DNA of 64,000 nt from Euglena gracilis (lineage: Eukaryota): the NCBI GenBank assembly GCA_039621445.1, contig CP154954.1, positions 33,395,455-33,459,454 on the forward strand, in the 5' to 3' direction. This document shows positions 1-64,000 of the stretch, piece by piece (positions within the stretch are counted from its first letter, which is position 1; each line of letters begins with the position of its first letter). Position numbers and translations under genes: made by a program. The notes under the pieces are model-generated. The model was not told the DNA's origin. It worked only from the letters and a program-made list of their open reading frames with translations, and did no database searches.

Positions 1-275
1 TTTTTTTCAAAAAATCAAATGCCACGTCCTTTGCCGTGTGTCTGGCGCACTCCCTTCAACCTGGTGCCACGATGAGGTGATGCGACAGGACAGGGATCCC
101 ACGCCACATTTTGGTACCCATTTGGCCATTTCCGGGTCAAAAAAATCGAAAATTTCAAAATATCTCCAAAAGGAAATTATTGGGCAAAAATGATAAAATA
201 ATAAAATAAGCCCCAGGGACCCTGTCAGACGCACTCAGGGCCGCTGCTCCCCCCCCCTCCCCCCCCCCCCCGCAG

Positions 276-2554
276 CCCCAACCCAGACGCCCCGGACCGC
301 CACCCCGCGGACGCTGCCCGGGGACGGCGCCGCGCTGCGCACGCCGCGGCCGGACGCCGCGGCCGCCAGCCCCCGTGTGTTGCGGACCATCCAGCCCGCC
401 GCCTCCCCCGCCGCCGCGACGGACGCGTCCAAGTACTTCCACTCCAAGCCAACCCCCGCAGGTGTTTGGCGCGTGCTCTGTTGGCTGCAGGTGCTTTTGT
501 CGGGGGGTTGTTCAAGGACATGCTCCCCGCATGGTTTCTCATCACAGAAAAGGAAAGTTTGAAAAGCGATCTCCAAAAAATTTTTCTATCGTTTCCATGA
601 GACCAAACTTTTCGGCAGCAACCTGGATGCTAGTTTCAGACGTTGCATTCAAGCTCAAATTTCACTGGGAAAAATGCTTGACTTTTCTCAGGTTTTCTGG
701 CAAAAAATTGCAATCCAAACTTCAAGGACTTTCGAAGCATCGGTTCCATTTTTTTCTTGTGCATACAATTTTGGGTGGTTTAGTTGGTCAAATGTGTTAC
801 AGACTTGTGACTGTGCTCTTGTTCCTGTCCACTCCTTCGCAAACAACTACTTTTTGTTGTTCCCACCTTTTTTTGCTTGCTGTCCTCTGTTGCCTTCAAA
901 GCACCCCCCCCCCCTTTTCCCCCAGTGGGGATCGGTATTGAACTAAATGTGTGTCAACTGTGTTAGGGGAAATTCCTTGATCCCTCACTCCACAGGTTTA
1001 TTTGCAATTTTGCTTTGCACTTGTTGTTGCGTGTTTTTTTGCTGGCAATTTTTCTAATTCTATGATTAGCTTCAGAAAAATTCCACATTTTGGACCAAAT
1101 TTTTATTTTGCCCTGACCTTTTAAATCAGGTGTTGTTGTATTGTTTTTGACAGCACTCTCTTTTAGAGGCGACATGCTCCCAAGTGATAAAAAAATCAAG
1201 GCTTTCAACACTTTTGTTACGCCTGACTTACCCTCAAAATGCATTGAGTCCAACTTGAGTTTTGCATTTTTGCCAAGCTCGTTCTTCCAAGGTCCACATT
1301 CTGCCCCCCGGCCTGCACAAAGAAAATGACCCGGAAAAAGAGCCCTCCGAGCTGTCTGTTTGTCCTGGGGGGTGATCCGAGGGTTTTTTTGCAGGGCCCC
1401 ACGGAGTGGCCTGTTTTGCATCGGGTGCTGAGGAGCCATATGGCAGGGTTTGGGTTCCAACCATGCCGCCCCGCTTCGCAATTGGTGTGCCCGCAATTTG
1501 GCGGCCGTCAGCCTGCTGCAAGGGCTGGAGTTTTTTTTCCCTTTCGCTGCAGGACGCCACAGGGCTGGGGCTGGCCAAAGGCCAGTCCAGGGCTCAAATG
1601 GGTCGAGATCAAAATGGCAGACCACCGCGTTTTTTTTGCCGGTTTTGGGCAATGGGCCAACATCTCTGCTCACTTTCCTCGGCCATCCTGTTGACTGTCC
1701 CGGGGCAGCAGCAGAGCTTTTCGACAAGGGCCCTGTAGGGTTGCCCCCCCCCCCCCCGAGGAGCAGCGTGCCGCCCGGCCTCAGGAGGGCCGCCGCCGGC
1801 GGGGGACATGCCGCGTGCCCAGTCGATGCCCGCCCTCGCCTCCCCCCGGCCGGCGGTGCTGTACCGCCCGGAGGAGGGCCCGGCCGCTGCCGCGCAGTGC
1901 GCCCCCCGCCCCTTGTCGAGCCGGGGGCAGCAGCCCGCTTCAGGCGTTGCCGTGCCGTGTAAAGTGTTCATGGCTTTGCTTTTGAAAGTGGGTCACTGTG
2001 GTGGTTGAAAATGAGATGGTTGAGAATGGCAAATGAATGCAGATGGGAAAAAATTGGAAATGAACAAAACTGGCCCGGGAAAAATTGGCGGAACAAAATC
2101 CTTTCAAATTTTCTCTGCCGTTTTGGCCGAGACTTCAATTTCTGCAACTGCAACTGCAACTGCAATTCTGCTCCAAGTCCCCCCCTGCGGTAAAGCGAGT
2201 TGACGACCACTTTCGCTCTAACCCTTTGCGTTTTTTTTTGTGTGTTTTTTTGTGTCACCTTTTTTGAGGGTCCATGTTGCCCCCCCCCTGCCGACCCATC
2301 AAAGCCCGGCGGCACAGCGGCATTCGTCATGGATTGTGTCCCCCGTCCGCAGGCGGCGGCCCTGAAGCGGTGGTGGCGGCGCGGCCGTCGGCCCGGGTCC
2401 TGGAGACCCCCCGTGTCGCCCTCATCTCCCCGCGGCCTGCAGAGGACTGCCGGACGCCCCGGGTGCTGGGCAGTGCGAGAGGTGCCCGCCCAAGTCCCTG
2501 CAACCCACTGAACAACTGCAAGCTCACAGTGCACTTAAATGCAAGAGCGTGTGT

Positions 2555-2585
<31 letters not shown>

Positions 2586-5500
2586 TGTGTGTGTGTGTGT
2601 GTTGTGTGTGTGCTGTGTGTGTTTGTCTGTGTTCGTGCGTGCTTGAGTGTGCATGCGCGCACGTGTGTTGCATGTTTTCCCTTGTGTGCACACACAACCT
2701 CTGCAGGGGTCGGGATGACCCATGCAGAGGTTGATGGCCCATGCATGGCTGAGCCATCCCACGGGGATGGCTCAGCCAGCTTCGACCTCCCCGGCCGCTC
2801 CCCTGACCTCCGGAGGGCCCCTGGGGACGGCCCTGGCCAGTCCGTGCTCTACATGGAGGACAGCTGGGCTGTGAGGAGCACAGCCGTCCCTCGCAGCACG
2901 GGTCGAACCCCTCGCTCTGTTTTCAGCACTCTGCATGAGGGCTCAGTGTTTGAACGTGATATCCTGATGGATGCATTGGTGTGTGTTACTTTGGATGGGA
3001 GAGATCTTCAAGCCTTATGTGTTCAGGTCACAGAATGTAGTGCATGTGCAGTGTGTGAAGTGTGCAAGGTAATGCAGTGTAGCACCATGTGAACCACGTT
3101 TTGCAGTGCCCTCTTGGGTTGCCTGCCTGAGTCACATTACAGGGTGGAAGGCCGAACAGATTTGTCCAAATAACTTCGCCCCCATCTGGGCTGACACAGC
3201 AAAGATAGATATCTTAGTCATGGGACAGCCAAAACAATCACTTTCCAATGAATGCACCATGCATCCGGCTGTTCGGTGCGGAACAGAATCCAAAAACTCA
3301 AAGGTCAGGCACGGGGTTTTTTTTAGTCTTGGACCCCCCTCCCCCGGGGGGGGGGAGGGTGGGTGGGTCCCTTGGACCCCCCTCCCCCCGGACACCTCGG
3401 GCTCCGCACTTTGCCATTGTGAGGCCATGCCTTGCTCGCCGGCGGTGTTGTGTGATTGTTCGTTTTGCGCTGGGTTAGGAGGTCCCGCTTAGTGCCTTTT
3501 TTCGCCGGAGTTGGCTGATTCTTAACTTGCCCTTCGACACCCAGAAGAAAGGAACAAAGTTCACGAACGAAGAACAACTGAAACAAGAAGTCAATATCAA
3601 TTCAATATCCAGAAGAACACGAACCAGACGAATATCAGTTGAAGAATTCAATTATCAATTTCAATTTCGACTTCGATGAGCAATGCACTGGAGAAGAAAT
3701 TGGAATCATATGATCACGGACGTCCTGGAGAAGCGGCCGCAGCAGGAGACCTTGGAGATGCAGTCATCACGTGGCAAACCGTGGCCGTTCTTCCCACCCA
3801 GACCCCCACCCCAGAAATTTCCCAGCCCAGAACCCCACCCAATGACGGCCACGGTCCTTGGACCATTGTGGCCAGAAGGCCCACAAGACAAAAGTCAGCC
3901 CCAGCCCTCGGTGGGCAAGGAACGGGCCTTGGAGGCCCAAAACGCTTTACAATTGGACAATCAAAGCCCACACATCAGGGGCATTTCACTCAAAGGCGCC
4001 CAGTCGCCTGGACACAAATTGGCCAGAAGGGGGGGAGATGGAATCAAGGCCAAGGAGGTCAACACCACAAGGGCCATGGGGGCCAGTTTTTCAAGCAAAT
4101 CCCCTCAGGAAGGGGCAGAAAAGGTCTGTCCAACCCCCCCAATTCAGCTTGCACAACAAACCCTCTCAAGGGGACAAAGGGGGGGCACAGCAGCCCCCCC
4201 AGATTTCCAATGGAGCTGGAGACCAAGGTCAAGAACAGCCCCATGGAGGGGAGACCAAGGACTGGAGCAGAATTTCATTCAATGTCATTTGCACGGCCAT
4301 GGCGGCCAAAAAGTGCAGGGCCAGGGCGGCCAGTTTTTACAGGGCCATGGCGGCCAGTTTTTACAGGGCCATGGAGGCCAGAATTTATCAGGCCAGGGAG
4401 GCCAAATGAGTCAACAAGGCCATGGGGGCCAAAGGGGTGGTCCAGAAATGGCCCCCCAGAAGCTAAGGTGCAAAGCTTATATAAAGCAACTGCAGCAGCC
4501 CCAGGAGGATGCCCCACAGGGGGCATTGGAGGAAAAGGGAGCCAACCCCCCAGATCAATTTACTTCTCTCATGGCAGGGGCAGATCAGAACAAGGGGGGG
4601 ACCCTCGAAGGCCCCCCTATGGTATGTCATCTGACAACACCGATGACAAGGTCCAGCACAAGAGAGTCTGTGAGCAGAGAGGGAGAGAGTGCATGCACAC
4701 CCCCCCAGTGTTCATTTCAAAGTACTCAATCCCTGGGGGTGAAATGTCCAACACCCCCCACCCAGCCCCCCCAAAATCATTTACTTCAGGAAATAAATTC
4801 CATGGAGGAAAAATGGGGAGACACCCCCCTGCACCAACGTTTGCAAAAAAGCCTGAAATGGTGGAAAAAACATGCACCTCAAGCAACATGTCAACTCATC
4901 AGGGATGGAATTCAAACCCCCTGGGCACGTCCCCCAAAATTGTCCACCCACCCAAAAACCAGAGCAAATTTGGACCTAAACCAGGCAGAAAAGATACTGC
5001 AGGACTACGAAAAAACTGGATCAGTAAGGAGGGTTGTGAATTCAAACTCCCAGCATCTGATACCCTGGTTTTTGATTTCAAAACCAGAAGGGGGACTAAC
5101 AAAATGGAGGCTGATAAGCGACTGCAGGGAACTAAATCAACAGTTCCAAGTCAAACCTTTCAAGTTGGACCACATCCAACATATTTTTCCTGTTTTGGAA
5201 AAAGGCCACTGGGCAGCCAAAATCGATTTAAAGGATGCTTATTTTCACATCCCAGTGAGCCAGGCCCTAAGGCCATTTTTAAGACATCAGGTGGGGGGAC
5301 AGACCTGGGAATTCCAGGCAGGCTGTTTTGGCCTGAATGTCATACCCCAAATCTTCATGGGGGTCATGAAAACCTTCGAAAAACTTTGGAGAAAACGGGG
5401 CATTCAGGTATTCATATACCTGGACGACATTTTGCTGGTGGCCCCAACACAAAACAATTTACAACATCATCTCAACACAGTGGTCAGAGATTTGTTGAGA

Positions 5501-8500
5501 GCAGGGTTCAAAATCAATGTCAAAAAGTCAACCCTGCAGCCCACCCAAATTGTAAATCATCTTGGATTCCAACTAAACTTCCAAGAGGGAAAATTACAGG
5601 TGCCCCCTCAGAAAATAAAAACAGTAAAAAAGGAGCTGGGAAAAATGGTGAAAAAAGATTACATGTCAAAAAGGCAATTGGCTGCCATTTTGGGCCAAAT
5701 AAGGTGCAACCTGATGGCCCTGCCCTTTTTAAGGGCTTTTACAGATTCCCTGACAAAATTTTTAGTGGCAAATTCCACAGCACCCTGGGATTCAAAACAT
5801 CCCATTTCACAGGGAATAAAGGCCCAATTGAGGGAAATAAAAATTCTACTGGACACCTGGGGGGGCAGGCCCTTCCCCCAAAATGCAACAAGAGAGTTGC
5901 ACTCAGACAGCAGCACCCATGCCTGGGGGGGGCTGGACATTCGAACTGGAAAAATCGTCCAAGAGTTTTGGAGAGAAAACTCCACTTTGCACATCATTGT
6001 AAAGGAGTTAAGTGCAGCCATAAGCACAGTAAAAAGTCTCAGCAAGCCAGGAGAAACTGTGTCCCTGTCAGTGGACAATCAAGTAATTTATTATTATTTA
6101 ACAAAAGGTGGGGGCAAGAAAGACCCGTTCAACACAATGCTAAGACCATTTTTCAAATGGTGCATGGAGAAAAATGTCAATCTCCAAGTAAACTGGGTCC
6201 CATCAAAGGAATGCCTGGCAGACCCCGTAAGCAGATGGGAAATGGACAGGGGGGACTACTCACTCGACCCCAAACTTTTTCACTGGCTGAAACAGCAATT
6301 CAAAAATTGCATAAATCTAGAAACAGACCTTTTTGCCTCCCCAGGCAACAGAAAACTGCCACAATTTGTGGCCAGGTGGCCCCACTGGGAAGCCACAGCA
6401 GTGGACGCTTTACAATGTCCACTGGACAACATGGGGGATCTTTATGCAAACCCCCCCTGGTCTGTAATCCAACAATTTCTCCCCAGATTAAGAATGTTTC
6501 CACGGACCAAAGTTTTGATGGTCACCCCCTACTGGGATTCAGCCACATGGTGGCCCCAATTAATAAAAATGAGAGTTCCAGGGACCCCCTGCCTAAAAAT
6601 CACCCCCTACAGGGGCATGTTCACCAATTGCAGGGGGGAAAAAATGCCACCCCCCAGGTGGCCCCTCCTTTGCATGATTTGCTCAGGCAAATTTTGGAGG
6701 GGAAACAAGTACAAAAATCAACCATTACAGATTTCCTGGGAAGAAACCCCAGTTTGAAAAGGTACCAAAGTGCCTTTACACTTTTATGGGTCATTGGACA
6801 AAATGGGGGTGCCCCCCCCCAAAGCAACCACAGACCAAGTGGCTGACGCTTTAATTCAACTTTTTCAAATGTCAAAGGCCCAGGCCCGTAATGCATACAG
6901 TGCTGTGCTTTTGATCCCTGGCTTGGGTGGCCTAAGGTTTAATACCTTATTAACACCTTACAAAAGGCTTTGGAACCAGAATCTGGAAAAATATGGTGCT
7001 TTTTGGGATCCCCTCCCAATCCTCCTGGGGCTGGCAAGGCAGCCTGTGCCTACTGATATTTGTGCATTGCGCACACAGCTCATTTTTTGTTCACGCATCC
7101 TGTGTTTATACCGTTCATCTGATTTGGCACAAGTCAAAAGAACCACAAGTGTGTTGGGGGGGGCACCCTACATTCAAATCAAACGTAAAGGACAGAAATT
7201 CCACAAGTGGGAAAGAGTTGTGTCAATTCCCCACTGTCCCCAAATCAGTCCCTTTCATTTAATTATGGCTTGTGTGGCCGCAACCCGATTTTACGTAAAG
7301 CCTGGGGGTCCCCTTCTGATTTCCTTAAAACCCCCCTATACACCCATAAGTGCTGACACAATTGCTTCTATTACAAGAGAATTTTTGACCAAACAGGGGG
7401 TACCCCCCCAGGTGTGGGGACCCCACTCCACCAGAGGGGCAGGGGTTGGGTTGCTCAAAAAATTGGGCCTTTCAGGCCAAGAAGTTTGTGAAATTGGGCA
7501 ATGGAAAGGGGTTGAGGCCTTTACAGCCCATTATCAAAGACTGGGTGCCCAAGGTACCTTGGAAAATGCCCTGGCCCCCCTCATTTCAGTGCACAATCTG
7601 GCCTCACAATGGCAAAGTGCGGAGCCCGAGGTGTCTCGTACTCCCTCGAGGAAAACCGACAAGGGAGGAAGGGACACCGAGGGCGGAGCACAAAGACATT
7701 GTGATCCCGACCCCCCCCTCCCTTTGAAAAAATTTGTCTTCAAACGCCCTCGGTCAGAAAGTGGGGGCCAGGGGGGGGGTGGGGGTAGGGGCTGGTGGGT
7801 ATATCTTTTTCGACGCCGAAGGTGCCGAAAATTTTTGAAAAAGGTGCTTTTTTTTTTTAGCATTTTTTCCATTTTCGGGCAAAAGTGGGTGGGTCCCCCG
7901 GGACCCCCCCTCTCCCCCGGGGGGGGCCACCCCAGGGGGGGGGTGGCCCCTCCCCCCCTCCCCCCCCGGTCTTAAAAAAACCCCTGGTCAGGCGTGAGGG
8001 AAGTTACCTCCCTTCATAAATCTATTGACAACTCGCCCTGCACGCCATTGGGGCATTTTCTGCACCACCTGTCGACATTTTGGCAGCCTCCTTGAGTGAC
8101 GCTGCTTCCGATCTGGAGTGCAAAGTCGTTTGGGTCGGCCTGGTTAAGACTCAACATTCAACCGGGAGAAACCACAACTGTAAGAATACTCACAGGCACG
8201 CACAAACCCAGTCAAGCGGGGCACAAGAAGCCAACAGAGTGTCCTGCTCCACGAGAAACCAGTTGGCAAAAGGCAGGCTTCTTGGGACTTGAAAAATCAG
8301 CAGCTTCTCAGTCTTGTTTCCAGCGTCCATGACCGAACTTCCTGCATACCTCCTAAGGCAACCCCCCGCCCCTCGGACCACTGGGGCCTGGACAGTTGTG
8401 CTGCCCTTGGACACAACCTCTCGGCACACCGGGTTGTGGCGATGCTTCGGGTGGGGCACGATCAAAAAGGTCCGCACACCGCCGGCCGGCATTCACGAAC

Positions 8501-8919
8501 CAGAGCAACCGTTGCTTTTCCCTCCTTCCTCCCCGCCCGTCGCAGGTCCGGGGGCCAGGGACCTGGCAGCGAAGTCGCCCATCCAGCGGAAGCTGTCGCT
8601 GCCCCTGGCGGAGCTGGTGGCGGAGCGGCGCCCCTCCAACGGCTCCACCACCCCGCGGTTCCACGGCATGTGCCCCCCCCCCCCTGGGTCCCCCCCCCCC
8701 CCCGCCACTGGGCTGGTGATCCCCCTGGAATCATATCTCACGCAGCCTCGGCTGGCTGACCCTTTTTATTTTTTGGGCTCCGCTGTATGGGGGGTGCGTT
8801 CCCTTCGTCCCTCTGCAGCGTCACGGGCGGGGCCTCCTCCCCCGTCGGCGTCATGGCGCTCGCGGACCAGCCGGCAGCTCTCGGACCTGCCTGGGCCAGC
8901 GTGGCTGCCCTTCCGCTGA
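276..8919 (+). CDS. Putative multi-exon host gene (3' part), low-complexity Pro/Ser/Ala-rich product of unknown function
   Basis: GC-rich islands follow polypyrimidine-CAG acceptors (275, 2352, 2706, 8545, 8818) and end at GT/GC donors (462, 2482, 8666). The junctions checked are all phase 1, and the last exon reads to TGA at 8917-8919. No homology recognised. Confidence 0.45.
2547..2635. repeat. (GT)n/(CA)n microsatellite
   Basis: Imperfect tgtgtg run. Confidence 0.95.
3676..6846 (+). CDS. Overlapping ORF whose C-terminus is the start of the tyrosine recombinase (frameshift near 6795)
   Basis: It is open for 1056 codons over the RT ORF. The end ITDFLGRNPSLKRYQSAF matches the YR N-terminus that is in frame with PPPEATTDQV in copy C (34579-34899). 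Confidence 0.75.
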   Translation: MSNALEKKLESYDHGRPGEAAAAGDLGDAVITWQTVAVLPTQTPTPEISQPRTPPNDGHGPWTIVARRPTRQKSAPALGGQGTGLGGPKRFTIGQSKPTHQGHFTQRRPVAWTQIGQKGGRWNQGQGGQHHKGHGGQFFKQIPSGRGRKGLSNPPNSACTTNPLKGTKGGHSSPPRFPMELETKVKNSPMEGRPRTGAEFHSMSFARPWRPKSAGPGRPVFTGPWRPVFTGPWRPEFIRPGRPNESTRPWGPKGWSRNGPPEAKVQSLYKATAAAPGGCPTGGIGGKGSQPPRSIYFSHGRGRSEQGGDPRRPPYGMSSDNTDDKVQHKRVCEQRGRECMHTPPVFISKYSIPGGEMSNTPHPAPPKSFTSGNKFHGGKMGRHPPAPTFAKKPEMVEKTCTSSNMSTHQGWNSNPLGTSPKIVHPPKNQSKFGPKPGRKDTAGLRKNWISKEGCEFKLPASDTLVFDFKTRRGTNKMEADKRLQGTKSTVPSQTFQVGPHPTYFSCFGKRPLGSQNRFKGCLFSHPSEPGPKAIFKTSGGGTDLGIPGRLFWPECHTPNLHGGHENLRKTLEKTGHSGIHIPGRHFAGGPNTKQFTTSSQHSGQRFVESRVQNQCQKVNPAAHPNCKSSWIPTKLPRGKITGAPSENKNSKKGAGKNGEKRLHVKKAIGCHFGPNKVQPDGPALFKGFYRFPDKIFSGKFHSTLGFKTSHFTGNKGPIEGNKNSTGHLGGQALPPKCNKRVALRQQHPCLGGAGHSNWKNRPRVLERKLHFAHHCKGVKCSHKHSKKSQQARRNCVPVSGQSSNLLLFNKRWGQERPVQHNAKTIFQMVHGEKCQSPSKLGPIKGMPGRPRKQMGNGQGGLLTRPQTFSLAETAIQKLHKSRNRPFCLPRQQKTATICGQVAPLGSHSSGRFTMSTGQHGGSLCKPPLVCNPTISPQIKNVSTDQSFDGHPLLGFSHMVAPINKNESSRDPLPKNHPLQGHVHQLQGGKNATPQVAPPLHDLLRQILEGKQVQKSTITDFLGRNPSLKRYQSAFTLLWVIGQNGGAPPQSNHRPSG
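3683..6757 (+). CDS. DIRS polyprotein: Gln/Gly-rich N-terminus, reverse transcriptase, RNase H, Dam-like N6-adenine methyltransferase
   Basis: RT motifs KWRLISDCRELN, IDLKDAYFH, CFGL and YLDD. RNase H motifs HSDSS, KEL and VDN. MT motifs DYSLD, TDLFAS and YANPPW. Confidence 0.95.
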   Translation: MHWRRNWNHMITDVLEKRPQQETLEMQSSRGKPWPFFPPRPPPQKFPSPEPHPMTATVLGPLWPEGPQDKSQPQPSVGKERALEAQNALQLDNQSPHIRGISLKGAQSPGHKLARRGGDGIKAKEVNTTRAMGASFSSKSPQEGAEKVCPTPPIQLAQQTLSRGQRGGTAAPPDFQWSWRPRSRTAPWRGDQGLEQNFIQCHLHGHGGQKVQGQGGQFLQGHGGQFLQGHGGQNLSGQGGQMSQQGHGGQRGGPEMAPQKLRCKAYIKQLQQPQEDAPQGALEEKGANPPDQFTSLMAGADQNKGGTLEGPPMVCHLTTPMTRSSTRESVSREGESACTPPQCSFQSTQSLGVKCPTPPTQPPQNHLLQEINSMEEKWGDTPLHQRLQKSLKWWKKHAPQATCQLIRDGIQTPWARPPKLSTHPKTRANLDLNQAEKILQDYEKTGSVRRVVNSNSQHLIPWFLISKPEGGLTKWRLISDCRELNQQFQVKPFKLDHIQHIFPVLEKGHWAAKIDLKDAYFHIPVSQALRPFLRHQVGGQTWEFQAGCFGLNVIPQIFMGVMKTFEKLWRKRGIQVFIYLDDILLVAPTQNNLQHHLNTVVRDLLRAGFKINVKKSTLQPTQIVNHLGFQLNFQEGKLQVPPQKIKTVKKELGKMVKKDYMSKRQLAAILGQIRCNLMALPFLRAFTDSLTKFLVANSTAPWDSKHPISQGIKAQLREIKILLDTWGGRPFPQNATRELHSDSSTHAWGGLDIRTGKIVQEFWRENSTLHIIVKELSAAISTVKSLSKPGETVSLSVDNQVIYYYLTKGGGKKDPFNTMLRPFFKWCMEKNVNLQVNWVPSKECLADPVSRWEMDRGDYSLDPKLFHWLKQQFKNCINLETDLFASPGNRKLPQFVARWPHWEATAVDALQCPLDNMGDLYANPPWSVIQQFLPRLRMFPRTKVLMVTPYWDSATWWPQLIKMRVPGTPCLKITPYRGMFTNCRGEKMPPPRWPLLCMICSGKFWRGNKYKNQPLQISWEETPV
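6770..7975 (+). CDS. DIRS tyrosine recombinase, catalytic part (true end probably ~7770, after which it reads into the MITE)
   Basis: R-HxxR-W-Y residues are present: LYRSSDL, HSTRGAG, GQW, FTAHY. Confidence 0.92.
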   Translation: MPLHFYGSLDKMGVPPPKATTDQVADALIQLFQMSKAQARNAYSAVLLIPGLGGLRFNTLLTPYKRLWNQNLEKYGAFWDPLPILLGLARQPVPTDICALRTQLIFCSRILCLYRSSDLAQVKRTTSVLGGAPYIQIKRKGQKFHKWERVVSIPHCPQISPFHLIMACVAATRFYVKPGGPLLISLKPPYTPISADTIASITREFLTKQGVPPQVWGPHSTRGAGVGLLKKLGLSGQEVCEIGQWKGVEAFTAHYQRLGAQGTLENALAPLISVHNLASQWQSAEPEVSRTPSRKTDKGGRDTEGGAQRHCDPDPPLPLKKFVFKRPRSESGGQGGGGGRGWWVYLFRRRRCRKFLKKVLFFFSIFSIFGQKWVGPPGPPLSPGGGHPRGGVAPPPLPPRS

Positions 8920-11900
8920 CCCCTCCGCTGCTGGTGTGAGGATGGGCCACCGCTGTTGGGCACGATCTGTGGCACAACGCTGGAGGCCCACAGGGTGAGG
9001 GGAGCTCCACCCGTGAAACCTTCATGAAAACAGAAAAAAGTTTGGAGAGTTTCATTTTATTCACTGTCATGTGTGACACCGGTAATATTGATTGACGGGG
9101 GAAGAAGGGGAAGATGATGCAGCCTGTCACCGCTTGTCATATTCCACTGCGCAGTTGCACAAAATGACAAAATATTTGACAAACAAAAGTCTGTAATTGT
9201 TAAAATCTATATCTGTCAGTACCCCCCCCCCCAAATAACTGTGCCCTCTGCAAACTTAGTGGACGGATCTTTTTGGCCCGGACCCCTGCAAAGTTATTTG
9301 GGCAGCACCCAAAACCATTGATGCACCGATTCACCACACTTCTTTAAAGAAATTTGTCGTCATTTGTTCATTAATGTTTGTAACGCATGCTTCAATTCGT
9401 CAAATAATAAAGCATCAACGCCTTTCAGATAATTTTTTGTGCTTGCCACCTCCTGATTTCCCAAAAAGATGCATTGTTTTGCACTTTTTTCCTTCTAAAG
9501 GGGGCAGGGCAAAGTTATATGGACCGATCTTTTTCGGCTTTCTCCTGCAAAGTCATTCGGGATCGTAAAGCTTTAGGGCACTGCAACGTTATTTGGGGGG
9601 ATTTAATATTGTGCATCGCAAATCACATGGGCTGGGGGTGGGCTGTGGCATCCACCTTGCCTCCCCAGGCCACTTCCCGGCCGAGGCATGGCGCAACGCC
9701 TCGGTCGCCCTCCCGCGACCCCGGCGGCCGCACCGCGACGAAAGGCCCCGCCGGACCCCGGGCAGGACTGGCGGTGGCCTTGGCTTGCCGCCCCTGCCCC
9801 CTCCTCTCAGCCCTGCTGGGCACGTTGCAGCGTCGCCCCCAGCGAGCAAAGAGGCCGCCGCCAAACGGTGCCACCTTGCAGCGTTAGCCCCGAAGCTCCC
9901 CCCGAATAACAACCCCCAAATCAGAACCCCGTAAATGAGAACCCCTCATAATAGGAACCCCTGAAATGAGAATACTTCAAACAAACTGGAGAGGGGGTGC
10001 AGAACTGGAAAAATGAAAAGGTCAGACTTCAGCACAGCGTTCGGCGACACGGGACAGCGTTAAAAGCTAACTGCCAGTTGTGCCCCATGATGATTTTCAG
10101 GTCTCAAAAAACACACAGCAACGTAAACATCACACCATGTGATTTATGTTTCCTTTAAAAAGTTGTTTCAACTTGTGATTTTGCATAATTTTGTCGTCTC
10201 GACCAACTCGAATTTTTGTAATTGTTGTGCCCAACAGTGATAAGGTTGCCGAAAGTCCCGTTGTCCCCGATTTGTGCCGCCTGGGCAGGGGTTTTGGTTC
10301 TGGATATTGACACCCCTGGTTACCAGAGGGGGGGGATTGGAGTTGTACAAAAATTGGGATGGACAAAATTGACAAAGCGAAATCCTTCAAAGATTTTCCC
10401 ATGGCCAAAATCCTCCAAAGCTATCCGACACTTTTTTGAAAAATAATTTTCCCCCATTAATTAATTAAGCAAAGTTTGAACATTAATATTCATTGCTTTT
10501 TGTCCATAAATCTTCAAGGTTTTTATGTCCTTTTGGGAAGCCCTCCGAAATTTTCTATCAGATTTTGCCGAGACCTCCAGATATATTTTCTGCCATTTTG
10601 ACAGAACTGCCAATATTTTTCAGCCCCAATTTTCACTTAGCCAATTGTTTTTGAACCCATTAAACCTGTATTTTGCTGTTTGTATCCAAAAGCAGCACTT
10701 AACACACATTTGTTTATATTTTATTTGCTGATATTTTGACATTTTGACATTTATTTATACTTCAAAGGTGTAGTTTTGCAAACAGCACAATTGTGTAATC
10801 AAAGAAAATAAATATTTTGCAGGTCATTTTTGCTGTATGTATGGATGGGCCAAGCAAGCACTGCACTGGCTCTGTGCTTGCATATCAGCAGGGGGGGGTG
10901 CTGGATTGGGCTCCAGCCACGATAGCTTTGTGCGCTGATGGCAGCCAGACGGCTGAGTTGCTTTCCTCCCATTTGTATCATCCGTGTTGCCCAATCGCCT
11001 CTTTTTTTGCGCAGCACTGTGCTTCTTGGCTTCAGATTTAAGGCAGAAAGCCTGGCAGGTTTTAAAAAATGACGATTTCAAAGACACATTTTCAGGATCA
11101 TCATTGGATTTCAGGTGAAAAACTGACATAGCTGTCTGCAGACCCTCTCCACTCATATGCCGTCTCACCTCCTTGGGGGCACAGACAGGTGGAGCAAAAG
11201 CAGTATCGAACGGGAGGGGACTGAAATCAAACGAAGAATTATCTTTGTGACACTTTGCAATAAGCTTGATATTCCTAAACCCAATTGGATGCCCACTGGA
11301 TTTCATTTCGCAATTTGGACAACGCGAGGGCAAACCTGCTTGAAATCGCAGGTTGAGGGGTCAAACTCTGGCTCATCCGTCTCTTTTTGCGAACGTCGCT
11401 GCCGGGGGTTATATTTATGTGGGGCTGCTAGGTTTTTTTGGGGGGGAATCAAACCCCCAGCAGGGAAATGTGTTTCAAAACGTTTTCAAACTTCTTTATA
11501 GCAGCTTTTGCGGGGGGGCCTGTTTGAAGAGCGACAAAACTCGCGATCATCCCCCCCCAAATGTTTTTGTTTCCAATCGAAGCATTTGAGCTGCTCACAC
11601 ATTGTTCGGCCTCGCAATGTCCATTTTTGTGCACTCTCTCAACCCTAGCCCTTGACCATTTTGGAACTTGGGCTTCGGCACCCCTGGCTGCGGAGCTTGT
11701 GGCCTGGGCGCGTGGTGCGCCACAGGCCTTAAGTGGCAAGGTGGCCTGGCGTCTTTGGACGCCGATGAACGGCTACTCGATGAACCCTTGTGAAGTTGCA
11801 CCCTTTCCATCGTGACTCGCTTTCTCATACACTGTTGCGTCGCATGTTTCTCACTGTACTGAGCGTTGTTGAATGAAAAGCTGTGAGGAGGGCTTAATTT

Positions 11901-12019
11901 AAGAAAACCTGACCCGACCCCGTGGGGGGTCCAGCCAGCCAGTAGCCTTTTCCAGCCAGACTTTTCTGCCACTTACTGAAGGGAGTTGTTGCGGAATTGG
12001 CCCCCATGGCCACCACCTT

Positions 12020-12157
12020 GGCTTTGGTTGCATCTTCCCCACTTCTGGTCAAAATATGCCCAGGCCGGTGGCAGGTGAACTCGGACCTGGCTTTGGTTGC
12101 ATCTTCCCCACTTCTGGTCAAAATATGCCCAGGCCGCTGGCAGGTGGACTCGGACCC
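12020..12157. repeat. 69-bp tandem duplication abutting a DIRS terminus
   Basis: ggctttggttgcatcttcccc...actcggacc occurs twice with period 69. Confidence 0.9.
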
Positions 12158-12215
12158 CCACGACACAGGAAGGGGGAGGGAGGAAGAGACCAGGAGTGAA
12201 CAAGAAGATGGCGAG

Positions 12216-15200
12216 GACCATTCGGGCTCCGCACTGCGAGATGGTGAGGTCCTGCCTTCCTTGCCGGCTGTTCTGTTCTGGCGTGTTTGTGCGTGCGCGG
12301 GGGGTGCTTCTTACTGCTTTTTCTTTCCGGTGTTGGCTGACTCCTACTTCTGCCCTTCGACATCAAGGAGAAAGAATTTTGCTTCAACGAGTTCAAGGGG
12401 AATTTTACGAGGAGTACTACATTCACGAAGACCATCACTTTATCAACTGGCGGACCGGATTTTTTCGGGGCTCCAACTTCCTGGAGAATTCAACTCTTTG
12501 AGTTCAACTGGAATTATTCCCAAAGCATTGCACTTACTAAGACAAGATCATCAACTGGAGTTCTATGAAGAATGACTCTCAAAGAAAATCAGACTGCCAA
12601 GAAGAACTTCAAAGAACTTCCAAGAAGGCAGCTGAAGCTGGGGAAGGTGGGACACAGCAGCTGCTGCAGAAGCTCGAGAGGCGACAGCGCATCGTCAGTC
12701 CGTGGCTATCCCAACCCTCCCACCCCCCACCACATCAGAGTTTTCAAAATCCACCACTCTACATGAGAATGGCCATGGACCATGGAGAACTGTGGTCAGG
12801 AAGACAGAAGACAAGAAGACAGAGGGGATATACCATCACAGGTCCAACAAACTCCCCCCCTTTTCTATGCCCCCCCCCTTCCAGGGGACAAAGCAAGGGC
12901 TATGGCAGCCTTTCAACAAATATCAGAAACCCAAGGGATTCAAGTCGCCATCAAGGCTATGGCAGCCATCATCCAAAAGGACCTGGGGTCCAGAATCAAG
13001 GCTATGGCTGCCATCATTCAAGAGGGCAGTGGGCCCAGGGGCAAGGCTATGGCAGCCAGTACCCCAACCTGGGAAGATCCTGTTGGGCAAAGGTATGTCC
13101 AACTTTCCCCCCAGCAATTCAGACACAAACCCCGCAGGAGCAGCAAGCCAATGCCAAAAACTAGTGGCCTATGTGTGGAATCGAGAGGGACGGAGAAGAG
13201 ACAAAAGAAGTCCTGGAGAGAAGGCCAATGGAGCCAAAACAGGCCTGAGTGCCAATGGAGGCCAAATGGCCCAGAAGGCAAATGATGGCCAATACAATCA
13301 AGACACCACATCAGCCCTTGGGGGGGAGGCCCAAGATTGGCTCAGACAGGCACCCCCCCCAGAAGATAATCAGCCCAGTTTTATATGCACCTCCCCACTG
13401 CAGACACAGACCTTCTCCCATCATTCACAAACAGGGGGAGAGCCTGTCTTTGGAAAGCCCTATGGCAGGGCCAGCTGCAGCAGCCCCAGTGAGGGGGCAG
13501 CCAGGGGTGAACCCAGTGATGGGGCAGCCAGGGGGAAGGACCCCAGTGCTGGGGCCTGCGGAATCCCCGGACACATTACACCCAGGGCCCCCTTACAAAG
13601 CCCTGTCAGCATCCCCCATTGGGTCAAGGCAGGAGCCAGCAGAGAGGTATTAAACCTGATAAGGGGAGGGGTCGTGGCAGATCTTCCCCTCCCCCCTCAA
13701 ATGTCCTTAAAAGTTCCCTTCAAAACCCCCCAAGAGATAGTGACTGCCCAGAAAATTCTGAGAGAATACGAATGTGCAAAGGCAACCAGGCAAATCCCCC
13801 CAGAGGAGGCAAAATATTTTGTCCCTTACTTCATCATTTCCAAAAAAGAAGAGGAATAGACAAAGGAGAGACTGATTTCAGATTGTCGACAGTTAAATCT
13901 CCATTTCACCCCCCAGAAGTTCAGATTGGAACACATGGAAAACATCTTCCCATATCTAAGAAAGGGTTGGTTCTGTGGAAAACTAGATCTGAAGGATGCA
14001 TATTTTCACTTAAAAATGCACAGCAGTCTGGAAAAACATGTTTGCATGCAGGTGGGGGGGGGGAACGTGGCAATTTCAAGCTGCATGCTTTGGTATATGC
14101 AGCCTGCCACAAAAATTTATGACTCTCATGAGAGTCTGGGAAAGGAAATGGAGAAAGGAAGGAAAGGTAGTTTTCATCTACCTGGACGACATTTTGCTGT
14201 TAGCCCCCAGCAGAAAGACAGACACCCAACATTTGGCAAAAATAAAAAAAGATCTTTTACTGGCTGGTTTCAGAAAAAAACCTCCCCAAAACATGTCTGG
14301 AACCAACACGGGAAATAAAGCATAAAAACAGGCCCGCTGGAAATCCCACAGGAAATATTAAAATCCTTGAGAAAGGAATTAGGAAAGGTGCTGACAGCAC
14401 AAAAGATGAGCTGCAGAAAACTCAGCTCCATTGTAGGGCAAGTAAGAAGCAATGTAGTTTCAATGCCTTTTCTCAGAATTCTGACAGATCAACTTTGCAA
14501 AATGGTGGATTTGCACACCAAGTGGGGCTGGGACCACACCCTTACCATTCCCCAGGGGGTAAAAGATCAAATTGTGGAGTTAAAAGCGTATTTGCAGCCA
14601 GGTGTGGGCAGAGCATTTAGATCCCAGGCCTCTCAGGAACTGTTCTCAGACAGCAGCACCTGGCAGTGGGGGGGGGGGGCTGGACAAAAACTCAGGCCAA
14701 AAAGTGCAAGATTTTTGGAGGGACCTGCACATCCTTCACATCAACCAAAAAGCGTTGATGTCAGCAGTGGAGACAGTAAAAAGTCTAGCCAAGCCAAAAC
14801 AAACAATTGTGCTTCATGTGGACAGCCAGGTGGCTGTAAGTTATTTAACAAAATGGGGAGGCAGAAAGCCCTACCAAAAATCCATCTTAAAACCCCTGCT
14901 GTATGATTGCCAAGAAAAGCAAATCAATTTGCAGGTGGTTTGGGTTCCTACAAAGAAGCAGTAGGCAGACTCATTGACCAGGGAGCAAAAGGACCCAGGG
15001 GATTATACCCTAAACCTAAACATCTTTCACCAAGTTCTTCAATTTTTGAGGGAAAACATAACCCCAGAGGTGGACATCTTCTGCACACCCAGCAACAAAA
15101 AACTCCCCAAGTTTGTTTGTCGATACCCCCGCCAAGGGGCCTTGCTGATGGATGCCTTGAAGGCAGATTTGAAGGGTCTCTCCCCAGTTTATGCCAACCA

Positions 15201-16672
15201 TCCTTGGAGCATCATCCCCCAGTGGGTTCAGAGATTAATGTTTAACCCAGACCTGACTTGTCTGTTGATCGTACCCCACTGGGCTTCGATATCATGGTGG
15301 CGCTAATTAATGTCAATCAGGCAGCCAGGCAGCAAAGTTGCGTTTGTACCCCCCCAACGGGGTCTGTTCACCAACTGCTGGGGGGAGGAGATCCCCCCCC
15401 CAAGGTGGAATTTGGCCTGGTTGATTGTGTCAGGCAAATATTACAATCCCAGGAAATTTCGATGTCCAGTATCGATAATCACATAAAAAATCTGGGAAAT
15501 GTCAAGAGATATGACCCAGCCTTCAGGACATTGGTGGGCCAATTGTTGCACAAAGGGGTGCCCCTGCAGAATTGCACAGTCCACAAGATTGCCGAGGCCA
15601 TCCTAGATCTCGCTGCCCACAGCCTCAACACTGCACGAAATGCATGTGCAGCAGTTTTATTACTCCCAGGGTTTGGGTTATTGAGGTTTTCCCCTCTTTT
15701 GTCTCCATTGAAAAGGAAATGTAATTCCAATGTCTGCAAGTATGCCCATTTTTGGGACCCCACTGATTTCTTAGAAGACATCATCAGGAAATCCAAACCC
15801 CTCTCACACCCATCTTGTGAAAGAGCTCAGAAACAGACTCATCATCTGTTGGAGGCTTTTGGCCATCCACAGGGGGGTTGGTTTAGCCAGGACACGCAGA
15901 AAATCAGTTTCGTGGGAGAAAAAATTCATTTTATTGCAAAGGAAAGGGTGGCAATTCCCAAGATGGGAGGAAGTTTTGAATTTTGCACCCCCCCCTCATA
16001 AGCCCCTGGCATTTATTGAAGGAGTATGTGAAAAGGACAGCCCACATGGTTGGGCACAACATAATTTGTTATGGTCTTTGGATGGTAAAAGACCTTTGAC
16101 GTCGGAAAGAGTGAATTCCTTACCAGAGAAATTCTGCAAGAGGGTGGGGGGTGGACACCACCCACTGGAAACCCCACAGCACCAGAGGGGCTGGAGTTTT
16201 ATGGTGGAAAAATGCTGGTTTGCCAGCGGAAGAAGTCCAGCAGCTGGGTCACTGGAAAAAAGTTGGGGCCTTCCAAGTTCATTACTTGCAACTGGGTGTC
16301 GTTTCAAAAATTCAAAATGTTATGGCCCAAAGGGGGGTGCACAGTACCTCACCATCTCGCAGTGCGGAGCCCGAATGGTCTCGGACTCCCACGACAGAGG
16401 AAGGGGGAGGAAGGGACCAAGAGGGCGAAGCACAAGAAGATGGTGAGCCCAACCCCCCCCCCCCACCTAAAAAATCAGCAGAAAAAGAAAAACATCCCAA
16501 CCAGAAAGGGGACCCCCTACCAAGAAGCCCCACCAAACCACCCAGAAACACACCAGAAAGAAACAACCATCCCCAGCGAGGGGGGGGCCACCAAGCGACC
16601 ATGGGAAAGGGGGGGGGCGGGGCCACGAGCACGGGCCACGGGCATTTCTGGCCTGTGTGGGGGACACTCTGA
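12216..16672 (+). mobile_element. DIRS1-type retrotransposon, family 2, frameshifted pseudo-copy
   Basis: The left end gaccattcgggctccgcactgcgagatggtgagg is complementary to the ICR at 16346-16447. Fragments include DLKDAYFH, YLDD, FSDSS, VDIFC..YANHPW (MT) and HSTRGAG..HY (YR), split over several frames. Confidence 0.92.
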
Positions 16673-16676
16673 ACAA

Positions 16677-17210
16677 TTACACAACAGCACCAGGAATTAA
16701 AGTGGATGATGCCTGGTGGGGTGACACCCCTTGCTGGAGGACGTTACAGAGATGTGTAAAGCCCCTCTCATATCTCGTCAGCATGGGATTCCTCCTTAAA
16801 AAGTCATCAATGGATGCAGGTTGAATTTCTCTCCCCTGAAAACTTGACCTGAGCAGATGAGGCAAGTGGGGGGCCACCTTGACACCTGTCCGCCGGTTCT
16901 GTTGGCGCAGGTTTTTTCTCCTTTCCCTTGCGCTTTGGGTACCAATTTTTTTTCTTTCCGGGCATGGCACTAACACCAAGGACAGAGGAAATGTGGAACC
17001 GCAACGTGCAACAATCACATAATAACACCACAGGCACCAGTAAAATCTGATGCTAAACTCCTCGACTGGGGGGAGGCCGGAGCACACACACCAGAAGAAG
17101 CGTGTGCGCAGCCTGAAGCAGGACCTGGGCGCAATGTTTTGTCAATTAGGACTGAGCGCACCTGCTGAAATCTGGCGCCTGGCAGATCCTTGTGTCATTT
17201 TCACTGGCGA
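16677..17210 (-). pseudogene. Degraded DIRS MT/YR fragment
   Basis: IDDFLRRNPMLTRYERGF resembles the YR N-terminus. A related copy lies at ~19490-19960. Confidence 0.6.
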
Positions 17211-19163
17211 CATTTGCAGGCGACATGAGACATTTGCAGGTAAGGCGGCCCCGATTTGTCCATTGAATTGATCAGGAGTTTCCCCTTGGTTGACTGAAAG
17301 GCTGGGTGTGAGTTACGACCCCCTGGTCTGGGTTCAGATTTATGATTTTGCTGTGTGCTGGGCAATTTTTAAACGATTCACTGTGCAGCCTGAACGCACC
17401 TCGGGCACCATCCGTACAGGAGGCGTCCCGTCCGTTCCCCCCGGAGTTCGAAGCTCGCCCCCGGGGGGAGGGCGTTCGTTCCCCCCGGGGGTCGAAAATT
17501 GTCCCAGGGGGGGGGCTGTACTCACACCTGGGGTGGGTCAAACTCACATCGTCGGGGGTGCCCCCGTCCCCAACCGTCCCTTCCGAGGGGTCAAAACTGC
17601 CCACCGGGGGGCGGGTAAGAAACCGAACGATTCAGAATGCCACGCAAAAATAGGAAATGAATCTGGTCCAAAGCGAATAATGGGTCGGGTGCGAGAGATA
17701 AGGTTCAGTTGTCGAAGGCCACCACCGCCTTGCCCCTCGGATGGTCGAGACTCGTCCCGGGCCGGGGGGGTATCTCCAATCTCCCCTCGGAAACTTTGAA
17801 AATTCCATGGTTCGGAGTTCACATATGGGGGAAGAATGAAAGAAGAACAATTAACAAAATTCACAACGAAATTGCCCCGGTGTCGAAATACAAACTGGGG
17901 AGAAACTCTAAAAGAGAAAAATGTTCCACAGGCAGAAACCAAACGCTGGGGTCGAAACTCTCACAGGGCTGTCCCAAAAAATATCTCTCATGACCACGAC
18001 TCTCATCACCACCCTGGGGCCTCGACACAATCAGGGCAAAAATCAGATCTGAGGTATCTGAGAAGAACAATTCCCGTTCCACTTTCCACTAACAACCACC
18101 ATGTCTCGACAATTACGGTGGGGAAGTTGTTCGGGCGTACAGCCCGTATCCTGGACCATCACATCGACTCACCATTGCCAAGTTCGTCGTCAGCCCAGGG
18201 GGGGGCCATGAAGGTAGAACCCTCCTTTGGCACTGGGACACTGGTAATTTCCTCTGGACAAACCGGGAGGGGCCGTGACATACGGTCCCGAAGCAAACAC
18301 CAAACTGTTCAATGGAACAGGTGGACGGGCCGAAACTAACACGCCCAACCGCAAATCTCACCGTGTGCGAGACCCGCACATGGATATCTCCCCACTGGTT
18401 ATCCCCTTAAAACTCTTCAGGTGAAACCACCTGGACAGCACTATTCGCCCCGCCCAGTCCCGTCTTTTCGACTCGGGTTGAAGCCCCTTTCGTTTTCTTC
18501 TGCAACCTAAACACACTCATCACACCCATGACCCTCTGGGAATGCACGACCCTCTGGGCATGGTCTCCCGGCCTTATGTGGCCCGGTGGTGCTCGAGCCT
18601 TGCTCGTCTGCGTCTCCGCTTCTCCGTCCCCGTCAATGGTCTCGCCGCCGCCACGGCCTCGACCGCGAAGGAGAACTACTAGTTGGCCCGCCTAGAGGTC
18701 TCAAGGCTTGCGTCGATATACGTGGTGCCTTCTCTTCTGGCTTCCCCTGAGAAATTGTACTGGGCTTTGGCGGCCCCTGGGGTTGCAAGCCCCATCATGG
18801 CCTGCACCGAAAACTCCCGGGCCGGAACACGCGGGGTTTCAGTCCCTGGCTATGTGGTTTGCTGGCCACCTTCACGATGTTAGCCATGATGGCAGCATAT
18901 GGGTCCACAGTGGCGGTGATGGGGTTGCTTTCCTTGATCTCCACCGGGTTTGGGCGCGAACAGAGAAGATCAGCCCAGCAAAAGCCATCACAATGGGCCG
19001 ATCTTTGGAATACTTCAACAGAACAGCCTTCAAAACCACCATCATCCACATCACCAATCTGGCCATGGGAGTCTCCGGTGTCCTTTCGTAGTCCCTCATC
19101 CAGCATGCCATCAATGGGAATGATGCCAGGTTCCGGCATGCCAGGGGATGCAATGATGCAGGA

Positions 19164-19313
19164 ATCACCAGTGACGGAATGTGTCATCAAACGATCACCA
19201 ATGACAGAATGTTTCACAAACCATCACCAATGACGGAATGTGTCATCAAACCATCACCAATGACGGAAAGTGTCATCAAGCTATCACCAATGACTCATTG
19301 AGTCATCAAATCC
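19164..19313. repeat. About 5 copies of a 30-bp minisatellite
   Basis: Consensus atcaccaatgacggaatgtgtcatcaaacc, with an internal tgac..gtca dyad. Confidence 0.9.
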
Positions 19314-19409
19314 ATGTTTGCAGCTGTACAATAACCCGCTGGCTCCAATCCAACTTGCACATTCCCAGACTGAACATGGCTGGACTGGGCGTTTGTGTCC
19401 AACTGGCTA

Positions 19410-20910
19410 CCTAGGGCCTTATTTCCACACATGGCACCTGTTTCAGTGTCAGTGTTGGATCAACAACTATGAGACAATTGTGAAACCTGTCTGCCACTTC
19501 TGTTGGTGCAGGGTTTTTCCTCTTTCCCTTGCGCTTTGGGTACCAATTTTTCCTCTTCCCGGGCATGGCACCAACACCAACGGCAGGGAACGGCAGGGGA
19601 AATGTGGAACCGCAACGTGGAAAATTCACAGAATTACACCACAGATACCAGTAAAATCTGATGCAAAACTGCTCGACTGGGGGGGCGGAGCACACACACC
19701 AAAAGAAGCCTGCCCACAGCCAAATTACAAATCGGAACCCAGGCCAGGGGGTCGCAACTCACACTTAGCCTTTCTGTCAACCAAGGGGGAACTCCTGGTC
19801 AACTCAATGGACAAATGGGGTCCGCCTTCCCTGCAATTGTCTAATGAGGGTTGCCAGTGAAAATGACACAAAAAGCTGCCAGGCGCCAGATGTCAGCGCC
19901 TGTGCTCAGTCCTAATTGACAAAGAATTGCGCCCAGGTCCTGTTTCAGGGTGCGCACAACCTGGGGGGTGGTATTTTTATTTCCAACAGCTTTGGAACAT
20001 CCCTTCGTAGAGGTGTAACATGACACAGGTCTGTGTGGGGCCTTGAGCTTTCCTCAATCGGGCCACCAGGGTGCTGAAGCCCAGAAGTTAACTTTTTTCT
20101 TGGGAAAAATGCGGCCAGACGTTTTTGAATGATGGACCAGGGCCGTCTGCTGAGTGGATCTGCCAGTCATTTGCTGGGGGGGGACCCATTTCACCTTCAG
20201 TGTGACATTGTTTTGGACCAATCAATGAAAAAATGGTTGCACAACGTTTATCTTAAAAGTGGCAGCTTGGTACTCCCAGACAGGTCTGGTACTCCCAGAC
20301 CTGGTCACCTGCCCTGTGCCTTAAATTAGGCTTTAGGGTCTCGTGCAGGGTTAGATGAAAATGGGCATTTTTTAAATCTATTTTTCCCACCCAGTGACTT
20401 TTTTGGAGGAGAGGGTAGATGCCTTGCATGTGATGCAAGGTAACTTTTTACCTGGAAGAAGGGATTTTTTTCCCTGCAGTCTGAAATAAATCGCCATTTT
20501 AATTCCCCTGACGGTTCCTCTTTTGAAACAAGGAACCAGGGGAGCAGATGGGCTGTGCCATCTGCCTCCACCTCTTTAGAAGCCCTTCTCCAGGATTTTT
20601 TGGCTTGCTCCAAACTTGAGTCTTGTCTGCCTGTCACAGACAGACTGGTGGGCTGATGCCACTGGGGTGTGATCACCTCCCTGATCAATGTCACATGGTG
20701 AGGACTGGTATGCTTTTCACACCATGGCTGACAGAGTCTCAATCTCTGGGGCAGGGGTGTGTTCCCCAGGTCCTCTCTGCCAGATTCATCATTTCCTCCA
20801 CTGAAATGCTGGGGGGGGGGGTGCAAGAATGTCGGGTGTGCCCAGACCTGGGATCCAATTGGCCTGTGGGGGTGGCCAGGCACCTGTCGGTCCTGCAATT
20901 GGGGCCCTTG
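19410..20910 (-). pseudogene. Degraded DIRS RT and downstream fragments
   Basis: PWFLVSKEEPSGELKWRFISDCRE and HWVGKIDLKNAHFH. Confidence 0.75.
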
Positions 20911-22682
20911 TGAGTCACTGGTCCTGGCAATCGTAATTACTCCCAGTGGCATTCCCTAATTCAAAAAAGTGAATCCTAATTGCAGTTCATTTCTTCTGCT
21001 TCTGTGTAGCTGGCAACAAACGTGCACTGTTTACCTGGGCTTACCTGGATGTCTTTGGACTTATCAGGAAGTTCACTCTGATTGGGAATTTTGCCTGCAG
21101 CTGGTCAAGTCAAGAAAAGTTGCAAGTTGGAAACTGCTGGAAGCATGCAAAGGGCACCAGGGGTAAAACACATAAACAGTGCGTCAGATTGCGCCCGGTA
21201 TCGAGAGTCTGAGCCCGAGAAGAAGGACACTCTGAAGGTGCCCCCTGTGCCCAAGTGTGTGCAAGCCAACAGAGATTGCAATGTGAGATTGAAGATGCTG
21301 AATGACATCTATCTGAGATTGAAACTTCCACCAGATGTGAGTGCTGAGATTCATGTCTTTGGGGAAGAAGAGATGGAAGGAAGTCATGCTTTCCCTGCAG
21401 AAGTATGTCAAAGATTTGAAGATCATGTTGTCATCCTGCTGGTCGAAGACAAGCCACAATCAAGTCTTTGGTCAGCTGTGTGGTCCAGAGGTCACAGATG
21501 GTATTTTTTATCCGCCAGAGTCTCGACTATTTGAAGGAGATGGGTCCAGAAGTTTTTGGGCAGTTCTGATAGGACCGGAGGTCCAGATGAAGGAGGAGTT
21601 TATCAAGCCAGATCACTGTTATTCGATTGCTGCGATGGATGACAAGGTCAGACGCACAAGTGGTTTAAGGAGGAGATGGCGAGCAAGGCAGCTGAAGCGT
21701 AATTTTGGTGATTCTGGGCATGGAGCCTCCTCTGCGAAGGATGGCCAGCCTGGAAATGTCAGACAGTGTGCCTCTTCTGGTGCTGGCCCATCTGACATGT
21801 GATTCTGTAAGTTGGACAGGGATCCTCTTCTGCCAGGATTGCCCATCCATACTTGTTTTCGGGTGTTGTTTGTGCGCCTCTAATGGGGATGGCCCGACAG
21901 CAATGGATGTGACCAGTGTGCCCCTCAAGGTTGGTGGCCCAGTCCTCCCTTTTTGGCATTGACGTTGGGGTTTGGTGACTTGTGAGCCCCCTGGCATGGG
22001 GTGGCCCAGCCCCCCCCCTCGATCTGGCTGCCACCAGCGCGCCTCTCCAGTGTGGGATGGGCCAGTGACGTGATCATCGCCTGAAGCCGGGATTTTAATT
22101 CGTTCCGACATCACTGTGCGACTCTGAGACTGATGGCCCGTGATTGCTTCGTGCTGTGCTTGGCTTGCAAAATTTTATGATTTCAAATACCTGGACTCGC
22201 CCAACGGTGAAGAGCTTTTGGGTTTGCAGTTCGCCTTGGTGAAGAACCGTGGACATTGGGGTCGTGTTTTTCGACAATTGTTCGAATTGTAATTACGGAT
22301 CGTGTGACATTTCGCTGTACGGCGGTCCTTGCTCCAATTTTTGGAGGGGCTTTGCCAGGACCTGTTCCTAAAAATTGAGGCGAGAGAAAATTGCATGCAA
22401 TTTTTCCGAGGAGGGGTGTGTGAGTCACTGGTCCTGGCAATTGTAATTACTCCCAGTGGCATTCCCTAATTCAAAAAAGTGAATCCTAATTGCAGTTCAT
22501 TTCTTCTGTTTCTGTGTAGCTGGCAACAAACGCGCACTGTTTACCTGGGCTTACCTGGATGTCTTTGGACTTATCAGGAAGTGCACTCTGATTGGGAATT
22601 TTGCCTGCAGCTGGTCAAGTCAAGAAAAGTTGCAAGTTGGAAACTGCTGGAAGCATGCAAAGGGCACCAGGGGTAAAACACA
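20909..22682. repeat. Pair of ~265-bp near-identical direct repeats (~20909-21172 and ~22419-22682)
   Basis: tgtgagtcactggtcctggcaat...gggtaaaacaca is repeated 1510 bp apart. Confidence 0.9.
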
Positions 22683-23496
22683 CCCTGCTGCAGCCCACTG
22701 TGGCTGCTGAGAAGGTGGGGTTCTGAGGTTTTCACCTTCAGTGACGCTGCTGAGGCATGTGGGCAGGACTTGCCTGTGCAATCGCCTTTTACTCCTTTCT
22801 TCCAGCTAATTTTCTTCTTTCCTGTTCCATGTACTTCTCCAAATCTTGGCCATCATGCTTTTTTCGTCATACTGTTTTAAATCGCATTCACCAGGGCAAA
22901 TTGAAATACACAAAATTACCTGCTGGGAAGAGTCAGCAGTGGAGGGGGAAGATTTGCAAAAAACTCCAGGTCTGGAGAAACAACCTTTGACCTTGTTGAT
23001 CTTCTCTGCCTCTTGTTCAATCTTCGGATCATCTGCCGAGAACAACTTCTGCTCCTTCTGTTCCACAGAGTGGGGCAGGGAGGCGTTCTTTCTCTCCTCG
23101 ACGAACCATCTGTCCAGTGACAACAGCAAGTAGATGAACTGCTGGGTCAGCTTGCACTCCTTCATGTACCATTGCATGCATTCTCAAGAAATTCAAGATT
23201 CTTTTGTCAGCCAGGGGTGCAGAGCGCCCTGATAAGCTTCCAAAACAAATGACCCCTCAGCTAAGATTAGCAAGTCTTTTTAGAAAATTCCTGTCTCCAT
23301 CCCACAAGGTTCTTCCTGTCTTGTTGCACGGAATCCGTCAGTTTTTGGGGTTACATTATTTGGTGAATACTAAATCTTCAATTATCGTCTCACCTGTGGA
23401 CTTTGTGGACGTTTGGTACAATTGTGAACCTGCTGTTGTTGGATTGAAGCATTCGTTGCATTTGTGGGATTTTTATTTTATTTTCAAGTGGGAGCT

Positions 23497-26400
23497 GTGA
23501 TAGTGTGAGCCAACACACCCTCCTTTCACTAAAAAAAAGAAGCAAAAAGCAATTTCAGTCTCCATTTTCAAAATAAAACGTAAGAGGAATTGAAAAATCC
23601 CCTGGGCAGAGTAAAAGATCCTAGGCAAAGGGGTGCCGGCCCCAAAAGAACAGAAACAGAGGGGCAGGCAACACCAACACGACATGGTCGCAGAGGTAGA
23701 CTGCCCATTTTTTGTTCACATCCAACATGCGGCCACGAATAAAAAACCGAAGAACCACAATACACTGCAGAAACTGACTCAGACACGCCAGCTGCCGAAA
23801 CCGCCATCGCTAGGGTGATGGTGCCGAAGGATGGCCTCTCAGCCATGTACAAAACACTGGAAATGCTGGATGCCTTAATTTCTATCGCTGGGGTGGTGGA
23901 TCCCGCAGCGGGCTTTACAGCCATGTAACAACTGGACATGAGCAGGTGGACTAAAACCGAACAAAATGGAACAACCCACCTGTCGTGCCACAGACGTGCA
24001 ACGACAGCCCACGCGTCTTTGCCATGGTCAGCATGGACCAGGACGACACCGAGCAGACTAGTCCATCACCAGATTACACAAAAGCGGACGAGAACAATCA
24101 ACCATACTTTGACGAAAAGGTGTTTACACCACAAAACTGGCTCCGACAGCCAGAAACGGACATTCAGGACAACCAAATCTGGCAAACCGCAACAGTATAG
24201 CAACCGGGAACCCAGGGGTTTGCTCCAGTGGTGGTACGACAGACCATGGAACATCCAGCCCGCCTCCAGGGTTAAACTGGAACTTCGTACCCGAAACGAT
24301 CATACATCGGCAGATTACACATCCACTGACTGGGACTGGTGGTCAAACTTTGTGTACCACTCTGGACAGCCGAGCTGGGATTTTTAACAGTTCAGACACA
24401 AAACTGAACACACGATTGAGCGGACGGCATAAACACTGCAGCAGCTACGGCAAATAACGCCAGAATGGGTCATCAAACTGCATGCAACAGTCAACAGACA
24501 GCGTGAAGCACTTTGACAGCAATCAACGGCAGGCACAAAGAACTGACAAAGTCCAGGCAACAACACAAGCGAACATGGAACTGGTGACAGTGAACCAGAA
24601 CAAGCTTTACCGGAAAAAGATTTAAGCGGAGGGTGACAGCAGAGCACGGAAATAAAAGAAATGGCTAGCTCACTAGGCCAAAAACGCAGGCAATTTAACA
24701 GTTTTCTGCAGATGGCTGGTGGAAACGCACCGAACCAGGGTGAGCATCTGGCTGGTTTACACCGACAACAAGAAAACGAAAAAAACAACAACAGCAGAAC
24801 TGCAACAAAAGTTGGCCGTGGCAGAATAACGGGCAGCAGGAATTACAGGCGGAGTCCAAAGGTGGAAGAAACTGTGGCAACTGTGACCACAAAAATTGAT
24901 AACCTCAGAGGGTAAATAAGCAGTGTGGTGGAAAAAATTAAGAAGGACGTGGGCAGTGAAATTAGAAATCTGGAAGGACTGGTTCAGCAGGAGGAATCAC
25001 AAACGACAGCAAGAATCCAAAATTGTGACTGCCTGCACAGAAAACTGGTCGAACAGCAAAACAAACCCCGGATCAACAGCATCACATCAAGCAGCCGAAC
25101 GAGGAAATTGCCAGACTGAAACAACAGGTGGAAACCCTGACTTCCGGTGAAGACAAACGCAAACCATGCACGAAATTTTTAACCAGCAGATCGGTAACCT
25201 GGGTCACAAGTTTGACGAAACAGCCCAAATGACTCATAAACTACTGGGTGACTGCAAAAAGGGTGAACAAAACTGGATCACATGCCACAACCGAATATGT
25301 GTATGTAGGTCGGGCCACCCGCCGTTGGACTGCCACGGGTTGGAAGCCCATACTACTCGCCGTGGCACGTCAGCTGGCCGGGACCACGCGCAAGCCTGCA
25401 CGATTTACGTCATTAACCTGCCTGTGGCCACGTGCGCCGGTTGATCCCCGTCGGCGTTATCGATTAGCACACACAGTGCAGGACCTGGGTTTCTAACGCA
25501 CGACCTCCCGAGTGTGAGCCCAGCACCTGGCCGAATATGCTACGCGAGGGATACTCGGCTTGGTACTGCGCGCCGGCTACCTATTGCCGTAGCCTCTCCC
25601 GTCCGCCGCACACAACCGACCAAATGGCTGGAAGTGACGTCTGCTATTGACTCAATGAACAAGCAGGGTCCGTCAACTGTAAACTTAACTGGCTGGTCTG
25701 AAAACAAAACTGCAGAAAACGAAACACGTGACAACGGCATCTGGCAGCAAATGCATACTGTCACCACTGAACTGCAAACACTGCAGAAACGGTGGAAAGA
25801 AAAGTTGGTGACCTGGGACAGAAAAGTCAACACAGTAACAAAAAATTCAGAAAACCTGACCAAAAATTGGAAAAAAATACCGACCAAATGAAAATGAGAG
25901 TTACTCACCCTGCTGAAATGCCAACACGTTTTGAAAATCTTTGTATTTCCTGTCGCCCAGCCGGGCCCAGGGGCATTCGGGCCATTTTTCAGCAGCCAAT
26001 GCCCAGGCCGAGGGCCTGAGACATGGGCCAGCCCTCTGGGAAGTGGGCCTCCCACGAGGACCCAGGCCGGACAGCCAGGAGCATCCACAACGGCCAAACA
26101 GACATATCAACCACGCAAGGGGGTAGACAGGTCCGCGGGCCAACGGGGATTCAGGACCCACAACCCAAGAACCGACCCTCGGCAAACACGAGGGGCCATC
26201 CCGCAAGATAACACGGGACAGGGACCCTAGATCCCAGGCCTGGATAATGGCGATGGGGACCCCACAATTCCTGGCACAGCCACCGCCAGCCCTGATAGGC
26301 CAGCCCGCTTAAAACAAGGGACAGGGACCCCAAAACCCCTCGCCTGCCAGACGGGGAAGGGGACCCCTCAACCCCTGGCCGGGTTGGTTGTGGTGCTGCG

Positions 26401-28450
26401 CTTGTCGGGTTTGTCGTAAGTGCTGGGCTGGTTAGGACTGCAGTCGGTCGTTGCTCGTGTTGTCAGGCCAGCAGAGCAGTTAACGGTGTGAAGACAGTTT
26501 TCATTTCCTTCTGAATGATCTGCCCCACCGGGGAAGCCGAGTTAACGGTCGCCAGTGCTGCAGCTTCTCCTTCCGTTTCTGGGTGTGGTGTTTCGTCGCC
26601 CCAGGTCTGCTGGCTGCTCCGGTTAAAATATCTGTGAGACCCAACAGAGTTCACAGCTAAGGGCAAGCCAACAAACACGGGGCTTGTTCATGTAGGCGAA
26701 CCAAACTGAAACCCATATCACAGCCACAACAGCCTGGGTGGGACGCCACACCGGTTCGACCCAAACTGCCATCCACCACATAGGAGAGGAAACGGTGGTG
26801 GCACCCGTGGCAACGGCCCCAGCAGCATTCTTCGGGCTGCTGCTGGCTCCGGAATCTCGGCAATGACAGAAGACCTGGTAGGATCAACGTTGCGTGGCAA
26901 TTTCGCAGATTTTGCCGTTAAGTTTTTAATGTCCCCACAACGTGTGTCAACCGGTCAGGGGTCCCTGACCAACGACCTGAAACTATCACTGCTGGACGGC
27001 TGCCTGGACTGCGCCAGCAAACTGGAACTTCAACGCAGACAAGAACGTGGTGAAAAAAAGTAGGAATTTTGGAACTGGATGTGACAAAAATAAGGCGGAG
27101 ACACGCCATCAGCCATTAAAGACGTACTGAAAAACCTCAGACCAAAAAGGAAGGAAAACCGACTTTGGAGGCGTGGAGGGAGTTTGAAGCCCATTTCAAA
27201 ACCCTCTACAGCAGGCTGCAAAATCCGTCGGACGAAGACGCCTACCATCGGGTAGTTGAAAAAAAGTCTGAAACGCAACGCAGAACATGCATCAGGGAAG
27301 AAGACCGACGAAATAAGGACAGACCGACACAGAAACTGAAAGTGGTCACGAACATTGCGAACGTCCCTGATGCAACAACGGAAGGCATACGAGACCTGCT
27401 GGTACCCACGGGAGGTGCAGGTGAACATTCTCAGGTTGCACGAGACAGGCAGAATTTGAGGATCCAACTGCACAGCAGCAGAACCGCAGAACTGCTTCTG
27501 ATAAAAAAAGGTTCACTGCTGTCTGGACGCAAACCCCACTTCACACAGGGACAAGCCAAACTGGCATTGCACGACCTGTTCCAACGGAGGGAAACTGAAC
27601 GCAGGTGCCAACAACAGTCCGGCCCCCTGGGCAGGGGGTAAAACGCTTAGCAGAACCAGCCACACGAAAACAGATCACGGAGGATGGACCGCAGGGCTAC
27701 TTGAGGGAAGTCAACAACGAGACAAAAAACAGAAGCCAGAAGCCAGACACCACCTTCCAGATCCCAACGCAACTCCTCCAGATTTCGAACCTCAGCACCT
27801 GTAAAGCCAAGACCCCTTCTTCACAGCAGCAGGTTCCAATGGGAGTTTCAGAAAAGCCTCGCCAGAAACTATACACCAACTGGTCAGACTCCTGACAGAA
27901 AGACTGGGGCGAAGGCAAAGCAAAAGGGAAAGTTCAAAACTGGGACTCAAACCAAAACTGGAACTAGAACCAGAACTGGAATTAGAATTACGGCAAAGGT
28001 TATGATTCAGGAAAGCGGTACAACTCAGGGATGGGATACAATTCGGTGAAGGGAGTGGGAAAGGACAAGGCAAAGGGCAACAAAAGGCGCAGCCAGAGAA
28101 ACAAAAACTGAACCACAGCCTCAGCAAACCAACTCACAGGAGCCAGCCTACGTGCCACAGGGACAGCAAAAGGCAGAAGCATCTTCCGGCAATCGCTGGC
28201 AGCCAGTCCGAAACACAGGGCAGAAGTGAAGGGGCTGAAGCGGCCTGAGGGTAGGGCACGAGAGGGGTAACTCTGCAGAAACAACCGAAACAAGAGAACA
28301 AAACCGGGGAACCAGGTCCAGAGCTGCAGCGTACATTCACACTGAGTGAGGGAGGAAAGAAAAAACCTCGAAGGAAAACATCCCGACAAAAAAAAAACGA
28401 CACCACAGCCCTGAACCGAAACGGGAACAGGTCAGTTGCAGGTTCGGCAG
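23497..28450 (+). mobile_element. Degraded LTR-retrotransposon 5' half (LTR candidate, PBS, broken gag-like frames)
   Basis: The PBS tggtcgcagaggt at 23685 follows ..CA and is identical to the gypsy PBS. Gag-like remnants include LSLLDGCLD and WREFEAHF. Boundaries are approximate. Confidence 0.5.
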
Positions 28451-28523
28451 AGAAGCTTTACGGTGGGTCTCTGAAAACCGAACCCCCCCGCCAAATATAA
28501 GAAACACTCGCTATAAGAAACTG

Positions 28524-30110
28524 TGTACCAGGCGTATGCTTCTGTCCACTTCCGTTGAGGAAGTTAGGAGGGAAGCAGATCCTATTAGGATTTCCTAATG
28601 GGTGCCGCTTCTCTCTCCACAGGTGGTATTCTTATTCTTTTATGTTCTTGTTCCTTCCTTTACTCCGGACCGGACTTGGATATCCAGTCCGTCCTCCATG
28701 CATTGCTCTGTGCTTTGCTTCTTGGAAAGTTGGAAATGGGTTTTTCTGTTACTCTAATTTTCAGTTCCCAAGTAGGTGCGTCAAGACGAAAGCGAAGGCC
28801 TTTTTGGAATTGGGAAAGGGGAATTGGGAATCAGACGTACACTTGGTAGCAGATTGGTTACGATCCTACACATACTTCACAGAAAGAAAGGCTACCAGGT
28901 ATTACACTTGGTAGCAGATTGGTTCGATCCTACGCTGACTGGCAGCGGAGAGCCCCTGCACCGTTTTTACACGGTCGCAGCATCAGCTCCTGGCTTCTAG
29001 TCAACGTCTAAGCAGACGAGCAGGCTCCGGAAGGCTCTGTACGGTGTTACCCGTTACAGCCCCTCTGGTGCCAGCACAACTGCTTAGTTTTGAGGTTTTT
29101 TGCTGTTATTGACATCAGAAAGATGCAAAGCACGGGCCCCAACTATCAAATCAACTATCCCTCATTACAGGCATCGTTGCAAGACATTGACCAAGAAACA
29201 GGGGATTGGAAGCTTTTATGTGAGAGTGCTTCCAGTTCCCACACCGATGAGGCACAATTGGTTCAATTGTCACAATTGCAACACTTGTCATCATTGACAG
29301 TGGTCGGCGATGAGCCCTCCACATCATTGGCTTCAGAGGCTAATGCGGCCTCTTCTGCACTCACGTTGCCCCAACGGGGGTATTCGCCTCTGTCTGCGAC
29401 AATGGTGCAGCTGCGCACACCGGAGAGACCTGTGGTGATGCTGCCAGCGGGCTTCTCTGGTGATGGTGGGCTGGAAAGCCCGTGTTTCTTTCAACCACCA
29501 CCCGTTCTTCCACCGGCAAGCCCTTACAGAGCTTTGCCACCACCACCCGATCTTGGGTGCTATCCGGCACTACCTTGGCAGCCGGAGACTCGCCTAGTGG
29601 TACCGGAATTCTCCGGTACGCCCAACCCATGGATGGCTATGGGAAGGGCACTGGGGAGCTCCTCACTGCTGAGGATGTGCAGGATATCGTTGCCTGGATT
29701 CCAGGGGATCACCCCCTTGTGAGAGAGTTCAACCATGTACAACAATGCGTTGCAGATTGTGCAACCGCACTCAACAAAGTGTTTCGGTTTGATGAGGACA
29801 ACTAAAAAAATGTCCTCACCAATCTGGAATACTGCTGGAATTACTTGCAGGAAGTTGGCAAATATTGCCAGCCGAAATTCGAAAGTGCGGGAATTGACCT
29901 TGCAAACTTTCGGGAAACCTTTGACAAAATGTGCCAACAACTCCCGCAAAACTTCCGGCAAGTTAGTGAATGCATGAATGAAGCGGAAACGCGGAATGAC
30001 TCCAAGTTTCTGCACTTGCACGACTCACTATGACAGTGTTGCAGACGAGGAATCTCGTGCATACAACTGTTGTTGCAAATGCAACAACGCGGATTAACAG
30101 GACTCCATCT
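28524..30110 (+). mobile_element. Truncated LTR element: LTR 28524-28841, duplicated iMet-like PBS, degraded gag-like ORF
   Basis: TGTAC...GTACA termini. tggtagcagattggtt(a)cgatcc occurs at 28844 and 28909. ORF pieces span 29090-30033. Confidence 0.55.
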
Positions 30111-30169
30111 GTCCCGATAACCAAGACATTCGGCGTCCAAAACGACTGTGTGAACCAGTGTCCAAACCC

Positions 30170-32735
30170 CTGCTGCGGCAGGTCATTGGCTTGAAAATGT
30201 TTTGAATAACTGACCGGGGGGGGGTTGCATAACGATTCCCTGTGTTGTTCAGTGGACATTGCAATGCATCCACTGCTGTGGCTGCATTGCTGTGGCTGCA
30301 CTGCCCACCTGCCCACAAATTTGGGCATTTTATTCTTGCCTGGGGAGGCAAACAAATTTCTTTCTAAATGTGTGAATTTTTGAACTACTGTCTTAAAAAT
30401 TGAAGAATTTGGGGATATAAAGAGTAATACCCCTGTCCATTTCATTTATGGGGTCTGCCAGGCAGTCTTTTGAAGGCACCAACTTGACTTGTAGGTTTAC
30501 TTGGTGCTCTATGAACCATTTGAAAAAAGGTCCTAGCATTTTGTTGAAGGGGTCCTTTCTTCCCCACCTTTTGTCAGGCAGTAATAATCTCCTGGTTGCC
30601 CACTGACAAAGAAACTGTTTCTCCAGGTTTGCTTAAACGTTTTGCAGTGCTGATTGCTGCACTCAACTCTTTCAAATTTATGTGTAAAATGCAGTTTTCT
30701 CTCCAACATTTTTGTATGATTTATCCTGGGCGGATGTCCAGCTCCCCCACCCCCGCAGGGCATGAGTGCTGCTTTCTGAGTACAACTATCTGGTTTCATT
30801 TTGGGGGAAGGGTCTTCCCCCCAGGTGTCCAGCAGAATTTTGATTTAACTTAATTGGGCTTTTATTTCTTCAAAAATGTTGTGTTTTATGTCCCAGGGGG
30901 CTGTAGAATTTTGCACTCAATTTTTCTCAGGAAATCTGTGAAAGGCCATTCAAAAGGGAAGGGCCATTAGGATGCACCTTATCTGGCCCAAAATGGCAGC
31001 CAGTTGCCTTTTTGACCTGGAATATTTTTTAAAAATTTTGCCCAGCTGCTTTTTAAGGTCTTGACTTTTTGGGCTGGCACGTTCAATTTTTCGTCCAGGA
31101 AATTTGATTGAAAACCCAAATGATTTACCATCTGGTGGGCTGCAGACATTTTATGTTTATATTGAATCCTAATTTGTTAAATTTTACTGGTGGCCCGAAC
31201 CCAGCACATTTTGCAAAATCATCTCAACACCGTGGTCTGCGATTATAGATTTTCGAATGTTTTAATCGCACTCATGAAAATTTGTGGCATTACATTTAAC
31301 GCAAAGCAGCATCTCCGGAATTCCCAGGTCTGCTCCCCCTCTTGATGCCTTTAAAATGCCCTTAGGGCCTGGCCCACTGGGATGTGGAAATAGGCATCTT
31401 TTGAATCTATTTTGGGTTCCCAGTGGCCTTTCTCCAGAACGAGAAAAGTGTGCTGGGTGTGATCCAGCCTAAAAGGTTTTACTTGGAACTGTTAATTTAG
31501 TTCCCTGCAGTCGCTTATCAACCTTCATTTGGTCTGACCACCGTCTGGTTTTAAAATTGGATTAGGTGTTGGGTGTCCGAATCCCCCACCCTCGTTAGGG
31601 ATCCAGATTTTTCGTAATCCTGCTTTGCTCAGGTCCAAATTTGATCTGGTTTTGGGGTGGGTGGACTGTTCGGGGTGCTGTGACAAGGAGGGGTTGAATG
31701 CCATCCTTTATGAGTTGACATGTTGCGGGGGGGGGGAATGTTTTCTCCACCATTTCAGGCTTTTTTGCAGTCTGTGATGCAAGGGGATGTCTTCCCGTAT
31801 TTTCTCAATAGAACTGATTTCCTGAACGAGATGATTTTTTGGGGTCTGGACATTTCACAGCCTCTGAGGCCCTTAGGGCTTGATTCCTGGGTGTATGTGC
31901 ATGCACTCTCTCCCTCTATTCTCACACTCTCTAAGGATGACCTTGTTGTTGGTTTCCATACCATAGGGATTACTGCAACTGTTCTGCCTGTCTTCCTCCT
32001 TGATGGTGATGGTGTTGGCCGTACCATAGGGGGGCCTCTGGTGGTCCCTTCCTTGTTCAATCAACAGGAATAAGTGCTGGTGGGGAGTCTCCCCCGTCCT
32101 GTTCCTCCTGGTTGGCCCTTGGAGAACTATCCTCCTGGGGCTGGGGCTCCTCTTGGAGCTCCTCCTGGCGCTGCCCATCTAAATTCAAAGCCCTTTCACG
32201 GCTGCCCCTTAGCTTCTGGGTGTCCCCTGGCTGTTGCCTCTGCCCCTTCCGGGGTCTTCCGTGGCTTTCACTTTTTTTTTGGTTTGGGTTATGGAAGTTT
32301 CTTTTGAGGAAATTTCTTTTGGGGAAGGGGCAGCCACGGTTCGCCACGGTCGACCCGCGTCGTCAGGTTATCCAGCTGCTGCAGCTGCTCCCTCTTGAAA
32401 GTATCTAGCGCGGTGCTTCTTTGAAATTGCATCTTTCATTGAATTCTTTCAAAAAATTATAAAATTTTGGATTTGAGGTTCGTGCACGAGCGTGTCTTTC
32501 TGGATAATTTGAATTGAGTGTCTTCTTCTTCTTTCAATTGACAAGGTATTAGACGTCCCTGTCTTCTGCGTGTCGAAGGATAAATTAAAAATCAGCCAAC
32601 AGAAAACTAAGCGGGACCTCCTGACACCACGCACCTAAACAATCCATACAACACCGCCGGCGCGCATGTGAGGCCTTTGTGCCTCGCCCTCGGTCCCCTT
32701 CCTCCCTTGTCGGTTTGCCTCGAAGGAGTGCGATA
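30170..32735 (-). mobile_element. DIRS family 1, copy B, heavily degraded, YR missing
   Basis: It is colinear with copy A (NLFASPGKNKMPKFVGRW, RT remnants, RGPPMV..ESACT) and has an ITR at ~32570-32665. Confidence 0.85.
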
Positions 32736-33339
32736 GCCTTCCCAAAAACATTTACCTTCAAAGAGCCAGAAAAAAAGGCATGGCCCCACTTGGGGACCCG
32801 ACGTGCCAGCTGAAGCAGCTACTCCTGCTCACGGCAGTTCATGTCGACAGCTCAAACCCAGTGTCTTCTCTAGTGCACTGTTAGTTGACATTTTAATTAA
32901 AATTTGTCGGTTAACTTGCAAATTTTATGGCCGTCTGGCTCGTGCCTTCCGTATTTTTGGCGTCTTCTCTTCGGTCCTTTTTAGTTTGAGGGGAAATTGA
33001 GAGTCAGAAAGCTCCGGAAAAAGGATCCGAGGAGGGCATTTTAGCCAAAGCGCGCCAGAAACAATTTGCACAGCAAACAGAGGCGATCAAGGCATGGCCT
33101 CACATGGGCAAAACGCGCGGCCCGGCACTCCATCTTCTCCAGCTTTTGCTGCCTTCGCTGGGGGTCTTTTTTTTTTTTGCTCCGCTCGGCAGCTGGACAC
33201 CAGGTATGTTGTATCTTTCATGGAAATCAAAAATTTTCTCCTTATTTTCTTTGTCGTCTGAATTGCTCTTCCGCTTCTGAATTGATTAGTCTTTTTAGTG
33301 AGCGTTGCTGAACTCGTTGAGTTGAAATTCTTTCACCTT

Positions 33340-33564
33340 GTGGTCGAAGGGCAGAGTTAGGGCTTGCCTCGAGGGAGTACGATTCGGGCAGGGCTGGCGG
33401 GCTGGCTTCCCGTGGCATAAACCCATCCGACAGCGCTGCCTCTGCACTAATTTCGGGCTCCGAGCTGCGAGATGGTGATCCCTGCTTTCCTTACAGGCTG
33501 TTCTTCTCTGGTGCGGTTGGTGTTCGCGGGGGTGCTTTTCACTGCGCCTTTGTTGCCGGAGTTG
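33340..33564 (+). mobile_element. Orphan DIRS terminal fragments (family 1 right-end remnant, family 2-like left ITR)
   Basis: gcctcgagggagtacga at ~33366-33382. ttcgggctccgagctgcgagatggtga... at 33452-33564 resembles 12221-12335. Confidence 0.7.
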
Positions 33565-34975
33565 AGCCGACCAGGGAGGAAGGGACACCGAGGGCGAAGG
33601 AAAAGGACATTGTGAGGCCATGCCTTGCTCGCCGGCGGTTTGTTGTGATTGTTTTGGAGCGGTGGGTTAGGAGTCCGCGCTTAGTGCCGCCTCGCCCGAG
33701 TTGGCTGCTGATGCTTCTCCGACGTGACGACGTGGCTTCTGTCCCCTGGGGGGTCCGCCTCTCTCCGCCCCCTGGCCCCCATCTTCTGACCGAGGGCGTT
33801 TGAAGACAAATTTTTTGACATTGGTGGGGGGGTCGGGATCACAATGTCCTTGTGCTTCGCCCTCGCTGTCCCTTCCTCCCTGGTCGGCTTGCATCGAGGG
33901 AGTACGAGACACCTCGGGCTCCGCACTTTGCCATTATGAGGCCAGATGCACTGAAAAAAAAGAGGGGCCAGGGCATTCTCCAAAGAACCTTGGGCTCCAA
34001 GTCTTTGATAATGGGTTGTGAAAGCATCCACCACCTTCCACTGACCAGTTTCACACCATTCTTCGGCCGAAAGTCCCAATTTTTTGAGCAAACCAACCCC
34101 TGCCCCTCTGGTGGAGCGTGGTCCCCAAACCTGGGGGGTGACCCCATGTTGGGCTAAAAATGTTTTTGTAATGGAAGCAACTGTATCAGCACTTATGGCT
34201 TTATAACAGGGTTTTAACGAAATTAAAAGGGGCCCCCAGGTTTCAAAAACAAACGTGTTGCTGCCACATAAGACGTCATCAAATGAAAGGGACTGATTTG
34301 GGGACATTGAGGAATGGGGAACAATCCTTCCCAGTTATAAATTTTTTGACCTTTGCGTTTGATTTTGATGTAGGGAGCCCCTCCCAACACACTGGTGGTT
34401 CTTTCGACCTTTGCCAAATCAGACGAACGATATAACAGAGGATTCTGCAGCAAAAAATGAGTTGTGTACGCAAGGTACAAATATAATCGGGCAGGGGGGG
34501 GGTGTGTCAGCCACAGGAGGCTTGGGAGGGGATCCCAAAAAGCACCGTACTTCTCAAGATTTTGGTTCCAAAGCCATTTTAAGGGCTTAACATGCCATGG
34601 AACTTCAGGCTGCCAAAGCCAGGGATTAAAAGCGTAGCACTGTATGCATTACGGGCCTGTGCCCTTGAATATTGAAAAAATTGTATAAAAATGTCAACCA
34701 CTTGGTCGGTGGTGGCTTCAGGGGGGGGGTACCCCGTTTTCTGCAGAATTACCCATATAAGCATAAAGGCGTTTTGATAACGCCTTATGCTGGGGTTTCT
34801 TCTCAGGAAATCTGTAATGGATTGATTTTGAATTTGTTTCCCTTCCAAAGTTTGCCTGAGCAAATCATGCAAAGAAGGGGCATTTTTTCTCCCCTGCAAT
34901 GGGTGAACATACCCTTGTAGGGGTGATTTTCAGGCAGGGGGTACCTGGTACTTTCGTTTTTATTAACCGGGGCCA

Positions 34976-35613
34976 TGGAAGTCTCATAATATTCTTTTGT
35001 TTTTATTGAAATCCTCGGATTCCCAATTTTTCTTGATATCCCAATTGTCCCAAAAGACGTAACACAATCAATGTAATGACATAACCAGAGCCAGCAGTCT
35101 GCACAGGAGGAAAGGTTCGAATTAGGAATACAAAGTTCGGTTCAGGCGGTTAGTAAATAGTCCGCACACGCCCCCCATGCCGGAGGACGCGGCGCCACAG
35201 GCACAGGACGAAACAGCATCACACCACAAACAAAATGGCTTTACTATGGTTCAAGCACGAATGAATGGTGTTCAACACGAATTGTCCACAAAAAAGGTTC
35301 AGAACGACAAATCTCAACACAAAGGAAGGTAAAAGAGGTTACTTCCGACGTTCAACGTGGTCCCTTCGCTTCGTGGTTGGCTTGCCCTTCAAAAGTAACA
35401 CAAACCTGGGCGAAACTCCTCGCATCAATGGCAGGTTTGTGACTGAAAGCCTTCAAAGGTTAGACAAAAATCCACCCATGGCGAGGCGGGTTGGTGTCTC
35501 CTGACCCGAAAAACCATCCAAAAGGCCCCCTGGGGGGCTTGACTTTCCTCCCGCGTGACTGAAAGCACGATCAAAACATTTGGGGGGAGGCCAGGCTGTC
35601 TCTTGAGATGCCA
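34976..35613 (-). repeat. Gypsy 3' LTR (~638 bp)
   Basis: It starts TGGCATCTCAAGA after purine-rich GAATGCGAATGGGGGT and ends GAGACTTCCA. The last ~123 bp are repeated at 41833-41955. The start coordinate is inferred from terminal complementarity. Confidence 0.75.
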
Positions 35614-36897
35614 ACCCCCATTCGCATTCTGAAACGTCGCAAAACATTCTGAGCGCCTGGCGTAGGATCGATTGTAAATTGTGATCCACACAATAATTCT
35701 TGAAAACCTCATTCATTCTGCCTCCTGGTTGCACAAAGGAAGCCACGGGCTCCCATGTACTGCTGCTTGCCGGAAAATTCTCCCACCAAACCAAAAATTT
35801 CCATCCCCCTTGGTACTTGTGCTTCAAAATCTTGTAAACATTGTAAAAACCCATTTGTGCTTGTTCTTCTTCTGACATCTGAAGGGGGGGATCCCCTCCC
35901 TGGTCTGGCATGGGGGTGTCACCCTCCACTGGGTCTCCCACAACCACTTCACCGGTCAAAAGGTCTGGGTCTTCTTCCAAAAGGCTTTCTTCATGCAAAG
36001 CAACCTCCCACCTTTTGCACAAACCCAAAGAGACATCAATGACCCCTCCCAAAGATGGACTACTTGCAATTTGCACTGAATTGAACCTCGATTTGAGAAC
36101 CCGAAAAGGTCCTTGCCAGGGGGGGGAAAGCTTGGGCCATGATTTGTTTGGCCATCTTTTGTTGTGCACCAAAACATAGTCATCTTCTTCAATTTTTGCT
36201 GGTACCCTCCCTTTGTTGGCACTCTCAAAATCTTTTTTCCTCAATTCTTTCAATCTCTGGGAAGCTCTTTCTTGAATTTCCATCTGGGTCAAAAGCCAAG
36301 AATGGGTTTCTGGATTTGTCACCGGTTCTGGGGGTAATTCCTACCTCCAAGCTGGTCTGCCCAAAAACATTTCATGGGGTGACAACATTGTTGTGGGGGA
36401 AATCTGCGAATTCATCAAAAATGTGCAATACGGGATCAGCTGCACCCAATTTTTGTCCTTGGAAGACAGACTCAATGCTCGCATATTTTGCAAGAACATT
36501 TTATTGACATTTTCAACCAAACCGTTTGATCGGGGGTTCCGGGGCAGAGAAAACGATAATTTCACGTCGAGAGCTTTCAGGGCTGTCTGATAAAAACCAC
36601 TGGGCTGTCTGAATCGCACGTCGTTGTCAGACCTCACAACGGATGGTTTTCCAAAAACAGAAATCCACCGGTCCAAAATAAGCCTCAAAACACCTTCTCC
36701 GGTTACCGTTTTCTGTGTGGGGATGAATTGGCAAAATGGGACAAATTGTCAACCAAAGTCAGCACATAGTCAAAACCATTGTAGGGGTCCATTTGCACAA
36801 ACTCCAAACACAAAAATTCATTGCTCACTGTTGGAATCGGTAAAGAACCCACCTTTCCACGGTCACTGGGGCGGTTTTGTTTTGAAAGGGTGCAAAT
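35453..36897 (-). CDS. Gypsy integrase core, GPF motif and chromodomain (interrupted by stops/frameshift)
   Basis: FGKPSVVRSDND and PRSNGLVENVN (DDE core), KLSPPWQGPFRV, and chromodomain YNVYKILKHKYQGGWKFLVWWENFPASSSTWEP. Confidence 0.9.
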
Positions 36898-39182
36898 TCA
36901 ACATGTCATCACAATGGCCCTGCAAATTTCCAACATGTCTTTCTTGGAAACCTTGGACTGAAAATGGCTAAAAAAAAACAACAATGTCCTTTCAGCACCA
37001 ACATGGTTGCTTGCCTTGTGACATTCATCCAAACAAACTTTCAACAAATGAGATGGAACAACCAACTTGCCATCACAATACATGGCCTTGGCAGATCTGA
37101 ACCAAAACTCATTGTCAATGAAACAGGGTTTTGAAACCTCCACTTTTTCCCAAAAATCCTTCAGCTCTGAATTCAAATAATCCTTTTCTGACACTTGCAC
37201 TCTGTGGGACAAACTGAAAATCTTCTGCAAAAACAGGTCAAGCTGCACATCCATTTTCTGAAAAGCGTTCCTTGCTTCTTTCTCAAAATGAATTTCAAAT
37301 TTGTTCTCAAAATCCGCACGAGACAGAAAATCACACAATTCATTTTTGCAACCTGCCACATGTACGATATTCAGTTTGAACTGGTGCAAAAACACATACA
37401 TCCTTCTCAGTCTTTTGTTGAGGGTGGGTTCACCCTTCAGGAAAGAGGTGGCTGCCTCATTGTCTGTCATCCACACAATTGGCAGGTTTTGCAAAATCCT
37501 CGTTTTTGAAGCAATGGTCAGCACACCACTCAAAATTTCTTTTTCCCAGGTAGTGTATTTTTTTCTTGCCTCACTCCATTTCCAGTTGTAGTGGCCCAAG
37601 GGCACCAACCTCATTTCACTGGGGTAGTTGTTTTTCAGGGTCCCATCCACCTTCACACCAGTTGTTCGAAAATTCTCAGGAATTTGTGTTTGTTGGAGGG
37701 TTTGCCACTGAAACAAAGCAGAACCACCTCCCAAATCCGAACTGTCAGTCACCAAAACAATCTCTCCTGAACTCCTGGGGGTACCCAAAACATCAAGAGA
37801 AGACAATTTCCTTTTCAATGCATTCAAACAACTCTCCTCCTTTTCAGTCCACCTCCATTTCACATTCTTTTTCAGCAGATCTGTGAGCGGGGCTGAGTCA
37901 AAAGTAAAACCTTTCACGTGTCTGCGGTAGAAATTCATGGCTCCCAAAATTCGCCTCAAATCCCTTTGATTCTGAACTCGAAAACTCAGAATTGGTTCAA
38001 TGTTTCTTTTGTTTGCCTGCCACATTCCCCATCCCAACGAGAAACCCAAATAGTCAATGGACTGATTCAGAAAGGAACATTTGCTCAATTTGATTCTCAC
38101 TTGGTTCTTTCTGCAAACTTCAAACCACTTTTCCAAAAGATACAAATGATCCTCTTCAGAGTTTGCACCAACCCCTGTGTCATCAAAAAAAGAAGCCAGG
38201 TGTCCATCCTTCAAAATCTCTCTCACCCTCAAATCCGTTTTGCATTGGGAGGTTAGAATTTCCATCAGCTCCTGAAAAATACCCGGTGCATTACTTAGGC
38301 CAAACATCATCCTTTTGGGACGAAAACACCTCCCAGATGGAATGCAAAATGCAGACAAATTTGCTGCTCTTTTTGTGATTGGGATTTGCCAATACCCACT
38401 CCTCATATCCAGGGTACTTTTCCAGCGACATTTGCCAAACTTTCAATCAAAACCTCCATGCTTGGCAAATAACCTGCATGTGCCTTGCTTCTGGCATTCA
38501 ATTTTCCATAATGGATGACCATCCTTCTGGTACTTGACCCTTTTTTGTCCACCAAAAATGTGGGGCTGCACACCTGGGTGATTTCACCAACTGGGAATTG
38601 CTCAATCAACCCTGACTTTAGCAATTCTTCACACTGAAGGTCAATTTCTTTTTCATCCTCCTGGGGCATGGGCCAACACTTTTGCCTTAGGGGTTTGCCT
38701 TCCCATTCAGGCTTTAGCTCAATGTCCATCAAAACAGGCAGGGGGGAAGACTCAGAAATTGTGGGCAATGGTCCAAAAACATCAGAAAATTTCACCAAAA
38801 GCTCATACAACCTGGGGTGGTCTCTGAATTTCTCAACTTCTTTTTCAAACTCTCCACTCAGATTCTCAGTAAACAATTTGCTGCTTTTTTCATCAGCCTT
38901 TTTCTGGGTCTCCAAAGTCCAAATCTTTTCATGCAAAACTTGGGAAATGCTTTTGAGTTCATCCATCTTGATTGTTGCCTTGGGAGTTTTCACAGGTTTT
39001 GCAAACTGAACATCTTCCACAGGCTGGGCCAGCTGGAAAAACATCACCTCCACATCTTTTCTCACCTCCTGAAAAAGACTCAGCTCACTTTCAATGTCCT
39101 TGGTCAACTCAGCCAAAAAATTGATGTTTTCATGCTCATTCATTGGTTCAAACACCACCACATTGTCCAACCACTCTTTCAC
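36898..39182 (-). CDS. Gypsy RT, RNase H and integrase zinc finger (frameshift near 38430)
   Basis: SPTFLVDKK..RMVIHYGKLN, MRSGYWQI, MMFGLSNAP, FFDD, VTDSSD, EKEIL, TDN, and H-x4-H..C. Confidence 0.93.
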
Positions 39183-39197
39183 CTTTTCTTCTGATTC

Positions 39198-41318
39198 CTA
39201 GGGGGGAACATTCTCCAAAGGAAAACTGGGACTTTCAAAAACTTGCTTGTCTGCAGGTGGACTGGCAGGCTGGGGTGCCTGCTGCAGGGGGGGAACATCA
39301 GGAAGATCTGGGAAATCAACTTGAATTCCATCATCCACTGTGGGGTACTTCCTGATCTCACCTCTCAGTTCATCCAAACTCCAATTCCTTGAAACTTTTC
39401 TGAGCCAACTGACAATTTTGGGGTCCAAAAGCTCAAAATCCACTTTGAATTGCACAGTGTCCACCACACTCACAAAAGTGTTCCACAGGGCGGAGGGCAG
39501 CACCTTTTTGCACCTGTCACCCACAAACAAGGGAACCCCACTTGAAATTTTCACCCTGGCCACAGTCACCCTTTCCAGCAGGGGGGACCAGTACTGATCC
39601 ACCCAGTCTGGGTGTACCAGGACCATTTTTGTTTCTTCAATGCACAACTTTGTCACCACCTTGCTTAGTTGGCTGAAGGGGGGGTTTGCCCACAGAAACT
39701 TGGAAGCACCAATGTCACACAACAACCTTTCCCATGAATACCTGTAGGCTGAATTCCCTTTCGTCATGTACAAAGACTGGGTGTGGTTCAGGTGGTTTGC
39801 AAAAAGATCAATGCAAATCTGACCCTCAGAAATCTTCAATTCATCCAAAGCTTTTGTCTTCACTGGCTTCACCAAAGTGTAGCTTTCTGTCTTGAAAAGT
39901 CTGAAAATTCTTTTGATGGTGTGGTCCCCATCATGGCTCTGAAGTAAAAACTCCTCACCATCAATGGTGATTCTGGGGGGTCTGGTCAGCAACCCACCAA
40001 AAAATTCACTTTCAGTAAAGTCAGTCCCCAAAACTGCCTCGAAGGCATTTGTTTCAACAACAACCGCTTTAAGCTTTAGAATTTTTCGTCCCAACTCCAA
40101 ACTCACCTCACACACTCCTTCACAAAAAATGTACTCCCCGTTGCCGATCTGCAGGGGTACCGTAGCACTCCGTTGAATTTTATTCTCTGGAACACATTTC
40201 TTAGAAACTGCAGTTATGGTGGCCCCAGTGTCCAAAATTGCTTGAATTTCCTTTCCATAAACCCTCACTGGCAAAAGATAAGTTTTACACACCATCTGGA
40301 GCAATTGTAAAGCATTAGCCTTTCTCTTTTTGGGGTCCTCACCCTGGGGGGTAACCTGGGTTTGCACTCCCTGGGGTTGAACCGAAGGGGTCCCTTTGCC
40401 TGCCCCCTTCTGGGCTGCTGCCTTCTTTTTCTCAAACTTTTCTTTTGACCAACATCTGTCTTCATAATGCCCTTTTTTGTGACAAAATCGACAGAAAATT
40501 GTGGCTCCAAATCGTGGGGCTGGGGTGTCATCAACTTTTCTTTCACCCTTGCCTTTGCCTTTTCCTTTGCCTTTTCCTTTTCCACCAGATTTTCCACCTT
40601 TTCCAGATTCTGGGACACTTTCACCAACTTTTTCAGATTGATCAGGGGGTCTTTCAATCAATGGTCTGAGATTTTCTTTTTTCAGCAAATTCCTCTCCAA
40701 CCAATCTTCAGAACTTTTCTCCAAAATTGTTTTTCTCAAATCTGTGAATGTCTCAGAACGATGTTTGTAAAATCTGTCTGCCCTGATGTCTGCATACATT
40801 CTGGGGTGTAATTTCCTCAGCAAAACCAAAAACTTTTCCTGTTCACTCATGGCCTGGGGGCTCAACCTGGCCATCAAATTGTCCAATTCAATGAAAAGTT
40901 TTTTGATGTCTTGGGGTTCAGGGTTCTGGGAAAGTGCTGGCAATTTGTCAATGGCAGATCTCAAAGTCATGTCATTTTCCAATGTTGGGAACAAATTTGC
41001 GATTTCCAACAGCACTTTTTCAAAATCATCATTCTCATCCATCACTTTTTCAACCAGTTTTTTTACCTTGGGGGTGCAACATTCCAACAGCCAATCCTTT
41101 TTCTGGACATTTCCAAATGCAACAGCACCAGTTAACCTCAACCATCTGCCAAAATCTTTCAAAAACTCTGGCCAATTTGTGCCATCAAACTCTGGCAATT
41201 TCACAGGGGGTAATCTTGAACTTTGGGTTGAACTTTGGCTGGGGTTGCTGGAATTTGGTTCAACAATTTGCTTCAGAAATGTTTCAACCTGGGTGATGGG
41301 GTTCACAGGGGTAAACAC
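39198..41318 (-). CDS. Gypsy gag, zinc knuckle, aspartic protease and Dam-like adenine methyltransferase
   Basis: LPEFDG, CRFCHKKGHYEDRC (CX2CX4HX4C), ILDTGA, then ESYTL..IDLFA..WANPPF..LVHPDW..W. Confidence 0.93.
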   Translation of the reverse strand: MFTPVNPITQVETFLKQIVEPNSSNPSQSSTQSSRLPPVKLPEFDGTNWPEFLKDFGRWLRLTGAVAFGNVQKKDWLLECCTPKVKKLVEKVMDENDDFEKVLLEIANLFPTLENDMTLRSAIDKLPALSQNPEPQDIKKLFIELDNLMARLSPQAMSEQEKFLVLLRKLHPRMYADIRADRFYKHRSETFTDLRKTILEKSSEDWLERNLLKKENLRPLIERPPDQSEKVGESVPESGKGGKSGGKGKGKGKGKGKGERKVDDTPAPRFGATIFCRFCHKKGHYEDRCWSKEKFEKKKAAAQKGAGKGTPSVQPQGVQTQVTPQGEDPKKRKANALQLLQMVCKTYLLPVRVYGKEIQAILDTGATITAVSKKCVPENKIQRSATVPLQIGNGEYIFCEGVCEVSLELGRKILKLKAVVVETNAFEAVLGTDFTESEFFGGLLTRPPRITIDGEEFLLQSHDGDHTIKRIFRLFKTESYTLVKPVKTKALDELKISEGQICIDLFANHLNHTQSLYMTKGNSAYRYSWERLLCDIGASKFLWANPPFSQLSKVVTKLCIEETKMVLVHPDWVDQYWSPLLERVTVARVKISSGVPLFVGDRCKKVLPSALWNTFVSVVDTVQFKVDFELLDPKIVSWLRKVSRNWSLDELRGEIRKYPTVDDGIQVDFPDLPDVPPLQQAPQPASPPADKQVFESPSFPLENVPP

Positions 41319-41816
41319 AGACTGACTGCTGCTGGCTGATTTATTTCCAATTCCTGCAACCTTCTTTCCAAATCTTCAATGGAGGACATTTCTGCAGATC
41401 ACTTTCAAAAAACTCAACCACTGGCTCTGAAAACTGGGAGAAACAGAAACACTGGCCAACCCAAAAAACAAACAAAAACTGAAGAAACCAGAACAGAAAA
41501 CCAACCAATTGGTTCAGGACCAGGTCAGCAAGATGATGAAGAACTTGCCTCCACCAAGATCTTGTTCTGGACAGCAAGGTGAACAGCAGCACTTACAAAC
41601 TTCCTCAACCAAATAACCAAAACAACAACTGTTGACAAACTCTCCACTGTGAACTTGTTCACCACAGCCTCAATGTCAACTTCTTGTTGAAGATGTTGTT
41701 CTGTACCAGCAACTTGGTTAACCTTGCCTTCAGGAACACCAACTTCTGGAACTTCAAAAACCAGTGAAACAATGTTGAATCTCCTCGAAGACGTCTTGGA
41801 CGATTGGAACAACAAA

Positions 41817-41828
41817 CCTCTGCGACCA
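41817..41828 (-). promoter_or_regulatory. Primer binding site, tRNA-iMet-like
   Basis: TGGTCGCAGAGG lies 4 nt after the LTR-terminal CA and has one mismatch to the animal-type iMet PBS TGGTAGCAGAGG. Confidence 0.75.
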
Positions 41829-41832
41829 ACTT

Positions 41833-41955
41833 TGGACGTCTCAGAATATTCTTTTGTTTTTATTGAAGTACTCGGATTCCCAATTTTTCTTGATATCCCA
41901 ATTGTCCCCAAAGACGTAACACAATCAATGTAATGACATAACCAGAGCCAGCAGT
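41833..41955 (-). repeat. Gypsy 5' LTR remnant (R-U5 part only)
   Basis: Near-identical to 34976-35098. Confidence 0.95.
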
Positions 41956-41981
41956 CGAAAAAAAATAGACACTCAGAAAGT
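41956..41981 (-). other. Euglenid spliced-leader exon sequence (retro-copied, not an SL RNA gene)
   Basis: ACTTTCTGAGTGTCTATTTTTTTTCG matches the 26-nt Euglena SL as I recall it. It is not followed by a GT donor. Confidence 0.93.
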
Positions 41982-44900
41982 GGCTGAATCCCAGTAAGGG
42001 GGTTACCATCAAAACTATGTTCGGCGGAAACATTGTAAATCTGGGCAGGAATTTTTGAATTGCTGACCAGGGGGGTTTTGCATAAAGGTCCCCCAAATTG
42101 TGTAGGGGACATTATAGTGCATCCACTGCTGATGCCTCCCCGTGGGGCCATCTGGCCACAAAATTGGGTAATTTTTTGTTCTCTGGGGAGGCAAATAAAT
42201 CTGTTTCCAAAGTTATGAACTGTTTGAAATGTTGATTGAGCCATTGAAAAATTTGGGGGTCCAGTGAGAAATCCCCCTTGTACCTGCTTAAGGGGTCTGC
42301 AAGGCATTCTTTTGCAGGAACCCCCTTTTTCTTGCAGGTTTATTTTGTGCTCCATGCACCATTTGAAAAAAGGTCTGAGCATTGTGTTGAAGGGGTCTTT
42401 TTTGCCTCCCCCTTTTGTCAGGTAATACAAAAGTACCTGATTGTCAACTGAAAGCAGAACTGTTTCTCCAGGTTTGCTTAGGCTTTTTATTGTGGTTATT
42501 GCTGCACTTAGTTCTTTGACATTTATGTGCATCGTGGACTTTTCCCTCCAAGATTCCTGCACAATGTTTCCTGTACGGATGTCTAATCCCCCCAGGCGTG
42601 GGTGCTGCTGTCTGAATGCAACTCCCTTGTGGCATTTTGGGGGAAGGGTCTTCCTTCCCATGTGTCCAGCAGAAGTTTTATTTCCTTTACTTGGTTTTTT
42701 ATTTTTGGTGAAATGTGATGTTTTGAGTCCCAGGGGGCTGTGGAGTGTTTTGCCAGAAAATTGGCCAGGGCATCCGTAAAAGCCCTGAGGATGGGCAGGG
42801 CCATCAGGTTGGACATTATTTGGCCCAAAATGGCAGCCAGCTGCCTTTTTGACATGAAATTCCTTTTTACATTTTTTCCCAGATCCTTTTTGATGGTATT
42901 GACTTTTTTTTGGGGGGGGTACTTGTAACTTTTCTTCTTGGAAGTTTAGCTGAAACCCCAGGTGGTTTACAATCTGGGTGGGTTCCAGGGTTTACCTTTT
43001 TACGTTGATTTTGAACCCTGATTTTAATAAATCCCTGACGACTGTGTTCAGGTGATTTTGTAGGGTGTTTCTGGTAGGGGCCACCACCAAAATGTCGTCC
43101 AGGTAAATGAATAGGTGGATGTATCTTTTCCTCCACAACTTTTCGAATGTTTCTATGACCCCCATGAAAATTTGGGGCATAATCTTCAGGCCAAAGCAGC
43201 CTGCTTGGAACACCCAAGTTTGCCCCCCTACCTGATGCCTCAAAAAAGGCCGTTGGGCCTGGCTCACTGGTATGAGAAAATAGGCATCCTTTAAGTGTAT
43301 TTTGGTTGCCCACTGGCCTTTTCCCATAATTGGGAAGATGTGCTGGATGTGATCCAGCTTGAAAGGTTTTACCTGGAACTGCTGGTTTGATTTCCTGCAG
43401 TAACTTATGAACCTCCACTTTGTTTCCCCCCCTCTGGTTTTGAAATTAGAGACCAGGGAATTAGATGTTGGGTTCCTGTATCCCGAACCCGCTTTATGGA
43501 CCCAGATTTTTCGTAATCCAACGGTATTTTTTTCTGCTTGGGTCAGGTTTAGATTTGCCCTGAATTTTGGGTGGGTGGACAATTTTGGGTTTCTGTCCCA
43601 GGGGGGTTGGATGCCATCTTTGGTTAGTTGGCAGGTTGCTGGGGGGCATTTTCGTTCCACCATTATAGGCTGTTTTGAAGTCTCTGGTGCAGGGGGGTGT
43701 TTTCCCACTTTTCCTCCATGGAAGTTATTTCTCCCAGCAAGTGTTTTTGTGGGGTTGTGGGCTGGGTTGATGACCATTTTCCATCCCATGGACACTTTGG
43801 GATGAATGCTCTGACCTGCTGATGGGTGGTTGGGAGAATGCAACCCCTGGGTTTACAGGAGGTTGTCGAAAAACTGCAGGGAGGGTGTGCATGCATCTCT
43901 CACACTCTCTCTGGTGACCCACTCTGATCTTGTTGTTGGTAGACATACCATAGGGGGGGCTCTGCGGGTCTCCCCCTTGGGTTGATCTTCCCCTGCCATG
44001 GGCAAAACAAAAAGATTTGACAGGGGGGCCACTGTGGGTTCCCTGTCCTCCTCCACAAGGTCCACTGTGGGTGGTACCTGGTCCCCCTTGTCCAAGGAAA
44101 GGGCCTCTGTGGGTCCCTTTGGGGGGTTTTCCTGGGGCTGGGCCATGCAGTAAGGCCCTTTCGGGCTGTAGCTGGTTAGCTTCTGGCTCCCAGGGCCTGT
44201 AAATTGATTCCCCCAGTGGGCTTGAAATTGTTGGCCGTAATGGCCTTGGCCCCCATGGCCTGGTTTGGCTTGATTTGATGTGGGTCTCCAGCTGCATGTG
44301 AAGCCTTGGGGGGCCTCTGTGGCCCCCCCTTTCCCCTTTGAGGGGTTGATAATGGGCGACATTTTGGGGGTTTTAAAAGACCTTTTTGCCCCGTCCAGTG
44401 GGCATGTGCTTGCAGAATTGGCCTCCAAGGCCTGGCCGATGTTGTCCCCCTTGGCCCTCATTCCATCTCCCCGTACGGGGGTTTTGAATTGCTGGGGACT
44501 TTGGTGGATGACCACCTTGGGGCCTCCATTGCTGCCCCTTGTGGGGGACAGGGCCCAACTTCTGGTTGAATGGGCTTGGTATTGGTTTTCGCTTTGGTTT
44601 CTTGGCCACCAATTGCCAAGGGCTGTGTCTGTCCCTTTTTGGGGTTGATGAATGTTCTGAAAAGGAAATTTTCTTTTGGGGAAAAGCCACGGATTGCCAG
44701 ATGGAGGCCGCACCAGCAGGTTCTCCAGCGGTATCTTCTCGGGCACGGTGTTGACCAGCTGTTACTTCTGAGCTCGTAGGTCTTTCATAGTTCGTTGAAT
44801 TAAATCTTTTCAAATTCCAATTCAACTTGATATTTCGGTCTTGACCACAGCTTCAATGCTAAATCCTGGTGTGGATGCTGTTCTCAACGAGGGAGTCGGT

Positions 44901-45286
44901 TAACCTTGCCGTCAGGAAGAACACCTTCTCCAGCAGGTATTATTTTTTCAAACTTGACCAAACGTTGAATGGGTCCTCTCTCTGAATATTCTGCTGCCTT
45001 GACTTCTTCTCTTGGTTCGACTTCGTGCGTAGATTCTATTCCTTTCCTCTGGGTGTCGAAGGGCAGTTTAGGAGTCAGCCAACTCGGTCGACAAAAAGGC
45101 ACCAAGCGCGGACCCCTAACCCACCGCGCAAAAACAATCGCAGCAGACCGCCGGCGAGCAAGGCATGGCCTCACAATGGCAAAGTGCGGAGCCCGAGGCG
45201 CCGAAAAATTTTGCCTAAAAATCGGCCCCGGTGCGAAACACGTGGTACAAAAGCATCCGCCAGAGATGCTGATTCCAACGGCATTC

Positions 45287-45820
45287 CAACGGGGACTCCC
45301 TATGGCAAATAAACCGGCACATTTTTAGTGCCTCCACCCTGCCGGCCGCAACTGTCAGGACTTTTCGGATCCCGAGGCCTTTTGGGCAAAATTCATGTTT
45401 CGGGCATTTCCGGGAGGGGGGGCGCGTGGCACCGCGTGAAGAAGAATCCGGTAAAACCTAAAATGACTGAATGAGAGAAAAACACCCACAAAAGTGCCCA
45501 TCGATTAAAAAAATTGCAATGACAAAGCATTTTGAGTGAATTTGGTAATTTTTCAACGGGGACTCCCTATGGCAAATAAACCGGCACATTTTTAGTGCCT
45601 CCACCCTGCCGGCCGCAACTGTCAGGACTTTTCGGATCCCGAGGCCTTTTGGGCAAAATTCATGTTTCGGGCATTTCCGGGAGGGGGGGCGCGTGGCACC
45701 GCGTGAAGAAGAATCAGGTAAAACCTAAAATGACTGAATGAGAGAAAAACACCCACAAAAGTGCCCATCGATTAAAAAATTGCAATGACAAAGCATTTTG
45801 AGTGAATTTGGTAATTTTCA
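45287..45820. repeat. 267-bp tandem duplication
   Basis: caacggggactccctatggc...tttggtaattttt occurs twice (45287, 45554), nearly identical. Confidence 0.95.
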
Positions 45821-45877
45821 GGTGTTTTTGGACCAAATCCACCTGGTTTTTCCACCAGACGTCACCGAATCTGTGCA

Positions 45878-46125
45878 AGTGGCCGCAAAATGGCCAAAAG
45901 TGGCCAAAAAGGGGCAAAAAGTGGCTGAAGGCAGTGAGAAATGGCCTTAAATGGCCACAAATGTGGAAAAACAGCCAGAAGCAGCCAAAAAATGGCATAA
46001 ATGAAACAAATATGCATTCAAACAGCCAAAAGTGGTCTAAATTGCCAAATGCAACCCAAAGTGGCCAAAAGTGGCCAAAGGTGGTCCAAAATGGCCAAAA
46101 AAAAGGCCCAAAAAGGCCAAAAGTG
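45878..46125. repeat. Degenerate ~10-bp repeat (aaa[a/g]tggcc)
   Basis: Repeated aagtggcc/aaatggcc units. Confidence 0.8.
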
Positions 46126-47384
46126 CTGATTAGGAGGAAACCAGACAAAAAAGAATGGGAATCAACTATAGATGGGGTGCTGGTGGAAATTTGTGAAAAT
46201 TGAACATCCGGAGATGATTCTTCTCACGCGGTGCGCCACGCGGTGCATGTGGTGCGGAAGCACCCCCCAGGCCCACACCCTGATCTGTCTCAAAAGGGGC
46301 TGGATTTGTCAATAGCCTGCATTGATCGCTCGTGGGGTTGCTACGCAAGGTTGGGGGGGCAAGGGTTTGGGAACTCATCGGTGTTGCTGCTTGTCTGCAA
46401 AGCAGATGTGGTGGACGATTGCCAGGGTGAAGAGCAAGGCGATCGTCTGGATGATATATGACGCCAACCATTAGCAGGGGAACGAGGCAGGCCACAAAAG
46501 ACAGGGCTCTGCGATTGTTGCTTGAAAAATGATTTTGAAACAGAAATAATGCGAGAAACTGGGGGGATACGGCGTTTAATTTGGCTGGCTTGCCTCGGTC
46601 AGGCCCTGTCTAAGGGAGATGCAGAGAAGCGACCGGGGTGGCCTTGGCGCTCGGGGCGGCCACCGGGGGGGGAGAAGGGCTGTGGGATTGGATCGGCTGG
46701 ACTTTCGTTGCTTGCTGGGAAAAGTTCAAAAATCCTTGAAACTGTTCTCTGGGGAAATAAAAGAGAATCCCAACCATCCTTTCAATCGTGCACAAGCCGC
46801 CGCTTTGACGGTCCATTGTGACTGCTCGGGGCCAAGTGTGCCCACCCTCTTCTCTCTTCACCTCAACAACAACAACAAGCAAACTTCGCTTTTGTTGGAA
46901 GCTTTTTTGTTCAAAGCCAAGAAACCTCCAAATGCACCCCCCCGGTGGAGGTTGATTGTTCCATTTTTTTTTCAGGCGAAGAAAATGAGGACAAAAAAAG
47001 CCCCTGTCACCTTTCACCTGCACCCTTCCGTTTGCCTTGGCCAGCGGGGTCGATCCACCCACCCACCCACGATATATGGCGCCTTTGCAAGGGAAAATTC
47101 CTTCGGTGCTGAAGGAAAATTTGACCAAAGACTTGGCACCCCCAGAAAAATGGGATGGGTGGAAAGAAGCAGGGGTGCCCTGTGCAGGCAGAACGGGATG
47201 GAATGGGTGGGGGGGGGGTCGACCCCCCCCCCAACCACCACAGCATTTTCACCAATTTTGGGAAAATGGGGATATTGGCCGGGGAAAACTTTTGAAAAAG
47301 GAACCCAAAATGCATGATTTTTTTTATATGGAAAACCACATTTTTTCAAAAAAAACTCAAAAACTTCAGGTTTTAAAAATTGGT

Positions 47385-47750
47385 GAACCCCCCCAAATAT
47401 AAAGACCCCCCGGCTTTATATTTGGACAGGATTTCAAGACCCTCAGGGGGGGGGGCTTTATATTTGGGGGCGCCTTTATATTTGGGGGGAAAATTCAAAC
47501 TATTTCGGGTGGCCTCTATGACCTTCGGCGGCCTTCAATTGGCCAAACACCAATTTTATGCCAAATTTTTGTTGTGTACCTCCCATTTTTACAGAAATGT
47601 GCAACTCTTATCCAAAATGGAGCACCTCTGATGAAAAAATGTTGTATCCACCCAAAATTTTCATACTTTTCTGAACAACACCAGCGTCTGGCTCCACGTC
47701 GGGGGGGGCTTTATATTTGGGGGGGCTTTATATTTGGGGGGGGGGGGTGT
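47385..47750. mobile_element. MITE-like remnant with repeated gggctttatatttgggg motifs in both orientations
   Basis: The motif is inverted at ~47389-47412 and direct at ~47412, 47453, 47474, 47706 and 47723. Confidence 0.45.
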
Positions 47751-49535
47751 TACTTTTTTAGGAGGGGGTGAAAAAATTTGGTCAAAAAAATCGGACCAAA
47801 TTTTGGCACAATCAAATTTTAGTGAGATTTTTTCTCTTGGAATTTTTTGGATTTTCAATGGCATTCCTTGCTTCCAAAACGTGTCAAAATCAAAATTTTG
47901 AGTGTTGAAATTTTGGAAGGTGTGAAAAAATGGGGTTTTGGGGGTTTTTGGGGGGACGTCCTATATGGATCCCAAAATGGGTCCAAAATACACCCGGTGC
48001 CAAAGGCGCTGGGAAAAAAATTTGGGGTCCAAAAGTTGGTGCTCCCGGAAATAGGGGAAGAGGTGGTGGGGGGGGTCGACCCCCCCCACCAACCATGGAG
48101 GGGGGGGGGGGCGGTGGTCGACCCCCCACCCTGGCCGATTGCCGTCTGCCCTGGCCCTGGTTATGGAACGAAAATTTTCCCCAAGCCAGAGGGCTTGGGG
48201 AAAATGCTTGTTGGCTCACACCCGTTTTTGGGCAGGGAAAGGTGGTTTGAGACAACATCAGTTGTTGGAACTTCCCAGGAGCGCATCAACGCCGGAAAAA
48301 CTGAGTTCAGTTCTGTTCGTTGAGAGGCCAATGCGCTGTCGCAGCTGCCCACCGACATCCTTTGACAGGCAGAGAGGGCATGGGCCCAAATAACTGACCC
48401 CCAGGGCGATGTGCAGGGTGTGCAACACGAAGTCCACCAGCCTGAAGGGGTTGCTGAGGTACAGTGTTGCTGTCTGGGGAGCACACAAGAAGGCAGAGAT
48501 GACCAGACATTAGGACATTGGACATTGGAAGAAAAAAAAGGTGAGGGCACGCTGGCGGATGGGGGGGATGGGGGATGGGGAAGGCAAAGGAGGGGAGAGC
48601 CCTGGGTGTCGGACGGGAGGGCGGGGGGGGGGGGGGGGAGGGGAACGTGGCAGGGGGATGGGGATGCCAGTGGGCGGGGCCGGGGACTGCCAGAGTTGTG
48701 GGCCCTGCCGCACGGCAAGGCTCACACAGCTAAAGCTCAAGCCAAAGCTCACACTCACAAGCAAACTCCAAACCGGGGGATGCGAGAACGGCTGGGCCTG
48801 CGGTTCCCATCAGGGGGGGGTTCAATATGTGAAGACTGGAAAACTCAGGGTCTCTGTGAATGCTGTGAGGATCTCTGAAACAGGGCCATCCAGCAGGTGG
48901 AAAAGGGGGAAACACAGAAACGGCACTCATGCAAACTTGGCCCTCCAAGATTGCCCCCCCCCCCGGCCTTACCTTCAACCAAGTCCCAGACCAAGCGCTG
49001 GGGCGGGGGGCGGGGGGGCATTTTGATGTGAAGAAATGCTGGTCATCAAAATTTCAGTGTGAGGCTTTGGCTTCTCACAAACGGTTCGAAAGTGGGATGT
49101 CCAGCTCAAAATTTGCGTTGGGTTGCATTTTCGGAGTGCCATGCGCAAAATAAGCCAAAAAAGCCTAAAAATGGCGGGCGAAGATCGTTTGGGGGGGCCA
49201 ACTTTGCATGCAAGAAGGTGGGGGGGGGGGGGCGCGCATTGGGACGAAATCTTAAAAAAAAGTAGGAAAATCGGGGGGTCTTAAAATTGTTAAATAGTTT
49301 GGACCTTTATTTGCACCTATTTTTGACCAAACCTACTTTATATATGCCCAGTTCCCCCGGGAAACAAAAGACCACTCTTTTTGTTTATTTATTGTCTTTT
49401 TTGAAAAAAAAATATGAGCAATTGCCAACATAAGTTGATATACAAAACTTCTTGCTCATCAGAAGGTGGTTGGTTTGGAAAGGGGGAACAGCGTAAAGCC
49501 CCACCATTAGGGGAGGGTTACGGTAGGAGGAGGCT

Positions 49536-49935
49536 CCGTAGGAGGAGGCTCTAGAGCCTCCTCGAACACTGTTCGAGGAGGCTCTAGAGCCTCCTCGAAC
49601 ATTGTTCGAGGAGGCTCTAGAGCCTCCTCGAACGTGGTTCGAGGTCGTTCGAGGAGGCTCTAGAGCCTCCTCGAACGTGGTTCGAGGTCGTTCGAGGAGG
49701 CTCTAGAGCCTCCTCGAACGTGGTTCGAGGACGATCCAGGAGGCTCTAGAGCCTCCTCGAACGTGGTTCGAGGACGTTCGAGGAGGCTCTAGAGCCTCCT
49801 CGACCGTCGTTCGAGGTCGTTCGAGGAGGCTCTAGAGCCTCCTCGAACGTGGTTCGAGGGCGTTCGAGGAGGCTCTAGAGCCTCCTCGAACGTGGTTCGA
49901 GGAGGTTCGAGGAGGTCCTAGAGCCTCCTCCTACG
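49536..49935. repeat. Left array: about 10 copies of the 30-bp palindrome GTTCGAGGAGGCTCTAGAGCCTCCTCGAAC
   Basis: Linkers are 3 nt or 13 nt (gtggttcgaggtc). Confidence 0.97.
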
Positions 49936-49997
49936 TACATACATCTGGGTATCAGGAGTCCAGGAAAACAATTTTCAAATTGATCTCTCCATCTGTG

Positions 49998-50056
<59 letters not shown>

Positions 50057-50099
50057 GAATGTCTCCCAGTATCATTCCTGTATCTGCAATAGACTTTTG

Positions 50100-51272
50100 T
50101 CTGCCAACCCCTTCTCGGGTGCAAGTCGACGTAACCCTATCCCTTTCATTAACAAAATAAACCCCTTTTATCCGCCAACCCCTTTTATCCGCCAACCCCT
50201 TCTCGGCTGCAAGTCGACCTAACCCTATCCCTTTCATTAACAAAATAAACCCCTTTTATCCGCCAACCCCTTCTCGGGTGCAAGTCGACCTAACCCTATC
50301 CCTTTCATTAACAAAATAAACCCCTTTTATCTGCCAACCCCTTCTCGGGTGCAAGTCGACCTAACCCTATCCCTTTCATTAACAAAATAAACCCCTTTTA
50401 TCCGCCAACCCCTTTTATCCGCCAACCCCGTCTCGGCTGCAAGTCGACCTAACCCTATCCCTTTCATTAACGAAATAAACCCCTTTTATCCGCCAACCCC
50501 TTCTCGGCTGCAAGTCGACCTAACCCTATCCCTTTCATTAACAAAATAAACCCCTTTTATCTGCCAAACCCTTCTCGGGTGCAAGTCGACCTAACCCTAT
50601 CCCTTTCATTAACGAAATAAACCCCTTTTATCCGCCAACCCCTTCTCGGGTGCAAGTCGACCTAACCCTATGCCTTTCATTAACGAAATAAACCCCTTTT
50701 ATCCGCCAACCCCTTCTCGGGTGCAAGTCGACCTAACCCTATCCCTTTCATTAACGAAATAAACCCCTTTTATCCGCCAACCCCTTCTCGGGTGCAAGTC
50801 GACCTAACCCTATCCCTTTCATTAACGAAATAAACCCCTTTTATCCGCCAACCCCTTCTCGGCTGCAAGTCGACCTAACCCTATCCCTTTCATTAACAAA
50901 ATAAACCCCTTTTATCCGCCAACCCCTTCTCGGGTGCAAGTCGACCTAACCCTATCCCTTTCATTAACAAAATAAACCCCTTTTATCCGCCAACCCCTTC
51001 TCGGGTGCAAGTCGACCTAACCCTATCCCTTTCATTAACAAAATAAACCCCTTTTATCCGCCAACCCCTTCTCGGGTGCAAGTCGACCTAACCCTATCCC
51101 TTTCTATAATCAAATAAACCCCTTTTATCCGCCAACCCCTTCTCGGGTGCAAGTCGACCTAACCCTATCCCTTTCATTAACAAAATAAACCCCTTTTATC
51201 CGCCAACCCCTTCTCGGGTGCAAGTCGACCTAACCCTATCCCTTTCATTAACAAAATAAACCTCTTTTATCT
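50100..51272. repeat. 16 x 71-bp tandem array
   Basis: caagtcgac recurs 16 times with period 71. Two units are 88 bp because of a 17-bp internal duplication. Confidence 0.97.
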
Positions 51273-51516
51273 GCAGGTGAACAAATTTTGCAGGCAGGCA
51301 GGCGCAGTCATTAAATTTGCAAACAACAAAGGAGCAAAGCAAGAGCAGCAGTAAGCCAAAGCCAAGCCACCACACACAATCTCTCTCCTTCCCTCTCCCT
51401 CCCTCCCTCCCTCCCTCCGTCCCTCCCTCCCTCTCTCTCTCTCTCTCTCCCTCTCTCTCTCTTCGAAATCGGTATTCTTTGCTTTCATCGTACTCCGCGA
51501 TGAAGACGTTGTCGAT

Positions 51517-51592
51517 AGGGAGTTTCGCCCCGGCACGGTGGGGTTGGGGCTCCTCAGTGGGGACCCTCACCGGCCTTTTCCCCAGACTCCCT
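51517..51592 (-). ncRNA. Type III hammerhead ribozyme, copy A
   Basis: AGGGAG-UC / UGGGGA..UCCCCA / CUGAGGA / GCCCC..GGGGC / GAAA / CUCCCU gives a complete core and three perfect stems. Confidence 0.92.
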
Positions 51593-51770
51593 TCTTGGGT
51601 CGTCTTGCTTGGGCCCCGTCTTGAGCCTTCTCTTCCCCTTGCTCTTCTCAGGTGCGCTGTTGTTGGGTCAGCGTCCCAGCCTCGACGCCCGGGACAGCAC
51701 CCAGTCAGCGGAGGTCTTATCCTCAGCCGGCATGCATCGCATTGTCCGGGAGGGGGTGCTGTTTGTCTCC

Positions 51771-51862
<92 letters not shown>

Positions 51863-51901
51863 AATTGGATTCTTTTCTTGCATCCCTCGGACGTTGTCGC
51901 T

Positions 51902-51976
51902 AGGGAGTTTCGCCCCGGCACGGTGGGGTTGGGGCTCCTCAGTGGGGACCCTCACCGGCCTTTCCCCAGACTCCCT
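51902..51976 (-). ncRNA. Type III hammerhead ribozyme, copy B
   Basis: Same fold as copy A, inside a ~300-bp direct repeat separated from copy A by (CT)n. Confidence 0.92.
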
Positions 51977-52134
51977 TCTTGGGTCGTGCTTGGGCCCCGT
52001 CTTGAGCCTTCATTCCCCTTCTCAGGTGCGCTGTGGGGTCAGCGTCCAGCCTCGACCCCGGGACAGCACCCAGTCAGCGGATCTTATCCTCAGCCGGCAT
52101 GCATCGCATTGTCCGGGAGGGGGTGTGGTCTCTC

Positions 52135-52167
<33 letters not shown>

Positions 52168-52475
52168 ATCTCTCTTCTCTCTCTCTCTCTTTCCGCACGC
52201 AGGGTCTCCAGGCTCTCTCTCTCTCTCCTCTCTCCTCTCTATCTCTCTCTTCTGAACGGTGTTGCTGGGGGAACTCCTTGGGGGGGAACTCCTTGCCGAC
52301 CGAGAGTGTGTGCTTGTGGGGGAAGTGTGTGTCAGTCGTGTGGCGCGGTTGTCAGTCTGTGTTGCGGTTTCGCCCCAGGCTGGCAGGTGGGGCATCGTCA
52401 GGGGTGACGACCTGCCAACCCTCGTCCCCGACCGCTCTGTCTGTGTGGTCCGTTACAAACGAGCTCTGCACCCTC

Positions 52476-54980
<2,505 letters not shown>

Positions 54981-57339
54981 CGCAAGGAAATCCTCTGTTG
55001 AGGGAGCATGTGCTTGGTCCAGCGGTATGGCGGTGGCCCACGGGGCAGGCGGCGCACGGTTTGGGCCGTTGAGAAGCCACCTCCACACCTTGGAGAACCA
55101 GCTGCGGAGCTCGCGGACCCGGATGTCGGTGGCATGCCAGCGCTGGAAGAGGAAACGGCTCCACACAGACTGCACCAGGCGGCGTGAATACCCCCGCCAA
55201 ATGGCGTTGCGGAAGACGTTTGCCACCGACTGCTTGAAGTCGCCCATGTGACTGCACGCCATGCGGGCAAACTCCAGCCGCCCCATGATGACACCACCCA
55301 GCTGCTCCGTGGGTGCCGTGGTGGTGGCCAGCGGATAGCGCACGATGTGGTGGGGGTAATCTGCCTCCCGGTCGTGGACGGTGGTGTGGACCACCCGCTC
55401 CTCGTTGCTGTGGGTGAGAATGTACACCCTCACGCCCAGGCACACCACGGACTCGCCACTGGCTGTCACCTTGTACTCCATGCCGTATTCTGCTGCGGTG
55501 GGCAGGGGCATTGTGCTCGGGTGCACGATGTCATCGATGTACCGTGACACGGCTGTGGATCGGAGCTGAGGCGGGAGGGAAAGCATATGGTCGCGTTCCA
55601 CGGGGTAACAGGCCAGATTGGCCAGCTGTGGGGCTGGTGGGAGGCCCATCGGCATGCCGCGTATCTGCCGCCGGACCTTCCCCCCATTGCAGGTGTAGTT
55701 GTTGTTCACCGCTGTGGACACCAGCTCCTTCAGGTCGGACATTGTGTAGCCCAGGCCGTCCCAGGACCAGCCGCCCGTGGTGAGCGTGGGGTCGGTGTTT
55801 GCGTCGATGCCCACTGGCGTCTTGGTGTCACGGATGAACGCCCACGCCTCGCGCACGGACTCCATCGTGCGGCTGACAATGGAGTCGAAGGTGAAGGCTG
55901 TGTACATTGTGGTGAAGTCTGCCGTCTCCAAGCCTCCGGCCAGGATGTCCTTGGAGTGTGAACGCACCATGCGGACGAAGGACTCCACACTGTCAATGCC
56001 CCAGAATGCTTTGATGCCCTCGTGCTGCTGCCGCAGCTCGTCCTTCTCCCGCAGTGCACCCTCGATGTGCTTCAGGAGCAACACCAACGCCTTGTTGAGG
56101 GCGTAGAGGGGCTGCCTGGGAGGCTCTTTTGGGGCATCTTGGCGGTCGATGGCTCCCGTGTCGCTGCTGGAGTCGCGGCTCTTGCGGGTCCCGGCAATGA
56201 ACCGGAACTTCTGCTTGGCAGGCTTCCAGATGCCATAGTTGTACACAACCCCGGCACCCGTGGGGAAGCTGAGCCGCTTGTTGATGTCGCTGAGGTGTGC
56301 CACGACATCACTCCAGCTCCCCGGCACGTCCTCGAAGACCGTGGAATCTGCGAGGTAGGCCGCCATTTGCTTCTGGTACCACCGCTTGCAGATGAACACC
56401 AAGCCGTGTGGTGCTCGGTCGTCATGGAGGAACACCAGCTCCTTTTGTGCCTCCCGGATCTGCTGCGACAATCCAGGGAACCCCGTGGGGACGAGGTCCT
56501 CCTTCACTGCTGAGCGTTGCCAGTTGGCACAGCACCGTGCTTCCACCGCCTCTGCCCAGGTTGTGAGCTTGCGGGCGAAAGATGCATCGGTGGGGTTGCT
56601 GCGCGCCGCCCACTCTGTGTACTGGTTGAGCGCTCGCCGCAGGTCGTGGAGGACAGAGTCCGGAGGGCCCTCGAGGCGGAACTTCTTGCCCTTCGCGGCG
56701 AGTGTCTGGAGGTAGGACCATCTCTCTTTCCGCACACAGCGGTAAAAGAGCCAGGCGGTTTCGGATCCAGCCGGGCCTTCCTTGTCGATGCCCCCGACGC
56801 CCGGCTGGTGGGGGCAGACCGCCTGGTGACGGGGCACTCATGTTCCGCGGGTGGGCGCGTCATGGACCCCAAGGGTATGCGGACCCTCAGGGCCACCCAC
56901 GGCTCCATCCAGGCAGGCGAGATAAAGCCCCGTGGGCACCCACCTGGAGAGCGGCTCCGCGTGTTGCATGGCCCTCGGGTGCTGCCGTCACCCGAGGAAC
57001 GGCCCAGGAACTCCGGTTGCCAGGAGCGGGGACCCCGGGGGCCACTCGCCCCACTCCTTGGCGTGAAGGTGGTCACCACTCTGGGATACTCTGGTCCACG
57101 GCCGGCGCCGATTGGGGTCCTGGCAGCATCTGAAGCCAGTCCAGCCAAGGTTGAGCACAGCTGTGCTTCCCCCACTTTCGGGCTTAAGCCAGTGGCACTG
57201 GAGTCTCCCTCTTGGCAGCGCTTTCGCACTTGGGAGGTCTGGGCTTGGTGAGGGTCGCCGGCGGCTGGGCTGTGGGTGTGGGATATTGGCTGGGGAGCAT
57301 GTGGCGGCCCGCCTGCAAAACCTTCCGGCTCCACGGGTA

Positions 57340-57460
57340 GCCGGGGTAGGCTGCGTTGAAGCCGTGTGGCCACATGGTATTGAGGAGACCGACCCACTTG
57401 CGCTCCAGAGCCAGGCGTCCCGGGGATGATGGCAGGCGCTCTGCCCGGGGGAAAAAACTG
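57340..57460 (-). pseudogene. C-terminal remnant of a GIY-YIG endonuclease
   Basis: RLALERKWVGLLNTMWPHGFN fits the E..W...L.T..P.G.N signature. Confidence 0.75.
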
Positions 57461-57500
57461 TCGGGTGGCGGAGCTTCTCCCGCCACCCGAGAAGAGAGAG

Positions 57501-57552
<52 letters not shown>

Positions 57553-57596
57553 GAAAATAGAAGCACAGTCTCCTGATACGGTGAAGCATATACACA

Positions 57597-58016
57597 GGAG
57601 GAGGCTCGAGATTTCGTTCGACGAGGCTCTAGAGCCTCCTCGAACGACCTCGAACCACGTTCGAGGAGGCACTAGCGCCTCCGAGAACGACCTCGAACCA
57701 CGTTCGAGTAGGCTCTAGAGCCTCCTCGAACCTCCTCGAACCACGTTCGAGGAGGCTCTAGAGCCTCCTCGAACGACCTCGAACCACGTTCGAGGAGGCT
57801 CTAGAGCCTCCTCGAACGACCTCGAACCACGTTCGAGGAGGCTCTAGAGCCTCCTCGAACATGGTTCGAGGAGGCTCTAGAGCGTACTCGAACGCGGTTC
57901 GAGGAGGCTCTAGAGCCTCCTCGAACCACTTTTAAGCCCCCCCTAGAGGGGGGGGGGCTTAAAAATGTTCGAGGAGGCTCGAGGTCGAACGCTCGATCTC
58001 GAGCCTCCTCCTACGG
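57597..58016. repeat. Right array: about 8 copies of the same 30-bp palindrome, inverted linkers
   Basis: The linker gacctcgaaccac is the reverse complement of the left linker. An extra hairpin ttttaagccccc..gggggcttaaaa lies at ~57930-57964. Confidence 0.97.
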
Positions 58017-58544
58017 TTACCCCCCCCCCACCATCAGGGTGTAGACATGCAAAACTTGGGTGCTGGGGGAATGTTATTTAGGGAAAATGATACTTGGTGG
58101 AAATTTCAGTCAAAATAACAACAATTTTTTGCTTCATTTCTAAAAATTCACATCCCTGACACTGCATATTTTGGGTTCTTTCTTTATTTTATTTTATCTT
58201 CTGTTATATTTTACCTACTCGACACTTTATTTCTGCTTCTTGAAACAACAACAATATGTTTTGGCAAATCCAATGAAATTGAACCAGTATCAACACCAAA
58301 GATAGAATGCTGTTTTGAAATGGAATTTCCCACCTTAGTTTTGATTTGTCACATGTGGGGGTGTATCGATTTGGGAGAGTTGGGAGCAGGTTATTGCATG
58401 AGGACCTGGGGGGGGGTCCACTGGCTAGCCAGTTTGGTATATACTGGAAAATGGACAAGAAAGACCCCCCCGGGCGGTCTTTCTAGTCACAGTGACACAG
58501 TGACACAGACACACAGGGGGGGGGTCCCCGGCGAAGCATTATTT

Positions 58545-58940
58545 TTTTAAGGCGCCTTAAAAACCTTTAAAAAACGCCTGAAAAATATTTGGCCAAAATG
58601 CCTTGAAAACCTTAAAAACCCTTAAAAAACTGGTTGTCGAAAATTTTTCGAATTTTCGCAAAAAAAAGTCGCAAAATCTCGGCAAAAAAAACAACGATTT
58701 CTGGCATCGCTGGAACATTGTCTATCCACTCAAAACTCAAAAAAAAAGTGTTTGATTTCAACCTGGACCAATGTTGGTTCGATGCCCCGGATGGCTCTTT
58801 GACCACCCATGAAAAATAGATACCTTAAAAATTCTTCAAAATTTGAAAATGCCTTAAAAACGTTAAAAAAACGCCTTAAAAACCCTTAAAATTATTGAAG
58901 AATTTTGCCAATTATTGAAGAATTTTGCCTTAAAAAAAAT
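58545..58940. repeat. Degenerate ccttaaaaa repeats, probably MITE subterminal DNA
   Basis: Many ccttaaaa/ccttgaaa units, plus a 21-bp tandem duplication aattattgaagaattttgcc. Confidence 0.6.
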
Positions 58941-59632
58941 GTCTGTCTGCGGTCCTCCGACGCCAAATGAGGCTTTTAAATGTGTTTTTTTTTGGCGATT
59001 TTAATCCAAAAAAAATACCAAAAAAAATAGCCAAAAATGGGCATTTTTGGCCTTTTGGGGGTCCAAAATTTTTTCGGTGCTTCGCGCCGGTCATTGGAAA
59101 AATTGCCGGGGGGGTCTGCCCTGCTAGCGGACCCCCCCCCCCAGGGGGAGTCCACTATAATTTCCACTGGCCAAATTTGGACTAGCTGCAGCCCAGCCCC
59201 CCCCCCCCCAGGTAGCACTGTGAACCCTTAAATAATAGACTGGTTGGGAGGGTCCTTTATGGAAACGTTCTGGGAGGGGGCTGCACACCTACCTCCCGTG
59301 TTCAAGAAGCACCAGTGCGTTCCGCTGACGGAGTGAGTGTCCCAAAAAAAACCTTACCAAAAACATTGTGCTCAAATGAAAAGAAAATGTGTCTCGAAAA
59401 TGTGCCGTTGATACAGGGAGTGTGTCAAAGACACGCTGTGGCTTGGACAAGGGGGGGAGGAAGAACCAACGGCCTATACCCACATCGATACACCCATCAC
59501 CAATCATTATCCCAATATCCCAACGTTGTTCATCAAACCATTTCTTCAGCTGACACGGCACACGTCCGTCATCTGTCTCTGTACCACGTTTGTACTCTCA
59601 TTCTGCTTGTCCTTGTCTCATTCTGCTTGTCT

Positions 59633-62600
59633 TTAGCGGGCTGAGTCATCACTGGCTGGAGTAGCCCCTGTACGGGAGGGCACAGGTCCAAGCCCTGTCA
59701 GCCCACTGGCGGCGGGGAAACTGGGCCGGACAGAGCGGTATGCCGCGGGGCAGCCGCCACACGTTGGGCACCAGCCAGAGACCGCTCTGTCTTCTGCAGC
59801 GTTTGGGCAGGGGGCAGCCTTCAGATCCCCGCCATACCTGGCACAACAGCTGGTTCTCCAACGCCTCGCACAGCTGCGGCCTTCAGGCTCGAAAGCACTT
59901 TTCAAAATAAAACGTTTGGTGTTGTAATTTGCATTTGGAAATGAACCTTCCCCCATGGCACTACCAAAAATAATGGGCAGCAAAGAGCAGTGAGAAGCAC
60001 CTCCTCCTGGCGCCAAAGAATGCAACATCCCTCTAAGGTTTTGCAGTCCCGGGGGGGGGGTGATGCAAGATGCAACCCAATTGCTGCCCCTCCACTGAAA
60101 CGGGGGGTCGCACCCTCCTTCCCCACCAATGCTCTTTTAATATCCTGGTCATTTCATAGCTACTTGTAACACCTGATGCCGGTCACCAAAGCTGTGGAGG
60201 GCATAGGAACATATGGGCTTTTCAGGGCCTGTTTTCGCAATTTGACCCAACTTTTCGGCACCGGATCTCAAAAATGTTGTCATTTTACCCCGTAAAAAAG
60301 TTTGGCTGTTGAGATTTCAGTCTTAAAAGCACGTTAGTGTAAATTTTGGGACGGTTTTTAGGTGCAAATTACAACCATGATGCAGAATCCCAAAAACCTG
60401 GAAACACGACACCGTAGGGCTGTTTTTGGCCCATTTTACCAAAACGTGACCAACTTGTCACCACCATATCTCCAACATGTTCGACCATCACGCTCTGAAA
60501 AAAATTGAAATACCTTTGAAAACAGACGTTAAATTCGAAATCCTGGCTAAAGCAATGTTCCGCCGCCAAGGCACCGCCAAAGGCTTCGCATGCATTGCAC
60601 GCGCACTACGTTTGACCTGGTGCCAAAACAAGGTCTCCCGAAGTGTTCGGAAAAAGGGGCTTTACATAGGGGAATTTTGCACAATGCGTATACCAGAGCC
60701 ATCATATGATACAAGCAGTCGTCAGGAACAGCGAAACTATGCAATATGGAGTATTTTGCAACAACAATCCCCCCCAAAATGGGCCAAGATCACAAATTAG
60801 GGCAGAATGCCAATTTACGCCAATTTATGGGGCCAAACTTGCAGGCAGTTTGGCAGTCTTGTTGATTTTGCCCCAATCCCCCAGCCTCATTGGCGGAAAA
60901 AATCCCAATAAAAAAATTTGTTCAATAAAATTGTCAAAGATGCCCCCTCTGTGCCAAAGTTGTTGACCCCCCACCGGGGCAGGGGACACTGAGATTGGCC
61001 ACGGAAGCCGTGATTGGACAACAGGAATTAAATTTTTTCTTGCTTTTAGGATTTGAGTTGGGTTTTGTGTTGGGATGTGTGTTGGGATTTGTGTTAGGAG
61101 ACAAAAATGGCGGAAACAAAATGAAGGAAAACCGAATACTTACCATTATTTTCGCATCATTTTTCCCTGTCATTTTTCCGTCATCCCCCCCCCCGTCATT
61201 TTGTTCGGATTGTGAGCCAAATCGGGGTAATTTTTTTGTTCCCCAATCCCCATGCCAAAACAAGTGGGAGCAAAGAGCCGGATGGCACCAGACGTTGGCA
61301 AACTGGAACCAGGAACCAGAAACCAGGACAGACAGTGGAACAAGGAAGGCGGCACAAGCAGAGGGAGGGTGGCTGGCCATACGAAGGACCTGACGAAGCC
61401 AAGCCACAACACGGTGCCGTGGGCTTCACAGCGATCGCAGGGGCTGTGGGGGTGGTGCGTCGCAACAGCCCCCATTTCTGGGGCGCGGGGAAAGGGGTCA
61501 TCCAGTTACCTCCCCCAAAAGAAATTTTGCCCCTGCAAAGCTGGACTTTTTGGCCCCCTCACAGCAAACTTATTTGGGCAGTACCCAAAACAGGGGTCTT
61601 GAGGACGGGATCCCGTGGGTGGCTGGATCTCCCCTTGGGGTGGGGTCCAGGGGGGGGGTCGGCTGGCTGGCAACCGGACCCAATGGGCACATGAAACATT
61701 GCAAAAAAGCCGAAGTCCAGTTGGGTTGGGGTTTTCACTCAAAATTTTCAAGTGAAAACCCAAAAAAAAATTCTCAAAAAATGGTCTATTGGCTCCTTTC
61801 TGAAATTTGGACATTTCCACCCCCTTTCCAAAATTTTAGGAGCTTCATTATTTCAGTGCACCCTCCCAGTGGGGGGGGGGTCCGCAGCCTGGTTGGGAGA
61901 TGCTGGCTAGAAAAAAGTTGAAAAAGTAGAAAAAAGGATGGCTGGACCCCCAAGGGTAGGGTCATCTTCAGTTTCAGAAAACTGCTGACCCAAAACCATT
62001 GATGAATTGATTCACCCCTTCCCAACCCACCCCACCCAAAGTAATTTGGTCAAATGGTTTTGAACTGATAACTGATAATTTTGATGTGATTCAATGCCTC
62101 CATTCACTGAATAACAAAACATCAAAATTATTTGGGGGTTTACCAGTGTTGCAAACTGTAAACCAACGCGTGGAAGAACCAGCCAACAATGTCACACCCA
62201 AAGCCTCCGAGGTTCGTGAGGATGTGCAGGGTAAGATATCTGCAGCACCAGCAACATACATCGACCGTGATAGAGGAGGATGGGAGGGTGGCAAAACAAG
62301 TGCTCTGCTCTCACTGCACAATGAGGGAAGGAAATGCGGAGGAACACAAAGACTGTTGTACTGCCTGAGCTTCCACATTCATTGTTTGAATTGTTGAATG
62401 TTGAATTTGTTTGATTTTTTGATATTTGACCGAGTATTCCCTTCAGGCTATTGCATTAAACTTGCCCCTTCCCAGGGTGAATGCACACGGAGGAGGAAAA
62501 TGGTGTGACAGGCAGATGAAAGTACAAAGAGAGGAATTACATTTTTTAAAAGACCCCCCTCTCCCCCAGACCCAGATAATATCTTTGTGGGTGGAGGGTG

Positions 62601-63580
62601 ACAACCTCAGAGGTGTAAAATGGCGACCTTTTGGGTATGAAATTTTGCGCCCAAAGGCTTCCGCACAATTTCCTCCTTAAACTCAAGAATACACATGGCA
62701 TTTGGTCGCCTGCCAAAAACTTCCCGAAATACGCTGAAAAATACAATGCATATGCTTGGTGCTTCCCCATTCAGTCGTCCGAGTACAGTGTTGAACCAAG
62801 GTGGAAGGATGCTGAAGGACAGTCTTGCTTTGGGCAGTCCAGGAGCAGGCTGTTTTCATTTCCAAAGAAACCAGCAATGACTTCTTGCCCTAAATAACAT
62901 CCACTGCTGCCGCCGCCACCACCACCACCACCACCAACGCTTGCACATTGACGGACAAATGCAACTCACTTGGGTTTGGTGCCCCCCTCCCGAATGTTGC
63001 AGGTTGGAGTCCAAACCACCCACCTGACCCGACGTCAAACCGTAGAACGAGATTGGCAGAGGCAACATGAGGTGTTCCCCACAATAATCACAACTCATCC
63101 GAAACATCTCCTACAATTGCCATAGCGGGGTGCGGGTTTGGTGGGAGCCCACTGCAATGTCTTGCCCCAGTTTTTTCAGGGCTAGGTTGCTGGGGGGAAC
63201 TGCCCTTCAAGAGGAAACAGCCGGCTCACAAGGCCACAAGGTTGGTGGGAGGAGGGCAGTGCTGGAGGCAGCCTGGCCTGTCCAAAACACCAAACACCTC
63301 TTCCTCTGCGTTGATTGGTGGGTGTTTGCCCCTCCCTGTGTCTTTCTCTGTCCTCCCTTCTTTGAGGCGGAGGTTGCCAGGGGGGAGGGGGCAGGCGAGG
63401 CTGCAAATGGGACGATCGGACCGCAACAAAGAAGGGGGAGGGGGACATGAGGGGAACGCGCAAGCACAGGGCGGCGATTCCGACAGGGGCTGGAGGGCGG
63501 GGCCAGAGCTGATGCTCACTGGGCCCCGGTGGGTCGGTTCGGGGCAGAGGGTCGGCGGCTGGCACTGGATTCCGCAGCCA
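59633..63580 (-). other. Possible scattered host exons (~59633-59895, 62150-62260, 62750-62850, 63460-63580)
   Basis: Short GC-richer open islands in AT/homopolymer-rich DNA. No product recognised. Confidence 0.25.
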
Positions 63581-64000
63581 GAGGATCAAGGGGTGAATGA
63601 GGCACAAGGAAAGTTGACAAAATGGGTCTTGGAAAACCAGCAGACAAAATTCTAAATCGACCCGAGAACATTTGGGTGGGTTCCTTAAAAGGGGTTTGGA
63701 AAATTGGGCATCTTCATTAGAAGCAAAGAAAAATAAGTTTCAAATTGAGCCAACGACCGACCCTCAGAGCTGGAAAAATGTTAAACCAAAGGTCAACATG
63801 ATTTCCAACAAAATGCATGAAAAAATGGATATAAAAAACCACACCGAGTCAATATCCGAAGTCAAATTTTCATGTCACTGACGATTTTATGACTGTTCTG
63901 ATATCACATGCAAAAAAAAATAACATGCAGTTCAGGCCGGATCCTGAAAGTGGTGGAAAATTTGGTGGTTCCCTGAGATTGCACAGAAATATTCTGTCAA

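Follow-up and report, generated by a model that had tools for sequence, protein, structure and literature searches.

The analysed stretch of DNA (the window, 64 kb in length) carries on its minus strand an LTR retrotransposon inserted into an older repeat that encodes a reverse transcriptase (RT); all features of the element given below lie on this strand. The 5′ side of the element is formed by a partial LTR of 123 nt (41833-41955), comprising U5 and the part of R downstream of a putative trans-splice acceptor (R′), with an AATAAA motif about 30 nt before the LTR end. A candidate primer-binding site (PBS), TGGTCGCAGAGG (41817-41828), was predicted 4 nt (AAGT) past the LTR end. The search for tRNAs in the window (ARAGORN) gave two calls only, both situated in a 43-nt tandem repeat and taken as spurious. 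One stop-to-stop frame (39198-41375) encodes gag-like, aspartic protease (40017-40271) and Dam-like (39630-39827) parts, ends at an in-frame stop and is resumed in 38403-39197. The next open reading frame (36898-38442), shifted relative to the upstream one, encodes RT (38038-38436), RNase H (37378-37851) and, as a weak match, an integrase zinc-finger (36919-37059). It is followed by fragments of the integrase core in two frames (36344-36897, with weak rve/rve_3 matches at 36476-36679) and by the C-terminal part of integrase with a candidate chromodomain (35453-36340, chromodomain at 35741-35845). The element terminates with the 3′ LTR (34976-35354), whose CA end at 34976 is firm; its start was placed near 35354 by guesswork, guided by a purine-rich stretch and a TG, the window having no second full LTR.

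The scores above the cut-off were obtained for gag-asp_proteas (41.6 bits), RVT_1 (74.9 bits), RT_RNaseH_2 (44.0 bits) and RT_RNaseH (32.1 bits), and the weak integrase matches (Integrase_H2C2, 15.3 bits; rve, 12.3 bits; rve_3, 15.0 bits) occur in the expected place and order. The chromodomain match (E = 2.4e-5) reaches 24.6 bits versus a cut-off of 25.1. The Pfam Dam match (E = 8.9e-5) scores 22.7 bits, under the cut-off of 28.1; the translation of the Dam-like stretch contains an NPPF motif and gave no match at E ≤ 1 among PDB sequences. The order protease, RT, RNase H and integrase on one strand, by which Ty3/gypsy elements are recognized, with the chromodomain match after it, bears out the initial annotation, in which a gypsy element had been proposed. 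Domain order and content identify it as a chromovirus-like Ty3/gypsy copy in a state of decay. It lacks two complete direct LTRs: the 5′ side retains no more than the final 123 nt of the repeat, with a spliced leader (SL) in place of the rest. Copies with the full 5′ LTR exist elsewhere in organism A, as one contig in each of the runs X15 and X17 joins 34991 to 41802.

The borders of the insertion were determined by comparison with an uninterrupted paralog of the host repeat (4767-7778, plus strand), which represents the empty site, and with empty-site contigs of a DNA run. The upstream flank (41982-43754, minus strand; RVT_1 at 42995-43852) and the downstream flank, the continuation of the same older repeat (33765-34975, minus strand), were aligned to this paralog with 79% identity (41980-43754 to 6546-4767) and 81% identity (33765-34975 to 7778-6551), respectively. 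Positions 6546 and 6551 of the paralog are the counterparts of the two borders, and the insertion corresponds to 34976-41981. Because both flanks align to one continuous paralog, the inserted DNA spans the region from the SL to the CA of the LTR; on this alignment the insert opens with the SL (41956-41981, minus strand) and closes with the CA terminus of the LTR. Contigs of the DNA run join 34966, 34959 or 34940 to 41980 with 10-38 letters between (at least four such letter strings), and a fifth joint among the matches listed links 34942 to 41997, so the host repeat also exists in copies that lack an insertion here.

At the site the paralog reads ...CAGCCAC ATGG TGGCCCC, in agreement with the empty-site contigs. 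The 5′ flank of the insertion ends with ...GATTCAGCC(AC) and the 3′ flank starts with TGGCCCCGG. Target-site duplication of the 4-6 bp made by the integrase of Ty3/gypsy elements was not found, GATTCAGCC(AC) having no repeat in the 3′ flank. The host-repeat paralogs (79-81% identical) are distant and differ in a TGG unit (3 nt) at this very position, hence in the statement that 0-6 nt were lost and no duplication was made only the missing duplication is sound. We regard the insertion, nested in the older RT-encoding repeat, as an old and real event. An assembly artefact, in which a cDNA-derived or chimeric read introduced an SL-headed transcript into the genome, would be favoured by the repeat flanks and the great abundance of the family (18,227 X2 contigs aligned to the stretch), which raise the risk of mis-joining, and by the observation that among the matches listed no DNA contig bridges the flank to the SL. 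Such a chimera is nevertheless very unlikely given the outermost position of the SL in the inserted DNA: on either side the 7-kb insert borders on one host repeat, at points 4-6 nt apart in the paralog, an arrangement that a chimera should not yield, and the right end is the LTR terminus rather than a transcript end.

There are organisms in which nearly all mRNAs undergo trans-splicing, and the spliced leader is added to RNA only; its presence in DNA at an insertion border is thus direct evidence that an RNA with a trans-spliced leader had been copied into DNA. The minus strand at 41981-41956 reads ACTTTCTGAGTGTCTATTTTTTTTCG and matches the published Euglena gracilis SL in 26/26 positions; the initial annotation had taken the 26-mer for the host SL. 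The leader as printed in PMC6242988 is the same 26-mer. It is the sole match in the 64-kb window with up to three mismatches allowed, and none of 100 shuffled sequences contained a match; a chance match was rejected. The 3′ part of the SL (19 nt) was likewise found once in the window, with a match in 2 of 100 shuffles. The first two nucleotides of the SL (AC) are also letters of the target site and may derive from either, so reverse transcription may have halted 2 nt before reaching the cap.

Immediately after the SL come 123 nt (41955-41833), and the 3′ LTR ends with a second copy of them (35098-34976) that shows five differences (95.9% identity). The first 21 nt after the SL, ACTGCTGGCTCTGGTTATGTC, occur in exactly two copies in the window (41955-41935 and 35098-35078), and twice in 0/100 shuffles. 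A repeat search extends the common block to 124 nt since the last G of the SL coincides with the G of the acceptor AG, which leaves the joint with an ambiguity of 1 nt. The differences at 5 of the 123 positions may reflect either age or two different template RNAs. In the 3′ LTR the sequence AACCTTTCCTCCTGTGC-AG, which has a polypyrimidine tract, stands directly before the block, and its AG lies at 35100-35099, where the initial annotation had placed it; the tract (13/16 pyrimidines) and the AG (35099-35116, minus strand) form the predicted SL trans-splice acceptor. When the sense strand of the element was scanned for AGs with at least 13 pyrimidines among the 16 upstream positions, 7 of 509 qualified; in the LTR region it was one of nine, and this one is the AG of the junction. 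The claim that the SL replaces U3, exactly at an acceptor, has to be modified: the joint does lie at the acceptor, and the replaced part is U3 together with whatever outron portion R may have. The junction motif had 0 matches in metagenome contigs. Among the matches listed for Logan contigs (X2, X15, X17 and X20) none crosses SL-ACTGCTGG, which is uninformative as contigs cannot show RNA ends.

The SL adjoining the 5′ end of the retroelement directly might alternatively be host DNA, if the element had been inserted within an SL RNA gene or beside one in the manner of SLACS, CZAR or CRE. The metagenome contigs supplied controls: seven SL matches in six loci (L001-L006), all of them SL RNA genes. 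In 7/7 of these the SL is followed by the GTAT... of the SL RNA gene intron, with a AATTTTTGG-type stretch downstream, whereas in the window it is followed by the LTR sequence and the element itself by host-repeat sequence. An SL exon continuing into such an intron (GTAT..., Sm-like site), or an intron taken up again past the element, would be expected of an SL RNA gene or of a SLACS-type insertion. The SL RNA intron is present on neither flank, the empty-site paralog and the empty-site contigs are devoid of the SL, and the full SL ends exactly at the acceptor of the element. The outermost position of the SL in the inserted DNA excludes a pre-existing SL RNA gene, and insertion of the SLACS type, hardly conceivable here, was rejected for want of a flanking intron and of an SL at the empty site. 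At least four contigs of the runs X15 and X17 have the SL and 4-8 nt in common with the window copy and then diverge, which fits the same leader on other mRNAs of organism A. In one X15 contig the SL and the first 8 nt of R′ are shared and the sequence is then unlike for at least 255 nt; it could belong to a different gene or to a different family of LTR elements.

The right end of the insertion bears on the RT that made the copy. An SL-capped polyadenylated mRNA of the element might have been inserted as a processed pseudogene by a LINE-type (target-primed) or other foreign RT, a route that has been proposed for SL-tagged retrogenes and that would account for the SL at the extreme 5′ end and the absence of the integrase-type duplication, and RT of another element class is encoded nearby. 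However, the 3′ end coincides precisely with the terminus of the LTR, at which the similarity to the 5′ R′-U5 stops (34976 = 41833), and no A-run follows 34976, whereas such an mRNA would be expected to end, tailed, at a poly(A) site within the LTR. The 3′ end corresponds instead to the 5′ end of a tRNA-primed minus-strand DNA, and we consider the processed-pseudogene route unlikely. LINE-type retrocopies are recognized by a 3′ poly(A) and a target duplication of variable length, neither of which was found; this class was rejected on account of the 3′ end at the LTR terminus, the missing poly(A) and the missing duplication. It is quite improbable, too, that a normal two-LTR copy was inserted and its left U3 lost later, by deletion or by repair templated by SL-spliced RNA or cDNA. 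The copy is indeed old, its decay being evident from in-frame stops and shifted frames, and contigs of other copies read differently at three of the stop/frameshift places. Nevertheless, the deletion would have had to end exactly at the original border and to take one copy of the target duplication with it, and the SL abuts the host repeat precisely where the downstream flank resumes.

The structure of this single genomic copy is therefore best explained, in all likelihood, by an SL-trans-spliced genome-length RNA of the element that was primed by tRNA, copied up to the SL end and inserted by end joining. The template would be a genomic RNA whose 5′ end was made by trans-splicing at the AG lying 123 nt before the LTR end, so that the leader was joined to ACTGCTGGCTCTGG. 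Minus-strand synthesis would begin as normal at the tRNA primer site, which accounts for the right end being the U5 terminus (...CA) with no poly(A), and would proceed by first-strand transfer to the 3′ R and copying of U3 and the entire interior. It would then pass the PBS and run through U5 and R up to the SL-capped 5′ end, most likely on a second co-packaged RNA with an undegraded 5′ end. Plus-strand transfer being missing, the left U3 would not be rebuilt and the left end would have no integrase site. Such a “one-and-a-half-LTR” cDNA presumably entered a chromosomal break through end joining by the host rather than by normal integration, hence the absence of target-site duplication. The copy has the marks of an SL-tagged retrocopy, a 26/26 SL at the insertion border and a joint at the pyrimidine tract/AG of the 3′ LTR. 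The model of the initial annotation, that the genomic RNA is SL-spliced within the LTR and that cDNA extended to the SL end, agrees with the DNA in everything it predicts at this level: the exact SL, the joint at the one AG of the LTR that resembles an acceptor, and the gypsy-like element. The outermost position of the SL comes in addition. A right end at the U5 terminus with no poly(A) implies that strong-stop synthesis and first-strand transfer worked, so the copy is an aberrant by-product; it is no proof that SL-capped RNA is the normal template of the family.

Such SL tags are known from host genes of dinoflagellates, and here the tag is on the own full-length copy of an LTR retrotransposon in a euglenid. 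The copy points to a working trans-splice acceptor in the LTR, to SL-capped genome-length RNA that reached the reverse-transcription machinery of the element itself, and to a reaction apparently able to run off the capped end and give a product unusable by integrase. How LTR elements replicate where nearly all mRNAs are trans-spliced thereby becomes a question about a countable genomic feature. A literature search that combined Euglena transposable elements or retroposition with SL trans-splicing yielded no paper on SL relics in euglenid retroelements. A more tentative possibility is that this abundant gypsy-like family routinely relies on SL trans-splicing within the LTR to generate the 5′ end of its genomic RNA. 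If so, R would be set by a splice acceptor and not by the promoter start site, possibly on read-through transcripts, and strong-stop DNA would be transferred before, or despite, the 26-nt foreign leader. The SL-headed duplication-free “1.5-LTR” copies would then be a systematic failure product, usable as a genome-wide tag for counting events.

The elements SLACS, CZAR and CRE are site-specific non-LTR elements that interrupt SL RNA genes of trypanosomatids. Like in the present copy, SL sequence adjoins a retroelement in these cases, but the present copy does not interrupt an SL RNA gene: neither side has the intron, and the empty site is SL-free. SLACS is named in PMC10161547. The Euglena DAM-LTR or “EpiLTR” elements (bioRxiv 10.64898/2026.05.21.726589) are Ty3-like too and have a chromodomain and, between protease and RT, a Dam-like part, of both of which the present copy carries candidate counterparts; the Dam match here is under the Pfam cut-off (22.7 vs 28.1 bits). 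Nowhere does that preprint use the term “spliced leader”.

Insertion of LTR-retrotransposon cDNA that is independent of integrase, or its capture at breaks, is described for Tf1 (PMC11042837), mouse zygotes (PMC4516963) and yeast (PMC11372161), where, as here, retrotransposon cDNA enters the chromosome with no integrase hallmarks. According to PMC11042837 the Tf1 events involve single-strand homology at PBS/PPT and Rad52, whereas here only 1-2 nt of possible microhomology are present and, unlike in Tf1, the left end is the RNA 5′ end with the SL. The Ty3/gypsy element Cer1 of C. elegans, with SL1, is likewise a gypsy-group LTR retrotransposon with a functional SL acceptor, a predicted one in our case; according to PMC3315495, SL1 is found on the spliced 2.4-kb message only and the 8-kb gag-pol RNA is not trans-spliced at that site. 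Unlike in Cer1, the SL-headed template here would have covered the element in full, and its SL is preserved in the DNA. Dinoflagellate retrogenes with relic SLs (“mRNA recycling”; PMC3942190, PMC3229502; also PMC6050394, PMC12014239, PMC5585692) resemble this copy in that a retro-copied unit in the genome is headed by an encoded SL. Those are host genes carrying the 22-nt DinoSL, for which the responsible RT is given as unknown, whereas in this euglenid the copied unit would be the genome-length RNA of a retrotransposon, probably primed from its own PBS, with a full LTR at the 3′ end and a 26-nt SL at the 5′ end.

The 26-nt sequence ACTTTCTGAGTGTCTATTTTTTTTCG on the minus strand at 41981-41956 is identical in every letter to the Euglena gracilis spliced leader (SL) as printed in PMC6242988, and is included in the SL-specific primer quoted from PMC5654406. 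Even with up to three mismatches allowed, the window contains no other match (0 of 100 shuffles gave one), and the 3' 19 nt of the leader are likewise single-copy there. A 123-nt block (41955-41833) adjoins the leader directly and recurs at 35098-34976 with five differences (95.9% identity); the repeat search scores the shared block as 124 nt because the final G of the leader is also the G of the AG that precedes the other copy. This 3' copy is preceded by AACCTTTCCTCCTGTGC-AG, the AG lying at 35100-35099. When an AG with pyrimidines in at least 13 of the 16 upstream positions is taken as acceptor-like, 7 of 509 AGs on the sense strand of the element belong to this class and, within the LTR region, one of nine: the AG of the joint. 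The initial annotation had described an SL at the 5' end, its direct junction with LTR sequence and the pyrimidine tract with AG at 35099-35100, and has been confirmed in each checkable detail.

Between the two 123-nt copies, matches on the minus strand begin with a gag-like region that includes an aspartic protease of retroviral type (41.6 bits), followed by RVT_1 (74.9 bits), RNase H in two families (44.0 and 32.1 bits), integrase, matched weakly in the expected place (H2C2 15.3, rve 12.3 and rve_3 15.0 bits), and a chromodomain (24.6 bits, just below the Pfam cut-off of 25.1). The domain order is that of Ty3/gypsy chromovirus-like elements; the earlier assignment to the gypsy type holds, resting on the protease, RVT_1 and RNase H matches and the weak integrase matches. 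Four nt past the 5' block, on the minus strand, the sequence TGGTCGCAGAGG looks like a putative primer-binding site. A Dam-like stretch (39630-39827, minus strand; Pfam Dam 22.7 bits, below the cut-off of 28.1) is part of the polyprotein and separates protease from reverse transcriptase; its translation contains an NPPF motif, and no match was found among PDB sequences. The interior is complete and the copy is decayed: stops interrupt the frame near 39198 and 36341, and the frame changes near 38403-38442 and 36700-36900. Contigs from other members of the family read differently at three of these places.

Both flanks of the element belong to one other, older repeat, of which self-BLAST of the region revealed an unbroken copy elsewhere in the window. 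The upstream flank (41980-43754) aligns to 6546-4767 (78.9% over 1790 columns) and the downstream flank (33765-34975) to 7778-6551 (81.2% over 1234 columns). This host repeat carries its own reverse transcriptase (42995-43852, RVT_1 E = 3.6e-15) and is present in at least three copies, 72-81% alike, at 4767-7778 (+), 30200-31845 (+) and 33765-34975 plus 41982-43754 (-). The paralog reads ...GGGATTCAGCCAC ATGG TGGCCCCAATTAAT..., and the filled site reads ...GGGATTCAGCC[AC]TTTCTGAG... on the left and ...GAGACTTCCA joined to TGGCCCCGGTTAAT... on the right. Since the paralog is unbroken where the filled site is split, the inserted DNA is 34976-41981, with the leader as its first sequence and the terminal CA of the LTR, where likeness to the 5' block also ends, as its last. 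One or two nt per joint are attributable to either partner, and the loss of target is 0-6 nt, depending on a 3-nt length variation (TGG) among paralogs. Contigs of X2, a DNA run from another study, link 34966, 34959 or 34940 to 41980 with only 10-38 letters between, and represent additional copies of the host repeat that lack the insertion.

These borders bear on the obvious rival explanations. An assembly chimera would not be expected to place the two ends of a 7-kb insert a few nt apart in the host repeat. If instead the leader belonged to an SL RNA gene, the intron of such a gene should follow it, as in seven of seven leader occurrences in six metagenome contigs, which continue GTAT...; here the leader continues into LTR sequence, both flanks lack such an intron, and the empty sites are without the leader. 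Neither poly(A) nor a target-site duplication is present at the insertion. A processed pseudogene of the LINE type is contradicted by the right end, an LTR terminus without an A-run, which is where minus-strand DNA primed by a tRNA begins and not where a transcript ends. Later deletion of U3 from an ordinary copy would have needed an endpoint precisely at the former insertion border and would also have had to erase the duplication.

We therefore consider it probable that SL-spliced RNA of the element was copied and its cDNA inserted, by a mechanism that we infer in part. Genome-length RNA, its primary transcript starting in U3 or in an upstream read-through unit, would be SL trans-spliced within the 5' LTR. 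Minus-strand synthesis would start from the primer-binding site, accounting for the U5 terminus on the right, and would be transferred to the 3' R through the approximately 100 nt of R left after trans-splicing, followed by copying of U3 and the interior. Synthesis would then continue across U5 and R into the leader. The second, co-packaged RNA is the most plausible template for this step, since RNase H degrades the 5' end of the first template once it has been copied. With the complement of the leader at its 3' end, the minus strand could not have been extended with plus-strand strong-stop DNA as template, so that no left U3 would be made and the left end would lack an integrase site. The cDNA may finally have been joined into a chromosomal break, with which the missing duplication is consistent. 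The proposal that the element RNA is trans-spliced inside its LTR is supported at the DNA level, and the empty-site analysis, new here, extends it. The initial annotation had also asked how strong-stop transfer proceeds past a foreign leader, which the copy answers in part: transfer succeeded here, presumably through internal R homology, but the later steps failed and the copy is the product of that failure. A bolder reading, in which trans-splicing routinely supplies the RNA 5' end throughout the family, is possible but less likely than not.

Among 24 public sequencing runs listed, 20 contain part of the window, and in 16, which all derive from one organism, half or more of the sampled words of the window are present; the runs containing window sequence come from 16 studies. 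Four runs were compared with the window as assembled contigs at 90% likeness or more. The family is very abundant, with 18,227 contigs of X2 placed on the window. The small, presumed RNA runs X15 and X17 cover 30 of 30 depth bins, and each has one contig in which 34991 is joined to 41802, derived from a copy whose 5' LTR is full and continues into the leader region. In four contigs of the two runs likeness is limited to the SL plus 4-8 nt, followed by unrelated sequence, as other SL-capped mRNAs would give. One X15 contig (41948-41981) carries the SL and the first 8 nt (ACTGCTGG) of R', the part of R downstream of the acceptor, then at least 255 nt of unrelated sequence; its source may be another gene, or a different LTR family whose acceptor is equivalent. 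None of the contigs listed spans SL-ACTGCTGG in RNA or flank-SL in DNA. Summed contig depth in X15 and X17 is 246-1377 over 41442-41975 (the R'-U5-PBS-leader region) versus 13-124 in the interior; since contig depth is a poor measure, this hints at most at abundant short 5' transcripts or at shared sequence. In the leaf-litter metatranscriptome X20, 91 contigs at least 90% like the element (34500-42500) cover 26 of 30 bins (6 at 99% or more, 33 at 95-99%, 52 at 90-95%); an environmental RNA library therefore contains relatives of the family, although DNA carry-over is possible.

Other repeats occur in the window. Satellite-like arrays of 43-nt and 71-nt units with long (CT)n runs occupy 49517-51416 and 57572-57947; within them 49542-49849 and 57615-57922 are inverted copies of each other (94%) on either side of 7.7 kb of GC-rich sequence (GC 0.63 at 52-58 kb), and two ARAGORN tRNA calls inside the 43-nt array (49642-49738 and 49771-49867) are probably spurious. 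The direct repeats 20909-21172/22419-22682 (264 nt, 98%, 1.5 kb apart) and 16880-17073/19481-19684 (about 200 nt, 87-88%, 2.6 kb apart) could be LTRs of small elements.

The Dam-like stretch is reminiscent of the "Euglena DAM-LTR" elements described in a 2026 preprint (bioRxiv 10.64898/2026.05.21.726589), in which "spliced leader" occurs zero times. The literature searched on Euglena retrotransposons, retroposition and SL trans-splicing yielded no leader relics in euglenid transposable elements, though supplementary tables may differ, and that on trans-spliced LTR retrotransposons no euglenid case. Integrase-independent insertion of LTR-element cDNA has been documented for Tf1 (PMC11042837), and its capture at breaks in yeast (PMC11372161) and mouse (PMC4516963). 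The gypsy-like Cer1 of C. elegans has an SL1 site, and according to PMC3315495 SL1 is found on a 2.4-kb spliced message only, the 8-kb gag-pol RNA not being trans-spliced there. Dinoflagellates are a well-known source of genomic retrogenes with relic leaders (PMC3942190, PMC3229502; also PMC6050394, PMC12014239, PMC5585692), but the genes concerned are host genes. The copy described here is an SL-tagged retrocopy, of a known kind, but the RNA copied is the LTR retrotransposon's own genomic RNA.

What the first reader, a model, noticed from the sequence alone, without database searches (positions are those of the whole stretch)
51460..52130. Tandem type III hammerhead ribozymes with a loop-loop pseudoknot downstream of the PLE
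Seen: two complete type III hammerheads on the PLE sense strand. Loop I (GGCCGGUGAGGG) is complementary to loop II (CCCCACCGUGCC), predicting a Watson-Crick kissing interaction. The GUC cleavage sites (plus-strand 51969 and 51585) are 384 nt apart and enclose a (GA)n tract. Known: PLE pseudo-LTRs carry hammerheads, mostly type I or minimal forms, whereas type III is typical of plant retrozymes and viroid-like RNAs. Inference: these sites process the PLE RNA and could release a 384-nt monomer that circularises as a retrozyme-like RNA primed at (CT)n sites.
Basis: partly seen in the sequence, partly recalled or inferred. Interest (0 to 1): 0.8.

Follow-up and report, generated by a model that had tools for sequence, protein, structure and literature searches.

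The report
Pseudoknotted hammerhead ribozymes beside a dead retrotransposon
Three self-cleaving hammerhead RNA motifs of an unusual form sit in short, highly repeated mobile-element units stacked in a GA microsatellite next to a broken Penelope-like retrotransposon, a class of element thought to carry only minimal hammerheads.

Summary
Two type III hammerheads (HHR) lie on the minus strand at 51902-51976 and 51517-51592. Their GUC sites are 384 nt apart (Rfam RF00008, 40 bits, E about 5e-7, below the 48.5 gathering score). A third, different type III HHR lies at 52364-52435.

The long loop I/loop II Watson-Crick complementarity is real. It recurs with unrelated sequences in HHR-X and in two HHRs found beside related reverse transcriptases in metagenome contigs. 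All 7 tested pseudoknot pairs covary.

The neighbouring element is a Penelope-like element of the Naiad/Chlamys kind: a telomerase-like RT, a CxC motif, and an N-terminal GIY-YIG nuclease in relatives. This copy is dead and has no HHR of its own.

Each HHR sits in a short non-coding unit (X 235 nt, Y1 270 nt, Y2 303 nt). Each unit ends, like the PLE, in ...GAAGAG(AG)n. Y1 and Y2 are only 88% alike outside a perfectly conserved HHR, and Y is highly repeated and dispersed in the source organism.

Best reading: these are PLE-dependent, retrozyme-like or SINE-like units nested in one (GA)n tract, not the PLE's own pseudo-LTR. Cleavage and circles remain untested. Verdict: a new variant of a known kind.

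The parts
51902..51976 (-). Hammerhead Y1, type III. Helix III is AGGGAGU/ACUCCCU with cleavage after C51969. Helix I is 6 bp with a 14-nt loop. The core is CUGAGGA. Helix II is 5 bp with a 14-nt loop, followed by GAAA.
   Evidence: Rfam RF00008 40.2 bits; own scan 6/5/7 bp; own model R1 84.3 bits
51517..51592 (-). Hammerhead Y2. It is identical to Y1 except for one extra A in loop I. Cleavage is after C51585.
   Evidence: Rfam 40.0 bits; R1 87.3 bits; 75 matches, 0 substitutions and 1 gap against Y1
52364..52435 (-). Hammerhead X, type III. Helix III is GCGGU/ACCGC with cleavage after C52430. Helix I has one bulge. The core CUGACGA carries an extra U before helix II. Loop I GGUUGGCAGG is complementary to the whole of loop II, CCUGCCAGCC.
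   Evidence: own scan; R1 66.0 bits, though it was part of the training set; duplex -18.6 kcal/mol; missed by Rfam
51859..52128 (-). Unit Y1, 270 nt and non-coding. The HHR starts about 150 nt from its 5' end. The 3' end is ...CCAATTTCGA followed by (AG)n.
51463..51765 (-). Unit Y2, 303 nt, 88% identical to Y1. The 5' boundary near 51764 is confirmed by a second, identical copy elsewhere that has a different 5' flank.
   Evidence: records 10 and 11; loose ends at 51764
52251..52485 (-). Unit X, 235 nt. The HHR starts about 50 nt from its 5' end. Downstream lie AAGGAGTTC (twice) and CAACACC, then ...TTCAGA followed by (AG)n. It resembles the stretch after the HHR in the related PLE L001.
52486..52580 (-). 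(GA)47 on the sense strand. It is the tail or target tract between the PLE body and unit X.
52129..52250 (-). Imperfect (GA)n between units X and Y1
51766..51858 (-). (GA)46 between units Y1 and Y2
51380..51462 (-). (GA)n/(GGGA)n tract after unit Y2
52581..57503 (-). Dead Penelope-like element body, GC 63%. The RT frame is 54939-56837. Only the tail of the GIY-YIG nuclease is kept (57334-57405), in another frame and followed by a stop. The element ends ...CACCAATCTGGA followed by (AG)47.
57504..57549 (-). (GA)23 immediately upstream of the PLE body
53090..53131 (-). Conserved CCATTTTCGGGG... site. In relatives L004 and L020 a CT-rich tract and the hammerhead follow within about 100 nt. Here, as in L010, no hammerhead follows.

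Best explanation
The three motifs are functional type III hammerhead ribozymes of one lineage. That lineage is defined by a stable open helix III and by a long Watson-Crick pairing between loops I and II. It travels with a Naiad/Chlamys-type Penelope-like element family.

At this locus the hammerheads are not part of the neighbouring PLE copy, which is dead and has no hammerhead. They lie in three short non-coding retroelement units. X is probably an extreme 5'-truncated or derived PLE 3' end. Y1 and Y2 belong to a hugely amplified non-autonomous family. The PLE and all three units have the same orientation and the same kind of 3' end (CCRWT...GAAGAG followed by (AG)n), and they are stacked in a single (GA)n microsatellite.

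Shown here: the motifs, their covariation, selective conservation of the HHR between Y1 and Y2, high repetition and dispersal of Y, the PLE class, and the presence of the same HHR type inside related PLEs that are arranged in tandem.

Inferred: the PLE's RT and nuclease mobilise the units by target-primed reverse transcription at (GA)n/(TC)n. The hammerhead cuts read-through or multimeric transcripts in cis just 5' of itself, giving unit-length RNAs with 5'-OH and 2',3'-cyclic phosphate ends. At this locus those would be 461 nt (X to Y1) and 384 nt (Y1 to Y2), and a host ligase may circularise them, as in retrozymes. The loop-loop pairing holds helices I and II parallel for fast cleavage.
For: Core and helices are complete in all 3 motifs.

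The same architecture occurs in metagenome loci L001/L004 and L020, on the RT strand. These two HHRs have different sequences.

On the 5-row alignment (Y1 and Y2 nearly identical) 96.6% of cells pair. Fourteen of 24 pairs change on both sides, against 6.3 +/- 1.7 in shuffles (0 of 500 shuffles reach it). The pseudoknot helix covaries at 7 of 7 pairs.

Cognate loop duplexes are -18.6 to -23.9 kcal/mol, against -3.0 to -13.8 for non-cognate loops (the Y1/Y2 cells left out, since the two share their loop II); 0 to 0.4% of shuffles do as well.

Between Y1 and Y2 the HHR has 0 substitutions in 75 nt. The rest of the unit has 14 substitutions in 195 aligned nt plus 32 gap columns (Fisher p = 0.013 for substitutions, 1e-5 with gaps counted).

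In DNA run X1, 121 contigs lie on Y2. Their summed word depth is about 7,300 over the middle of the unit and up to 107,000 over the HHR. None of the 3 variant places at >=5% lies inside the HHR. Some contigs join (TC)n directly to 51577 or 51533, which indicates 5'-truncated copies. A second copy identical to Y2 has a different 5' flank beyond 51764. A leaf-litter metatranscriptome contig of 288 nt covers 51482-51764 (all).

PLE class: the top 9 fold hits of the RT model are all telomerase RTs. The N-terminal domain is conserved in 9 loci with invariant Y, Y-G, R, H, E and N, and its model hits the I-TevI catalytic domain at ranks 1-3. The alignment consensus carries CxC...GHV.

L001 and L004 are circular permutations of one 5.37-kb unit with one HHR, and L010 is a head-to-tail tandem.

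The 3' ends of the PLE, X, Y1 and Y2 align.
Against: No cleavage, RNA ends or circles were observed. All sequencing runs were available only as contigs, which cannot show ends.

The one RNA contig bridges the cleavage site, so it comes from uncleaved RNA, religated RNA or contaminating DNA.

Both Rfam hits are below the gathering score.

The shared 3' motif is only about 14 nt, and the link between the Y units and this RT is circumstantial.

Only 3 of 12 related loci with enough flank (my count from the table) hold a hammerhead. The hammerhead is therefore dispensable for the PLE.

The 384-nt monomer is not unusually structured, unlike published retrozyme circles.

In a single unit the HHR is internal, so cleavage would split the unit. 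This makes sense only for tandem or read-through transcripts, or if the 3' product is what gets copied.

A nested fold prefers the loop-loop helix (-32.7 kcal/mol) to the canonical helices I and II (-25.8), and 10-11 bp cannot all form together with both stems. Part of the complementarity may therefore serve another state.

The covariation rests on 4 independent sequences, and the tested structure was derived from those same sequences.
Confidence: 0.6

Rival explanations
1. First reader's model. The hammerheads are the PLE's own pseudo-LTR ribozymes. They process this PLE's transcript and release a 384-nt retrozyme-like monomer that circularises.
For: They lie on the same strand, 2.5-3.4 kb downstream of the RT frame. 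In relative L004 the hammerhead lies 2.0 kb downstream of the RT, within a tandem unit. Two cleavage sites 384 nt apart exist.
Against: The PLE body ends in its own (GA)47 with a 3' end like those of the short units. It lacks the HHR cassette at the homologous site. The PLE copy is dead. Y has no similarity to the PLE or to X outside the hammerhead. Y is dispersed with other flanks, and contigs covering it carry very high summed word depth in a DNA run. Y1 and Y2 are 88% alike, so the 384-nt product would be a chimera.
Confidence: 0.15
2. The long loop I/loop II complementarity is mainly an alternative, cleavage-incompetent hairpin, not a tertiary pseudoknot of the active fold. It would act as an on/off switch that protects processed or ligated RNA, as in hammerhead viroids.
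For: The nested minimum-energy fold of Y1, Y2 and X uses the loop-loop helix in place of helices I and II (-32.7 against -25.8 kcal/mol for Y1). The complementarity spans 10-11 bp and leaves 0-2 linker nucleotides, which is too long to coexist fully with both stems. Published pseudoknots are mostly 4-6 bp (passages of PMC3088659).
Against: Helices I and II also covary (2 pairs each), so the hammerhead fold itself is selected. The central 5-7 bp are in register in all four sequences, as expected for a kissing contact. Watson-Crick contacts between stems I and II are a known activating device in about 40% of hammerheads.
Confidence: 0.3
3. This is a plant-type LTR retrozyme, with Y1 and Y2 as the two hammerhead-bearing LTRs.
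For: Type III hammerheads; two direct repeats of about 300 nt; GC about 60%; a purine tract between them.
Against: The interval between the repeats is only (GA)46. No tRNA-Met primer-binding motif lies in or near it: the only match in the whole window at <=2 mismatches is at 63895. The repeats are 88% alike rather than near-identical. A single Y unit occurs elsewhere on its own.
Confidence: 0.03
4. This is non-mobile satellite DNA that happens to encode hammerheads, like newt satellite 2. Alternatively the motifs are chance look-alikes without activity.
For: The locus is rich in tandem repeats. The Rfam scores are below gathering.
Against: Only two units are adjacent, and they are separated by a microsatellite. 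Dispersed and 5'-truncated copies exist. Exactly 3 hits in the window against 1 hit in 20 shuffles. Covariation is seen in all four helices. The HHR is conserved relative to the rest of the unit.
Confidence: 0.05

Closest known systems
Hammerheads of Penelope-like elements, including the Chlamys and PLE-X families of Chara and Selaginella (Craig et al. 2021, PMC8557442; Cervera and de la Pena 2014, recalled and seen only in reference lists)
   Same: A hammerhead lies on the sense strand between consecutive ORFs of tandemly arranged PLEs. Elements insert into microsatellites, including (CT)n for Chlamys-3 and Chlamys-5 of Chara. An extra nucleotide follows CUGAUGA in several entries. By my reading of their File S2, loop 2 is complementary to the sequence just 3' of stem I.
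   Different: Every entry of their File S2 that I saw is type I with a 2-4 bp helix III. Here helix III is open and 5-7 bp long, helix I is closed, and the ribozyme should cut as a monomer. Their text says Naiad and Chlamys elements lack canonical hammerheads apart from two subclades.
Metazoan non-LTR retrozymes (Cervera and de la Pena 2020, PMC7229834; Li et al. 2026 preprint 10.64898/2026.07.22.740005)
   Same: Short (170-400 nt) non-coding repeats, each with one hammerhead, proposed to be non-autonomous partners of PLEs.
   Different: Those carry type I hammerheads with non-canonical loop contacts, have GC below 50%, form long uninterrupted tandem arrays and give highly self-paired circles. 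Here the hammerheads are type III with Watson-Crick loop pairing, GC is about 60%, the units are separated by (GA)n and also dispersed singly, and the monomer is not rod-like.
Plant LTR retrozymes (Cervera et al. 2016, PMC4918200; seen in search listings and through passages of PMC7229834 and PMC7761336)
   Same: Type III hammerheads in GC-rich non-autonomous retroelements.
   Different: No LTR-core-LTR layout, no PBS, and no link to Ty3/gypsy elements. The partner here is a PLE.
Pseudoknot-stabilised hammerheads (Perreault et al. 2011, PMC3088659) and the type III variants of HDV-like circular RNAs (PMC7761336, PMC7936874)
   Same: Watson-Crick pairing between stem I and stem II elements holds the two stems parallel. 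It is reported for all three permutations and in about 40% of hammerheads. Type III forms with 'conserved pseudoknot interactions' are mentioned for HDV-like agents.
   Different: The complementarity here is 10-11 bp and takes up nearly the whole of both loops, whereas mostly 4-6 bp are described. The genomic context is a eukaryotic retrotransposon.

Membership tests
Hammerhead ribozyme, type III (Rfam RF00008) | Conserved core: C3-U4-G5-A6-N7-G8-A9, G12-A13-A14, an A15.1-U16.1 pair, and a non-G residue at position 17 | tested here: met
   All present in Y1, Y2 and X. X has one extra U between A9 and helix II.
Hammerhead ribozyme, type III (Rfam RF00008) | Three helices around the core, with helix III open and helices I and II closed by loops, supported by covariation | tested here: met
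   Helix I/II/III lengths are 6/5/7 bp in Y and 3 (8 with a bulge)/6/5 bp in X. Pairs changed on both sides: helix III 3 of 7, helix I 2 of 5, helix II 2 of 5 (5 rows, 4 of them independent).
Hammerhead ribozyme, type III (Rfam RF00008) | Score at or above Rfam's gathering threshold (48.5 bits) | tested here: not met
   40.2 and 40.0 bits for Y1 and Y2. X is not reported at E<=10. L001 and L020 are not reported at E<=1. The long loops and the extra U cost the score.
Hammerhead ribozyme, type III (Rfam RF00008) | Site-specific self-cleavage | not testable with these tools
   The runs were available only as contigs. An in vitro transcription assay is needed.
Penelope-like elements, Naiad/Chlamys (N-terminal nuclease) clade | Telomerase-like reverse transcriptase | tested here: met
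   Model from a 25-sequence alignment, mean pLDDT 76. Foldseek ranks 1-9 are all TERT, E 1e-7 to 4e-6. Pfam gives only a weak RVT_1 match.
Penelope-like elements, Naiad/Chlamys (N-terminal nuclease) clade | GIY-YIG endonuclease N-terminal to the RT | tested here: met
   Met in relatives: a domain conserved in 9 loci, whose model hits I-TevI at ranks 1-3 (E 4e-3, target TM 0.67-0.69). Pfam does not detect it. In the window copy only its last 24 residues remain.
Penelope-like elements, Naiad/Chlamys (N-terminal nuclease) clade | [quoted passage not shown] | tested here: met
   CxC...GHV is in the A1 consensus and in the L001 frame. There are no cysteines between GIY and YVG in 8 of 9 rows. The ninth, L051, is Naiad-like and has them. 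No tree with named reference PLEs was built.
Penelope-like elements, Naiad/Chlamys (N-terminal nuclease) clade | Partial tandem or inverted copies (pseudo-LTRs) and insertion into microsatellites | tested here: met
   L001/L004 are circularly permuted, L010 is a tandem, and L008 is inverted. The window copy is flanked by (GA)23 and (GA)47.
Non-LTR retrozymes (metazoan type) | Type I hammerhead in every unit of a tandem array | tested here: not met
   The hammerheads are type III. My own type I scan finds 0 hits in the window and 79 loci. Only two adjacent units are present, and they are separated by (GA)46.
Non-LTR retrozymes (metazoan type) | Monomer RNA that is circular and highly self-paired | tested here: inconclusive
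   Circularity is not testable here. The predicted circular fold is -103.9 kcal/mol, z = -0.83, 47% paired.
Plant LTR retrozymes | Two hammerhead-bearing LTRs around a core with a tRNA-Met PBS and a PPT | tested here: not met
   No PBS match in the region. The interval between the repeats is only (GA)46. The repeats are 88% alike.

The most novel reading that the evidence does not exclude
This is a third kind of retrozyme. Type III hammerhead units with (GA)n tails would be copied by Chlamys-type Penelope-like elements into (GA)n/(TC)n microsatellites in a fixed orientation. The unusually long, covarying loop I/loop II duplex would act as a switch between a cleaving pseudoknotted fold and a protected extended hairpin. 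The hammerhead module itself would be a cassette that moves between PLEs and their parasites, which would explain its patchy presence (3 of 12 related loci).
Probability: 0.25. Interest if true: 0.75.

Novelty: new variant of a known kind. Interest (0 to 1): 0.6.

Why it matters
The literature read here states that PLE hammerheads are minimal type I motifs without helix III or loop-loop contacts and of unknown role (PMC7761336 passages). It also states that Naiad/Chlamys PLEs mostly lack canonical hammerheads (PMC8557442 passages). This locus and its metagenome relatives show a full-size, monomer-competent type III hammerhead with a Watson-Crick loop contact in that clade, and in abundant short derivatives.

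This extends the proposed PLE-retrozyme partnership, so far argued for type I elements in animals (preprint), to a different ribozyme topology, and probably to a non-animal lineage. The lineage is only a lead: the nearest protein clusters are streptophyte, chlorophyte and rotifer.

It also shows that standard Rfam annotation misses these ribozymes, so published absences may be detection failures.

Finally, the four natural variants with different loop sequences form a ready-made compensatory series for testing how long loop-loop helices affect hammerhead folding.

Tried and rejected
- No whole genome is held for the window, so copies could not be counted directly.
- The default Rfam scan lists nothing. 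The whole-window E<=1 scan adds only spurious miRNA and sRNA matches on the 43-nt palindromic satellite.
- Model R1 found no further hammerheads in the window plus 79 loci. The 5 extra rows at E 1.4-9.6 were judged to be noise.
- My scan row for L005 (minus strand, 5/3/3 bp with about 90 nt inside helix I) was dropped as spurious.
- The apparent (GA)n in L010 turned out to be purine-rich coding sequence, not a microsatellite.
- Pfam and PDB sequence searches did not recognise the nuclease domain. Only the fold search did.
- The PDB sequence search with the RT gave nothing useful.
- Contigs cannot show RNA ends, strand or circles. The joints at 51542/51581 and 51643/51764 are each a single contig of run X1 and were not interpreted.
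- Contigs that join (TC)n to 51577, 7 nt from the cleavage site, hint at copies made from cleaved RNA. This is one contig with an ambiguous purine-rich junction, so it is a lead only.
- The organism was not determined.
- No tree with named PLE reference proteins was built, because the reference sequences in the supplement are cut and are not session sequences.
Full report
**What is there**

Reading the minus strand, the stretch 52130-51460 holds two copies of a roughly 270-300-nt unit separated by (GA)46. Each copy contains a complete type III hammerhead.

Rfam's Hammerhead_3 model aligns end to end at 51902-51976 (40.2 bits) and 51517-51592 (40.0 bits). E-values are about 5e-7 in a 1-kb scan and 3e-5 in the whole window. 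Both scores are below the curated 48.5 bits, so the default scan is empty. The alignment shows that the loss comes from 13-15 inserted loop nucleotides.

My own descriptor required CUGANGA, an optional extra base, helix II, GAAA, an open helix III, a non-G residue at position 17 and a closed helix I. It finds exactly three sites in 64 kb on both strands, with cleavage after 52430, 51969 and 51585. Twenty shuffles gave one hit in total.

X has a different sequence and an extra U after CUGACGA. Its loop I is complementary to the whole of its loop II.

**The loop-loop pairing**

The quoted loops of Y pair over 11 bp with two single bulges (-18.9 kcal/mol). X pairs over 10 bp (-18.6 kcal/mol).

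I searched for DNA around relatives of the neighbouring reverse transcriptase in metagenome contigs and obtained 79 loci, 216 kb. The same descriptor finds type III hammerheads on the RT strand in L001, L004 (the same element as L001) and L020. A fourth, weak row in L005 was discarded.

These hammerheads again have long loops whose sequences are unrelated to X and Y but mutually complementary (-23.9 and -20.6 kcal/mol). Non-cognate combinations of loop I and loop II give -3.0 to -13.8 kcal/mol (the Y1/Y2 cells left out, since the two share their loop II). Shuffled loops reach the observed energy in 0 to 0.4% of 2000 trials each.

On the five-row alignment A2, with helices I-III and a 7-bp pseudoknot written in:
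- 96.6% of cells pair;
- 14 of 24 pairs change on both sides, against 6.3 +/- 1.7 in shuffles (0 of 500 reach it);
- slid controls drop to 38-56% pairing;
- all 7 pseudoknot pairs covary.

Three caveats apply. There are only four independent sequences. The structure was derived from those same sequences. The outer pseudoknot pairs are not in one register and were left out of the count.

Watson-Crick contacts between stems I and II are a known device in about 40% of hammerheads of all three permutations, usually 4-6 bp (passages of PMC3088659). What is unusual here is the length. It leaves 0-2 linker nucleotides, so not all 10-11 pairs can coexist with both stems. A nested fold even prefers the loop-loop helix to helices I and II (-32.7 against -25.8 kcal/mol for Y1). 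A role as an alternative, protective conformer is therefore kept as a rival.

**The neighbour is a Penelope-like element, but a dead one without a hammerhead**

The frame 54939-56837(-) gives only a weak RVT_1 match. It has 49 relatives among metagenome proteins. A model built on 25 of them (mean pLDDT 76) has telomerase RTs as its nine best PDB matches.

In L001 a long open frame adds two features upstream of the RT:
- a CxC...GHV motif;
- a domain reading GWIYGLY...GRWYVGQT...R...H...E...N.

That domain is conserved in nine loci. Pfam does not see it, but its model (pLDDT 82) hits the I-TevI GIY-YIG catalytic domain at ranks 1-3.

An N-terminal GIY-YIG without internal cysteines, a CxC linker and a TERT-like RT match the description of the Naiad/Chlamys clade, Chlamys-like, in passages of PMC8557442. 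I built no tree with named references.

Arrangements among relatives:
- L001 and L004 are circular permutations of one 5.37-kb unit with a single hammerhead. The hammerhead lies 2.0 kb after the RT and about 0.5 kb before the nuclease domain.
- L010 is a head-to-tail tandem.
- L008 is an inverted pair.

These are the arrangements that produce pseudo-LTRs.

The window copy keeps only the last 24 residues of the nuclease, about 100 nt after (GA)23. That remnant is in another frame and is followed by a stop.

At the conserved site CCATTTTCGGGG (53131-53090), L004 and L020 continue into a CT-rich tract and then the hammerhead. The window copy, like L010, continues without one.

The element then ends ...CACCAATCTGGA followed by (AG)47.

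By my count from the table, 12 related loci have enough flank to show a hammerhead, and only 3 do.

**The hammerheads belong to short separate units**

On the sense strand the order is:

(GA)23 | PLE | (GA)47 | X (235 nt) | (GA)n | Y1 (270 nt) | (GA)46 | Y2 (303 nt) | (GA/GGGA)n.

All four pieces have the same orientation, and their 3' ends align: CC[AG][AT]T, three bases, then GAAGAG. X also shares AAGGAGTTC and CAACNACC with the stretch after the hammerhead in L001. X therefore looks like the 3' end of a hammerhead-bearing PLE. Y shares nothing with X or the PLE outside the ribozyme.

Y1 and Y2 are 88% identical by BLAST. Inside the hammerhead there are 75 matches, no substitution and one inserted A. 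Outside it there are 181 matches, 14 substitutions and 32 gap columns (p = 0.013 for substitutions, 1e-5 with gaps counted). This is the pattern expected for two insertions from ribozyme-competent source copies. It is not the pattern of a decaying tandem duplicate.

**Public sequencing runs (names coded, contigs only)**

Findings from one DNA run:
- 121 contigs lie on Y2 in this run (50 at >=99% identity, 27 at 95-99%, 32 at 90-95%, 12 below 90%).
- Their summed word depth is about 7,300 over the middle of the unit, 22,000-50,000 over its first 45 nt, and 60,000-107,000 over the hammerhead. The tool warns that this is not a copy number. It does show that the ribozyme segment is shared by far more sequence than the rest of the unit.
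- Only three variant places reach 5%, and none lies inside the hammerhead.
- Single contigs join (TC)n directly to 51577 and to 51533, which indicates 5'-truncated copies abutting the microsatellite.

Findings from other runs:
- Two further runs hold a copy identical to Y2 whose sequence beyond 51764 differs from the window. This fixes the 5' boundary of the unit and shows dispersal. These runs may come from the source organism and are not independent of it.
- A leaf-litter metatranscriptome holds a 288-nt contig covering 51482-51764 with 5 differences. It bridges the cleavage site and so says nothing about cleavage.

**How it most likely works**

Shown here: the ribozyme motifs, their covariation, their selective conservation, the repetition and dispersal of Y, the PLE class, and hammerheads of the same type inside tandem PLE relatives.

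Inferred from established knowledge of hammerheads and retrozymes (passages):
- Transcripts that run through more than one unit are cut just 5' of each ribozyme.
- The pieces carry 5'-OH and 2',3'-cyclic phosphate ends. At this locus they would be 461 nt (X to Y1) and 384 nt (Y1 to Y2).
- Such ends are substrates for RtcB-type ligases, so circles are possible.
- The PLE's nuclease and RT then copy RNAs carrying the shared 3' end into (GA)n/(TC)n tracts. The strand asymmetry of the tract would fix the orientation.

Points against a classical retrozyme circle: the 384-nt product would be a chimera of two diverged units, and it is not unusually structured (z = -0.83, 47% paired).

An alternative use also fits the depth profile but is untested. 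In it, the ribozyme frees a 3' product (hammerhead plus tail) that is the piece copied, as HDV-like ribozymes do at the 5' ends of some non-LTR elements (statement in PMC7761336).

**Comparison and novelty**

Published PLE hammerheads are minimal type I motifs. Every Chlamys, PLE-X and Hydra entry that I saw in File S2 of PMC8557442 has an open stem I and a 2-4 bp stem III. A review states that PLE hammerheads lack helix III or loop-loop contacts. Several of those entries nevertheless share two features with the present ones:
- an extra base after the first core strand;
- by my reading, a loop 2 complementary to the sequence just after stem I.

The present ribozymes may therefore be a circular permutation of the same design.

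Metazoan non-LTR retrozymes share the idea of a short hammerhead-bearing PLE parasite. They differ in ribozyme type, GC content, array structure and fold. Plant LTR retrozymes share the type III ribozyme but not the layout: there is no PBS, no core, and the repeats are 88% alike.

Three literature searches listed no paper describing type III hammerheads in PLEs:
- Penelope-like + hammerhead + type III: 14 papers;
- Penelope-like + Naiad + Chlamys + hammerhead: 4 papers;
- retrozyme + hammerhead + microsatellite + non-autonomous: 39 papers, 15 listed.

Subscription journals and bioRxiv supplements were not visible, and I judged most of these papers from listings only.

I rate the finding a new variant of a known kind, of moderate to good interest for ribozyme and transposon specialists. 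The biochemistry remains entirely untested.

Noticed in passing
window 49523-49930 and 57615-57929: The same 43-nt palindromic satellite flanks the whole block on both sides. The PLE, the hammerhead units and the 71-nt array therefore look like nested insertions into one (GA)n tract inside that satellite. The satellite produces spurious sub-threshold Rfam matches (mir-5429, STnc400 and others).
   Followed up: partly
window 50094-51271: A 71-nt tandem array of about 16 copies (97% matches). It lies between (TC)27 at 50000-50054 and the (CTCC)n/(TC)n tract at 51380-51462, so it too is bracketed by the GA/TC microsatellite.
   Followed up: no
window 35456-44761 (-) and 3680-6754 (+): Other retroelements are present. 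One is a Ty3/gypsy-like pol with aspartyl protease, RT, RNase H and a chromodomain. A separate frame has a strong RVT_1 match. The window is transposon-rich with no obvious host gene.
   Followed up: no
L001:1585-1659 and L020:421-495: Rfam at E<=1 reports no hammerhead in these loci although both hold complete ones. The extra U after A9 together with the long loops defeats the RF00008 model.
   Followed up: yes
File S2 of PMC8557442: In the Chara entries the printed loop 2 is complementary to the printed sequence just 3' of stem I (Chlamys-2, Chlamys-5, PLE-X1). I did not see this Watson-Crick tertiary contact mentioned in the passages I read.
   Followed up: partly
L010:2700-2760 compared with L004:3205-3320 and L020:320-427: The hammerhead with its upstream CT-rich tract behaves as a presence/absence cassette at one conserved site among related PLEs.
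   Followed up: partly
window 52790-52866 (-) and 52267-52295: A (CAG)n run of about 26 repeats lies in the PLE 3' region and reads as poly-Q in the open frame. Within unit X there is a 15-nt tandem duplication.
   Followed up: no
window 57500-57462 (-): Directly after (GA)23 the PLE starts with TTTCTCTCTCTTCTC and a GC-rich hairpin. This resembles the TCTCTCTG plus hairpin found about 95 nt after the hammerhead in L001 and L020. It may mark the true 5' end of the unit, in which case the window copy has an internal deletion of most of the nuclease rather than a 5' truncation.
   Followed up: partly
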